This document shows, piece by piece, positions 1-64,000 of a stretch of DNA of 64,000 bases (position 1 is the first letter of the stretch; each line of letters opens with the position of its first letter). The translations under genes and the position numbers were made by a program. This DNA is from Takakia lepidozioides (lineage: Eukaryota; Plantae; Bryophyta): assembly GCA_030704615.1 (NCBI GenBank), contig CM060732.1, positions 24,242,001 to 24,306,000 on the forward strand, given 5' to 3'. The notes beneath the pieces are model-generated. The model did no database searches. It was not told the DNA's origin and saw nothing but the letters and a program-made list of their open reading frames with translations.

Positions 1-525
1 GATCCACAGCAGGCTGGAGCTTATGTGCTGCTATCAAACATCTATGCTGCAGCTGGCAGGTGGGATGATAAAGCAAAGGTGAGAAAAATGATGGAGGACA
101 GACATATCCAAAAGGAGCCAGGGCGCAGTTGCATTGAGATTGACAACAAGATACATACATTCATTGTTGAAGATAAATTGCATCCACAAATTGAGGAAAT
201 CCATGCTGAGCTGGAGAGATTGTTTGGGCATATGAAGGAGGCCGGGTATGTGCCTGACACACGCTTTGTGTTACATGATTTGGAGGAGGAGCAGAAGGAA
301 TTTTCTCTCTGCCACCACAGTGAGAAGCTGGCCATTGCTTTTGGCCTCATCAGCATGCCCCCTGGGGCAACTATCCGTGTCATCAAGAACCTTCGCGTGT
401 GTGGTGACTGCCACACGGCCACCAAATTCATCTCAAAGATTGTTGGGCGGGCAGTTGTACTACGGGACGCCAACCGCTTTCACCACTTTCAAGATGGGGT
501 TTGTTCTTGTGGGGATTACTGGTGA
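1..525 (+). CDS. 3' end of PLS-class PPR protein with E2/E+/DYW cytidine-deaminase domain (organellar C-to-U editing factor); 5' part lies outside the window
   Basis: Frame is open from base 1: [22 protein letters not shown] (E2), PG box [26 protein letters not shown], terminal CSCGDYW*. Canonical DYW:PG type. Confidence 0.96.
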
Positions 526-2210
526 AGCAAGCAACATGCATGAAATGCTTCTAATTTTGTCATCTTTGTGAGAGGAGTGAAGTTGAAGGGACGGTTTGTG
601 TCATTCATTGACAGTCACCACTCCATCCTCTGTTGGCTGCTCATGGTACTTGTTACAGTTGATGTATGATCATCTATCTTCAGCTGTGAACTATTGCAGG
701 GGAGTAATGACTTCTTGCAGGGCATAATTGGGAATGAAGACATTCCTCGAGTTATTATGGAGGTTGATAATTTTGCACAAAAGGTGGTTCATCATGGGCT
801 CCCCATTGAAGGGCACTCAGTTTCTGGAGCTCCTCTTGAACTTCAAGCTATGCTGCTAGGCAGATTGTGGTATTAGTTGAGATGGTTTAGCCAAGGCAGT
901 ACTGATCATCAGGCCAAAAGCAGTCTCAAGTTTGGTCACACTGTGTCTCCTGCATCCAACTGGCCCAATCAGCTTTCAGATTGATTTATAGACTCTCTCA
1001 ACCTGCTAAACAGCAAGATCTGGATCCAGTCACCAAGGAGACTGTGATCTGGATCCAGTGACCATTCTTGACAGACCTCAAGTTGGAGAGAACTGTCAGA
1101 AACAAGATGAAGGAGCAGAGGATAATGGTTACAACGAGAAAGTCACCCAGGGAGCCCGTTTTGTAGATAGACTAGAGAATTTCAGGTGTTTCCATTGTTC
1201 TCTGTCAGCATGGTGCATTTTATGGGACATGCGGGAAGTGACAAGCATACAATGAAATTCGGTCCAGAACTAGTGTCTGGTCTGGACTATTTCAACGCAG
1301 TTATCACCAAAATCAGAACAAAGCCTCAAAATAAGTGTATTTAAAATGTGCATTCCACAGTGTGCCAGTAATTCCACTTCCACGTATCTATCATGTACAT
1401 TCCACACAAGCAAGACGAGTCTCAGCAATGAAGCATCTGCAATTCATTGTGGTTCTGAGAGATCAACAAGTTCAAGTAGTTATTCTTCAAAAGCTCCCCA
1501 AATGACCGTGGTATGACAGTATTGATATGGTAGCTTGTACAGAGTACCCCACATCATTATCAGCAGTCCATTAGTTGATGGTATTGAATCATTCGGGGAT
1601 ATAGTATCTTTGTTGGGTGGAGAAAATGTGCACTCCGGGGAGGCTCGCTTCGCTTCCTGCTCTCTAGTTCATCATTCCCGGTTTCTCCACCCTTTTCTCC
1701 AGATCAGGATGGCAGAGACCTGGCAGTGTGCTTCACTGCTCCCCAGAGCGCGCAGGGAGAGGCCCTAGCCTTGCCTTCTCCTTGCGGTGATCGACCCGCA
1801 GGCAGTCTGCCAATCTAATTTGCGGAAAGAAAAGTGTTGTGGTTTGAGAAGGATGTTTTGACAGTTCAGCTTTATCAACAAAGGCACGCCAGTAAGGATC
1901 AGATCATCTGTTGGACGTGGGATGTGCGATAGAGGTTCACAACACCTCCTCATGTGCCTTCTCCCTTCATCATATAATTGAAAATCAACCACTGGTGGAG
2001 CTGGCATGCAGGTGGGTATCTACAACAGACCTTTTCTTTCTCTTCGGGGTTGATCTGGAAGTTGGAGTTGGGTTCTTCGAGTTGGACTAACCCCAGTTGT
2101 CTGATTGTCTGGCCTTTTTTTGAGGTCACACAGAGGTACCGGGTCTTTGCGCACAGAAAGTTTGAAGCCATAGGAGAAGTGGGAAGTGAGAAGGTGGAAA
2201 GATAGTCAGA

Positions 2211-2338
2211 ATGTTGAGGTTGCGCGCGTTTCGCCCCACCCAGGACAAGGTGCTGCGCCTCCTGCTGCATCCCACCTACCCATGGCTTGTCACAGCTGAT
2301 GCCAGTGACAACGTGGTTGTGTGGGATTGGGAGCATCG

Positions 2339-2385
<47 letters not shown>

Positions 2386-5300
2386 AAGCACACATCCGAG
2401 ACATCTGACCGATTGTATTGCCTGTCCCCTTCGGTCTTGCGAATGCCGCAAACCAGTATTTGCAGGCAATCAGATGTGATCGGGCAAATCCTCCTCCTTG
2501 ATGGAATTAGTCAGCCTCTGGCACGGTCTGTTTGTGGTGAGGGTTGCTGTTATACTACAATTTGGATCACATTACCGAGCGAAGCTCGTTTCCAAGCAGC
2601 TGAGATATCCACCTGCTGAGTGTGGATTTCAGCACACAACATAAAACTCGGCTCCGAGCTTCATGTGAATTTATCAATGCCATTCTGAACGAACAGTAAC
2701 AGTGCGTTTGCTGGAGCCCGAAGTAGCAGGATCAGCAGGAACACTTTTCTGTATTAGTCACCTTTAAAGCTGTTACTGATCACCTAGGACAAGCAAGGTT
2801 TGTTTTTGGTCTTGGGCAGCTTGTCCAGTATGGTTGGAAATCAGATAATGTGAGGAAGCTACATAATTGTCGGCCACATAATCACCAAATTTCACCAAAG
2901 CGGTAGTAGACTTTATTGGCTTACGTGACTAGAAGCCATAAGAGAAGTTCCAATTCTAAATAGCAACAAGGGTCAAGTCTCGCATCAAAAGATTGGAATG
3001 GTCTTCCTAATTCATCGGTGGGTATAGGCTTCATGTCAGAGGCTTTGGTCATAGCTTTTGTGCTTGTGCCAGATCAAGTGTTTCCCATTTGTTGTACCAC
3101 TTGTACTGAGTGCAGGTGGTTTATGAGGTTAATGCGAAGGGTGTTGATGAGCGCCGCTTGGTGGGCGCCCAGCTTCAGAAGCTTGCTGAAGGGGATGCCG
3201 GTATTCTCCTTCTCTCTCAAGTTCCTCTTATTCTTCTTCTCTTTCTGTGCAGTTCCTACTCACTAAGTAGCATTTGCAATCACTTGTTGAGGTTGCACTG
3301 CAGTGACATGAATATTCAAACAGTAACAGAGGAACTCTTCAGTCAAACTTTCTGTGGAAAATTTAATCTTTCAAGGCTGGTGGATAACAAAGTCAATTTA
3401 GCTTAAGCATCCCAACTTTCCATTTCATTCACCATGGTGGCTTGCTAATGAATATTGCTGGACTCTTGGTTGGATTCCCCCAGTTCAGTTGCTGTTTTTG
3501 TCAGTGGTGGTGTGTTATATTTCTCTGGTTAGTGCTCAATAGTCATGACTTTGGCCTGCTTCTTGTCATTGATGGTATTTTGTTGTGAACAGAGCCCAAA
3601 GCAAAAATCTCAGAATCCATCCGAGGAGGAAGGTAAGAAGTTACTTTAGCCTGCATCACTTGAGGACGTGTTTCATTCACAGTACTTAGTAACACATTAA
3701 GTGTCTCTTACTGGCAGAGAATATATACTTCCAGCTCATGTTGTACCTTAATTGCAGCGTTTTGGAAAGAGACATCCCAAGAACAAAATTTCCTACAAAC
3801 GGAAGTCAATCTTTGCAAAGTGTCTGAGGGATTGCTTGATTGATGCAGTGTAAAGCATGTCACATTCTATGATGATGATGTGCGCTTCTGGCAAGCGTGG
3901 CTTAACCGCTCAGCTGTTGGAGAGGCATCTATGGCAGCCAACCAGCAATTTACTCCCATTGGAGGAGGGCATATGACCATCAAGGGACGACATTTCCTGG
4001 TGGTGTGTTGTGAGAATAAGGCTATCTTCTTGGATATGGTTAGCATGAGGGCACGAGACGTGCCTAAACAAGTGTTTGACAACAAATCACCTCTTTGGTA
4101 AATGCTACAAGATCCATAAACTGTTATTTGCTTACTTTTATTTCTAAGCGATATTGCTCAAGGGCTGGATTTGGACAATGGGTGCATACCATCTCAGTTG
4201 TTTGGGATTCTGTGACTGTAACATATAGAAGCCAAGTTTACTCTCTCGTAATTCACAAAAATGATATCTGCATTTGTCCTCCAGTGTGGCATTCCTGCCC
4301 CGGTCAGCGGTTGTTGAGGGTCCTCTTGCTGCATTTGGTGGTTCTGATGGAGTTATCCGAGTTCTTTCAATGACATTGTGGCAGGTATGCCTTCACACCC
4401 TTTTTAACATAATTCAGATTTTCTTCAGTGAACTTTATACTCAATAGTAAAGGTCGGTGGAGCTCACCTGCTGGAAATCATCTCCTTGGTCACCAGATTA
4501 GATCCTCAGTACTGGAGGCCAAAGAAATGATGTTGGTATACTGCATTGACGTACATGTTTGTAAGATTTATCTTTCCCAAAGGATTGTGTCACTCACAGT
4601 TAGTAACCATGACAAATTACAGGAGCACTCATGCATGTGTGCACAAAAGTCAATCACCATTGCCTTCCTCGATTCAGTTGGTTTTAGTGATCCCACTCGC
4701 AAGATTTATGGTTTCTGGGTTCTGGTTCAAGCAAGGAGAAAAATCCGAGTATACTTGCTAGGTATGATGGTGTGTTCTTTCTAGCAGTCTAGATCCTGTG
4801 ATAGCTTGACCAATTACATCTAAGTTCGAGTCCAGTGGCTTCCCATGTTGAATAGAAAACCCCATGTCAAGGAACTGGCCAAGGAACCGGTCTTGGAGGC
4901 ATCAAGCTAAGTGTGCTGGAAGCACTGAGTTGGAAATTACTCAGAGGGGCATAAAAAGTGATGGCAGCTCGGCTTTTGCATTGTGCAGCTGGTGCGGCGG
5001 TACATTGGGGGCCACAAGGGTGCCATTTCATGCCTCATGACATTTTTGACTTCCTCTGGGGAGGTACTTGTATTTCTCCTTTTTTAACACATTCTTTACA
5101 TGTCTATTTTGCCATCTTAATCTTGAGACATTACCTGTAAGCAGGAGCCCATGCCTAGTGGTGAGCACATGATCTTTTAACCACCCGTTGTCCAGTCAGG
5201 GCTCTGCCCTGGAGACTACCCGGAGTGCCCTAACTTTGGCACGCAAGGCTCTTTTGCAGGGATCGCCTGGTTTGTAGAAGGTTCGAAGGCAGACAGTGGG

Positions 5301-8300
5301 GCAATTGGTTTTCTTATAGACAGATTAGCAGGCAGATATGTGACGCAACATACATAGCCTCACCATGATGCCAGTGTGGATTGTGCCAGACAGGGCAGAC
5401 ACACTGTCTCCCAATCGGCAGGGATCTGTTACCAGACCAAATCACATGCCACAGACACTGGCTCATGTGTGCAACTTCTAAACAAGGCCTAAGCATAGGT
5501 GTATGTTGGATGTCACCCATTATTGCGAACCCGGCTATTAAAGTGGGTTGTTGGGTCAATTGGTCACCTAATGTGTGGGTACCTTGGGTCTTTCAAGTCC
5601 TTGGGGGAAGTTTGGGCAACCGCTTTGCCCTGGTTACAGCCGCTAGGTGTCCTCCAAACTGAATGGAAGGCAGTAGCCCTTTGGGGTGAAGTGGTACCAT
5701 AACTTTTACTTGCTTCAGCAGGAGTCACCTTTTTTTTCTTAGGGGATCTTCAGACCATCTTCAAGGCATCTGCTGCTTGGATTTACATATCGAGAGAGAC
5801 ATGCAGTTCACAATATCCATGGACAGGAAGACCGGCATTTCTGTTTGCAGTTAAGGAAGTCGGGATAGAGTCTGACCTTTGTTCTGGTGGGTAGACGCTG
5901 ATGGTGTCAGGAGGCAATGACGGGATGCTAGTCTTATGGAATGTCGATGGTGCACAGGCCACCCGGGAAGTGGCGCCGAAGCTCTCAGTCAAGGTTGTTG
6001 TACCGTACTCATTCTCTGCAAGTTCCTCTGTGCCACTGCAAATTTGATGTTCCCATTGGCAGTTGTGGCGTTCACAGTGAACCCAGTAATGTGGTCCTCC
6101 TTCCAATCTGGTGGAGAGGGATGTTCAGGTGGTCATATTATCCTCCACTCGTAAGAACTGCCAAGAGAAGAGACACTCAGAGATATACATCTAAGAAATA
6201 CAGCATGTTTCAGTAGTCTTTTGTGAGTATCAACGGTCGTACTCGTTATTTAATGGCATGTTTGTGATAGCGGGGCGCTTGGGGCTGTACGTCGGCGACT
6301 TGGCTTGGGCTTCTTGAGTTTCATGGTCACTTTGTTTTTGAGTTTTCAGTAAGGGCTCTTGGTATATTCAACCTGCAAAAGAAGGGGTGAGGAAGAAGAA
6401 ATGAACTTTCTGACAGCCACAGGGGGCCCCAGAAAACTTATTGGGCAAGAATGCATACAAAAACAATAGAAACAGTAGCAAACCAGGCATCCGAAGATGC
6501 AGTCCCTGGTGGTGGAGAGGGAGAGAGAGAGTGTGTGACATAAATGCACAAGGAGCTGGCGACATACAGACAAAGAATAACGCAAGGCTCAATGTGAAAC
6601 GATAACAGACAATTTTGACAAATGGTTGGGTATTGACAATGCAGGCACATGATGGGGGAGTGTATGGGGTAGAGCTCGCTAGAGTGCAGGATGGGGCTCC
6701 TCAGCTCGTTAGTATTGGAGCAGACAAAACCCTGGCAATTTGGGATTCTGTCACCTTGAAGGTATGTTACCATGTGCATCTAAGTTAGCTCTGTTGCGTA
6801 GAAAAATAGTTGCCAAGTGAGATGATGTCTATAATAAAGTAGCAGGCTGTCAAGTAGGCAAACAGCAGGTTATTGGCAGGTGGTAGGGATTAAAGTGAGT
6901 GCTCCTATGAGCTCTTCGTGCTTGCTGCGAGCACAGCCATTACCGTTGGTCTACTCACTTGAGATTTGGAAAGCGGGACGTTGCTCTTTGAGTTTATTGC
7001 TACATGTGAGTTCAGCTGCTACAAATTAAGGAGTCTGGAGACTAGGCTTGGTTGATCATGTGGCTTTGATTAAGGGTCAACATCTGATTAATATGATTGG
7101 CTGGGACAACTGATTGCCTGTGCTGAGAGGGAGTTCAAGGGCGGCTCTTGACTGACAATCACGTATTTTAGGAATTGCGGCGCATAAAGCCAGTTTCAAA
7201 GTTGGCATGCCACAGTATAGCCTCGTGGTGCCATCCTCGCGTCCCCAACCTTGACCTTCTTGTCTGCGTCAAAGACTCCCATATTTGGTAAGAGCATCTC
7301 CTGGCAATTTTTCCTAATCTGTATTTGAAAGGTATGTTTAGGACCTTCATGTATTAGTCAACAAAACGCAGATTAGTCAAGGAACATGATGGACTGATTG
7401 TGCTGAGCATTATAGATTTTTCATAACGCTTTGCTTTGGAGTGAGGTAATTGTCAAGGATTTTTGGAGTCAATCTTCCTGTGATGAGTGGTGGACTAACG
7501 ACAGTTAAACCGCGGTTTAAATTCATCTGGGGGTTTGTATGGTGTGTTGGGTGCCTTGCATTTTGGCAGGGCTATAGAGCACTCAGCTTATGGTGCTATC
7601 ACCAGGCCTCTTTGTGACTTGACTTCTCAAGTCCCTCCTTCTTTGCTTTCATCCACAAAGAAGTTGAAGGTGCACCATCTTTCTTCCCCTCATTGTGTGC
7701 TTACATCACCTGTTTCCTTGTCTCTGGCGTCTTGTCTCATTCCCCTGTAGATCTGGAACCCTGACTTGCATTACGATGATATGGGTATGCCAATACTTTG
7801 GCTACCAGACTGACCTAGTTGCTTGGTTTATTTGACTATGTTCCAGGCTTATTGTATGGCTGTACACCCATTGCAGCCACACTTAGTTGCAACGGGCACA
7901 AATCTTGGGGTGATTCTCAGTGAGTTTGATGCAAAAGCTCTCCCAGCAGCTGTCCCTCTCCTCACTCCACCTGGCAGCAAAGAGCATACTGTTGCATTTT
8001 CAGTAGAGCGGGAGATTTGGTTGCTGTCGTTCCAGCTAGCTGCGCCCCTAACCCCCACTCTGACAAACACGGGGGCATTGCTTGAGATGAATGGACGGAC
8101 CCGTGTTGACCCTCTCGAGTCCCCACAGTTGCAGGTACTTGCATTAATCAAGTCAAAATCTGTGAAAATATGAACATCAGTTGATGGGAAAATGGAGATA
8201 CTTTTATTTGGAAATAGTGGGCTTGTTGATATGAGGTACAGGGGTTTCATTTAGACCAGGCCACAAATTTGTTCCTGTTTTCCGCAAGTGATTGTTGCAT

Positions 8301-11300
8301 GCCTCTCCTCTTTTCTACCTGTGTGTTGAACTATTAGCACACCCACATCAGATATGCTTTGACAGGAAGGGAGTGATGGGCAATGAAGTCAAACAGGCAT
8401 TGTATTTACAAGCATTTGGTTTGTTTCATTGTGCTTGCAGCCTTCACTGAAAGTGCCAGTGTAGTATGTCAAAGAGTGTCTTTGAACACTCCAACTCATC
8501 GGTGAGGTGACTATGCAGGTGAAGCAGTCACGGAGGCGTGTGGCATCACTCTCACATGATTCTTATTCATGGCTTTCTACTAGCAAATCTGGAAAGTAAG
8601 GGCACTGTCATGGGCTGAAAAAGCTTTTATTCCTGATTTGGCATTATGGACCTCTGTTAGTACCAATGGCGTTCAATGCGTGCCAAGGGATGAAGGCAAT
8701 GAGCCCTTCTCTCATAATAAATTTGAGTCTCTGTGAGTTGCAAGAAAATTATCACAATTAGCTCTGGCATCACTTTTGACACAGCTAGGTCATGTGGTTG
8801 TATGAGTAGCAAACTGAAGAATTGTCAGCTTTTCTCTGATATCCTGTAGAGATCACATAGCAATCTTCTAACTTCAAAGAACTGTGCCTCTGGCGTTTTA
8901 AATCTATGTGGGTGCTATGGGGGACATGTTTTAGCCATTCTATGTTTCCCCTTTCCTATTCTAGTATTTTTCTCAGGATAAAGAGACCATCACGTAACGA
9001 TACCCAGGCTACAGGTAGCAACTTGCTTGATCGTCCATGCAAGGATTAAACTTACCTTGTCTGAATGCATGGCAGGTATGTGTCAGTTGTCTGGCCTGAT
9101 GCACCAGCATATGCCATTTATAGGGTTGCTGATTGGGCACTGATCGATTCAGGTCCCGCCCGCTATTTTGCCTGGGATTCTTGCAAGGAACGGTTTGCAG
9201 TGATTGAGACCTTCCTGGCCCCAAGGACACCGGCTGTTGTGAAGGGGGGAAGAAAAGCAAAAGAAGCTGCAGCTCAAGCAGCTGCCGCAGCTGCTGCCGC
9301 TGCCAGTGCCTCAGCGGCAGCCACCGTTCAAGTGCGCATACTACTGGATGATGGGAGTGTTAATTTATTGGCTAAGTCAATTGAAGGGCGTTCTGAGCCG
9401 GTAAACTAGTAACAACCCCACCTTGGGCTCTTATTTCCTTTCAGATTGATGTTTCAGGACCTCAAGTAATTGATCTTTTACATGTTGGTTAAAGCAATTG
9501 TGCAGGTGATTGGATTGCAAGGAGGAGCATTGTTGGGAGTCACGTACAAGATGCCTAGACGGCTCAGTACTGCGAGTTCAGTGGCCTTGTCAGCAGCATC
9601 AGGCAATGGCAACTCATTTTCTGAGGACACTTCTCCTGGTAGTGGGAAGCCCACAGAAGCGCCTGCAAATTTCCAGCTGTACAGGTATGATTGGCCTTTG
9701 TGGAAGATTGGATCTTTCCTTGAAAACATGTCCAATGGAGTATCCTTCCTTACAAGCAATTATGCATGAGCAGGTCTGGCTTACAAGTCTGCTGATATTA
9801 GTTTGTCCTGAACTTGTAAGGACACTTGGCTATGCAAGACAGTCTGGTTTTACTGGAATGTTGGCTTGGCAGCTGGGAAACTTTCAAGCCGGTCAGTGGG
9901 ATGCTCCCCCAACCTGAATGGAGTGCATGGGACCAGACTGTCGAATATTGTGCTCTTTCTTACCAACGATACATTGTCCTTTCATCTCTCCGCCCACAGT
10001 ACCGCTACCTGGGCAATGTGGCCATTGGTGCTGCAACAGGTGGTGTGTGGCATCGCCGTCAACTGTTCCTGGCCACACCAACCACTATTGAGTGAGCTGC
10101 CCCTGCCGGTTTGTTTGTACATTCTGGTCCATTGTCCAATTTGAAGAACGAGCCTCAGAGAGGCTTGCTCTGCCTTTTTCGGGGACGGAGGTCCTCCGAT
10201 AGGTAACAGCAAGAACATCTAGAATAAGATCAAGGAAGGAACCTAACAACTTCAGTAAACGCTGCTCCCGACTGAGTCAAATATCGTTGCCTCCTATGTG
10301 CTCCATCATAGGACTGGTTTGTGGATGGTTCTTTTCTTAAGTGTGGATCTGTCTCCGTTTGGGTGAAATAGTTAAGTCCTATATAAATTATGTCAGGATG
10401 GAAACAGCTGTGGATATGGCAGTTGGCTTCAAATTGACTTGGTGATTGGGTTGGCAGATGTGTCTTTGTGGATGCTGGTGTGAGTGCCATTGATGTGGAG
10501 AGGAAGAAGAAAAAGGAAGAACAAAAGGTAAGGGAGGCGCAGGTAAAGGCATATTCGGAGCAAGGGGAGTTGGCTCTGCTGACAGTGGAGGGGCCCAAAG
10601 CAGTGGTGACTGAGAGAATTGCCTTGCGGCCTCCAATGCTGCAAGTTGTGAGACTAGCATCATTTCAAACAGCTCCCTCAGTTCCCCCGTTTGTCTCCAT
10701 GCCTAAGATATCGAAAGGAGACGGGGAAGGTCAAGTGCCCCTGAAGGAACTGGAAGAGAGGAAAGTAAGTCCAGAGGCATTTGTGGCTGGAGGGGGAGTT
10801 TCAGTCACTGTTTCTAGACTACCACTCGAGCAGAAGCGTCCAGTTGGGCCTCTTGTTGTGGTAGGGGTGCGAGACGGGGTCTTATGGTTAGTTGACAGGT
10901 ATTTTCTCCCCCCACCTCCCCCCCCACCACACATACACAGAGTTGGTTACACTATTTACAGATCAAAACTGGCAGATACACCTAACTGTCCTGTCAGTGA
11001 CACCCAGCCAATTTCCACAGAGAGAAGAGAGTAGACTCCAGCTGAAGCCAGTTAAGAGCCACTTCTTGAGCTAGGGTACGGCCCTGTCTGGGGGTGGCCC
11101 TGTCTGGGGGTGGGTCTACAGAAGTAACAACTTCCACAGACGTTATTTCCCAAGTACAGGATTTTCTCAGCTTACAGCATGCAAGATGTGGATTTTTTTC
11201 TGCTCTAGTTATTACAAGAGCAGAGGGAGATTGTCTCTTCAATGGGCTGATCAGTGCTGGCTTCAGTTTTGAAGCGCAGAAGAGTTGACATGTTAGCAAT

Positions 11301-14031
11301 GTCAATGTCAATGTTGAGTCTGGATCAAGAGGAAATGTGATGGTGCCTTCCTTGAAGGCTATTGTTGTCTATAAATTTTCTATATAGTCTGGACTAGACA
11401 GAACCTTCCTTGTCAAGACAAGACAAGCCCTATCTCTCTCTCTCTCTCCATGCTGTGGGCAATCTGAAGACAGTATTCATTTTCTGATACACTGTCCGGG
11501 GTTCTCTCACCAAAGAGACGCTCTCTTCAAATCTATTAAGGGAATTGTGCCTGTACCCCTGTTTACCAACTTTGAAAGTCTCGAGGCTGAGCCAAAAGCC
11601 CAGGCCCTCCTGAGGCCTAGTTTTTGGGCAAATCACACACAGCAGATTGATGCTTGTGTGAAGGGATTTCTAGAGGATATCTGGAAAACCCGGATTAATT
11701 CTTTACATGGAGGTAAGTCTTACTACCAACGTCAGCCTCTGACAGAGGTAGGTTCTGTCCCTTTTGTTCCCGCTCAAACTGGGCGCGGGGTCAATGGCCA
11801 CAAGGCTACGGCAAACAACGTCTTATGAGTACAATCTCTCCATGCTGTTCTGGCGTCAGCCCCTGACAAATGTAGTTTCTGTTCCTTTGTGCTCCGCTCA
11901 AACTGGGTCCGGGGTCAATGGCCACAAGGCAAACAATGTCTTACGAGTACATTCTCTCCATGCTTTTGTGGTTAATGCTTGTCAGTCCGCTAAACAAACA
12001 GAGGGGTGGGTTAGGTACATGACTGCACATGCGATTGGGCTTAGCCATCCAGGGATTCGATGCCGGTGTCTGGCAGCGTATGGAGATGCTGTGAGTGCTG
12101 TGAAATGGTGAGCCTTTGTCTTTTGCAGTTTTGAGAACTATCAACCAGTGTGTTGTGTGCCTGAGTTTTGTTTGGCTAAGATTCTATATGCTCTTTCCCA
12201 AGTTTTGGTGGATAAGTGTTGGAGGTTATAGCAATATGCAAATGACATGCTGCGTAGCACCTCCCTTGTTTTGGTTAGTATTCCCGGCCTCATGTTTCTC
12301 TGTCAAAATGCAGCTTATCGCTAAGTAAAATGTGTAAATAGCTTACTAATATGCATTTGGGTGGATGCAGGGCATCTCGATTGGGGAGAGAGCACCACGA
12401 TGACCTGGCCTACTTCATGCTGGGCATGGGCTACGCCACTGAGGCACTCCATTTGCCAGGCATTTCCAAGAGGTTATGACTCCAACTGCACAGCTGTTTG
12501 TTGTCCTCAAAGTTGGCTGCTTCTGTGGCAAGGATCGACCGTCAATGAATGAAGCCTCTCAATCTGTCCTTGTAGTACATATTTGGACTCACTGTTGAAG
12601 TGGAAATGTTCTGATGGTACAGATTGGAATATGATCTGGCAATGCAAAGCGGAGACCTGAAGAGAGCGCTGCAATGCCTTATCACTCTAAGCAACAGCAA
12701 AAGCATTGGGCAGGACATAGAATTAAGCACCGATCCCATTGGGGTTCTATCTCTCACGGCCAGCCAGGAGATCAAGGCTGAGGCAGCGCAAGGAATAGTG
12801 AAATTCGCACGCGAGTTTTTGGAATTGATCGATGCAGCTGATGCTACTGCACAGTCTGACATTGCTGGGCAGGCTCTCAAGAGACTGGCGGCTGCCGGTG
12901 CAGTGGGAGGTGCTCTTCACTCCCATGAGCTGCAAGGGTTATCGCTGAGGCTTGCAACACATGGAGAGTTGACTCGATTGGCGGTAGGATTCACACTTGT
13001 CCTCTCGTGGAGTTGCTCCTTTTCTTTGGCAAGCTGGCTGGACTAGAGTTGGTCTATATTGTCTTTCGATGTTTGCAATTGTTTTTAAGTTCCCCATGTG
13101 GCAGGCATGTAGTAAGTAAGAAGGCTGCGATGTTTCTTGATTCTAGCCTCTTCAGATAGCTGACAGCCTGTCCTGTAAATTTGTGTAAGAAATCATATGA
13201 ATTGGCAGAGATTTACTGCTCAAATGATCCTGGACTTTACCTCCAGTTGTCTGACTGAAAACGTGAGTGATGCCACACAGGTGCAAACAAACACAATGAT
13301 AGCTGCCGGTCAGGGCCACGAGGCAGCACTTGCAGCAGCCCTTTTGGGAGACCCCAACCTTCTTGAGAAGGCATGGCTAGATACAGGCATGCTCGCAGAG
13401 GCTGCGCTTCATGCCCATGTCAGATCCATCTCTCAAGCCCCCTCTTGTTTATCAACATGTATTTTCTCTGTAAACATTTCTCTGGTAATGCACCCCATTC
13501 TGAGTTATTCTGTTCTGATCATCCCATGGGTAGTGTGGCCTCTGCATGCAGGCCAATGGAAGACCTTCACTGAAGTCAATATTACAGCAATGGAACAAGG
13601 TGCTCCAGAAACAATACACCAGCCCCGGCGCGTCATTGCCACCCCCTCCCTCGGCCCTCAATCAGCCCTCTGGAGCTGACCTCTTAGTGCCAGCCGGCGC
13701 CCCTCCACTCACTCCAGACAAGGGGACTTCAGTTGGGTTAAGCCTCCAACAACCAAGCAGGAAACCCTTAATCGAGGTTCTCCCTCCTGGATATGTCATG
13801 CCCAATTCAGTGACTGGAACACCGGCAAAGGGACCTGCTGGCCCTCAACAAAGTCTATCACAACCAAGCAAGCCCTTGCTGCTGGAAGCTCCTCCTGCCC
13901 CTGCTGTGCATATGACTACTGCGACTCCCACTCCCACTCCCACTCCTGCTCCTGCGGCTTCCTTGCCCGCTGCAGCTCCCACCCCCCTGCCTGCACTACC
14001 GTCTACTACCGAGCTTATTGAACTTTCTTGA
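2211..14031 (+). CDS. TWD40-2: TPLATE/TSET complex WD40 subunit, TWD40-2-like (clathrin-mediated endocytosis); 21 coding exons
   Basis: GT-AG exons read by hand in consistent phase: 2211-2342, 3116-3200, 3593-3632, 3849-4097, 4285-4384, 4989-5063, 5895-5993, 6645-6761, 7172-7287, 7570-7669, 7847-8134, 8519-8595, 9076-9400, 9506-9684, 9873-10091, 10458-10898, 12015-12107, 12371-12472, 12623-12983, 13281-13418, 13552-14031 (3816 nt, 1271 aa). Motifs MLRLRAFRPT..HPTYPWLVTAD, GVDERRLVGA, CCENKAIFLD, WHRRQLF, HPGIRCRCLAAYGDAVSAVKW, EHHDDLA match my recollection of Arabidopsis TWD40-2; Pro/Ala-rich C-terminus. Confidence 0.92.
2344..2382 (+). repeat. (TC)n microsatellite directly at the intron 1 donor of TWD40-2
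   Basis: AG|GT followed by about 19 TC units. Confidence 0.95.
11454..11834 (+). mobile_element. 5'-truncated 3'-end copy of the RTEX-like LINE in TWD40-2 intron 16
   Basis: Near-identical to ~16637-17015; flanked by direct repeat TCTCTCCATGCTGT (11443-11456 and 11835-11848). Confidence 0.92.
11849..11952 (+). mobile_element. Second, more diverged LINE 3'-end copy, in tandem with the previous one
   Basis: CCGCTCAAACTGGG..GGGGTCAATGGCCACAAGG..GAGTACAT, followed by a third TCTCTCCATGCT (11953-11964). Confidence 0.85.
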
Positions 14032-14319
14032 CCAACAATACGAGTGTGGCTCTGCATAGATCATGGCCTGCAGCTAGTCATCCCATTACATCCATTGACA
14101 ACCCAAGACACTGATGATCAGGCCAGTGATAGAAGGCACATTTTGTTTGTAAACCTCCCACTGCTAGTCCCTACGGATACAGAATTGTCTTGTTGAGTTG
14201 AATCATTTTTTGTCGCCACTTAGGCCAAATAACAACAGTCCTTGACCTTGTTGTCATTCCACCTCTCATTTGGCACTCTTCTCTTCTCCTCTCCTCTCTT
14301 CTCTCTTCTCTTCTCTTTG

Positions 14320-17017
14320 TCCAATCGCTCCAAGAACTTCAGTCACGCTCTGTTAACGCAAGAAATGAAGTCGAAAGAGCAGTGGACTCTTGGGAGAGTT
14401 TCGTTTCCTCCGTGGCTGACAAGATCATTGTGAGGAAACTAATTGTCTGCGGTAGAGCAGTTAATTGGACTAATGAGATTAAACTCAAGATAGCTGAGAG
14501 ACGAGCCCTCTATAAAGAGTGCTGCAATTTGGAAACCAACAGAGAATTGTGGGCGAGGTACTACCAGCTCCGTAAAGATATCAATCAGCTTGTTAGGTCT
14601 CAGAAGAAATTATACTGGGACAAGTTATACAGTGAAATAAACTCAAACCACCATGGTGGTAATGACAAGAAATTCTGGTTGGCCCTTCAACGTTTGTACA
14701 AACCGAAAAACGGTCAGCAAGTACAAGCGCTGAAGACTACTAAAGGTGCAGTGGTGACTTCATCGGTTGACATTGTCAAAACCTTTGAAACTCACCACAG
14801 TATCCTTGGCAGAACTTCTAGGTCTAACAGTGAGGGGTCTTCTGCTGAATGGAGGGACACAGTTGGAAAAACTGTTCCTATGATTCAAAACAGCCCTGAT
14901 GAACTGTAGTATATTTCAATGGCTTATAATGCTCCCATTAGTTCTTATGAGATTGTGGAAGCAATTGAACATTTAAATGGATATAAAGCTGGTGGACCTG
15001 ATGGTATTGTCAACGAGCTTATCAAGCACGATGGCGATCCCATGATAGAGGCCCTAGTTCTCCTCTTTAACCTTATCTGGAAGACTGAAATGATCCCCTT
15101 TCGCTGGCGACAGGGGGTCATTGTCAATCTATACAAGAAGGGTGACAGAGAAGAACCGGGGAACTACCGTGGCATCACGCTCCTCAATGCTGTTCGCAAG
15201 ACATTCTGCAGAGTTATAAGTACTCGTCTCGAGGTTGATCTGGAGTCTAGAGGTTGTTTCCACGAAGGCCAAGCTGGCTTTCGGCGAAACAGGGGCTGTG
15301 TGGATCATATCTTCACTCTAAGCCAGATTATCCAGGGAAGGAAAAAAGAAGGGAAACCCACTTATGTCTTTTTCCTGGATGTCAAAATGGCTTATGACAC
15401 AGTGTGGAGAGATGGCCTATGGTTCCGCCTCTGGTCTTGTGGGATCAAGGGAAAGATGTGGAGAGTTGTCCACAACTTGTATGCTCACACCAAAAGCTGT
15501 GTCACTGTTAACGGACAGAAGTCCAACTTCTTTGACATAGACCAGTAGCTGAAGGATGTACTCTCTCCCCTCTGCTCTTCAATGTTTTCATCAATCAACT
15601 CCTCGAGGATGTGGAAAGTCAGGGATTTGGGTTAAGGGTGGGTGATACCACCATACCAGCCCTTATGTTTGCGGATGACTTCGCAGGCATAGGGGAGACT
15701 CCACCCAATCTCCAGGAGTTGATTGATTGCGCGAAGAGATACTTTGATCTTTGGGGGCTAGAGGCTAATGTCAGCAAATGTGCAGTGGTAGCATTCAACG
15801 ACAGAGGAGAGGGAGGAAGTGATCTTAAGTGGCAGTGGGGTAGCCAAGAGATCCCGGTCCTCCCTTCCTACACTTACCTGGGCGTTGAGTTCTCCTCCAA
15901 TTGTAATTGGGATGCACATATCTGGAAAGTTGTTCAAACTGGCAAGGGCAAAGCTCTGGGGCTCACTAAATTTTTCCACTGCAGAGGGGTCAACTCTGAG
16001 GTTAAGAAAACCATGCTTTGTCGCGTTATTAGACCTGCCTTGGAGTATGGATCTGCTATATGGGTTGATAACTCCAACCAGGCTAAGTCTCTAGAATCCA
16101 TTCAAGTGGGGGTGCTTAAGGAGTGTATGTCAGCATGCTCCAAAACAGCCAATGTGGCTGTTCGGGGTGAGTTTGGCATTCTGTCCTTAAGCTCCCGACG
16201 AGATGAATTCAAGGTCAGATGGTGGGGTCAGCTGCAACATATGCCCAACACCAGATATCCTAATTTAATCGACTCTATATCTTGGAAACAGGACCGCCCT
16301 GTCAAACAGGCTAAGTCCTGGCAGAAGAGAGTAGAAGAGATCCTCAAGGACCTGGACCTGGATCCGCAAGTCTTCACCCTGCTGGATAAATCTGACTTAG
16401 AGGCTGTAGTGTCCTCAGCCATGTCTGTTGCCATGAGATTGTCTGATGAAAATGAAGTTAGGCAGAAAACTTCCCTGAACTTGTTTCCAGTCTGTGACAT
16501 GGGGGAGGACATCTCGGATGACCTCAAGGGTCTACCCACTCTCGACACTAGACTGAAATTTAAACTCAGGGCAGGAAGCCTACCTTTGAACAGCAAACAG
16601 AAGCAGAGAGGAAAGGGAGAGTGCAATTGCCCGTTGTGTGGGCAATCTGAAGACAGTATTCATTTTCTGATACACTGTCTGGGGTTCTCTCACCAAAGAG
16701 ACGCTCTCTTCAAATCTATTAAGGGAATTGTGCCTGTACCTGTTTACCAACTTTGAAAGTCTCGAGGCTGAGCCAAAAGCCCAGGCCCTCCTGAGGCCTA
16801 GTTTTTGGGCAAATCACACACAGCAGATTGATGCTTGTGTGAAGGGATTTCTAGAGGATATCTGGAAAACCCGGATTAATTCTTTATATGGAGGTAAGTC
16901 TTACTACCAACGTCAGCCCCTGTCAGAGGTAGGTTCTCTCCCTTTTGTTCCCGCTCAAACTGGGCGCGGGGTCAATGGCCACAAGGCTACGGCAAACAAC
17001 GTCTTATGAGTACAATC
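14320..17017 (+). mobile_element. 5'-truncated non-LTR retrotransposon (LINE, RTE/RTEX-like); disrupted RT ORF with C-terminal Zn-finger
   Basis: NYRGITLLN, QAGFRRNRGCVDHIFTL, FLDVKMAYDTVWRDGLW, GCTLSPLLFNVFI, MFADD, YLGVEF, VAVRGEFG, CPLC..EDSIHFLIHC. In-frame stop at 14907-14909, frameshifts near 15545 and 16750. Embedded in CT-rich repeats (14276-14317, 17015-17100). No endonuclease domain visible. Confidence 0.93.
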
Positions 17018-17442
17018 TCTTCTCTTCTCCTCTCCCCTCTTCTCTCGTCTTTTCACTTTTACTTCTCTTCTCTCCTCTCCTCTCTTCTCTTCTCTTTTCT
17101 TCCCAGCACTGCAGCACAACAACCTCCTGCAAAGAGTAAGAAGCATCCCATCACAGCGTTGTTTAAACTTTTACTTTTTTTTTTTTTCTGATTAAGGTAA
17201 ATACATATCTCTCCAATATCATAAAACGTCTAGAAGCCGCGGAATCTGGGCCGTCAGCACCCGAACGATCGAGATTAAAGTGGAGAGATGAGCATCCGTC
17301 CCGTCGACGGATGAACGGACAAAATTGAGCGGTTAGAAGAAGAATCTGGACCGACCGTTTCTACCTGACGGTCCCGATTCGAGACAGAAGTCGCATCGTG
17401 TCCGTCAAAAAATGGACGACAGGATGGAAGGGTAGGGTGAAA

Positions 17443-17485
17443 GATAAGGACGAATGAGAGGCCGGACGAAATCGCGGGCTTATCC
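17443..17485. promoter_or_regulatory. Two I-box-like GATAAG motifs upstream of psbO
   Basis: GATAAG at 17443-17448 and CTTATCC at 17479-17485, about 110-150 bp before the ATG of a photosynthesis gene. Short motifs that could occur by chance. Confidence 0.35.
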
Positions 17486-17591
17486 AGATCCTGGCCACCG
17501 GATTGCGGATCACGGGCGCGGGTGACCCGCGGTAAAGGGCAAGGAGAAAGCCTGGACGCTGCTACTCGCTGCACATCGCACGCTGCAGGCT

Positions 17592-19034
17592 ATGGCGTCC
17601 CTCACCGCAAGCACCGCTCTCAAGGCCTCCTGCTCCCGTCTGCTGCTCGACAGAGGCCTGGACTCGCAGCTCAAGCCGGCATCCACAGCCTCAGCATTCG
17701 GTCTGAAGCCCGTTACCGCCAAGGTTTCGTGCTCCTTGGATGAGAATGTGAGGGGGTTTGTGAGCAAGTGCGCTGATGTGGGCAAGGCTGCCGCCATTGC
17801 CCTCGCCAGCTCTGCTCTCGTTGCCTCCGTGAGTTCTCTTCCTTCTGTCATTTCCCCGTTGTGAGTTCCAATTTTTCGTCTCTGCTGCTGTTGCTGTTCG
17901 TGTCAGGCTGTTGGATTGGTTGTTCCTGTGTCTATATATTTGTGGTTTTTATTTTCTCGATTTGGTGGTGTTGGGGCGTCTGTGATGCCAGTGATACAGG
18001 TCTTCGTAAGCCCATCTCTGTTATCATCCCTGCACAATGTTTGCTTTGTCGTGTTTTCAGTTTTTGAACCACTGGTTCTTTCCTGTCAATGTGATGCAGT
18101 ATTAGTGCTCTTGAGCTTATTTTGTGTCACTTCAAATCTTATCCAGTTATACACCGTCGTGGTGATTCTTGTAGCATCGCGGAACCCGTGTCATTAACTG
18201 TTTACATTTGCCATGGCGGCATTCAACTTGCAAGGTCCATCATGCAATCTAATAGCCTTTGTCGGTTCTGAATTGCAGGCTGCCAGTGCAGAGGGAACCC
18301 CGAAGAGGCTCACATTTGACGAAATCAACTCTCAAACATACTTGGAAGTGAAAGGCTCTGGAACTGCAAACCAGTGCCCGGTGATCTCATCCGGTGACGA
18401 CACATTCAAGTTCAAGTCCGGCAACTATACCCTCAAGAAGCTTTGCCTTGAGCCCACCTCCTTCACTGTGAAGGCCGAGTCTCCTTTCAAGGGTGGCGGT
18501 GATGGGTTCCAGAACACCAAGTTAATGACACGTCTGACTTACACTCTTGATGAAATTGAGGGACCCTTCACAGTTGGCTCGGATGGGTCTGTCAAGTTCG
18601 AGGAAAAGGATGGGATCGACTATGCCGCTGTCACTGTGCAACTCCCAGGAGGTGAACGGGTTCCCTTCCTGTTCACAGTGAAGCAACTAGTGGCAACCGG
18701 CAAGCCAGAAGCTTTCACTGGCAAGTACTCTGTGCCATCATACCGGGGTTCGTCCTTCTTGGACCCAAAGGGCAGGGGTGGATCTACCGGTTATGATAAT
18801 GCTGTAGCTCTGCCTGCTGGAGGTCGGGGAGACGAGGAGGAGCTGGCGAAGGAGAACCAGAAAAACACAGCAGCTCTGGAGGGTGAAATCACTCTCAGTG
18901 TTGCGAAGAGCAATCCTGAGACTGGCGAGATTGCAGGAGTGTTCGAAAGCTTGCAGCCTTCCGACACCGATTTAGGGTCTAAGGCCCCCAAGGAGGTTAA
19001 GATCTTGGGCATTTGGTATGCCCAGCTTGAATGA
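17592..19034 (+). CDS. psbO: Photosystem II oxygen-evolving enhancer protein 1 (33 kDa, OEE1), nuclear-encoded precursor; 2 exons
   Basis: Exon 1 17592-17828 (bipartite transit peptide, TCC|GTGAG); exon 2 18279-19034 (CAG|[89 protein letters not shown]); 330 aa. Confidence 0.98.
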
Positions 19035-19591
19035 GATCTAACTTTGTAGTTCTACAGTGGACTTCTGGCTGGGAAACAGGCCTCCTTGTTCTTTTTGCTA
19101 TTCAAAACTGTTTCTGCCTCCATGTCTGATTTGTATAGTGGTCAGGTGGAAATATAGGGTATATAGTGTTTCAGTATGGCATGCAGAGCATTTGTTATTG
19201 AAGATTAACTGACTTTTTTGTTTGCTCCTACCCTTCTGTATGGTTGAATGGCACTGCTAATGAATCCCTTCCTTCATTTCTTGGTGTGTGGGATCCAAGT
19301 TTCAGTGCTGACTGTCAAGCCAATTGGGTGAGAGAAGATGTGACGGTCAGATGTGTACCATATCATCTGGCCCATCAAAATCTTTCTGGAATTGTTCCTT
19401 TTCCATATGCTAATGTGGATTAGTGCCCTGGGGAAGCTAGATGTATCTGGCGTGGCACAGATAGTACCAGGTATCAATTTACATAAGAAGTGCAAAAAAT
19501 GAAGGCCTTGTCAACCAAATAATACACACTGCTCTTGTGCATCATGTATGCCTCTTCATCATAGTAGTCTCTCTATACAGTCTCTCTATAG

Positions 19592-19637
19592 TGTCAATGG
19601 CCACAAGGCTACGGCAAACAATGTCTTATGTGTACAA
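19592..19637 (+). mobile_element. Very short (~45 bp) LINE 3'-end copy
   Basis: GTCAATGGCCACAAGGCTACGGCAAACAATGTCTTATGTGTACAA; TCTCTATACAGT repeated at 19570-19581 and 19638-19649. Confidence 0.8.
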
Positions 19638-20229
19638 TCTCTATACAGTTGAAGTATTGTGCCATCTATGGTACCTTTTTAGGCCAAGTGACCTTGCTCT
19701 ATATTGGAAGTCAGTTTCCTGGGAAGAAAGCTCCATGGAACCATTATCTCAGTAGCTTATTACTTAACAAGGCCTCATGCTAACTACTTTCAGAATCCTC
19801 ATCCATGATGATGTACCGGGATATTAATGAAGCCGTCACAAAAAAGTAGGCGTTTTGCAGTTTGGCTGTTCAATTCACTTGGGCAGTTTCAATGTTTGGC
19901 TTTAAACCTAGGTAACTGGATTGCAGACAAGTTCCTGCCATTTCAAGCAAATAAAATTTTCCATGACTCAAATCACTACTGTCACTTGAATGTTGTTCCT
20001 GATCAGGAAGTGAAATTCTTGCTCGAGCACTGCATGACGAGTTACTTTTACTTCTACTTTGAAGTTACATGGTACATTTCATGCATCTTATCCACCAAAC
20101 GTCATGTCAGTTGGCATTGGAGACAACTATTTGCAACAATATGCAGATGAAATCGGTGGTAGCACTACACTGAAATTGCACCCAACATCTTGTCTATCTG
20201 CGCTGTTGTCCCAACCGCTAGCCACTACA

Positions 20230-22041
20230 TTAATGCTTCATAGCAGCGCATTGAAGTTGGAGCGCCTGTGTCTCCCACTTCAGGAGGCAATTTGCCGCCC
20301 GTTCTGCTAACTTCAAATCTCCATGAAGTCTACAGCCACCAAGCAAGGCCCCCCACACCCCAGCATCTGCTTCAACCGGCATTTTCAGAATGAAATCCTC
20401 TGCCTCCTTCAATCTCCCTGAACGACCAAGAAGGTCCACCATGCAGCAAAAATGCTCTGATGTAGGAGTAAGGCCATCACCTTGGATCATGGAATCAAAG
20501 TAGTGACAGCCTTCTTCCACTAGACCAACATGGCTACAAACAGAGAGAATAGATATGTAGGTGACACTGTTTGGGTGCAAGCCTTCCTGTTGCATTTGTT
20601 CGAATAGTTGCAGGGCTTCCCTACCACATCCATGCTGAGCATATCCTGTGATCAGCGCACTCCATGATACCACATTTCGTTTAGGCATATTGTCAAAGAC
20701 TTGATGAGCATCTATCATGCTCCCGCATTTGGCATACATGTCAACAAGTGCAGTCTCCAAATTAATACATAACACAATTCCAGCTTTGCTGATCTGAGCA
20801 TGCACCTCTTTGCCCTGTTCCAGGGCTCCTAGGCTGGCACACGCTTGAAGAATGCAGATAAATGTAACCCTGTTTGGTGTCACCCCTTCCCGTTGCATTT
20901 GCCCATATATCTCTGAAGCCTCCCTGGCACACTCCTGCTGAGCATATCCTGCAATCATGGCATTCCATGCGACAGCATCTCGTTCAGCCATATTGTCGAA
21001 CACCTGTCGTGCCTCCTTCATGCTCCCACATTTGGCATACATGTCAGCAAGGGCAGTCTCCAGAATGATATCTGGCACAATTGCAGTTTTAATGATGTCT
21101 GAATGTATCTCCCTGCCCTTCTGCAGGGCTCCTAGGCTCGCACACGCTTGGAGAACACAAACGAAGGTGATGCTGTTGGCGATCACCCCTTCCTTTTGCA
21201 TTTGCTCATAGATTTCAAAAGCTTCCCTACCACACCCTTGCTGAGCGTATCCTGCAATCATCGCACTCCACGATACCACATTTCGTTTAGCCATATTGTC
21301 CAGCACTTGACGAGCATCCTTGATGCTCCCGCACTTGGCATACATGTCAACAAGGGTATTCTCCAAATTTATGTACGATGCAATTCCACCTTTGAGGATG
21401 TCAGCATGGACCTCTCTGCCTTTGTCGAGAGCTCCTACACTAGCACACGCATTCAGAACGCAAAGAAATGTGACCATGTTGGGCATCACCCCTTCCCATC
21501 GCATTTGTTCATACATCTTGAGAGCCTCACCACCCCACCCACGCTTGGCATATCCTGTGATCATTATAGTCCACGTGAAAACATCTCGTTCAGGTATTTT
21601 GTCAAACACTTGGCGAGCATCCACAAGGCTCCCGCACTTAGCATACATGTTCACAAGGGTGTTGAGGAGAAAGCTGTTTGGCTTGAATCCACTTTGAATG
21701 ATGTGGGCGTGTACCTGCTTTCCCTCTGCTAGGCCTTTCATGTTGATGCACTGCTGTAAGAGAAGGAGATATGTGTTGGAGTCCGCATGAATGCATTTGC
21801 AGTTCAACATGTGCAGTGCTTCTCTCAGTCGTCCTGCCTTACATAGTGTCCTCACGTCTCCACAAGCGATAGAAGATCTCTTGTTGACTCCCTGTCTTGG
21901 TTCTCTTTCAAAAGGAGTGGTGATGGAGGAGGTGCTGCCCGTACCATCAGTCTCATTTAAGAGAAAGAACTGTGCTTGATTCAACCCTGCCATCCTGAAT
22001 ACCACAATAGTCTTAGTTACAACCTTCACCCCCACACTCAT
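20230..22041 (-). CDS. Intronless PLS-class PPR protein with E1 motif, truncated before E2/DYW
   Basis: 603-aa ORF with about four P-L-S triplets (NTLVxMYAKCGS, VVSWxAMIAGYAQ, VTFxCxLxACA), HFCCMVDLLGRSG, VWGALLGGCRLHG; ends in frameshifted sequence. Confidence 0.93.
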   Translation of the reverse strand: MSVGVKVVTKTIVVFRMAGLNQAQFFLLNETDGTGSTSSITTPFEREPRQGVNKRSSIACGDVRTLCKAGRLREALHMLNCKCIHADSNTYLLLLQQCINMKGLAEGKQVHAHIIQSGFKPNSFLLNTLVNMYAKCGSLVDARQVFDKIPERDVFTWTIMITGYAKRGWGGEALKMYEQMRWEGVMPNMVTFLCVLNACASVGALDKGREVHADILKGGIASYINLENTLVDMYAKCGSIKDARQVLDNMAKRNVVSWSAMIAGYAQQGCGREAFEIYEQMQKEGVIANSITFVCVLQACASLGALQKGREIHSDIIKTAIVPDIILETALADMYAKCGSMKEARQVFDNMAERDAVAWNAMIAGYAQQECAREASEIYGQMQREGVTPNRVTFICILQACASLGALEQGKEVHAQISKAGIVLCINLETALVDMYAKCGSMIDAHQVFDNMPKRNVVSWSALITGYAQHGCGREALQLFEQMQQEGLHPNSVTYISILSVCSHVGLVEEGCHYFDSMIQGDGLTPTSEHFCCMVDLLGRSGRLKEAEDFILKMPVEADAGVWGALLGGCRLHGDLKLAERAANCLLKWETQALQLQCAAMKH

Positions 22042-24175
22042 ATCAATACCTCAATGCTCCTAGGTACTTCAAATCAAGGGTCCTTCATGTGGGCAGGCTC
22101 CTTGTACTCATTTACTTTGAGAGGCAGAAAACAATACCTAATGGATTCCCTGTCCGGAGCTCCATAGTGGATATCAAGATTAAAACCATCAACGAAGTGT
22201 GCTCGACCTTCTATCACGGCAGCTAGCTCTGCTTTCATCAAAGGACTGTTCATCCCACACACAATCCGAAGGAGTTCCTTTGAACGCTCGTGTGAGCAGT
22301 CTGGTGATCTTCGGTTCCTCTGTGAAAGCGATGAGAGGCTAGCTAAGCAGATAAGTTTCAACCACAGCCTCGCATAAGACTAGGCTACAAAAACCAGATC
22401 CAACAAGCATCACTTCAAAGAACAATCCACAAGTTTTGAACACACCAACGTCAATGCCACTATGGACATAAGATTGACGTAGTGAACAACTCAAATCACA
22501 ATGGCAGACCTGACACACAGATTCTTAAGTGGCACTAGTAGGAACTCAAAATAACTGGGTAGGAAAGAGAGATAGACCACCTTATTAGATATGTTATCCG
22601 GCCATTGCAAAAAATATGCCATGAGCTTCTGCCAAAGCCATTCTATGCTGAATCCTTGGCCTGCATGCATTAGCAGATCCTACTTGGCTGAGTCTCATTG
22701 TGGATAGGCTCTCCACTAAATTCCCTCTCTGTCTCCCCCCTCACACACCCACAAACGAACACAGACTCGCAGTACATTCAGTCTCAGATTGGGGAATCGG
22801 GCAATAGTGCTGGAATTTCTAGCATGACATATAACAGCCCTTACCCCTTTAAGGGTCTTGTGTGAATCATGCACAGGCTCTAAGTTATGTTATTTTGGGG
22901 CTCAGGCTCCATACCTTGGCTGGTAATTGGCTCCGGGAGGATTGCTATCCATGAGAGACCATGCCATCAAGGGATGCCACAGCTTCGTCCACATGGAACA
23001 GTCAAATGCCCTTCAAACTATCCATATAGTGTGACTGCCAATTGTGGCTATGCACTGCCCCAGACAGTCCACAGCAATGTGTGGCACATCTTACATGACT
23101 AGTATCATACATAAAGGAGTGACCTCAATATGCTTGCAGCCCTGTCATAAGTCTCAACCCAAGAGAAAACATGGCGGGTATTTCCTGAGACAGGACATTT
23201 CAGAGCGACCATTGGTCACAAGCAAGCCACACTCATAAGTACCTCCCTCTGTATCTTGAAACCAGGGGAAAGAAATCGATAGGTAAGTTTTCCTTCAAAG
23301 TGAGCTTATGCCACCCACATGCCGGTAGTTTCTGCTGGCATGGGTCTAGACAGTGTGGAGCCGGGATCTTCGACGCACACAAGCAAAAAGAACACGCCAA
23401 GGATCGGTTGAAAATACCTTTATTCGGCTTCCCTGGAGGCTGAGGAGCCATAGCCTGATCTTGAAACGACCTCCGCCTCAGTATTGCCAAGATGGATGTC
23501 CATTTCAGCTCCATAGCTATGCCTGCTGGTCTGCTGCATGATAACAGGCTCCCCACCCTTTCACTGCAAAGACAGGAAAGGGCCTTGAGTATGCCCTCTC
23601 CCTGCAAGCGCAGTAGAGGGGCGCAGCATCCTGGCATCCCTGTAAGACCTTATGGGTGTTTCTCTGCACAACCTACGTTGTGCAAAACCCTCCTCTAATT
23701 TCCATGTCCGTTACCCAAGCCTTTCCTCCCATTAGGGCAAGAGAAGTGTCGCTTTGTGCTGTAATCGGGCTTCCGCCTGTGCATCACTCCTACTCCGTGA
23801 ATGTGATATCTTCACGAAGTGATGATGGTACACCAGATGAAGAAGATGTCGTGGAGTTATACGCAATTCAACAGAGGAGGAGAGGGACCACACTTTTATA
23901 ATGAACTGATGTGCCCAAGTTTTCTGGATCTGTATGATGGTGATGCAATCGACGTCTCTGACCGAGAATCTGTCTCTTGGAGGAGACCCATTGATCATCA
24001 GCCATTGCAAAGTCAGTGACCGAAGAGGGTGACTGTCTTCTTGTAAGATACCTCTTTCTTCAACCACGAATTGAGAACTCAGGGAGGGCCTATTCATTAT
24101 AGGTGGTAAGCTTCGTTGGGGTAGACCATGCGGAGTTAGTCACTTCCTGGAATGAGAAGCTGCCTGCAATAGAAT

Positions 24176-24296
24176 GTACTCATAAGACGTTGTTTGCCGT
24201 AGCCTTGTGGCCATTCACCCCGCGCCCAGCTTGAGCGGAACACAAAGAGACAGGAACTACCTTTGTCAGGGGCTTACGCCGGTAGTAGGACCCTGT
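24176..24296 (-). mobile_element. LINE 3'-end copy (reverse orientation) with long TSD
   Basis: Reverse complement matches the LINE 3' end; flanked by AATG(A/G)GAAGCTGCCTGCAATAGAAT at 24151-24175 and 24297-24321. Confidence 0.9.
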
Positions 24297-24639
24297 AATG
24301 GGAAGCTGCCTGCAATAGAATCTTGACTGAGAGGAGTGCTTACAACTTATCTTTCGTTTCCGGACAGATACAACCCTGGAGGAAAGAAATAAGGTAAATC
24401 AATTGGAGACCCTCCCCAGCTCTTGAGGCCCAATAAGATAGAATGTCAATTGCATCAAGTCGCCAGGATTCCCAGGATTTTCTTCATGCACATTGATTCT
24501 GGTTCAAAAATCATATTTAATTTATGATCATCACAATGCATTGACTGTTGCATTCAATCACACAACCAAGTGCTTTTAGGCTCTGTAAAATCTTTGCAGA
24601 AGAAAAAAGATTTAAGTTTCTGCCTTTTCGTGCATATAT

Positions 24640-24935
24640 CTCAAGTTGTTTCATGAACTTGGCAAGCTCCATCTTGGAAGTGGTGATAGTGGTTGCCATC
24701 CCGCTCAACAACAACTCTCCCACAATCGCGGAGATGAAGTTGGTGGCGGTGTTGGTCGGCCTTGATTTCCTCTATTTGTGAATGCAGTGAAGGAATGCAC
24801 CGGCTAGCAACCTCAATGCCGCTCTGCCCAGCCTCCCTTATGACAACGTCCCCTATCGTTCTTCTTATCGTAGCTCCACCTGCAGCCGCAGCAGAGATTT
24901 TCGACAGAAGAACATATCCTGCAACACTGTCTTGT
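24640..24935 (-). pseudogene. Decayed PPR E2/E+/DYW fragment
   Basis: Across frameshifts: QDSVAGYVLLSKISAAA..RW, REAGQSGIEV, HSQIEEIKA, TATNFISAIVG, RVVVERDGNHYHHFQDGAC. Colinear with the DYW gene at 1-525 but lacks the HSEKLA and CGDC segments. Confidence 0.85.
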
Positions 24936-24993
24936 GTATAATTTTTTTGCTTGAAATTGTTTTAAGAATCTTCTTTTTCTTTTCTTTTTAAAG

Positions 24994-25932
24994 GAAACCT
25001 GGGAGCGACTGCTCACAATTCAGGCCCTTGAGGAGGGGGAAAAATTAACCCCCTTTCAGATAAGCCATTAGGCACACAGGTGGAAACCAGTGTTGGGCGG
25101 TTACCCGCCGGGACCCAGGTTAACCGCCGGTTCAGGTTCAGGTTGACCGGAACCGGGCCCATTCCTACATAACCTGACCCGGAACCAGAACCTGCCAATG
25201 GGGATCGGCGCAGAACCGAACCAGCGGTTCTGGGTGTGAGAACAGGAGAACTGGGCGAGGGGGGATAAAAACGGTGCTTGACCCCTTGGTGGGGCTGGTG
25301 GGCCCAGGGCAAAACTTATTTAATGCTCTCAAGCTCCTGAGATCCTGGGTTCAATGCTTGAAGGCCATAAGATTCTATGTTCAATGCTTCAGCGCCATGA
25401 GATCTTGGGTTCAATCTCCAGCTCCATGATATCCTGGCTAAGTTCATTAATAAAATGTTTGAAGATGCCAATACTTGCCAGGTGTATTTTTGTTTGTTTT
25501 TTTGTGTTAGTGAAAACTAACAAAATCGTTGGATTTTAGTTCAAATATGTGAATACACTATTATTTAATCTACCAGACTGATAAAATATTTTAAATCTAA
25601 TTAAATTAAACAAATATATTTTTAAAATAGAACCGGAACCTAACCGGGAACTGATGGTTTTTATCAGCAACTAACCGGTAACCGGAACCGCCCCCATGTT
25701 TAAAAGTTGGATCCGGAACCGGACCGGAACCGGCTCCAAAAAAAATAACCGGAACCGGATCCGGAACCGTCTCTTGAAATAATTGTGGAACCGAAACTGA
25801 AGGTTCCTTCACAAATGCAAGAACCGCCCAACACTGGTGGAAACGTCACCACCAGACCAACCGGTCACAAACAATCCACACTACCAAGGAGGGCAGCGGG
25901 TTTGAACCCCGAACCACCAGGCCGACACGATG
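24994..25932 (-). mobile_element. Possible tRNA-derived SINE-like element, split by the hAT MITE
   Basis: Minus strand shows a B-box-like GGGGTTCAAACCCC (~25897-25910) and an A-rich tail (~24965-24990); similar T-rich tracts flank both sides. No properly spaced A box. Confidence 0.4.
25088..25836. mobile_element. Non-autonomous hAT element (MITE)
   Basis: 15-bp perfect TIR CAGTGTTGGGCGGTT / AACCGCCCAACACTG; 8-bp TSD GTGGAAAC (25080-25087, 25837-25844); clustered subterminal GGAACCG/AACCGG motifs; AT-rich core. Confidence 0.95.
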
Positions 25933-26761
25933 TACTTTTTCTTTTTCCTTTTCTTTTTTAAAGACAAAGGGACAGAGGCCCTTTTAATCAAATTAAATCA
26001 GATAAATGTTCACAAAAAGTCAAAATTGTGGACAGAAGAGGAAAAAATAACTTTTTTTCATTTTTGAGAATGGTGGCCATGAGCAGAACTTTATTTGGGA
26101 TTATTAGAGGGAAAAAATTAAAACCCTCATGTACACCATAAGGTACACACTACACACGATGTAGTCAGTGAAAAAAACGATCATTGCTACTCCGAAAGAG
26201 TAAATTACAAACTACCAGGGAGAAAGGCCTTTGAAGTTAGGCCGAAATATATTAAATATGAGGAAAAAATAACCTCATATGACTGCCATGGAGGTTGAGA
26301 TAACGGACACTGCCCCCTAAGACCAGGACAATCATGAAGAAGAGCCTAGCATAAGTCTATGAGGAACACCCCTCTCGTACTCTTAGAGGGGTTCCAAACA
26401 TACCCTAAGCTTTAGATTTTCCATTCTTAAAGCTACGTTGATGCCTCCAGTTCACATCCGACTTTTCACCATCAACAAGAGAGTGAGCACTAATGGAGCT
26501 CCCAGCACATTGGGAGGTTGTTGATTCAGAGGTTCTGGCGCACAGTCAATCTCCTTTAGCCAGGTGATTTCAAAGCAAGCGAGAAACTGCAGACATTAAG
26601 TTTGAGTGAACCCTATACAAGATTACTCTAACACATGGCATCTATCCTTCATAAACAAAAGAGCATCTAGATTTTCAGATGTTCCATAAGGTGTGAACAT
26701 GCAAGATGCCCTCACCGGACATGAACTCCAGACCCCTTGGGTATGATAAGGAAGGACATAA

Positions 26762-27878
26762 CACTACATGAAAAGGGGAAGGGGGGGGGGGGGGGTTTTC
26801 GCCGCCACGGCAACGCCGCAGCCACGCTGCGGCGTCGTAAAACAGCCCTTTTCGGGCAAGGGGGAAGAACCAAATTTGCGACGCCCGGGCGCCAAAAAAA
26901 AAAAAAAAAAAAAAAACCTACTCTGCAAGACAGAATTAGCACCGTCCAGGGGTCGCAAAATGCGACACCAGGAGGTCGCAATTTAAGGGGGTACATTTGA
27001 ATTTGGGCGGGAAAATTTGAATTTGAAATTTGAATTTCAAAAACTTGTTGATCATTGACTCTGGCGTTGACCATTGACTCCGGTTCTGTCTAATGGCGAT
27101 ATGTTCATTGTTCTACATATATCATGCAATGCATACTTGAACCTAAGACCTCCACGTTATAACATTTCTAAGACACTACAGATTAACCAACACACCTACG
27201 CTACATCTATGTATCACAAAAGCAATCTAAATATATATATATATAAAGATTTCCTTCAAGTTCCTTCTAAGGAGATCCCTCTTGTGATGCCGAGGAGTTG
27301 TAACCTCCACAGCCTTAGTGCCCAGCCCCAGCCCTAGCGTCATCGCCATTGTTGCACCCCCCACCGCCAGGCGCCCCAAGCGATGGCCTTGTGATGACGT
27401 AAGCTGACTACAACACCATTGCGACCCCCTGTGGCGACGTCGTTGCGACCCCCTGGCGTCACAGCGTTGGGCGTCCCAGCGCGGGGCGCCCTCAGCGACG
27501 CTTTTGTGAAGTTAAGGCCGCAAAACCCATAAAAAATAAAAATAAACAAACTCCTATTGTGGTGATGTTGTTGCGATGCCAGGGCGTCGCAGAGGCGCTG
27601 GGACGCCCTCAATGACGCTTTTGCAACGCCGAGGCGTCGCAACGTTTTTTTTTTTTTTTTTTTCGGCGTCCCAAAAAAATAAATCCGTCGCAGCGAGGGC
27701 CATCTTTCCCCCTTCATGCCACCTTACGACGGCTAGGCGTCGCAATGGTGTCGCAGCAGGGGATTGCGACGCCCCAGCGTCGTAAAAAAATGTCGCGGAC
27801 TCGACGTTGCGGGCTCAACGCCGCGCGGGGCGTGGGGGCACGGCTGGCAACGCAAAACCCCTCCCATTTGTTGTAGTG
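26762..27878. mobile_element. Non-autonomous CACTA (En/Spm) element
   Basis: Termini CACTACATGAAAAGGGG ... CCCATTTGTTGTAGTG; 3-bp TSD TAA (26759-26761, 27879-27881); GC-rich GCGACGCC-type subterminal repeats in both orientations. Confidence 0.92.
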
Positions 27879-28199
27879 TAAGTTCAACAAAATGACATAA
27901 GGGTAAAAGAAGAAATCCGGTCTCTACAAAGCATAGAAAGAATGCATAAGTACTTGCCAGACGGAAGAATGAATCTGACAATGCAACAAACAGTTCCATT
28001 GAGTGATTGGGATATTCAATTTAAAGATTGTATATGTCCTAAACACTCTTCCATATTTGTTTGTCATTGAGACCTTTGCCTACACTAAACCCTAAGAATT
28101 TTTTTCGAATGTTTGAAAGTTTTTGTTTTTTTTTTTTTTACCCCCAAGCCTTGGGGTAGGATAGAGCAGTTTGAATATTTAATTGAAATTTTTATAGGT

Positions 28200-29170
28200 C
28201 CTTACACATGTTCTATATTTGCTCGGTGATCCAACTGAACATTATCATTGTTCTTTCTCAAGCACAAACCATAGTCCAGTGTGCCTCTTAGATAACGGAA
28301 AATCCGCTTTACTGCAACCCAATGGAATTGCCCAGGGTTAGCCACAATTTGGCTTACAACCCCCACTGCTTGTGTAATATCTGGCCTAGTACAGACCATT
28401 GCATACATGAGACTTCCCACAACACTGATAGGGAACATTTCTCATTGTTTCCAAGTCTGCAGCACTCTTAGGACTCATCTCCTTTGAGAGTTTGCAATTT
28501 GGGACAAACGGGGTATTTACCGGCATACTTTCAGCCATACCAAAGCGCCTTAAGATATATTCAAGATACTTACGCTGGTTCAGGTAAATCGTTCGGTCTT
28601 GTCGAACACGAGTTACCGATACCCCAAGCAGTACTGGATCTCTTTCAGATCCACCATTTCAAACTTCATTGAGATATCGTTCTTTGTCTTTTTCAACAGA
28701 GCCAAGTCATTAGAGACCAAAATCAGATCATCACGTACAGTGTTATGAGTTTCCATGAGCCCTCTTATAGTAAACACTATAATCAGCAAAGCTCCTCTCA
28801 AACTCTTCAGCCATGAAATATGCATCAATCTTAGCATTCCATGCCCAATGGGATTGCTTCAAACTATACAAAGACTTGAGGAGCTTACACATCATCCTCT
28901 CCTTCTCTTTTACAGCAAATCCCTTCGGCTGGTCCATGTATATTTTTTCCATAAGATCTCCATTGAGAAAGGCTGTACATACATCCATCTGATGTACCTC
29001 AAGATTTTCAACAGCAGAAAACGCTAGAATCACTCGAATTGACTCCATCCATGCAACAGGGGAGAATGTTTCATTGTAATCAATACTTTCAATTTGCAAA
29101 AACCCCTTTGCAACCAAGCGCGCTTTGTACCTTACTACAGAACCATCTGCATTGTACTTAAACTTGAAAA
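28200..29170 (-). mobile_element. Degenerate Ty1/copia reverse-transcriptase fragment
   Basis: YKARLVAKGF, DYNETFSPVA, HQMDVCTAFLNGDL, KSLYSLKQS, DDLIL, VGSLMYAMVCTRPDI; several frameshifts. Confidence 0.93.
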
Positions 29171-29202
29171 CTTCTGACCAAGTTTCTACTACCTAGAGTT
29201 AC

Positions 29203-29528
29203 TGTGATGACAAGTCAGGCTTCCATAATAGCAATGCTAACAAGTCACAGTTAACAATAGAGATAAGCCTCAGTTAGCTAAAAGATAGCTAAAGTTAGCT
29301 TCAGTTATTAGTGACTCAAGTCATTATACCAGAATAGCAGGTGGAGATATTTTAAGTAAAAGCATGGAGTTATGTTATAGTTATCTCAGCTATTTCTGGA
29401 TTAGACTTTGAGTATAAATAGGGAGAGCTCGGAGGGTGGACACACAGCTTGTTGTGGTCCTATGGTTGGGTGGAGAGTTCTCAGTAATCAGTTCATCTTT
29501 TATCTCTATTCTCTGTCGAATTCCAACA
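29203..29528 (+). mobile_element. Probable solo LTR (326 bp)
   Basis: TG...CA ends (TGTGA..CCAACA), internal TATAAATA, flanks GTTAC/GTAAC (5-bp TSD with one mismatch). Confidence 0.55.
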
Positions 29529-29556
29529 GTAACTAGTCTGGCGTAAAAACCATTCC

Positions 29557-29876
29557 TCATGTGTGATAAACGTTAACGTTCACTGTAGGATTAGTGAAGC
29601 CATAAATGTAGCCTCCCACTTGGCTATTCTGTTGACATTGTTTGATGATGGCATCTAAAAAGTTCCCAGCTTGTTGGCATGGGACACATTGCCCGCAATC
29701 ACCACATATGTCACGCAGCCGTTCGCATCGGCGGCACTAGGACTGGCTCCGCTGACCTGGCATATTGCGCCCGCGTTTACTCCTCCACTTGCAAGTAAGA
29801 GAATCGTGATGAATGCAAAGAGCAGTTGCAGCCTTGAGAGCATGCTACGCACGGATGCCATGCTGAAGGAGGACAT
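29557..29876 (-). pseudogene. Small secreted cysteine-rich protein gene (fungal effector/KP4-Ecp2-like appearance), frameshifted near 29709
   Basis: Frame 1: signal peptide ..LLFAFITILLLASGGVNA-GAICQVSGASPSAADANGCVT. The adjacent frame continues ICGDCGQCVPCQQAGNFLDAIIKQCQQNSQVGGYIYGFTNPTVNVNVYHT* (stop 29557-29559). Family assignment is from motif memory only. Confidence 0.65.
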
Positions 29877-30514
29877 TGGATGCGGCAGGTAGAGTTGCTG
29901 GGGTATGGCAAGAACTGGGTCGAAAACTGCACAACGCATTTGATTTTGTGTCAATGATACATGTCAAAAACCAAGTGATTAAAGACAAAGCAGAGATAGA
30001 ATTGGCCACATGGCCACATTGAGCAATGTCGAGTGAAGTATACACTATCAAAGAGAAACTCAGAATCGCATTTACGTCGGCATTAAAGGTCTTTCAATTC
30101 CTGTTGGTGCATGTTGTGACACTTTTCAATTGCAAGTTAGAACTCAAAGATAGATAGATTGAAGTGTCCTAGGGCTACATTCAGCGGCCAGTTGACTAAG
30201 CTATGGCGTTTCAGATAACTCGATCACCCTGCACACCCTGCACAGATCAAGACGTCATGAGCTCAACAACAACAACAAAGCTTGAATCCTTGACGTTTGA
30301 TCTGTACATGTTTTCAGGTTGATGAATCCTCTACTAACAGTCATGGTTTCAATTTGGAAGCTGTAATAAGGCTCATATTGAGGCGGTTGTTAGCTCACCG
30401 TCGGTTGGAGGACCTCTAGATGGAAGTGCGTGTCATGGTTTTAGTCATGGTCAACTAGAATTACCTACTTCTAGTTAACTAGGACATTTTGGATAATTAT
30501 ATTTGTATTTAGTG

Positions 30515-33049
30515 TGTTGGAACTTCATTTGGTCTCACATGCCAAGTGAGGTGTCAAACCTCACTTGGGACATGGGGATGGGTTTTCCCCTTGTGAGTGT
30601 TGAGGAGGGTTCATCTTCTTGTAGTCGAGCCTCCCGAGGCCACACTCGTCACCATAGCTCTAGTACTTGAGATGGAGAGTGGGTGAGGTTTGTATGGTGG
30701 AGTCATTTAGCAAAGGTGTCATTGGCATGACTTATATAACGCGATAGAGTGGTTTCTCCTCTTTCACCATTTCCGTATCACTAGAAGAAGACCTGCTTAC
30801 ATCTGTGAGTGCAAGGTGTTAGCATAGTTAACACTTGTGTGGAGGAGAGCTTGGTAGATAGCTCTTAAGTTACAAGGTGTTGCAGGGTTTGCAAGAGGAA
30901 AACCTTGTGGTGTTTATGTATAAGAGGAGGTCTTCAACGAGAGCAACTAAAGGATTGTTAGTGCTCATTTCACTATCAATCTAGGGTTAAGCAAGCTCAA
31001 TTGTGGATGTTGTGGAAGAGAAGCCAAGGAGCTACATAGGCTTGGGCTTGAAGACAACAAGGGCAAGCACTTGGAGAGCATTAGGAATCTCAAGAGGTTT
31101 GAAGGGAAGCATATGGGTGAAAATTCTATCCATGATGATGTGAAACCAAGCCTAGAGCATTGAAGATCTTGGAGCACACGTGGGAGATCATTGGAGGTGG
31201 TCTTCATGAAGAAAAGAGATTGTGGCTCAAGGCATGCATAACAACTTCAATCATACATTAGCATGTGACAAGACAAGGTAAGGGAAGGTGAAGCTCATGT
31301 ATTCATTCTCTTTTGGCTTAAGTTTTGTGGTGGATGGTTGATCAAGCAAGTGATGCTTATGTGGAGCATGCTTCCCAAGTGTGGCTTCCAATTTCAAGCT
31401 TGAGGAGAGCTAGAAGATAAAGGGAGCAAGTTGATTCCCTTGTGTATGAGGTGATGCATGTGTGGAGCATGCTTTTGGCTTGAGCTTTGCAATTTCAAGC
31501 TTGAGAAGAGTGGCTCTTGAGCTAGTAAGTGAATGGAGCTTGAATGACCAAGGCTGGAAATGAGACAAGGCTTGGTGGCTTGCCAAATGAGGTACAAGCT
31601 TGATTTTGAGTTCTAATGAGAAATTGAGCTTGTTGTGTGGCCAATGCATTGCTAGTTGAGTTGGAGACAAGCTTGAGTAGCTTAAGGTGAAGAAGATCAA
31701 GGGAATTTGCCTTGGTATCCCATAGAATTCATGGATGCTTGAGAGGATTAAACATAGAGCCCCAAAGAGCACAAACCCTAGCTTGGTAAGGCTAAACCTC
31801 AAGGAAATAGAGGGGGAAGTGGCTAAAGCCTAGGGGGGAAAATGAACTATTCTAATGAAGGAAAAATGACTATTGCCAGGGAGAAATGGCTATTCCAAGG
31901 GGGAAATGGCTATTCCTAAGGAGAATACAAAGGGAATACAAGGGGAATACATAGGCCCAAGGGAATACTGGGGGAATATTATGGTATATTCTTAGGAATA
32001 TTCTTAGGGAACTTGGGAACACATTCGGAACGCATTGGGAACATGGTGACATATGAAGAGTCCTTGGAGGACTGTTTGGAGGACTGTTTGGGGTCCTTGG
32101 AGGACCATTTGGAGGACCATTGGGAGTCCTTGGAGGACTATTTGGAGGACCATTGGGAATCCTTGGAGGACTATTTGGAAGACCATTGGGAGTCCTTAGA
32201 GGACTGTTTGTGGTCCTTGGAGGACTGTTTGGAGGACCATTTGGAGTTCTTTGGAGGACTGTTTGGGGTCCTTGGAGGCCAATATTTGGCGAGCTTGAGA
32301 AGTCTTTGGCGACTTGTGTGAGGGACTATTTGGGGTCCTCGAGGGCTAAGTTTTGGCAGGCTCTTGGGGCCTTGGTGTACTGTTTTGGAGTCCCATTGTG
32401 TAAGGATTGGGAGCCTTAGTAAGATTGTTTGAGAGACATATTCTTGAGGGCCCCTGGAGAGTTATTTGAGAGACCCTTGAAAGGTAGTCTTGTCTATTGT
32501 TCAAGCAAAAGAGTGTGGAGATAGGGTAGTGGGATGAGGGCATGCTGGGATTAGGAATTGTTGTAGTCTCTCTTCCTTGTAGTCTTTCACCCTCTCTGTA
32601 GGCCAAAACCTTTCCGTAGGTGGAGGCAAGAGTCAGTCCGGGTTTGGGCTGGGGTGTCATTGCAGGAGCAATACTGTGGAGTGTTTTTGGTGTGGGGGAG
32701 TTGCTGTCTTGATTTTCTTGTATTTGGATCCCATCCATACCTGCATGCTTGACTGTGCGCTATGTTAGCTTTGTGTGGGCGCTTGTTTTCATAGGAGGTT
32801 GGTCCGGATTTGATCACTGGTCAATCCTAGAGCGTGCTGTCGGTGGTGAGGCTGGGGTGATGACCAATCAGGCCATCATTGTTTCTCTTATGGTGAGGCT
32901 GGGTTGATGACCTGCAAACCATATGAGTGCTTGCGGTGGATGTAGGTGCAGGTTTATGTTACGAACCTAGTAGTCTAAGTCATAAGCCACAACAGGTTCT
33001 CTACCCGGTTTACCTTGTGGAAAGGGGGATTAGAGACAAGTTTACAACA
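30515..33049 (+). mobile_element. Putative long LTR / 5' non-coding region of retroelement C
   Basis: TGTTG...CAACA ends, internal tandem arrays, directly upstream of a gag-like ORF; 30775-30840 resembles 62320-62390. No clear PBS. Confidence 0.45.
32060..32340 (+). repeat. Tandem array of ~12-bp units (TTGGAGGACTGT / TTGGAGGACCAT / TGGGAGTCC)
   Basis: Directly visible; generates the spurious LEDHWES / GGLFGG ORFs. Confidence 0.9.
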
Positions 33050-33077
33050 GGTGTGGTTGTGAGTTTTCATCACGGAG

Positions 33078-33739
33078 ATGCCACTAGTTGCTGAGGAGAG
33101 TGCCGGTACGAGCACTAGCGATACTAGTGGGTATACAAGACGAGGTGTGCGGTTTAGGCCACCTTCAGTGTCTTCTGAGGAAGGTTCAGACTCAGAATTA
33201 GGAGGATTCTCGCCGAGGGTGCAAGCCATTTCCGTGCCATTGTTGTGGGATACGATGGAGGAAATGTATGGAGCTACCAAGGGGCCACGTCGGTACTCTG
33301 GAGCTGTGGGCACCATCGAGCTTGATGATTTCATACAGGAGTTTGATAGTTGGTGTGATTTGCAGCAGATGCGCAATCCACAATTGTTTACGCCTTTTAT
33401 GGCATGGAAGGGGTTGTTTCAGCACCTTGATGGGCCGTCTATGGATGACTACCATGAGTTTAGGCAGGGACATGAGGTGGAGATTGAGGAATGACGGGTG
33501 TATTGGTCACCTGACTATGTCTCCATCACTAGAGACACAAGGGCAGTGGTGACACCGACAGCTACACTGGCAGCTTCTGCAAGTAGCAGTAGGATGTCAA
33601 GTGGAACAAGAGCTGGGAAGTCCACCCAAGCTCCTGCTGCAGCACCAACACCCGTACCTGCCTTTAACCCAGTTGTGGAGTTCTTCGAGGAGTTAAGGAG
33701 AAACTACCAGGGGATAAGGACGGAGAAACTACGGAGCTT
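33078..33739 (+). mobile_element. gag-like ORF of retroelement C, cut by CACTA insertion
   Basis: RRYSGAVGTIELDDFIQEFDSWC...FFEELRRNYQG; one in-frame stop (33492-33494); ends exactly at CACTAC (33740). Confidence 0.6.
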
Positions 33740-36700
33740 CACTACAACACATGCGCGTTTTTATGACTTCACATATGACTATTTTTTCAGTCTTATATGC
33801 GTTCATGACTACATCACTCTGTAGTGAAAAAAACCTTGTCATAGCGACTAGTCTTTACGACTGCGTTTTGCAAGTCATATCCGTGACTGCTTGCATGGCA
33901 CCTGGAGTCCTGCTGCAGAGAGGGTTGCAGTCACAACTATATGACTAATATATGACTACATTGTCTGTTGAGCGCTGCCTACATGGAGAGGCTTCAGCGG
34001 GACACGTGCGCCACTGCGCAAGCGATACGTCATGCATTCGTCAGGGGATCATATGACTATATGTCTGCAAAGTGATGCCTACATGGAGAGGCGACGGATG
34101 GACACGTGCGCCACTGCGAATTTGACATGTCACGACTTCTTGCCATGATCATATGACTACATGTCTGCACAGTGATGCCTACATGGAGAGGCGCTAGCGA
34201 GACACGTGTGCTATGGCAGATTTCACACGTGGTGACTACATGACTCGCTCATATGACTACAGGGATGTCTACATGGAGAGTTGTTAGCGGGACACCTGTT
34301 GCACTTGAGATGTGACATGTGGCACACAGACAAAATATATGACTAGTATATATGACTACGGATCTTTACACGTGGTGAAAATATGGATAAAGAATGTCGT
34401 GTCATATACTGCCACGTGTTCTGGTTTGAACAAGAGTAATGTCACGTGTCATCAAGATTGTTTTCCGAAATAGTTTATATTTTTAATGTTCATATTTTAT
34501 TTTTTAGTTTTCATTTAATATTTAAAAAAACAGGGAGATTGCAGCCTTGGGTTTTTTTTTAATGGTATTATTTTTAATATTATTATTTAAAATGAAAGTG
34601 AATTAAATGATTTAAAATCTTCATTACATGGTGAAATTCCAACATGAAAACAGAATGGATCCCTCCTGCATACTATCAACCACAAGGAGAATGAAAATAG
34701 TCAACTACAGGGCAATACAAGCCCTATAAATCACATTACAAAAATCCAAATGAGACCAATGTCCCAATGGACACCTCCAAAGCCACAAGGTCAAAAAATC
34801 CATGCCTCAAAAGGCCCAGCCAAAAACAAGCAAGCCCACACATGGGCTGAATTGTTGTAGCTAGTATGTTCTAGTGCTATTAGAATCAAGAACTCTGTTA
34901 AACAGTGCAATAGTGACTATCCCTTCCGCAGCTCCATAAGTTTCAGTAACTTTAGACTCCAAAGTGTTGTCTGGCCAACCACCTGCCCTAACTCGGTCTG
35001 TTTCCTAACACCATTCACATATGGTAGAGGGGTGTTACTGACACATGCCTCTTTGATGTACACACAGGCATAATCAAGGGGCACAGCAGGGTACCCGTAA
35101 CCCACCACAGCACCTTGAAGAGCAACAATCAGCCCTACTCCACATTTCTTGCGTTTGGAGTTCACATCCAACAGCCGAACCTCGTCACCCACCCTGAACT
35201 GTGATCCCAACTCCACACAAAAAAGAACACGATGTGAAAACCCATGACATACACACGACTAGGACACTCAACATTTGCGAATTAAAGAGAGCCCCAAAGT
35301 TGGAAAAATAAAACAAACAAGACAACGGCCTGGACTTACTCCATTTGCAGTCTCCAGTGGTGGTGAGACCTCTTTTGGGGGGCTACTCGCCAGGTCGACA
35401 CTCTTGCCCCTTGTCTGTACCGGCTTGTCGACAATATCACCTTTGTTTGTCACAAGTTCCTGTGTCACAGACCAGAGAACAACCAGGAAAGCAATGAGCA
35501 AACAGGAATAGTGAATAGAAACAAAATCCAAGTATGAATCAAACAAAAAAAGCCAACATGAAAAGCTGCAAAGAAAACCTAGCATTAATCAAGCAACCGA
35601 GGAGAAGCATCCAGGAAAACAATGCAATGAATGAACCCACAAAATTGTAGCCTCTGGAGCACTGTCAGAATGTTTGTACCTTCACAGTAGCAGTGTTGTA
35701 TGGTTGTTGTCCGAAAACAGGCTGAGACTCCAAAAACTTGGGAATACTGGCAGCTTTCGATGCCTTCCACAAGAAAGGCCACAACGCCTCTGTTAGATAC
35801 TCATCAATTGGTGAATCTGGTTGCACCTTCCATGGCTCTGGAAAAATCCCACTGAAGGGAGGATTGTTTGCCGCCTTTCTTGGTGTGTTGTCAACAAGAA
35901 CAGTGTCCTCATAAGTCCATTCTGGCCAGTCTGCCCACACTGTAGACAAGTTCTTGAAATATAATGGCTTTGAATCAGACCCCTTACGGCATGGGAGGAC
36001 TGGATCCTCGTCACAGTGAAGGGCATCCCACTGGAAAACCAGGTTAGTGTGGGCTGCAAAAATATAGTCCACCATTGGGAAGAAGTTGAGAGCTTGGCAA
36101 CAAGACCACACCGCCACCTCAAAGTGTTCAAAACACTTTTGCAAAAAGTCATAACAACGTGGTCTCAAAACTACCATCTTCTTGCCACATCTTCCCCACA
36201 AAACCTTTGGGAAGGGATGCAGGCCCATTAGCAGAATGAAAAGATTCACATAACAGACCATTTAAGTCCAAAATTAGTAAATGCTTCCTCGTTGGTCCAG
36301 GAAGTAAACGACATTTGGCTTCAACATGTGAGCAGGAGAAATTAAAGCAACCTGTTTGTTTGTTTTGTCCCCGTCTGCATCTTCCAGCCAATTTAAACTC
36401 CCACATACCTGCATACCAGAATCCGGTGTGCCCGGCGGCTCTGTCACCATTGCCCCCTGGACTGCTACTGCCTTTGTACGTGGCAAGGGCTGAATTTCCA
36501 CGTGTACCTCACAGCTGGCCTTCCCTGTATCCTGCTGCTGCTCGGTCAAATTCAAAAGATCATCAGTGACAGGAAGACATAAGGGCTTAGAGTGAGCACC
36601 AGTTACCGTCTGAAATTGGGATTCCAAACATTTTGATACTGTCACAGCAGACGTATCCATCGTAGATGTCACTGGTCCTGCGTCTGGTAGATTAATCCCC

Positions 36701-37156
36701 AATCTGGTCACAATGGCTTTCTGGTACTCAATCATACTCTGCATCTGTAATTTTAATTCTGCCATGTCACGTCCTTGTGATTCCACCAGTTTGTCCAAGC
36801 CATCCATCCTGCCAACTACTGTAGAATATGCGAGACTTCCCTCCTGCCAATCCATGAAAACTTGCCCAAGTATGAATCAAACCAAAAAAACCTAGCATGA
36901 ACAACCATTGGAAAGAAAACCCAGGCCAAAAGCCGTGAAAAAAACCCTAGCAACCTATGATGCAGCAACCACTCTAGCAAACGTGGAAAACACACTTACC
37001 CGCCTGTCACTCCCAGCTGACAACCGTGACACTGAACCCTCTTGAATTTCATATAATGTAGGAGGGCACCCTGATAGTGTTTCCTACAAATTAATCCATG
37101 CCACAAACAAACCCATGCCACAAGTCAGTAAGCAATGTGAGGGCTGACTATATACA

Positions 37157-38187
37157 TGTTAGAGGACTGTCGGGGACTTAGACACTTATACGGGATCTGT
37201 AGGGTACCCTTAATTTTTTGCACAGACTGAGACCAACAGGAGCCTTAGGGGTGACAGCAGCGCACTGTAGAGGGGGGTTACACAGCCCGTCACAGTCGTC
37301 ACAGTCGTCACAGTCGTCACAGCCGACACAGCCAACACAGCCCGTCACAGTCGTCACAGCCAACACAGCTCGTCACAGTCGTCACAGCAGACACAGCCGA
37401 CACAGCCCGTCACAGTCGTCACAGCAGACACAATCGTCACAGCCGACACAGCCCGGCACAGCCACACAGCCAGTCACAGCCCGACACAGCCAAACACAGT
37501 CGCACAGCCAGTCACAGCCCGTCACAGTTTCACACAGCCAGTCACCGCTTGACACAGCTGTCACGATCATAGGGAACGAAGAGTAGGACAGGGAACGACT
37601 GTGGGGAACAACACCTGCGAAGGGAACATGTTAGTTCACAGACGACGGTTAGTGAGGGAAACGGTCAGAACCACGGATAGGAAGATCAAGGGAGAAACGG
37701 GGAATTGAGGGATATCATTCGGAGGAGGACTTCTTGGTCATGGAGGAGAGAGGATCGGGCAGAGATGAAGAACGGAAGTGAAGATAGAGAGATGATGAGT
37801 AGATGCTTGATATATGCAAGGCTGTAATGATATTGTAGAGCAGATTAGAGACACAATGGCTTCGGCCTGATACCTGATAAATCATAATCGGATGCTTTTA
37901 CGATACAATCACACTGTGTAGAGAGATCTGAGTGAAGCTGTGAAATGAATGGATGAGTTGATGGAATCCAATAGATTGATAAAGCAAACTGATACTTAAT
38001 TATCAATGGTAAGATAGCTAACATGAATACCAAAAGGGAAACAAATAGGAAACACCCCATGATACACTAGCTGTAGGTCATGACTGATTGTTCTGCGCGG
38101 GCTGAGTACTTAGAGATTTCCAACTCTTCTATCTTGGAGTTTCCGCCTCGAATAGCGAAGGGATGGGTGAGTAAAAGCCGCGCGACA
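37157..38187 (+). repeat. Left LTR of gypsy A, containing a CACAG(T/C)CGT-type tandem array (~37280-37560)
   Basis: TGTTAG...GCGACA, followed by TT and the PBS. Confidence 0.88.
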
Positions 38188-38189
38188 TT

Positions 38190-38207
38190 TGGCGACCATA
38201 CTGGGGA
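38190..38207 (+). other. Primer-binding site of gypsy A (tRNA-Arg-like)
   Basis: TGGCGACCATACTGGGGA two bases after the LTR-terminal CA; resembles the TGGCGACTCCACTGGGGA-type PBS of Tat/Ogre elements. Confidence 0.7.
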
Positions 38208-38964
38208 CCTGAGACATGAACAACCAGATGTGACAGGCATCTGGTGGGATCATGGTGGTTGGACCATTAAAGAATTTGAAGTGAATCAAATTCCCTGTGG
38301 AACGAAGGAAGAAAGATTGTCCAAACAATTCTTTCAAAGGTTTTTGGAATTGCCAACGGTTGTAAAGAAAATATTCTTAAGCGAGTGCATGATGCTGATC
38401 CAGAATGGGGTCTGGAGAAAGGAGTGATAAAGATTTATCAGGTAGCCTGTAGAGGAAGAGCACGTTGGTTACCAACATTGGTTTATGTGATAGCATTGCT
38501 ATCCATTAAACGAGTAGAGTTTGAAGGCTGGGAAGAAAGAAAGGTGAATGTTTATACTCATATGCATGAAGAGCTTGTACTGGTAAAGAATTGGATTCCA
38601 AATGATATTTTGTGGATCAAACTCACACCAAGAACAGCTTTTCAGACTTGTTTGCCATATGGTTATATGGTAACGGAGACTTCAAGTATAGCCAAGGGTG
38701 CATTGAAGCTTGAAAGAACCCAGGCATATACGAGAGATATTACAGAAGAGAGTTTTGGTTATTGCCACATTAAAAGAAATGAAAGACATGGGACATGAGT
38801 GATGAAAGAGAAGCTAGACGACAGAGATATTCAGCAAAAGAGAAAGCTGTCTGAAAGCTAATTATCCATATCTTTGGGAGAGAGGAATAGACATAGGGGA
38901 ATCATCTGGACCTCTCACACCATTAAGATCAAAGAGTACATCACCTATACCGGAAGAACTAGAG

Positions 38965-41440
38965 TTGGATGCCACTCCTTCTGTTTCTTTGCAAGAAAGA
39001 TTAAGGGAATTGGTACAGGAAGAAGATCAATCACGAGGTGAAAGATCTGAGGTACATCCTTGGATAAAAGACTTGACAGAAATCTTTGATAAGAGTTGGC
39101 ATGGAACACCAAAAGCAGGAACTCCAGTTTCTGAAGCAGAAGGTGAAGAAGGAGAAGAGGATGTGGCAGAGCCAACGGAGAGTTCAGACTCTCCAACACC
39201 ATTACAGTTGAGTTACATGAGTGAAGAAGAAACCAAGGGCAGAACTTGGAGGATGAAAACAGAGAGAAGAAATTAGAAGAGGAAGAATATGAAGAAGTAG
39301 ACCCAACAGCTGAGGTTGAGACTACAACCAGGACATCCCAACCCGTTGGACCTGGATCAAGTGGAGCACTTGGATCACAGGCCAACGAAGGTGTCGGCTC
39401 AGGGGGATCAGGCGGGCTGCCTGGATCTGGCTCTGGGGGGACAGGGAGTGTGGGAAGTAGTGCAACTGAAGCTGGGAATACTGTGAATATCGTGGGGCCA
39501 AAAGCAGGGAGTGCTCAAGGGCCACCACTTGGTGGAAGATCCACCACAAAAACAACAGGTCCAGAAGGACCAGCACCAGCAAGGGTGCCAGCACCTGTCA
39601 GTGGGCAGAAGGTAGGGCCACAGATGGCGTTACAACCAACACGGGCAAAACCACCCTTTCCAATATATTCAGGAAAAGGGGATCCCGATGTACACATTAG
39701 CCAATTTGAGCACATGTGTATAGTGAACAATGAGAATGGTGATGATGCCAAGATGAGACTGTTTCCTTGTTCACTTATCAAGAAAGCAAGTGAATGGTAT
39801 GCAAGATTCCCTGATAATCATTTCCTAACCTGGAATGGCTTGAATACAGCATTTCGAAATAGGTTCAGGACAAGTAAAACTGAGGATGAAGTGTATGGAA
39901 GTTTACAACAGCTGAAGCAGAAGAAGCATGAAACTGTTGAAGAGTATATGGAGAAGATGGAATTGATGATGAAAAAGCTGGCTGCAGTACCAGCGCCCAG
40001 TTTACAGAAGACTTGGTTTGTGAGTGGACTAAGACCAGAGTTGCAAAAGAAAGTGGATATGTTACCCCATAATACAGTGGAGGAGGCATTTGAAACTGCG
40101 AACAGAATTGAGCAATTGGGAATGCTCAGGAGAGAGAAAAAAGAAGATGAGGACTTTGAGGATGAGTCAGATGAAGAAGAAGAGCAAGAACTAAAAAGAA
40201 AGAGTAAGAGAAAGGAGAAGTTGAAGAGGGATAACTATGAAAAAAATTTGGAAAAAATCTTGAAGAAGTATGCCACAGAGGCTGCAACACATTGGAGGAA
40301 GGGTGTATGGTGTGCAAAGTGCCAGAATGAAGGCCATACCACCACAGAATGCCACATGAAGGAGAAACACTGTACTATCTGTAAAATGGATAACCATTCT
40401 ACTGAGAATTGTTACTACAACAGAAGGACAGCTGCAAGAGAACCTAGGCAAGTAAGGGTGCATCAGGTGCAGCCCCAGCCAAGAAGAAACAATGATCAGG
40501 ACCACTATGGTAGGTCTGGTGGTTATAACAATGGCATGGAAGGGAGAGGTAATTCAAGAGGGAATTACCAAGGAAATTCCAGAGGCAACTATCAGGGTAA
40601 TCCAAGGGGGAATTACCAGCCCGGGAATCAGGATTATAGAAATAATCCAAGAACAGACCAAGGGCGAGGACCCAATGGTGAAGAGCTATGTTACTATTGT
40701 AATCAGCCAGGACATCGCAAGGCAGCCTGTTCATTCTGGATAAGACACCAGAATGAGATGAGAGCTCCTGTGAATGAGGGCCCAGTGGTGGCAGCTCACA
40801 TGGTTAGGCCATGTGTTGTACCAGAAGTAAGTACAATGATAGTAACAAGAAGTAAAGCCAAACTAATACCTCCAGTAGAAGAGGAAGAAGATGAGAATGG
40901 AAGTGGCAATGATATGCCTGAAGATGAAGAGACTTGGAAAGATGAGAAGGAACTGCACAAGGAAGTGGCAGATACTATAAGGGAAATGCAAAAGAGTACT
41001 GATATTCCTGTGGCAGATTCCTCTGATTCGGATGGAGAAAAGAAGGGAGTGAGGAAGAAAGGAAAAAAGAAGATGCAGACATGCAAAGTAATGAAGAGAC
41101 TTTGGCTGAAGTAATATGCCAGACCAAAGCAGAAATTACCATTGGACAGCTATTAGCTGTGGCACCTTATTGTAGGCACAGGCTGTATCAAGCAATCAAT
41201 CGAATTGCCCAAGAGACAGGAAACACAGACCTGAACAGCAAGGTGACCAGTTATAATGTGAAGCCGGAAGGGCGAGAAACAGTCATGGACTTTGATGATT
41301 TATGCCAGTAATCCAATTGAGAATTGGAAGCACAGAACTAACTGATGTACTGATAGATGGTGGTTCTGGAGTAAATATCATGACAGACCAATTAAGGAAG
41401 AAGCTTGGTCTAAGTAACATGAAACAGCCCCATTTACAGT
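38965..41440 (+). CDS. gag: gag (three CCHC knuckles) and aspartic protease of gypsy A, with frameshifts
   Basis: FPIYSGKGDPDVHISQFE..LFPCSL..ASEWY..LQQLKQKKHETVEEY..FVSGLRPEL; CAKCQNEGHTTTEC, CTICKMDNHSTENC, CYYCNQPGHRKAAC; protease VLIDGGSGVNI near 41350. Confidence 0.88.
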
Positions 41441-41444
41441 AACA

Positions 41445-44400
41445 ATGGCAGATCAAAGAAGTGTACAGCCATTGGGATTAATAAGAGGAGTTAAGATACA
41501 GATACAGAAAATGATCTTTATGATCACAGTAACTGTATTAAAAATGGATGAAGTCATGGAGGCTTACTCCTTATTATTGGGACGTCCGTGGCTGAAACAG
41601 GCCAGGGTATTCTATGACTGGAATTCTCAGTTACTAACCGTGCATAATGGGATACACGAGATACAAATTACCACAAAGAAATCTAGTAGATTACCTGCTA
41701 CAAGAAGACCTCGAGGAGTCAGAGAGTATGACTGGAAAGGAGGACTGGATGAGGAGCAGGAAGCTACCCTATTTGTTGCACACCCAGAGTGGGAGCAGGT
41801 TGCAGAGATGCGGCTGGAAAGCCTAAGTTGTTTAAGAGGTATCTGCTGTGGTGTAGTGACAGCAACACCAACTGAAGAGGAAACCAGCATTTACCCATCA
41901 CATTTCTATGAAGAAAGAGAAGGAGAAATAGAAATCCTAGAAGAACCAGCCACTGTGAGCTTACAGGATGAAGTGGTGACTGGTTGGACAATCACAGCTG
42001 ATGAGCAGGTGAGGGAAGTAAATGTGGGAACTAAAGAGGAACCGAGGATGGTGAAAGTAGGAGCTGATTTGGAGCCGGAATTCTTCGAAGAAGCTAAAAG
42101 CTTGTTCATCAAATACAGAGATGTATTTGCTTGGAGCTATGAGGATCTAAAAGGGATACCACCTGAAGTCTGTCAGCATAAGATTGAACTGGAACCAGGG
42201 TCAGTACCAATCAAGCAGGCGAGGTATAGAATGAATCCCAACTACGCACAGAAGGTTGGAGAAGAGATAAAGAAGTTGGCTGAGGCTAAGTTTATATACC
42301 CAATAGAGTATACAACTTGGTTGTCACCCATTGTTATAGTTCCCAAGAAGAATGGCAAACTAAGAGTATGTGTGAACTATAAGAAGCTGAATGCTTGTAC
42401 GAAGAAAGATCCTTTCCCTTTGCCATTCACAGAAGCAGTATTAGACACTGTGGCAGGCCATGAGATGTACTCATTCATGGATGGCTTCAGTGGTTATAAT
42501 CAAGTGCAAGTGGCAGAAGAAGACCAAGGGAAAACAGCTTTCATCACAGACTGGGGGGCTTATGCATACAAAGTCATGCCCTTTGGACTTTGTAATGCAC
42601 CAGCGACCTTTCAGAGAGTGATAAGTGAAATTTTTCATGAGTATCTGGATGATTTCATGCAGGTATTCTTGGATGATTTCAGTGTGTACAGCTCTAAGAG
42701 TGAGCACTTGCATAAATTGGAGTTATGTTTGGCCAGATGCAGGATGAGAGGTCTGGGCCTGAATCCAGAGAAGTGTACTTTCTGTGTGAACTCAGGGGTG
42801 CTTCTGGGACACATTGTGTGTAAGAAGGGACTCCTTGTGGATCCCAGAAAGACAGAGTCCATTAAAGCCTCTCCACCACCAGTGAATGTTAAAAGTCTAC
42901 GGAGATTCCTTGGGCAAACCAGTTATTACAGGAGATTTGTCAAAAGGTATGCACAAATAGCAGCACCATTGAGCAAACTACTGAAGAAAGATGCAGTGTT
43001 TGCCTGGACAGCTGAATGTCAACAGGCATTTGAGGAACTTACACTGTCAGTAACAACTACACCTGTGCTGATTAACCCTCACTGGCATGTAGTATTCCAT
43101 GTTCACTGCGATGCATCAGGAGAAGCGTTGGGAGCGGTGTTAGCCCAGAATGTTACAGGGAATATAGATTCACCTGTGTACTATGCTAGCCGGTTGATGA
43201 ACAGTGCTGAGAGGAACTATAGCACAACGGAAAGAGAAGCATTGGCAATGATCTATGCAGTGAAGAAATTCAGGCATTACCTGTTGGGCAAGAAGTTTAT
43301 GTTCTATGTGGATCACCAGGCTCTGATATACCTGGTAAACAAACCTCTGATAAGCGGAAGAATAGCAAGATGGTTGATAATCTTGCACGAGTTTGAGTTC
43401 GAGGTTCTTTACAAGCCTGGGAGACTGCATCTTGTGGCAGATCATTTGTCACGATTGTCAATAGGAGAACCAGCCACAGGAATAGATGATCAATTACCAG
43501 ATGCGAGTCTCTTTGCAGTGGAGGTGCAGGGAAGTGCAGATGACTGGTTAGATTGGCAGTGGCCAATCAGATACTACCTTGCTCATGGTCAGTGCCCACC
43601 TAGTTATGGTAAGGAGCAGAGGAAGAGAATCGCTATCAAAACTTTACCTTATACTATGGTAGGAAGCAGAATGTATAAGTTAGGACCTGATGGAGTACTA
43701 AAACGATGCTTGTACCACCATGAAGTAAATAAAGTTTTGGCGGAAGTTCATAAAGGAGTGGCTGGAGGTCATTTTGGAGAAGAGACTACCAGTAGAAAGA
43801 TACTACTCGCAGGATACTGGTGGCCTACTTTGTTCAAAGATGTACACGAGTATTGTCAGAAGTGTGATGAATGTCAGAGGCTAGGACCTTTGCAGAGATC
43901 TGGAAGGATGGCCTTGCATCCTACAATGCCTACGGAACCATTTCAGAAATGGGGACTAGACTTTGTTGGACCAATTAACCCACCATCCAAGAATACACGA
44001 AACAGGTACATAATTACAGCCACTGATTATACTACAAAGTGGGTGGAAGCTAAAGCTTTGAGGGACAACACAGCCAAGTCCACAGCAAGGTTCCTGTACG
44101 AGAACATACTTACACGATTTGGCTGTCCCTTAGAATTTATCAGTGATCAGGGAAGTCACTTCATGAATGAGACCATTGAGTTGTTGACTAAAGAGTTTAT
44201 GATTGTGCATAGAAAGAGTACAACATATTACCCACAGGGTAATGGGCAGGCAGAGGCTACCAACAAAATACTATGTACTATCTTGGCTAAGATAGTCAAT
44301 GCAAACAGAACGGATTGGGATACAAAGCTGCTGACAGCTTTGTGGTCATACATGACTTCATATAAAGTCACCACTAAGTATACACCATTCCAATTAGTTT

Positions 44401-45080
44401 ATGGTATGGAAGCCTTACTTCTAGTGGAATTCCTGTTACCTACCATGAGAACGGAGTGGGGAAAGAGAATGGAATTGCAAGACTCCATCAAGGTCAGGAA
44501 ACATGAATTATACCATGTGGAAGAAGTACGTGCTGATGCAGCTGATAATATGACCAGAATTCAGATGAAGCGAAAGGAACAGTTTGATGAAGGCAAGTTA
44601 AAGACTTTTAAGACGGGGGATTTGGTTCTATGGTTGCAGAAGAAAGGAAAGATTCAAGCTTCTAAGCTTAAATCACCATGGAAAGGACCTTATGTCATAC
44701 AAAAGATGTATGATAACAACACCGCCATGTTACAAACCATTAACAAAGAAATGCTGGGAAGAGTCAATGCCAATAAGTTGAAGGGGTACAGTGGTATCCA
44801 TGACAAACCCTTGCAGCATGATTTGCATGTTGAACCGCAAGAGCAGTCACGGGCTGCACCAGTGTTACGAACGGAGTATGGAGCACTTGTCGCTAGGCCC
44901 AGCATATATGACCAGGGCGGGCAAAACAAACGTGACACAGCCTATCACAGCCCATCAAGGCAAAGCACAATCACAGCCCATCACGACGTGACACAGCCTA
45001 TCATAGCCCATCACGACGTGACACAGCCTATCACAGCCCATCAAGGCAAAACACAGCCATCACAGCCCATCACGACGTGA
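41445..45080 (+). CDS. pol: pol of gypsy A: protease C-terminus, RT, RNase H, integrase (uninterrupted 1211-aa ORF)
   Basis: LLLGRPWL, KDPFPLPF, MDGFSGYNQ, MPFGLCNAPATFQR, VFLDDF, HCDAS, TEREALA, YVDHQAL, HH-CC (HKGVAGGH..CDEC), WGLDFVG, SDQGSHF, QGNGQAE, WKGPY; no chromodomain seen. Confidence 0.97.
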   Translation: MADQRSVQPLGLIRGVKIQIQKMIFMITVTVLKMDEVMEAYSLLLGRPWLKQARVFYDWNSQLLTVHNGIHEIQITTKKSSRLPATRRPRGVREYDWKGGLDEEQEATLFVAHPEWEQVAEMRLESLSCLRGICCGVVTATPTEEETSIYPSHFYEEREGEIEILEEPATVSLQDEVVTGWTITADEQVREVNVGTKEEPRMVKVGADLEPEFFEEAKSLFIKYRDVFAWSYEDLKGIPPEVCQHKIELEPGSVPIKQARYRMNPNYAQKVGEEIKKLAEAKFIYPIEYTTWLSPIVIVPKKNGKLRVCVNYKKLNACTKKDPFPLPFTEAVLDTVAGHEMYSFMDGFSGYNQVQVAEEDQGKTAFITDWGAYAYKVMPFGLCNAPATFQRVISEIFHEYLDDFMQVFLDDFSVYSSKSEHLHKLELCLARCRMRGLGLNPEKCTFCVNSGVLLGHIVCKKGLLVDPRKTESIKASPPPVNVKSLRRFLGQTSYYRRFVKRYAQIAAPLSKLLKKDAVFAWTAECQQAFEELTLSVTTTPVLINPHWHVVFHVHCDASGEALGAVLAQNVTGNIDSPVYYASRLMNSAERNYSTTEREALAMIYAVKKFRHYLLGKKFMFYVDHQALIYLVNKPLISGRIARWLIILHEFEFEVLYKPGRLHLVADHLSRLSIGEPATGIDDQLPDASLFAVEVQGSADDWLDWQWPIRYYLAHGQCPPSYGKEQRKRIAIKTLPYTMVGSRMYKLGPDGVLKRCLYHHEVNKVLAEVHKGVAGGHFGEETTSRKILLAGYWWPTLFKDVHEYCQKCDECQRLGPLQRSGRMALHPTMPTEPFQKWGLDFVGPINPPSKNTRNRYIITATDYTTKWVEAKALRDNTAKSTARFLYENILTRFGCPLEFISDQGSHFMNETIELLTKEFMIVHRKSTTYYPQGNGQAEATNKILCTILAKIVNANRTDWDTKLLTALWSYMTSYKVTTKYTPFQLVYGMEALLLVEFLLPTMRTEWGKRMELQDSIKVRKHELYHVEEVRADAADNMTRIQMKRKEQFDEGKLKTFKTGDLVLWLQKKGKIQASKLKSPWKGPYVIQKMYDNNTAMLQTINKEMLGRVNANKLKGYSGIHDKPLQHDLHVEPQEQSRAAPVLRTEYGALVARPSIYDQGGQNKRDTAYHSPSRQSTITAHHDVTQPIIAHHDVTQPITAHQGKTQPSQPITT

Positions 45081-45290
45081 CAGCCTATCACAGCCCATCA
45101 AAGGAAAGCACAGCCTATCACAGCCCATCAAGGCAAAGCACAGCCTATCACAGCCCAGCACGGCGCAACACAGCCTATCACAACTACCACGGCGTGTCAC
45201 AGCCTATCACACAGCTTCACCACAGTGCATCACAGCCTATCACAGCGTAACACAGTATGACACAGCCTGTCACAGCTCAACACAGCCTAC
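44930..45290 (+). repeat. Internal tandem array (~30-bp unit, CACAGCCTATCACAGCCCATCA...) at the end of pol
   Basis: Directly visible; translated as QPITAHHDVT repeats. Confidence 0.9.
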
Positions 45291-45920
45291 TAAAGTTACA
45301 CGATCCATAGAATCAGTGACAAGTGGACGCATAATAACTTCAGGAAAATGGCTGACGGAAGAGAAACGGAAATTACTTTAAAAATAGACACGTGGAGGTC
45401 AGGGCGCGACACACAGCCGAGAGGAAGTGCAAGAACAGGTGTCAAAAAGAAAGAGGACAAGAACGGCCGTCAAAAGGGATGAAAGGCGGGCCCATTAATG
45501 AATACGGAAAAAGGGAAACGGAACGAACGGCAAGTACAGAAAAGCGGAATTCTTGTCACATGTGTGATCCTAGTGGACTATCCAACAGGGAAAGTCCACT
45601 AAAGAAAATAAAATCTAAAATCCAGTCACAGCGGATACAGCCAATAGAAAACCAGAGAAAGGATCAAGAAAATGGAGGGAAATTGAGCGCAAGAGGCGGC
45701 GTCGTTCTGAGTAACGGGCGTCTCGACGGGACAGACCATCAATGCTATAGCTTGGAAACTATGGAGGAACTAACAGACTATACGCTCGCAATATTACTTA
45801 CGCAGTGGCATAGACACGAAAGGACAGAGCGGAGCTTTTCTCTTGAGCGATGCTTGCAAGCCCCGCAGGCTTACAAGAAATTACCCATAGCTTTCTGCGG
45901 CAACCATACGTTTATGCTTT

Positions 45921-48900
45921 GTGCACTACAGGCATTCCTGCAGTTGTTACAGCCAAAAACAGTTCTGTGAGTCTAAAATGAAGAGAGTGAGAGGAATGGA
46001 GGAAATCAGGGTGAAGAGCACCACAATTCTGCAGAAACAAACAATTGCTACCCCACAGGCGATACAGATACTGGAGGAGCTGAGATTGCAAGGATTGCAA
46101 AGCCTAGATTGGACATTACACCATAGACAGTACATGTTACAATTTTTGCAGAACTTTGAGCCAAGGACAGGAACAACAACGGTGAAGGGAGTTGAATTGA
46201 TGATTACTCCCCTATACCTCCAGCAATTGTTTCGATTGCCAGCAGGTCAGGTGCATGTGGAGGAACACAGGGCAAGACTGCAAATAGGGGACTTATTCCA
46301 AGAAGGGAGTTTCTTTAAAACTCAGGGTTATGCTTGTACCAAGGCTGTGTACCCAGGGCTAAAAGAGGTAGGCCAGGTATTGAACGTTCTGATTGCCATG
46401 AAACAGAACCAACAGTATTTGAGCAGATCCTTCACGGAGGAAATACTCAAAGGCCTGAAGGGACAAGAGGTACAATGGGCGGACATAATGTACAACGCAC
46501 TGGTAGAGGAGATGAAAAGATTACAAGGTACTACCGCAAAGTCTCCTATCATAGTGTCTGGCCCAATCATTGCTCAAATAATCCTTGATTCTGGCATACT
46601 TGATGCGCAAGAAAAAAGGAAATGGGAGTGTTTGAGCCAGAAACAACTGCAATGGAAGAGCAAGGCTCTTCACACAGTGAGGGTGGACTAGCAGGGCAAC
46701 CCGAGACTAAGAGGCAGAGACGGGGAAAGACTGTAGTGGCGGATCCACTGGCTTCACGGATTCCGCATGATAATGTTTCCCAAGCTCATGGCCAGGAAGG
46801 GGCACAGCAGCACAGAGAAATGCTATTACTGGAAGCAGGACCTTCAGAGAGGGAGGAGGAAGTTACTTCTGTATCACAACCATCACAGCCAGCTGATCGA
46901 CTTGTCACAAGGTCACAAGTTATCCATGCAGCTCAACCAGAAATAATTGATTTGGAAAGAGAAGGGTTAGATATTCCAACTACAGAACAGATAGTGGCAG
47001 AAATGGAGAAGGGGGACCTTCTCTATGAATATTCTGGTCTGGTCAAAGAGACAGAGATCCCAGAGGTGCAACAGTTGCCCAAGGGAAATCCTGAGGTGCA
47101 TATAATACACACACCTGTGTCGGAGGTACCACAGGCGGAAGGTCATGACACTGTAGCACCGGTGATAGATGAAGTAGTTCAGGAAGAAAATCCGGTGGGA
47201 CAATGGCCTGAATGGTTCGTGAGACATCACACTGTTGAAGATCAGGAGGAACAGCAGCAACCTCACCATGATGACCCTCAACAGGCAATGCTGATGAGTT
47301 CCATAGGCAGGACACTTAATTTGTTGGGGACTTATGTCAAATCCCATGTTCCAATTACCCAATTGACAGCCTTGAGAGAGGAACTCAGGAAGGAGTTTGA
47401 GGCTCGACTAGCCACTGAGTGTGCAAACAAGGTCGATGAAGAGGTCACTCTCAAGATGCAGCAGGACTTGGGAAATACAGAAATGGCTTTGCAATTGGCC
47501 AAGGAACAATTGATTGAGGCAGGCCTCGCGCAAGACCAGTTGCACGAAGCACATAAGCAACAGCTATACCAAATGCAGGTGCAGCATGAAAGCAAGTTGC
47601 AAGAAGTGAATGCACTACATACGGAGTTGCAGACAGTGCATGACAGGATGGCGATACAATGTGCTACATTCACAACTATGCTTGACCAATCTACAAAAGA
47701 AATAAACAGTCAAGCGGAAAAATGTACGAAGGCAGAAGAAGAGAATGTTGAGCAATGAAGCTCATTGTCGATATGAAGAATACAATCTGTCGCAATGAAG
47801 ATACTTTCAAGCAATACAGGCAGATTGAAGCTGATCAAGAGAAGCACATCGTGGAGTTGCAACAAACCATCATGGCCAATAGAAATGAAATCGCGGTCAA
47901 TAACAAGGCTTGGAAGGAAGCCAATAATCTACTTGCTGCTTATGCGCAATTGGTTGAACCTCAGGCGAAGCGCATGGAGGCTTTACAACAGCAGTTGGAA
48001 TTGTACAAGCTAAGAGAGGAGCAAACTCTCAGGGGAACCACAAGCAACTTGGTGGATAACAGCCTTATGCAGGTCTGGTTAGCACAAGGGCCAGTAGAGG
48101 GCAAAGCCCACGAAAGCTCACCCAAAGCGAGATGAATGAGCTCAGGCTGCAGGTGCAGAACATTGCCACAACTACTATAGACAATGTCTATAGTAGGATA
48201 GCAGAGTTACAAGAGGATGTAGACGGACTGCAGACTCAAGTGGAAGACCTCACTTCAAACATCGACAAAGAGTCTATATCCCTCAGGAACAGCTAATGGC
48301 TTCTTATTTACAAGCCAGAACTTTGGCTTTTCAGTCTTCACAGGAGGTGCAGGAGATGCCAATGATACAAGAGCCAGTACCACCACCACCACACCAAAAG
48401 TCACTGTACCAGTAGCTGAACCTGTGGTTACTACAACCACACCACAGCCACCACAGCCGAAGTATGGGGCAATGCCGCTTTTAACCCACCTAAAACTCCA
48501 GCTGCAAGGGAGTACAGTAGGGCTATGATTATGCCCTTCAACCAAATTCCCATCATGTTGGATTTGGCTTGGAAAGAATTTAGTCCTCCGCAGTCATTCG
48601 CACATTACTACCAAATCATGCGTATTTGGCTGCCAGTGGCAACTAGGACTAAAGTTCTTCCGAACAATCGACATATTGAAGATCATCACTTTGCACAATA
48701 CTGGCACGAGGCAGGTACCATGTTGAGGGATTGATTGCTTTCCAGGTTGTACATGGACTCATTTATACCAAGACCAAGGAGGTAGCAAGTATTGTCATGG
48801 ATGCGGGTTATACTACTACGCTGCTTGTTTTCTGGTATACGTTACCACATTGAGCAACAAAAGATGCAAACACGCTTTCTGAGTTATTCCAGTGGAGATC

Positions 48901-49527
48901 ATTGGGTATTACCTTCGGCCACCTCATATGTACCTATATGACCCAAAAGTTATGATGCAAAAGGATTCTCAAATTCGTTCATGGTTTCAAGCAGCCTGGA
49001 ACCATTTGTCAACACAGAAATTCGGCATTGATGACATTTTCTATAAGGGACATGTGGCATGGAAATACTTGCACGCTGCACCAGTAATTGGTACCCCTCA
49101 CCTGGACAGACAAGGAGCTCAGTGTCTACACCAATTTTGCTGTTCAGCGGTTACACCAAGTTGTAAAATACAAACTTCCAGACATGGTAGGACAGCATTG
49201 TATGCCCCAGATGATTCCACAAAAGTTCGAAAATTAAAACACCTGAGAGGCGATGAGGATTCTGATACAACTGTTTCTTCACCGAATTCTTTTGACATGG
49301 GAGAAGACTATGCAGTTCAGATGGCAGAGAAGAAGCGAAGGGGTCTCCTATGCCGGAAAGGTTACCTCGATATCAGCCTCCAGAGGGCCTCACTTATCCA
49401 GGTAGTGATCAACCATCTCCGTCAACCAGAGACAGACCTCGGGCTCGTACACAGTCCGCCACGAAACTCTCAACGTCAAAAGGTGCTCACTCACAAAGGT
49501 TTGCTAGTCGAAATCAGTAAACCGTGA
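45921..49527 (+). CDS. Extra sense-strand ORF region 3' of pol in gypsy A (plant-transposon-protein-like N-terminus, acidic linker, long coiled coil); fragmented
   Basis: ORFs 45921-46691 (LQFLQNF..TVKGVELMIT..LQQLFRLP..VQWADIMY), 46622-47758, 47755-48135, 48525-48734, 48892-49527; probably one or two genes broken by frameshifts. Confidence 0.65.
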
Positions 49528-49557
49528 GGACACGGCTTTTTGAGGGGGGAAGGGTAA

Positions 49558-50586
49558 TGTTACTCCGGGGTTAGACATTATACGCGGATTTGTCACCCAT
49601 CCCTTAATTTTTCACGAGGCGGAAACTCCCAAGATAGAAAGTTGGAAAAATCTCTAAGTACACACCCCGCGCAGAACAACAGTCATGACCTACACATTGT
49701 ATCATGGGGGTGTTTCCTACACATGTTTCCCTTTTGGTATTCAATGTTAGCACAGCTTACCATTGCTAATTAGTATCAGTTTGCACACATCAATCTATTG
49801 GTTCCATCAACTCTCCTTCAATTTCAGCAGCTTCCCTCACATTCTCTCCTACAACCCAGTGTGATTTTATCGTAAAGTAATCCGATATGATTTATCAGGA
49901 TCAGCCGAAGCATTGTGGTCTCTAATCTGCTCTACATAATCATTACAGCCTTCATATATCAACATCTACTCATCATCTCTCTATCTGTCACTTCCGTTCT
50001 TCATCTCGCCCGATCTTCCCTCTCCTCCATGACCAAGAAGTCCTCCTCCGAATGAATCCCTCAATTCCCAGTTTTCCCTTTATCTTCCTATCCGTGGTTC
50101 TAACCGTTTCCCTCACAACCGTCGTCTGTGAACTAACATGTTCCCTTCGCAGGTATTGTTCCCACAGTCGTTCCCTGTCATACTCTTCGTTCCCTATGAT
50201 CGTGACAGCTGTCAAGCGGTGACTGGCTTGTGCAACTGTGACGGGCTGTGACTGGCTGTGGCGACTGTGTTTGGCTGTGTCGGGCTGTGACTGGCTGTGT
50301 GGCTTGTCGGGCTGTGTCCCGGCTGTGACATTGTGTCTGCTGTGACGACTGTGACGGGCTGTGTCGGCTGTGTCTGCTGTGACGACTGTGCCGTCTGTGG
50401 TTGGCTGTGACGACTGTGACGGGCTGTGTTGGCTGTTGTCGACTGTGACGACTGTGACGGGCTGTGTAACCCCCCTCTACAGTGCGCTGCTGTCACCCCT
50501 AAGCTCCTGTTGGTCCAGTCTGTGCAAAAAACTAAGGGTACCCTACAGATCCCGTATAAGTGTCTAATCCCGACAGTCCTCTAACA
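49558..50586 (-). repeat. Right terminal repeat of gypsy A, inverted relative to the left LTR
   Basis: Follows PPT GAGGGGGGAAGGG. ~49590-50586 is the reverse complement of 37157-~38180 (CTGTGACGA arrays; ..CGACAGTCCTCTAACA end). Confidence 0.9.
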
Positions 50587-52070
50587 ATACACATAGCAAT
50601 TCAATGAGGAACAAATACAGATTGTTGATGATGCCACTTACCAAGCGTGCTTCCACCATTGCCTTCCCACCACGACCAGTCTTGGTAGGATTCAGAATTG
50701 CACCATTTGCCTTCTTCATGTTGCCCGACACTGTGGACACCTCTGTCTGCCAGTAACTTACAAGCTTGTTCCATCCTCGTCAGATACAGTAATGGGTTTC
50801 CCCTTACCACCCAACCACGCAGTGTTTGGCCTTATAACGCTGGCTCTTCATTATTCTGCCATTGTTTGTTTTAGGTGGAAGTCTTTTAAACTTGTGTGGC
50901 GTATATGAAATAGCTTAGCCAGGTGATCTCTGATTTCGTATACAACTTCTCACAGGTTGGTTGTTGATGGCAAGGGAACCATCTAGCTTGCAATAAGCCT
51001 GTCCTTTAGGGCAGCGTGCCATACATTCCGGGTCTGACCATACGGGGCTCCTTTGATATCGTCAAAATCACCGTGGGAGGAAGACCTACAGCTATTCTCC
51101 TTCCTTCACCTTGGCAGCTTCAATTTTGGCTGAGCTATTAGCCCTCCTTAAAGCATGGTTCTATCATTCTTGAAACGACACCCCCCCTCCTCAGAGACCT
51201 CCATGCGCTCAGGAGAATTCAAGCAGGATCCTGCCAAGTAGGGACTGCTGGCCATGGCTGTTGGCCAGAAGGCCGAGGACCATACTGGCCATACTGTCCA
51301 TAAGCACGAGGATATTCCGGTGGCCTGCACCCAATAGCTTTAGGGGTGGCAAATATGGTGGAGGAGGATACTGGCCATACTGCCCATATGGAGGAGCACC
51401 ATATTGACCCTGACCATACTGAGTGCCAGACTGTGGGTACTGAGCATACCAATAATAAGGTGGGGGTACTGGTGGCACAGAACCCACAATGATGGGAGAG
51501 TTAGGGCCACCTCCTGCGTTCTTGTGGGCGCCATCCCATTGCTAGCAGCAGGGATCGTGATCAGTGCGCTTGTGCTTGCCCTAAAAGAAATTCCCCTAGT
51601 ACAATGTGGGTGATTACACATACTATAGGCAGCAAGCAGCAAATCCTTGAATTCAATATAACAAACTGGAAGCACATATCATTTGTAAAGACAAGATTAC
51701 CCAAACTCAGTATGATCTTGGGCAGTAAATCTCCAAATTTGATTGGCCCCAACGATGTCCTCCCAGTACATTTTTGAGCCTCTTAGGTATGTGGTGTTCC
51801 TGAAATCCCATAGCAAGAATCAAATGGACAAACCTGATGGGTCCATGAGAAGTATCCCTCCAAGTTTTACTGATATTCTGGGTGCATAAGTAACCCAAGT
51901 ATCTCTATAAGTAGCCATTGTAGCTTAGTACCAGGACGTTGTTTTCATGGGGCAAAGAATTTGAACACACCTGAAGTCTACTTGGCCTGACATTCATGCC
52001 TTTGGCACTTCAACTTGTCTTGTGGAAATCATTTGTGATTGTGCCTTGGCTGACCCCTGCATTGTCCAAC

Positions 52071-55000
52071 TGTAGTGTGAATGCAGGGGACAGAACATTA
52101 CATATGTTTACCATTACGACCTACATCACTATGACGGAGTGCCCGTCATCCCAAACTGCAGAAAGATGTATCCTTCATGTAGGTAATTTCATGAGCACAC
52201 TGAACTTATGCTTTGCCAGGAGAAAATGGCTAAGTCATGACGGTACACATTTTCATCCATGCGATGAACGTTTTCATCACTGGTTCTTGACCTAAAAGAT
52301 CGCGGGTTGAGAAAAACGAAGAGGAAGATGACGGATGGCTCGTAGCGGCTGTTGTCAAGCAGTGGTGTCGGCAGGGCCCGTGTTAGGAGGTTGTACCTGC
52401 GCGGTGGGATCTTGCTTGGCTTAGGAAGCGGCATTAAGAGGCCTCTGCTTGGTATTCTGTGTAGAAAGAAGCGGTCCGCCTCTCTCGTAGTGATGATCAT
52501 TCCAAGAGATAGAAGCATCTAAGGAAAGCGGCGCACCACCACTGCCGCCAGTGCCTTGAAGATGATAGTTATGGCCGATGAGCAAGCAAGGAAAAGGCCC
52601 GCTGCTGAAAGCACAGTGAAGAGGGTCTGGGCACAATCAATGGGGGGGGAGGTAAAGCATGTGGAGTTCTGGCTGCATGGTATCTCAGGTTCTCTGTCAT
52701 TAAGCTTCTAGCTGCTTTGTGTCTCCTTGTTATAGGACCAGCCAATTTCGAGAGGAAGAATTGCATAGTGTAATCGGTTGTCAGGCCACAGGATGGTCCA
52801 AGTGAAGAAGGGGAGCCATCATGGCGTCATAAGGTCTGGAATCAAGACAAAGAGAAAGGGTTAAGTGGCTGCTGACGGCGATGCAAGGTGCCACCTTGAC
52901 AGGCAGACCCGCCGCTTCACTAGTGGATAAAAAAACAGATAAGTCGATGAACAGAGGCTTCTTTTGGGGAGGACTTAGAAACTGCTTTGGTAGATTTAGG
53001 ACTGCCATCTTGGCAGAAGAGAGAAGGTATTTGGGCAAGGAGAGAGCTGCAAATTCTAAGGGGCTGTTAAGGGGGGGGGGTTTTGGCCAATTTGGCGAGA
53101 TGAGATGAAGAAAACCTGAAAGAAACCAGTGCCCTGCAGACCATGAAGATCTGAGCTGCATCCTCCTAAATCTGTGTCACCACTACAAAAAAGGGATTTC
53201 CGACCTGTCACTGCTCAAGTGGGCTTCACATAAAGGATCGTGTTTTACCGCTGCCATTGGGCTGATTTGCATCACTGAATACATCGCACCAGCATAGCTG
53301 GTGCTGTACCTGCTGATAGGGGATGTTGTGTAAAAGGTAGAACCAAGCAGTGAACAACAAATTGACTCCCCATCCATGTCTTTCCCTTCCGCTGCGGCGT
53401 GGATGAGGATTGCTTGAACTCTGATCACGAGGAGGCTGAGGGAAACCCCAGCCAAGTGACGACAGTTTGGACAGATTAGAAGAAGAACGCTTCTTTCCTC
53501 TTGCTCCGCAATCAATGGAGGGGAGCACAATTAGAATTATACAGAAGGGGATTCACGCCCCTTCTTTTGGTATCAGAGCTACGTTGTTAAATCTTGATTT
53601 CTACTAGCTAGGGATCTTGACTGGTATTGGATGGTTTGATGGCAGGAAGAGACCACACACTGATTCCTGATGAACCAAGCATTGGAGATTGCTGATTTGC
53701 TTCAGCAGACGCACACCAAATGCAACACCAGACCCTTGTTTGTACTTCTTCACCCTGCTTGGAGAATAGCGAATGGTGATTTATGTCTTAGAGTAGACAT
53801 ACTGGTGGAAGAACAACATAGCACTTTGGATAAGAGAGTTAGGAAGGTGGTGAAGATAAATACCATGGCACGAGAGGTGACATGGGAGGTAGAGTAGAGA
53901 TGTTGGCGAAATGGACAGTGGGAGTGGTATAGAGGTCAACATTAAGGGAGTTGCGGGAAATTAGAGTCAGAATAGGTGTTGGAAACAATTTGAACTTTGA
54001 CTAGAGAATAGAAGGATGACCAGTCCAACCAGCATAGATGCGCCTTATCATGGTAGGAATATGAGGATGTAAATGACTGGCTGGAGAGGATTCAGATGTA
54101 GGCAGATGTCAGATTTGAATGAGGACAAAACTTTCAAGGTAGCAAGGCTCAACCTGAGAGCCGGCTGATGAATGGTACCGTAAACAAAACCTAGACCAAC
54201 ACTGGGTGGACTTTAGGGCAGCAATTTCAGCCAAGTTTGGTAATCGTTGACTTGGCAGAAATTAGGCTAAGATGGATACCATTAAACAGGAGAGTAGACA
54301 AAGGTTCAAACATCTTCGATAGGTGAACCGGTTATTTATAAAGAAGTGGGCGTCTGATTTGGAACAGAGGCGTAGATTTGCAGCAGGTTTGAGACCAAAT
54401 AGCAAGAGTAATTCTGGGCAGGCGCTTCCCATTGATGTAGAGGAAGCACTGGACACAGCCATTGAGATTGAAAGGGGCCTGGGAAAGTTAGGGGAAATAC
54501 CTCTAGAGCCCATTGGAAGGAGATGATACAGATGAGTCAGTTGTGTTTTGTTACCCTGTGGACAGAAGACTCTGATCATCTGAACACTACCCTCAGAAGT
54601 ACTTTGATAGGGGACCAGTCATAGGAGAAAGCTCGGGATCTAGAACACCACCTCGTGTTCGCCTTTGTATGTTTGTCACAACGAAGGTCACATAGCTTCA
54701 TATTGTCCTGAAGGAAGAAGACCCAGCTAAGTGTGACAATGTCACCGTTCGGCATTCCATCCACGGAACTGTGTGGTGTGAGATGCACTTTGCAAGCTAC
54801 TCGGGCACACGGAGAGTGAGTGCGGTCGAAAACTCGACACCATGATGGGAACTCCGGGAACTAACTTTGTAGATGTGTTCTATGTGATGAGGATGATGTA
54901 CTCACAGAGATGACAGATCTGATGTCACGAAATAGTATCAATGAAGTCAGACTTCCACGCATACCTGTCCAGAGTCCGATTGTTGAACCTATAGGGTCAC

Positions 55001-58000
55001 CAGAAAGGAATAGTGAGAGCAGTGAACAGCCAAGCAAGACCAAGATAAAAACTACCCAAAGAACAATTTCAAAGAATGCCGATAGAAGGAGGTACGAAAT
55101 CCAGAATCTTGAACCACTTCTACAAAGGGAGAATATCGTTGGTCACCCATGGACCTGATCAGACTGTGCCCGGAGAGTTAGACAAACTAAAAGGGCTGGT
55201 CAAGTGGTGGAAAGATCAATGGTCCAACAAAGGGAGACAACTCACGTGTAGAGTTGTTCAGGATGTACCAAGGCCTTGTAACTCCCCACACACCCGCTGA
55301 CCTACGCTACGATCTCGTATGCTTATATAGGTAAGGTTAAAGCGGTTCATGTAATTGATTACAATGGGAGATTACCAAGTATTAGGCCAGATTGACACTG
55401 GTGCCATGCTTCTGTAATATCGCTAGTACAGTCAGGGATCTGGTTTGATGGGATCTGTCATTACTAGTAAGGATGTAATTACAGAGTAGTAGCCCAGGTG
55501 CTCTGAGACGGCAATGGGCAGACTTGAGACATCAAGGTCAAAGTAGGAGAACTGACCAATCGTTTGTCTTTTATGGTGTGAACACGGATACATATCACAT
55601 GTGCTGGGATTAAGACTTTCTCAAAAAGTTTGGCGCTGTAGTGGACCCGAAGCTGAAACAATTCGCGTACGCTATGGGCCGGAAAGGATTTTGCTCACTT
55701 CCCTGTGCACACCATCAATTATAATGAGCCTGCAGTTACCAAAACAAAACAGCCTACATAGAGAGAGTAGAATGAGATATGCAAGCAGTACGTCAGCAGT
55801 AATGTCTTAACCCTGACGTCAGATGAACAGTACCTAGGCTGTGGAGAGAAGAAAAGAAAAACAGAGGAAGAATATGAGGACACGGAGGAAGCATCCTCAG
55901 GTTCTGACACCTCTAAATCTGATAAAGATGAGGAGATGGGAGGCTCTGAGGAGGAGAGGTAAGGAGATAGAAACAGCACTGAGGGATGTTGAGGAAATAA
56001 TAGACGAGGTCAACCTAAGGGAGGACTTGTTTGGGAGACCAAGGGATGTCGAACTCCTTCAGGAAGAGACCCATAAGAGCATGGCTGCTGCCATAATACA
56101 GGAGCTTACCAGAAAGTGGAATGTGAACTAGGGAACAACAACCTAGAAATAGAGGATGACTTCCATGATTGGAATCAGGTTGTCACAAAAGGGAAGGACA
56201 GAGAAATGGCTAACTCTGGGAGCAGGTGGTGAAAGGTGGAGGAAGAAAAATAAAAAAAGTTGGGAAAACCAGTCAAGAGAAGAAGAAGAAGAAAGGAAAA
56301 GAAAGAAGAAATGGAGAGTCGTTGGAGAAGGATGAAATCCAGACTGCAACTCAACCCAGAAGAAACTGGCCCCGCCCAGAACATAGGATAGCAGCTGGAA
56401 CAACGAGCTGAAAGTGAAAGCAAACCAGGAAGGCTTTGCGCTTAGCAAGGCTGAATTGGGATACTGCAGTGAGGTGGAACACACAATTGACACACAAGGT
56501 TTTCCCCCTTGCAGAAGTCGTCCCAGCCGCCTATCAGAATGGGAGGAAGACGAGGTCCAAGGACAAATTGAGACTTTGATCTCACAAGGCAAGATGAGAG
56601 AGAGTAGCTCAGAATGGTCGTGTCCAGTTACCCTTCCACCAAAAAAGGATGGATCCAAGCGGTTTTGTGGTGATTTTAGGCCAGTAAACCGTTTAACCAG
56701 AAGGGACTCTTACCCTATGCCATTGATTCAGGATGTTTTAAACCAGTTGGGGAAAGCCAAGTGGTTTTCTGCGCTGGATTTACAATCTGGTTTTTGGCAG
56801 ATCAAAATGGACGACCGAGACATAGGCAAAACAGCAGTGATCACAAAGAAGGGATTGTATGAATGGCTAGTCATGCCATTCGGGCTAAAAAATGCCACTG
56901 CTACCTTTCAGAGAACGATGAATAGGGTTCTCAAGGAAGAAATCAAAGATTGCGCTAAAGTTTTTGTAGATGACGTCAATATCCATAGCAAGGACTGGGG
57001 AGATCACGTGGGACATATAAAGAGAGTATTGAGCAAGGTTAGAAAGGCCAATCTTAGGCTCAATCCGGACAAGTGTTACTTTGCCAACTTACAGTTGGTA
57101 TTCCTTGGACATGTGATCTCTGAAGAGGGAACGTGGCCTGATCCAGATAAGATAGCTGCTATTGAAAGGTTTCCCTTGCCAAAAAACCACACTGCTCTCA
57201 AAAGCTACTTAGGCATGACAGGGTACTATAGGCCCTATGTCAAAGGATATGCTGGAGTGGCAGTACCGTTGTTCACTCTAACAAAAAGGATGTGAAGTTT
57301 ATCTGGAGTGCAGAGGCACAAAACGCCTTTTCTGCCTTACAGGTGAAGTTGGTAACTGCTCCCATCCTGGCAAGACCAGATTTCTCAAGACCGTTCGTCT
57401 TGGATGTTGATTGGTCCATCAAAGGAGTAGGGGCAGTCTTGTCACAAAAGGAGTATAAAAAGGAGAGGGTCATTGCATACGCCAGTAAGGTACTATCTGA
57501 TGCTCAGCGCAAATATCACCCTATGGAAGGTGAATGCTATGCCCTGGTGTGGGGAGTATTACACTTTCGGCAGTACCTGTATGGAACCCCTTTTGTAATC
57601 AGGACTGATCACAAACCACTGGAGTGGTTGGCAACGGTAAGTGACGCATATGGACGCAGGGGTAGATGGATCATGATGTTACAAGATTTTGAGTTTAAAA
57701 TTGTTCACAGAGCAGGTGCTAGGCATGCTAACGTAGATGCACTAAGCAGGTATCCAGTGGGACCAGCTGAGGAAACCGAGGAAATCGAGGTATACTCTAC
57801 TTCTCTATACAGTCAGAAAAAAGAAGGGAGAAAGAGGGATGGAGCCTATCTTCTTAAGCTAGCTTGGGATAGGGGTGCCATCAATGCTTCGTTATTTCAA
57901 TTTAAGGAGGGTAAGGAGGAGTTGAGAGAAGAAGCTCATAGGCAAGTAGGGTATAGCAGTGAAAAAGGGGAGATGATTTGCAAAAGAGAAGAGTACTATG

Positions 58001-61000
58001 CATGTGTATGGGGCCTTTGGCACTTCAAGAAAATACTGTTGGGAAGTCATTTTTCTTTGGAAACAGATCTAGATCCATATTGGTGGCTGTACTCAGAGCA
58101 CCACATAGGCATAGACTTACTTGGTGACTTTTCATTTGAGTTCGTTCCGGGCATAGTAAGACCTTCCACAGGTAGAATGTTGACCAAGGATCATGGCATA
58201 TTGAAGGGAGAACTGAAACCAGGCATAATGCCAGATGGAGAAGGAAAGAGGGTGACCTTTGCTGCACAGACTTTTGCTACAAAAAAACAAGGAAAGGGTA
58301 TTGATCAATCAAGCTCTGTCAATCTGGTAAGGGAGGGTATTTGGAAGGATAAGGGTGCAGGAAGGAAAGAGGCTACTGCAATCAGCAACAAGGAAAGGGA
58401 GCATCTGATGCCCTCTTGTCCCACCATCCATGTGATTACCCGAGGATCTCGTGCTCGTGATAAGGAGCTGAGCGAGGTACATCCAGCCTGTGAACTTGTG
58501 GAAGAGAGATCGAACAATGAAAAGGGAAGCTTGCAAGAGACACCATTCCTTCAAGACTTGACAAGCACTCCAACTACAAGAAGAACGCGGGTGACTTCCT
58601 CATCAGAATGCCCAGCCAAGGAAAACATGGGGGGTGAGTGTTCCACTAAGACGTTTTGTTCTTCAGACAGTAATGAAACAAGTGGTTCAGAACCAGACAC
58701 TTCTTCTTGCAACAAGATTGATGAAGGGGACTGGGTACCATGGACCGCACCCACCAAAGCTACTCAGATGTCATTATTACGTGAGGCTGAAAGATGGGGG
58801 AAAAGCTCTCTCATCAGCTCTGACCAGCATACAGCAGCTGTTAAGGAGGAAAGGCAACCTGATGTGCTTGATGATGTGGAAGTCATGCACCTCTTATGTT
58901 TTGGAGAAGTCAATGACTACCTGACAAAAGAGGAGAGCACGAGAGCCAAGAGGCGGGCAAGGCAGTACTCCTATCTCAAAGGTGAGGTCTACTTTGATGG
59001 AAGGGTAGTTCCACCAAGAACTGACAGAGGGGCAATAATCACTGAAGTACATGAAGCCACTGGCCACTTTGGAGTCAGAAGAACTCAAGAGGAGATATGC
59101 CGACGTTATTTCTGGCATGATAGAACAAAACTCATCAGGAAAGTTCTCAAGGGCTGTGGTAAATGTCAGATGGCCAAACAGAACGGAGTGTTGCGCTCAG
59201 GTAGCTCAAAACTTCACAGCATTCCAGTAGTAGATCTGTTTTTCAAGTTGCAATTGACACGGCAGGACCATTACCTATAACCAGCAGGGGCAATCAGTAC
59301 TTTCTGGTGGCAATCGATCACTTCTCAAAATGGATAGAAGCTGCACCAGTGGCAGATCATACAGCAGCCCTTGCTGCCCGCTTTCTTGAGGAAGAAGTAA
59401 TTGACAGGTATAGCTGCCCACATACGTTGCTCACTGACAATGGCACAGAGTGGGAGGTGAGTTTGAAAATACATGCCACGAATACGGTATAAAGAGGGAG
59501 CATAGCGCCCCCTACTGGCCTCAGTGTAACGGTATGGTGGAAAGGGTCATTAAGTCTCTCAAACAGAGCATCACCACCCTGGGAGTTGGAAACGACACTG
59601 AATGGGATCAGAATCTCTATAAGGCCCTGTTTGGTTACAGAATGGGTGTCCATGCTTCCACTGGATTCTCACCTTTTCAGGTACTTACTGGTAGAATTCC
59701 AAGGCTGGGAATTGACAACAGGTTGCATTTTCTTACAACACCAGTAAATTCTGATGGATCTGTAGCAGAGGTCACACTTATGATGCAGCAGAAAATCCAG
59801 CTTCTCACACAGATGAAGGCAAAGCTGCGAAAAAGTGTGAAGAAAGGGCAGCGGCAGCAGGCAAGGGATTATGAAAGGAGGCATCAAACTGGGCATACCT
59901 ACTGCAAGTTGATGGAAAACAGCAAGGTTATGATGTTGAGGCCTGGAAAGAGATCTTCCATGACATCTCCATGGGAGGGACCTTATGACTTTTTGGGGTA
60001 CAAAGATGCAGGAAACACCACAAGGACAGGGAAGCTGCACGCAGATGCAGGCTAAGAGATGGGGCAAACAAGGAATGGACAAGAAGTAGGAGGGACTTGA
60101 AACCCTTCTTACCACCAGTGTGTGATCAGCCAGTGAAGGTGGTCAGTGAGGACCCTGACACTTAAAAAGGGAGACACACTACATATGTAGTGTGAATGCA
60201 GGGGACAGAACATTACATATGTATACCATTACGACCTACATCACTATGACGGAGTGCCCGTCATCCCAAACTGCAGAAAGGATGTATCCCTTCATATAGG
60301 TAATTTCATGAGCACACTCAACTTATGCTTTGCCAGGAGAAAATGGCTAAGTCATGACGGTACACATTTTCATCCATGCGATGAACGTTTTCATCACTGG
60401 TTCTTGACCTAAAAGATCACGGGTTGAGAAAAACGAAGAGGAAGATGACGGATGGCTCGTAGCGGCTGTTGCAAGCAGTGGTGTCGGCAGGGCAGCCTGT
60501 GTTAGGAGGTTGTACCTGCGCGGTGGGATCTTGCTTGGCTTAGGAAGCGGCATTAAGAGGCCTCTGCTTGGTATTCTGTGTAGAAAGAAGCGGTGCCGCC
60601 TCTCTCGTAGTGATGATCAATTCCAAGAGATAGAAGCATCTAAGGAAAGCGGCGCACCACCACTGCCGCCAGTGCCTTGAAGATGATAGTTATGGGCAGA
60701 TGAGCAAGCAAGGAAAAGGCTAGCTGCTGAAAGCACAGGAAAGAGGGTCTGGGCACAATCAATGGGGGGGGAGGTAAAGCATGTGGAGTTCTGGCTGCAT
60801 GGTATCTCAGGTTCTCTGTCATTAAGCTTCTAGCTGCTTTGTGTCTCCTTGTTATAGGACCAGGCCAATTCGAGAGGAAGAATTGCATAGTGTAATCTGG
60901 TTGTCAGGCCACAGGATGGTCCAAGTGAAGAAGGGGAGCCATCATGGCGTCATAAGGTCTGGAATCAAGACAAAGAGAAAGGGTTGAAGTGGCTGCTGAC

Positions 61001-62102
61001 GGGCGATGGCAAGGTGCCACCTTGACAGGCAGACCCGCCGCTTCACTAGTGGATAAAAACAGATAAGTCGATGAAAAGAAGGCTTCTTTTTGGTTAGGAC
61101 TTAGAACTTGCTTTGGTAGATTTAGGACTGCCATCTTGGCAGAAAAAAGAAGGTAGAGATGTGACAAGAAAAAGTTTTGGAAATGGGAATGGAGACTCTG
61201 GACTTCAGACCAGAACGTGGAAAGGATGGATGCACCTGATGTTGTGATGACAATGAGAGAAATAAGTGAAGAGAGAGAGAAAGAGAGGGCCTGTTCGTCA
61301 CTGAATTCAGAATGGTCACTGTTGTCTTCATTCTTGCATTTTGATTCAGTGTCATAAACCTGGACACCATGCTGCCGTGTGTAGTGATAACCTGGAACCA
61401 ATGTAGATCTGGCTTGTTTGTTTGGAGAGATCACTGATAGTTAGCTGGAGTTGCAAAAAAAGAAAACATGGAAAGGATAAGGTGATTTCACTATGGGATC
61501 AGGATCTGAACAACTGCATTCCACAGTTGAAGGGAAAAGAGGGATGTTGGGGTATTTGGGTTGAAGTCTGACAAAAAAAGATGAGAGCTATTTGAGCGAT
61601 GGGTCATTGAAAAGGGACAAGAGAGAGAGAAAGAGAGAGAGACTGTTGGATGGGATGGTTGTGTCTTGAGAGACCGAGGATGACTTCAAGGCTGGCCGCA
61701 CTGGATGCCTAGCAGCGTGTGCATTCACATTACATGACAGATCTGCTGCTATGAAATAGTTGGGGAACCTGGGGACATAAACCAGATAGTGAAACAGACA
61801 AAAAGGGAAAGGAAAGAGAGAGAGAGAGTGAAAAATGGGATTTGGGCAAGGAGAGAGCTGCAAATTCTAAGGGGCTGTTGGGTGGGGGTTTTGGCCAATT
61901 TGGGGAGATGAGATGAAGAAAACCTGAAAGAAACCAGTGCCCCTGCAGACCATGAAGATCTGAGCTGCCTCCTCCTAAATCTGTGTCACCACTACAAAAA
62001 GGGGATTTCCGACCTGTCACTGCTCAAGTGGGCTTCACACAAAGGATCGTGTTTACCGCTGCCATTGGGCTGATTTGCATCACTGAATACATCGCACCAG
62101 CA
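52071..62102 (+). mobile_element. Ty3/gypsy element B with direct LTRs; degenerate gag/protease, RT-RH-INT; 3' LTR truncated
   Basis: LTRs 52071-~53565 and 60186-62102 (both start TGTAGTGTGAATGCAGGGG); tRNA-iMet PBS TGGTATCAGAGC 53568-53579; protease IDTGA ~55390; PPT-like AAAAAGGGAG ~60164-60173. Confidence 0.92.
56414..60055 (+). CDS. pol: pol of gypsy B (RT, RNase H, long insert, integrase), split by frameshifts
   Basis: RFCGDFRPVN, ALDLQSGFWQI, MPFGLKNATATFQR, FVDDV, LDVDWS, EGECYAL, TDHKPL, HEATGH..CGKC, IDHFSKW, TDNGTEW, QCNGMVER, WEGPY. Confidence 0.93.
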
Positions 62103-63132
62103 GAGAGCGGCAGTCGCGCGGCTCATCTTTCTCGAGTTGAGCCTACGCGACCGAGCTCCTGCATGTGTTTAGGTTTGAGTGTGCTTATGTAGGGGTACAG
62201 GTTGTTGTGGGGTGGAGTCCCCATAGCTTGGGGTGCCCCTGGCTCGACTTCAGTTTCAATGAGTGATAGCGATGGATTTTATATTTCTTGTGTTGGGAGT
62301 GTGTGTCCTTTCTAGCTTGTTTATCACTCGAGAAAGATGAGGCTTGCATCTGTGAGTGCCAGAGGTGAGTTTAGTTTTAAGCACTTGTGGTTTTTTGTTT
62401 TAGAAGTGAGAGAAGAAAATTATGGTAGATTATGTTTGTGACAAGGCTGGTGGAGCAGCAGGATGATGCGCAAATGTAAGGAAGACTATGTTTGTTGGTA
62501 GCTGCTGACAACCGTAACTCTGTCCCTGGACTTCTTCTCCGGAGGTGGAAGACTGTATGCAGCATGCATGCAAGAGTGTGGTTGTGACAAGAGAACAAAC
62601 GCTTGCGGTTGAATAGTTGTTACAAGTTGGGCACTCGGTGCGTCGCTATAACTGCAACTGTACAGGAGCACCGCGAGAGGCAGATTGCTCTACAACCTTT
62701 GCTGTACTTGGTCAGTCCAATGGTGACAAATCCAGACCTTGTTAAAGCAACATAGACAGAGAAGCGATTTATAGAAAGAAGGTGAGGAGCAGTGAAGAGT
62801 GTACGGGAAAGGGAGCCCTGGCAGCCATGGCATAGCATCGTGCTCCGCACCACGGGTTATCTCGAAAGAATCGATGAAGAGTAACGATGCGAAAAGCCCG
62901 CTTACAGTGTTGAAAATATTCAACACAACCTGCGGATTATCTATCTGAGTGCTTCTGAAGCTGCATGGATTAAGCTTCTTCAACACAGCCAATGCAGTGT
63001 TCATTATATGACAGTCATGACCAAGGAAGTGAGGAAATGCCTCATCTGCTCAGCTCAAGCTTTCCCGCTCTACAAGCTCCACGCTCAAGCTCTCGCTCCA
63101 CGCTATAGCAGACACGGTGAAATGGAAGGGAT

Positions 63133-63325
63133 GCACTCGGCTTTGTGGTAGCTGAAGCCAAGAGACAGGGAAAACGATTGATACTCACCTTCACCAATAA
63201 TTATTCTATCTTCGGTGGAAGACGCAATATGTGCAATGGCGAGCCAGTATGCTGGTATTCATCTGAATTCGGAGGATGGCGGCGTATGTGAAGAACTGGG
63301 ATTCTAACCATGTGTTGGAGCTGCA
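63133..63325 (+). pseudogene. Endo-beta-1,4-mannanase (GH5) pseudogene fragment
   Basis: Across frameshifts: ALGFVVAEAKRQGKRLILTFTNNYSIFGG / TQYVQW / ASQYAGIHLNSED / MAAYVKNWDSNHVLE, matching plant MAN motifs as I recall them; the WELMNEP catalytic segment is absent. Confidence 0.75.
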
Positions 63326-64000
63326 GGGAGGTAGCGTGGTGGCGTAGGGTCGCAAGCACGGGGTCGGGGACATTGGCTGGTAGGACAGCAACGGCAGTGG
63401 TAGCGCCGGCCGGGTAGAAGGCTGAACTGAAATGCTTGGTGTCAGTTGGAATGACCAGCAACCTTTCCCTCCAGCAAGTCCACCCAACATAGCTCAAAGA
63501 CAGAGGAGACCTGTGACCGAGATATGGAGTGAGTGGTTATCCAACCTTGAAGTTTGTGGCCAGTCTGAATGCTGTTGCTGCCCAACTTGGCCAGACACTC
63601 GGTACACGAGCTTGCAAAGCTGCAGGGAACATTGCAGACAAGTCCAACGGGGATGTTGCGGTGGATCAGTATACCGCTAGCGGGTATGCTTCTACATTGA
63701 ACATGATTGCTACTTGAATTGAGATAGTGCCTTGCCCTATCGGAGTATGCAGACCTATGCTCCAAGCTTCAACTAAATGACGAAGCTGATCTGGTTACTC
63801 TCTACTCTGTGGATAGTCCAACACAGTTGCCTTTGTCAATAAGCTCCTTCACCACTTCCACATTTGACACTAGGTCCGAAGATTGTCTGAAGAGAGAGCA
63901 AGTGCAGATGGCAGCTGCCCGCCAGGTTCTGACAGAGTATCATCAGGGCTTGTCCCTGCATTAGGGATGGCTCGAGTGCTTGCATCACGGGAAACAGATG

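Follow-up and report, generated by a model that had tools for sequence, protein, structure and literature searches.

A Ty3/gypsy retrotransposon copy with an inverted 3′ LTR in Takakia lepidozioides, most likely an accident of copying before insertion

Among described systems, the closest to the element analysed here are the Ty3/gypsy elements (Metaviridae) of bryophytes, with which it shares the order of gag, RT, RNase H and DDE integrase, the sequence type of the PBS, the polypurine tract (PPT), a 5-bp TSD, LTRs of ~1–1.5 kb containing tandem repeats and a long extra region downstream of pol. Two direct LTRs, identical at insertion, are a trait of the Ty3/gypsy group that is present in these relatives but not in the 13.4-kb copy from Takakia, whose 3′ LTR is inverted and of another sequence variant. 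Aberrant retroviral and retrotransposon cDNAs are known from laboratory work, including self-primed or fold-back strong-stop DNA and autointegration circles with one inverted LTR, and in vitro integrases can insert two like ends in a concerted manner. Such forms resemble the Takakia copy in that reverse transcription gives rise to inverted LTR arrangements and that integrases accept identical ends. However, to our knowledge molecules with an inverted 3′ LTR or with two U3 ends are known only as dead-end or in-vitro products, whereas the Takakia molecule is a chromosomal insertion with a TSD, and the literature searched contained no report of a gypsy element combining inverted LTRs with a TSD. 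Inverted terminal repeats are found in DIRS elements (DIRS-1 of Dictyostelium), which rely on a tyrosine recombinase and leave no TSD (PMC7192593, PMC3950715). The Takakia element has such repeats as well, together with a short segment by the right repeat that matches the termini and bears a superficial likeness to the DIRS internal complementary region (PMC7192593, PMC3950715), but it differs in its DDE integrase, PBS, PPT and 5-bp TSD, and Pfam detected no tyrosine recombinase family in any ORF of at least 100 aa.

In the window, by which we mean the whole stretch of 64,000 nucleotides that was analysed, the element occupies positions 37157–50586 and comprises gag, RT-RNaseH-DDE integrase, a PBS and a PPT. 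A first-pass annotation, made from the letters of this DNA, had described an integrase-encoding Ty3/gypsy element bounded by ~1-kb inverted terminal repeats, with a PBS after the left repeat, a PPT before the right repeat and the same ATACA on both sides, and each of these features was recovered, as follows.

37152–37156, no strand: left TSD copy, ATACA, by direct reading of the sequence
37157–38187, plus strand: 5′ LTR, 1031 bp, TG...CA, the family's common variant (self-comparison, alignment)
38190–38207, plus strand: PBS of the tRNA type, starting with TGG (TGGCGACCATACTGGGGA), 2 bases past the left LTR
39246–41114, plus strand: gag ORF, 622 aa as listed (Pfam Retrotrans_gag 3e-13, Ty3_capsid 1e-7 and zf-CCHC)
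41445–45080, plus strand: unbroken pol ORF, 1211 aa, with RT, RNase H, zinc-binding and DDE integrase core domains (Pfam)
44906–45297, plus strand: internal CACAGCC-type 10-bp tandem array, LTR-like (self-comparison)
45392–49527, plus strand: successive ORFs in shifting frames (192, 256, 378, 126 and 211 aa), 4.1 kb, no Pfam family
49542–49554, plus strand: polypurine tract directly before the right repeat, with the same tract in other copies (loose ends at 49554)
49558–49623, plus strand: segment a′, ~66 nt, innermost part of the right repeat; repeats the LTR start in direct orientation, with divergence, and overlaps a match to the LTR end in reverse complement
49558–50586, minus strand: right terminal repeat, a complete inverted LTR of another sequence variant, U3 start outward
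50587–50591, no strand: right TSD copy, ATACA, by direct reading; a contig match of run X5 begins exactly here

The family is filed as Ty3/gypsy, and the 13.4-kb copy is an aberrant member of it. Pfam analysis of pol placed RVT_1 (299–457), RNase H (521–650), Integrase_H2C2 (760–812) and rve (830–930) within one ORF, and the integrase residues D (GLDF), D (ATDY) and E (GQAE) aligned with those of the relatives. No Pfam protease family was found in gag or pol for an aspartic protease, and none is listed for the bryophyte relatives either. The closest relative was L001, an ENA metagenome contig (pol 48% identical; gag 32% identical to its gag region). Pol was 48% identical to P0001 over 92%, and 42–49% identical to proteins of Riccia sorocarpa and Marchantia polymorpha, and the protein search with pol returned nothing above ~60% identity. 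Exact-pattern and protein scans of metagenome contigs retrieved no family member, only relatives at 40–60%, and two scans of viral contigs likewise retrieved no member. L001 has a PBS of the same type after its 5′ LTR, and no tRNA gene to pair with the PBS was found within the 64-kb window. The region downstream of pol (45392–49527) probably represents a third ORF of the family that has degenerated; it matched the post-pol region of L001 weakly (22% over 163 aa), an atlas lead pointed to a plant cluster with Transposase_28 at a score of only 0.89, and no homologues were found for the last ORF before the PPT. L001 carries direct LTRs of ~1.5 kb without inverted repeats, and ~10 more metagenome relatives had direct flanking repeats, none of them having inverted repeats only; the LTRs were therefore direct in 11 of the 11 nearest relatives with detectable terminal repeats. 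A palindromic repeat pair in L068 was considered as that element's LTR pair and rejected, as it is a dispersed repeat.

Self-comparison showed that 37157–38187 and 49558–50586 are reverse complements of each other (15 inverted pairs), and neither self-comparison nor blastn detected direct, split or permuted repeats joining the element ends, the inverted pair being their sole link. MAFFT alignment of the left LTR with the right repeat gave 901 matches, 89 mismatches and 80 gap columns, and blastn gave 89.8% identity over 1040. In a separate count of the differences there were 51 gap openings versus 31 mismatches, in agreement with the first-pass description of the right copy as differing mainly by small indels. 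The repeats differed at 5.0% of columns in the outer 680 bp and at 13.4% in the inner 350 bp, with a change-point at approximately 37806–37832, adjoining the sole TATA-like motif of the 5′ LTR (37811). The 5′ LTR also contains 9–10-bp CACAGCC-type tandem repeats at 37281–37560, and loose-end contigs from other family copies agreed with this left variant. Because the repeats lie 5–13% apart while gag and pol are intact, the left LTR and the right repeat are, judged from their sequences, not sister copies. This speaks against one of the three options put forward earlier, that the 3′ LTR of the element was precisely flipped after insertion. By contrast, a neighbouring element in the window had direct LTRs 96.4% identical (only 3.6% apart) and yet broken ORFs; this direct pair was also rich in indels.

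The ~66 nt past the PPT matched the direct LTR start with a local score of 47 (shuffles 13.5±2.5), and the same nucleotides, in an overlapping manner, matched the reverse complement of the LTR end with a score of 50 (shuffles about 13.5). Since both scores are far above those of the shuffles, we regard as real the mosaic of LTR start and inverted LTR end that had been noticed at this position. Segment a′ was ~20% different from the canonical LTR start. A duplex between the 3′ end of the right repeat and the U3 start was predicted at −31.3 kcal/mol (z −9.5), whereas the left LTR end had no complementarity to the U3 start (−9.0, z +0.6).

The reading that we favour, with moderate confidence, is that the arrangement is genuine and that the copy, the only one of its kind or at most a very rare one, is an aberrant member of an otherwise ordinary, high-copy Ty3/gypsy family, formed when a two-U3-ended product of reverse transcription integrated normally; most likely the accident happened in copying before insertion, and the copy does not represent a new kind of element. 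In the route that we infer, plus-strand synthesis would have started from the PPT, and the growing strand (or plus-strand strong-stop DNA, by its 3′ end) would have paired with another plus-sense LTR DNA, the LTR start being complementary over ~66 nt to the inner end of this other LTR. Synthesis would then have run off at the 5′ end of the other LTR, which is the exact U3 start. The DNA that integrated would have had a normal 5′ LTR and, right after the PPT, a complete reversed LTR replacing the direct 3′ LTR, and therefore U3 starts at both termini (TGTTAGAGG... and ...CCTCTAACA), and the DDE integrase would have handled this pair of like ends in the usual way, processing and joining them to give the 5-bp duplication. 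The observed termini are TGTTAG... and ...CTAACA, with ATACA on each side; a direct 3′ LTR would end ...GCGCGACA followed by ATACA, whereas the assembled right end is ...CCTCTAACA. Since the inverted LTR is a different variant from the left LTR, its template probably came from another RNA of the family, not identical to the first, that was packaged in the same particle.

Three variants are present at this locus, namely the left LTR, a′ and the inverted LTR, and one particle with two RNAs explains them poorly. The divergence of a′ would also be unexpected from a fresh template switch, and fits only if a′ was native to the donor LTR.

The region 47000–52400 (5,401 nt) was compared with the short Logan contigs of four public runs from three studies; the depths given here are summed contig depths rather than copy numbers, and only 20- to 1000-fold contrasts were used. 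In run X5, the internal part and the outer LTR had 20–40 times the depth of the flank, and the family is high-copy. In 54 contigs of run X3 and 2 of X5 the PPT was followed by the canonical direct LTR start, readable over ~26 nt only, and within this read most other family copies passed from the PPT into the canonical direct start. The inner third of the right repeat (49715–49895) had approximately single-copy depth in the four runs. As the family is abundant with direct starts, the inner right repeat is close to single-copy and the LTRs of the relatives are direct, an undescribed LTR-retroelement architecture is not supported; this was one half of another option of the first-pass annotation, and its other half, the integration of a template-switch product, is the one retained here.

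An alternative that we consider unlikely is rearrangement after insertion, in which a normal element, or two nearby insertions of opposite orientation, were remodelled by deletion, inversion, gene conversion or template switching during replication. The two repeats are different variants, as two insertions would give, and similar sequences that could mediate a deletion, in direct or inverted arrangement, are present in a′ and at the right repeat's inner end. The putative host intron would be unconstrained, so a small loss of spacer would pass unnoticed. Run X5 is independent and has one contig that matches exactly from 50587, with 1253 other letters upstream; this fits an empty site or an insertion-free paralogue, and does not discriminate between rearrangement and direct integration. 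However, on its outer side the right repeat stops precisely at the U3 terminus, and the ATACA next to it is identical to the one beside the left end; for two independent insertions, matching TSDs would arise by chance approximately once in 1000. Furthermore, the U3 start cannot be carried to the outside by recombination, whether between inverted LTRs or within the right repeat through its inverted ends, and an in-place inversion would put the U5 end by the TSD.

It is improbable that the inverted repeat is an artefact of assembly or polishing and that the true 3′ LTR is direct. The exact locus is in none of the four public runs examined: the private flank letters of the window are absent from all of them, no contig bridges 49558–49620 or 50586/50587, the listed flank variants are all unsupported, and even the best run contains only about half of the 31-mers sampled from 47000–52400. 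The differences between the repeats are mostly 1-bp indels, a point in favour of an artefact, but the ordinary direct LTR pair in the window shows the same indel-rich pattern, and many indel states of the right copy, e.g. at 50526 and 50260, are common to a large share of the family contigs. Mis-joins of repeats by overlap preserve the strand, so repeat mis-overlap cannot yield an inverted LTR after the PPT, and an assembly artefact is unlikely on this ground. A chimeric read would have to break precisely at two places, the PPT and the TSD, and the assembled sequence runs on correctly into the same flank. The long ORFs, of 1211 aa in the element and 603 aa elsewhere in the window, indicate a good consensus.

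Least probable of the rival readings, and rated very low, is a propagating gypsy sub-lineage with inverted repeats, in which a′ would act as a DIRS-like internal complementary region and U3 would be regenerated in each cycle while the inner parts were inherited separately. The jump in the rate of differences near the predicted U3/R boundary would accord with such a cycle, as would an a′ that is as diverged as the adjoining inner part and the intact gag and pol. However, the variant inner part has roughly single-copy depth in the four runs, the relatives and most family copies are ordinary, and a tyrosine recombinase is absent. There is also no route for strand transfer, the 3′ part of the sense transcript being of the same sense as minus-strand strong-stop DNA.

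Four further readings were rejected: a second, minus-strand element with the right repeat as its 5′ LTR (there is no PBS there, the internal ORFs are all on the plus strand, and other copies join this region to the PPT and LTR start); a foldback chimeric read (the junction is not palindromic about one point); a flip by recombination between the inverted ends of the right repeat (this would leave the outer parts in place and would not bring the U3 start to the TSD); and an autointegration circle (which would not lie in host DNA with two U3 ends).

If the favoured reading of an aberrant reverse-transcription product is correct, this copy is a natural record of reverse transcription yielding a full-length LTR-retrotransposon DNA with an inverted 3′ LTR, and it indicates that a gypsy integrase can insert a molecule with two U3 ends and with a normal target duplication. 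We also infer that two LTR promoters lie face to face in this member of a very abundant family and that read-through RNA would fold into a hairpin; such transcripts could form long dsRNA and seed silencing of the family. In maize, Mu killer is an inverted partial duplication of MuDR that silences that family, and it is similarly a rearranged copy of an active family with transcripts able to form a long hairpin. MuDR, however, is a DNA transposon and Mu killer had another origin, so the likeness in effect is hypothetical. As a single copy, the Takakia element would be a curiosity rather than a new class, and it would become important only if further inverted copies proved to be independent. It seems doubtful that the family repeatedly makes and integrates two-U3-ended copies, or that a small sub-lineage propagates inverted LTRs, in either case providing natural silencing triggers as a consequence of the ~66-nt complementarity in some variants.

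At the insertion site, which the first-pass annotation placed in a short intron of a CACTA gene, a NIF phosphatase-like domain was the only Pfam match in the left flank, and the minus strand has a GT donor at ~50649.

Direct reading of the sequence showed a single insertion of 13,430 bp at 37157-50586, and what the first-pass annotation had stated about it (inverted repeats of ~1 kb, a primer-binding site, a polypurine tract and ATACA on both sides) was correct throughout.

Features of the insertion, in window coordinates
37152-37156 and 50587-50591: target-site duplication (TSD) ATACA, at both ends of the element
37157-38187: left LTR, 1031 bp, termini TG...CA
38190-38207: tRNA-type primer-binding site (PBS), 2 bases past the left LTR end
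39246-41114: gag ORF, 622 aa, with Retrotrans_gag, Ty3_capsid and zinc knuckle (Pfam)
41445-45080: pol ORF, 1211 aa, unbroken, with RT, RNase H, integrase zinc-binding domain and rve core
44906-45297: tandem array of 10-bp CACAGCC-type units, after pol
4.1 kb after pol: consecutive ORFs, plus strand, with shifting frames
49542-49554: purine tract (PPT)
49558-50586: right repeat, 1029 bp, reverse complement of the left LTR

The integrase D, D and E residues lined up with those of relatives in an alignment. The coding and priming features tested were those of a Ty3/gypsy element, and direct LTRs were the only Ty3/gypsy character clearly missing from this copy. Pfam returned no family for the 4.1 kb of plus-strand ORFs after pol. 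Arrays of CACAGCC/GTCGTCACA tandem units of 9-10 bp were found in the U3 part of the LTRs (37281-37560 and 50210-50470) and inside the element, at the very end of the pol ORF. A minus-strand ORF of the left flank (35665-36261) encodes a phosphatase domain of the NLI-interacting-factor-like (FCP1/NIF) type (Pfam NIF, 8.6e-14), and the ORFs adjoining it matched no Pfam family.

The right repeat is placed exactly between the PPT and the TSD, with its U3 start facing outwards. In its own orientation it opens with the U3 start of the left LTR and reaches to ~5 nt short of the LTR end, followed by ~25 additional nt, because of which its last ~66 nt (49558-49623, plus strand) are similar to the LTR start in direct reading. 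This inner segment scored 47 against the LTR start in local alignment (shuffles 13.5±2.5) and 50 against the reverse complement of the canonical LTR end, which bears out the mosaic previously described after the PPT. Pairing with the U3 start, as DNA strands, was also predicted for the right repeat's 3' end (-31.3 kcal/mol, z -9.5); the left LTR end gave no comparable pairing (-9.0, z +0.6). Thus the right repeat constitutes an entire LTR unit whose termini form long inverted ends.

Gap-tolerant alignment of the two repeats gave 11 mismatches and 23 gap openings (5.0%) in the first 682 columns and 20 mismatches and 28 gap openings (13.4%) in the other 358, with a likelihood change-point at 37806-37832 of the left LTR, beside the sole TATA-like motif (37811). 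The two repeats are not sister copies. Decay after insertion was excluded as the source of the difference, because gag (622 aa) and pol (1211 aa) are kept, whereas a neighbouring element with LTR-like direct repeats 96.4% identical (52071-53029 and 60186-61155) has only broken ORFs between them (293, 662 and 201 aa). The difference is indeed rich in indels, which had been taken as a warning of an artefact, but this is not peculiar to the locus, the neighbouring pair being indel-rich too (16 mismatches and 17 gap openings); many indel states of the right repeat were also common to a large part of the family contigs in public runs. The neighbouring retroelement-like unit has a further repeat pair at 53026-53294 and 61837-62102.

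Parts of 47000-52400 were contained in eight public sequencing runs from five studies, and four runs from three studies (X1, X3, X5 and X6), all as short Logan contigs, were compared over the 5,401 letters. The family is abundant, since in X5 the summed contig depth of the internal region and of the right repeat's outer 500 bp was 20-40 times the flank depth, and the same regions reached hundreds of times single-contig depth in X1 and X3. In X3, 54 contigs depart from the window at 49554, as do two in X5, and continue into the canonical LTR start (TGTTAGAGGACTGT...), showing that in most copies the PPT is followed by an ordinary direct LTR start, of which ~26 nt can be seen. Within the right repeat, the stretch of greatest divergence (49715-49895) had depths of 32.6, 292, 26.5 and 8.95 in the four runs, and the adjoining bins about 20,000, 800,000, 700 and 200, respectively, so the inner variant is rare, at about single-copy level. 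At the flank positions listed, the letters private to the window were found in no contig of the four runs, which therefore lack the exact locus and are silent on its junctions. One X5 contig (record 21; 1563 nt, depth 41) has 1253 non-matching letters and then matches from precisely 50587, where the right ATACA begins, as an empty site or an insertion-free paralogue would give.

Other variation was seen among the copies. At 48462, CACAGCC-type units are joined straight to the element in 22 contigs of X3 and two of X6, and many copies therefore seem to lack the stretch from the internal array to 48462, which makes up most of the post-pol ORF region. Positions 48108 and 49340 are other breakpoints common to many contigs. 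One additional A at 47753, exactly where ORF 46622-47758 ends and ORF 47755-48135 starts, was present in all X5 and X6 contigs and in a third of the X1 contig depth, so that the post-pol ORF is continuous there in other copies and frameshifted in the studied copy and many others.

The best protein matches came from bryophytes (Riccia sorocarpa and Marchantia polymorpha) and environmental contigs, none above about 60% identity. The closest relative retrieved, ENA contig L001 (pol 48% identical), shares the PBS type and the layout of gag, pol and ~4 kb of further ORFs; its LTRs of ~1.5 kb are direct (1-1566 and 11781-13257), and no inverted repeats were found in it. Among 80 metagenome loci with 40-60% identity, repeats were detectable on both sides of pol in about ten distinct elements, all direct and none with an inverted-only pair. 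The element is thus best read as one aberrant member of an otherwise ordinary family, and the undescribed LTR-retroelement architecture, one of the options in the first-pass annotation, is not supported, as most copies read a direct LTR start after the PPT and the relatives' LTRs are direct. Downstream of its 3' LTR (13200-16000), L001 has a long array of ~109-bp units, each with a tRNA-like T-arm motif (GGATTGAACCC...), a possible SINE or tRNA-derived satellite in its source organism. In metagenome contig L068, a head-to-head inverted pair of ~930 bp (2839-3763 and 3920-4836, 75% identical) lies upstream of a relative's pol. More copies occur at 12930-13737 and about 21250-21700; the repeat seems to be a dispersed one and not the LTRs of that element.

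The best reading, which we consider somewhat probable, is that integrase inserted an aberrant cDNA with a U3 terminus at both ends. DNA-level remodelling of the inserted element is unlikely: it can hardly bring an exact U3 terminus beside an identical 5-bp duplication, an inversion, whether between the LTRs or within the inverted ends of the right repeat, would not move the outer ends, and two independent insertions with a deletion would require flanks identical over 5 bp by chance. An assembly artefact is improbable indeed, since a repeat-induced mis-join preserves strand and cannot set an inverted LTR after the PPT, and a chimeric read would require both breakpoints precisely at element landmarks. 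Although the sudden rise in divergence close to the predicted U3/R boundary and the equal divergence of the inner segment and its neighbour would suit a propagating lineage with inverted LTRs, strand transfer would have no workable route and the variant part of the right repeat is at about single-copy depth, making such a lineage the least credible of all.

Such an aberrant cDNA could arise by known steps alone. Plus-strand synthesis would begin at the PPT, the nascent strand would pair with free plus-strand strong-stop DNA through the complementarity of LTR start and LTR end, and extension would run off at the 5' end of the strong-stop DNA, the exact U3 start. The strong-stop DNA would be the U3-R-U5 of another family variant, as from a particle with two different RNAs. 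The left LTR, the inner segment and the inverted LTR are, however, three variants, one more than would be expected from a simple particle with two RNAs.

In layout the element superficially resembles DIRS elements, with inverted repeats and an internal terminus-like segment (PMC7192593, PMC3950715), but it has a TSD and no tyrosine recombinase and is thus not one of them. It is likewise distinct from gypsy elements with split LTRs. In a literature search of limited coverage, whose negative result is weak evidence, no gypsy element combining inverted LTRs with a TSD was found described. As a consequence of the orientation, the promoter of the right LTR is predicted to face into the element. Sense transcripts entering the right repeat, or host-gene transcripts across the whole insertion, would contain complementary LTR sequences, from which dsRNA and small RNAs against this abundant family may reasonably be expected, on the model of the maize Mu killer locus.
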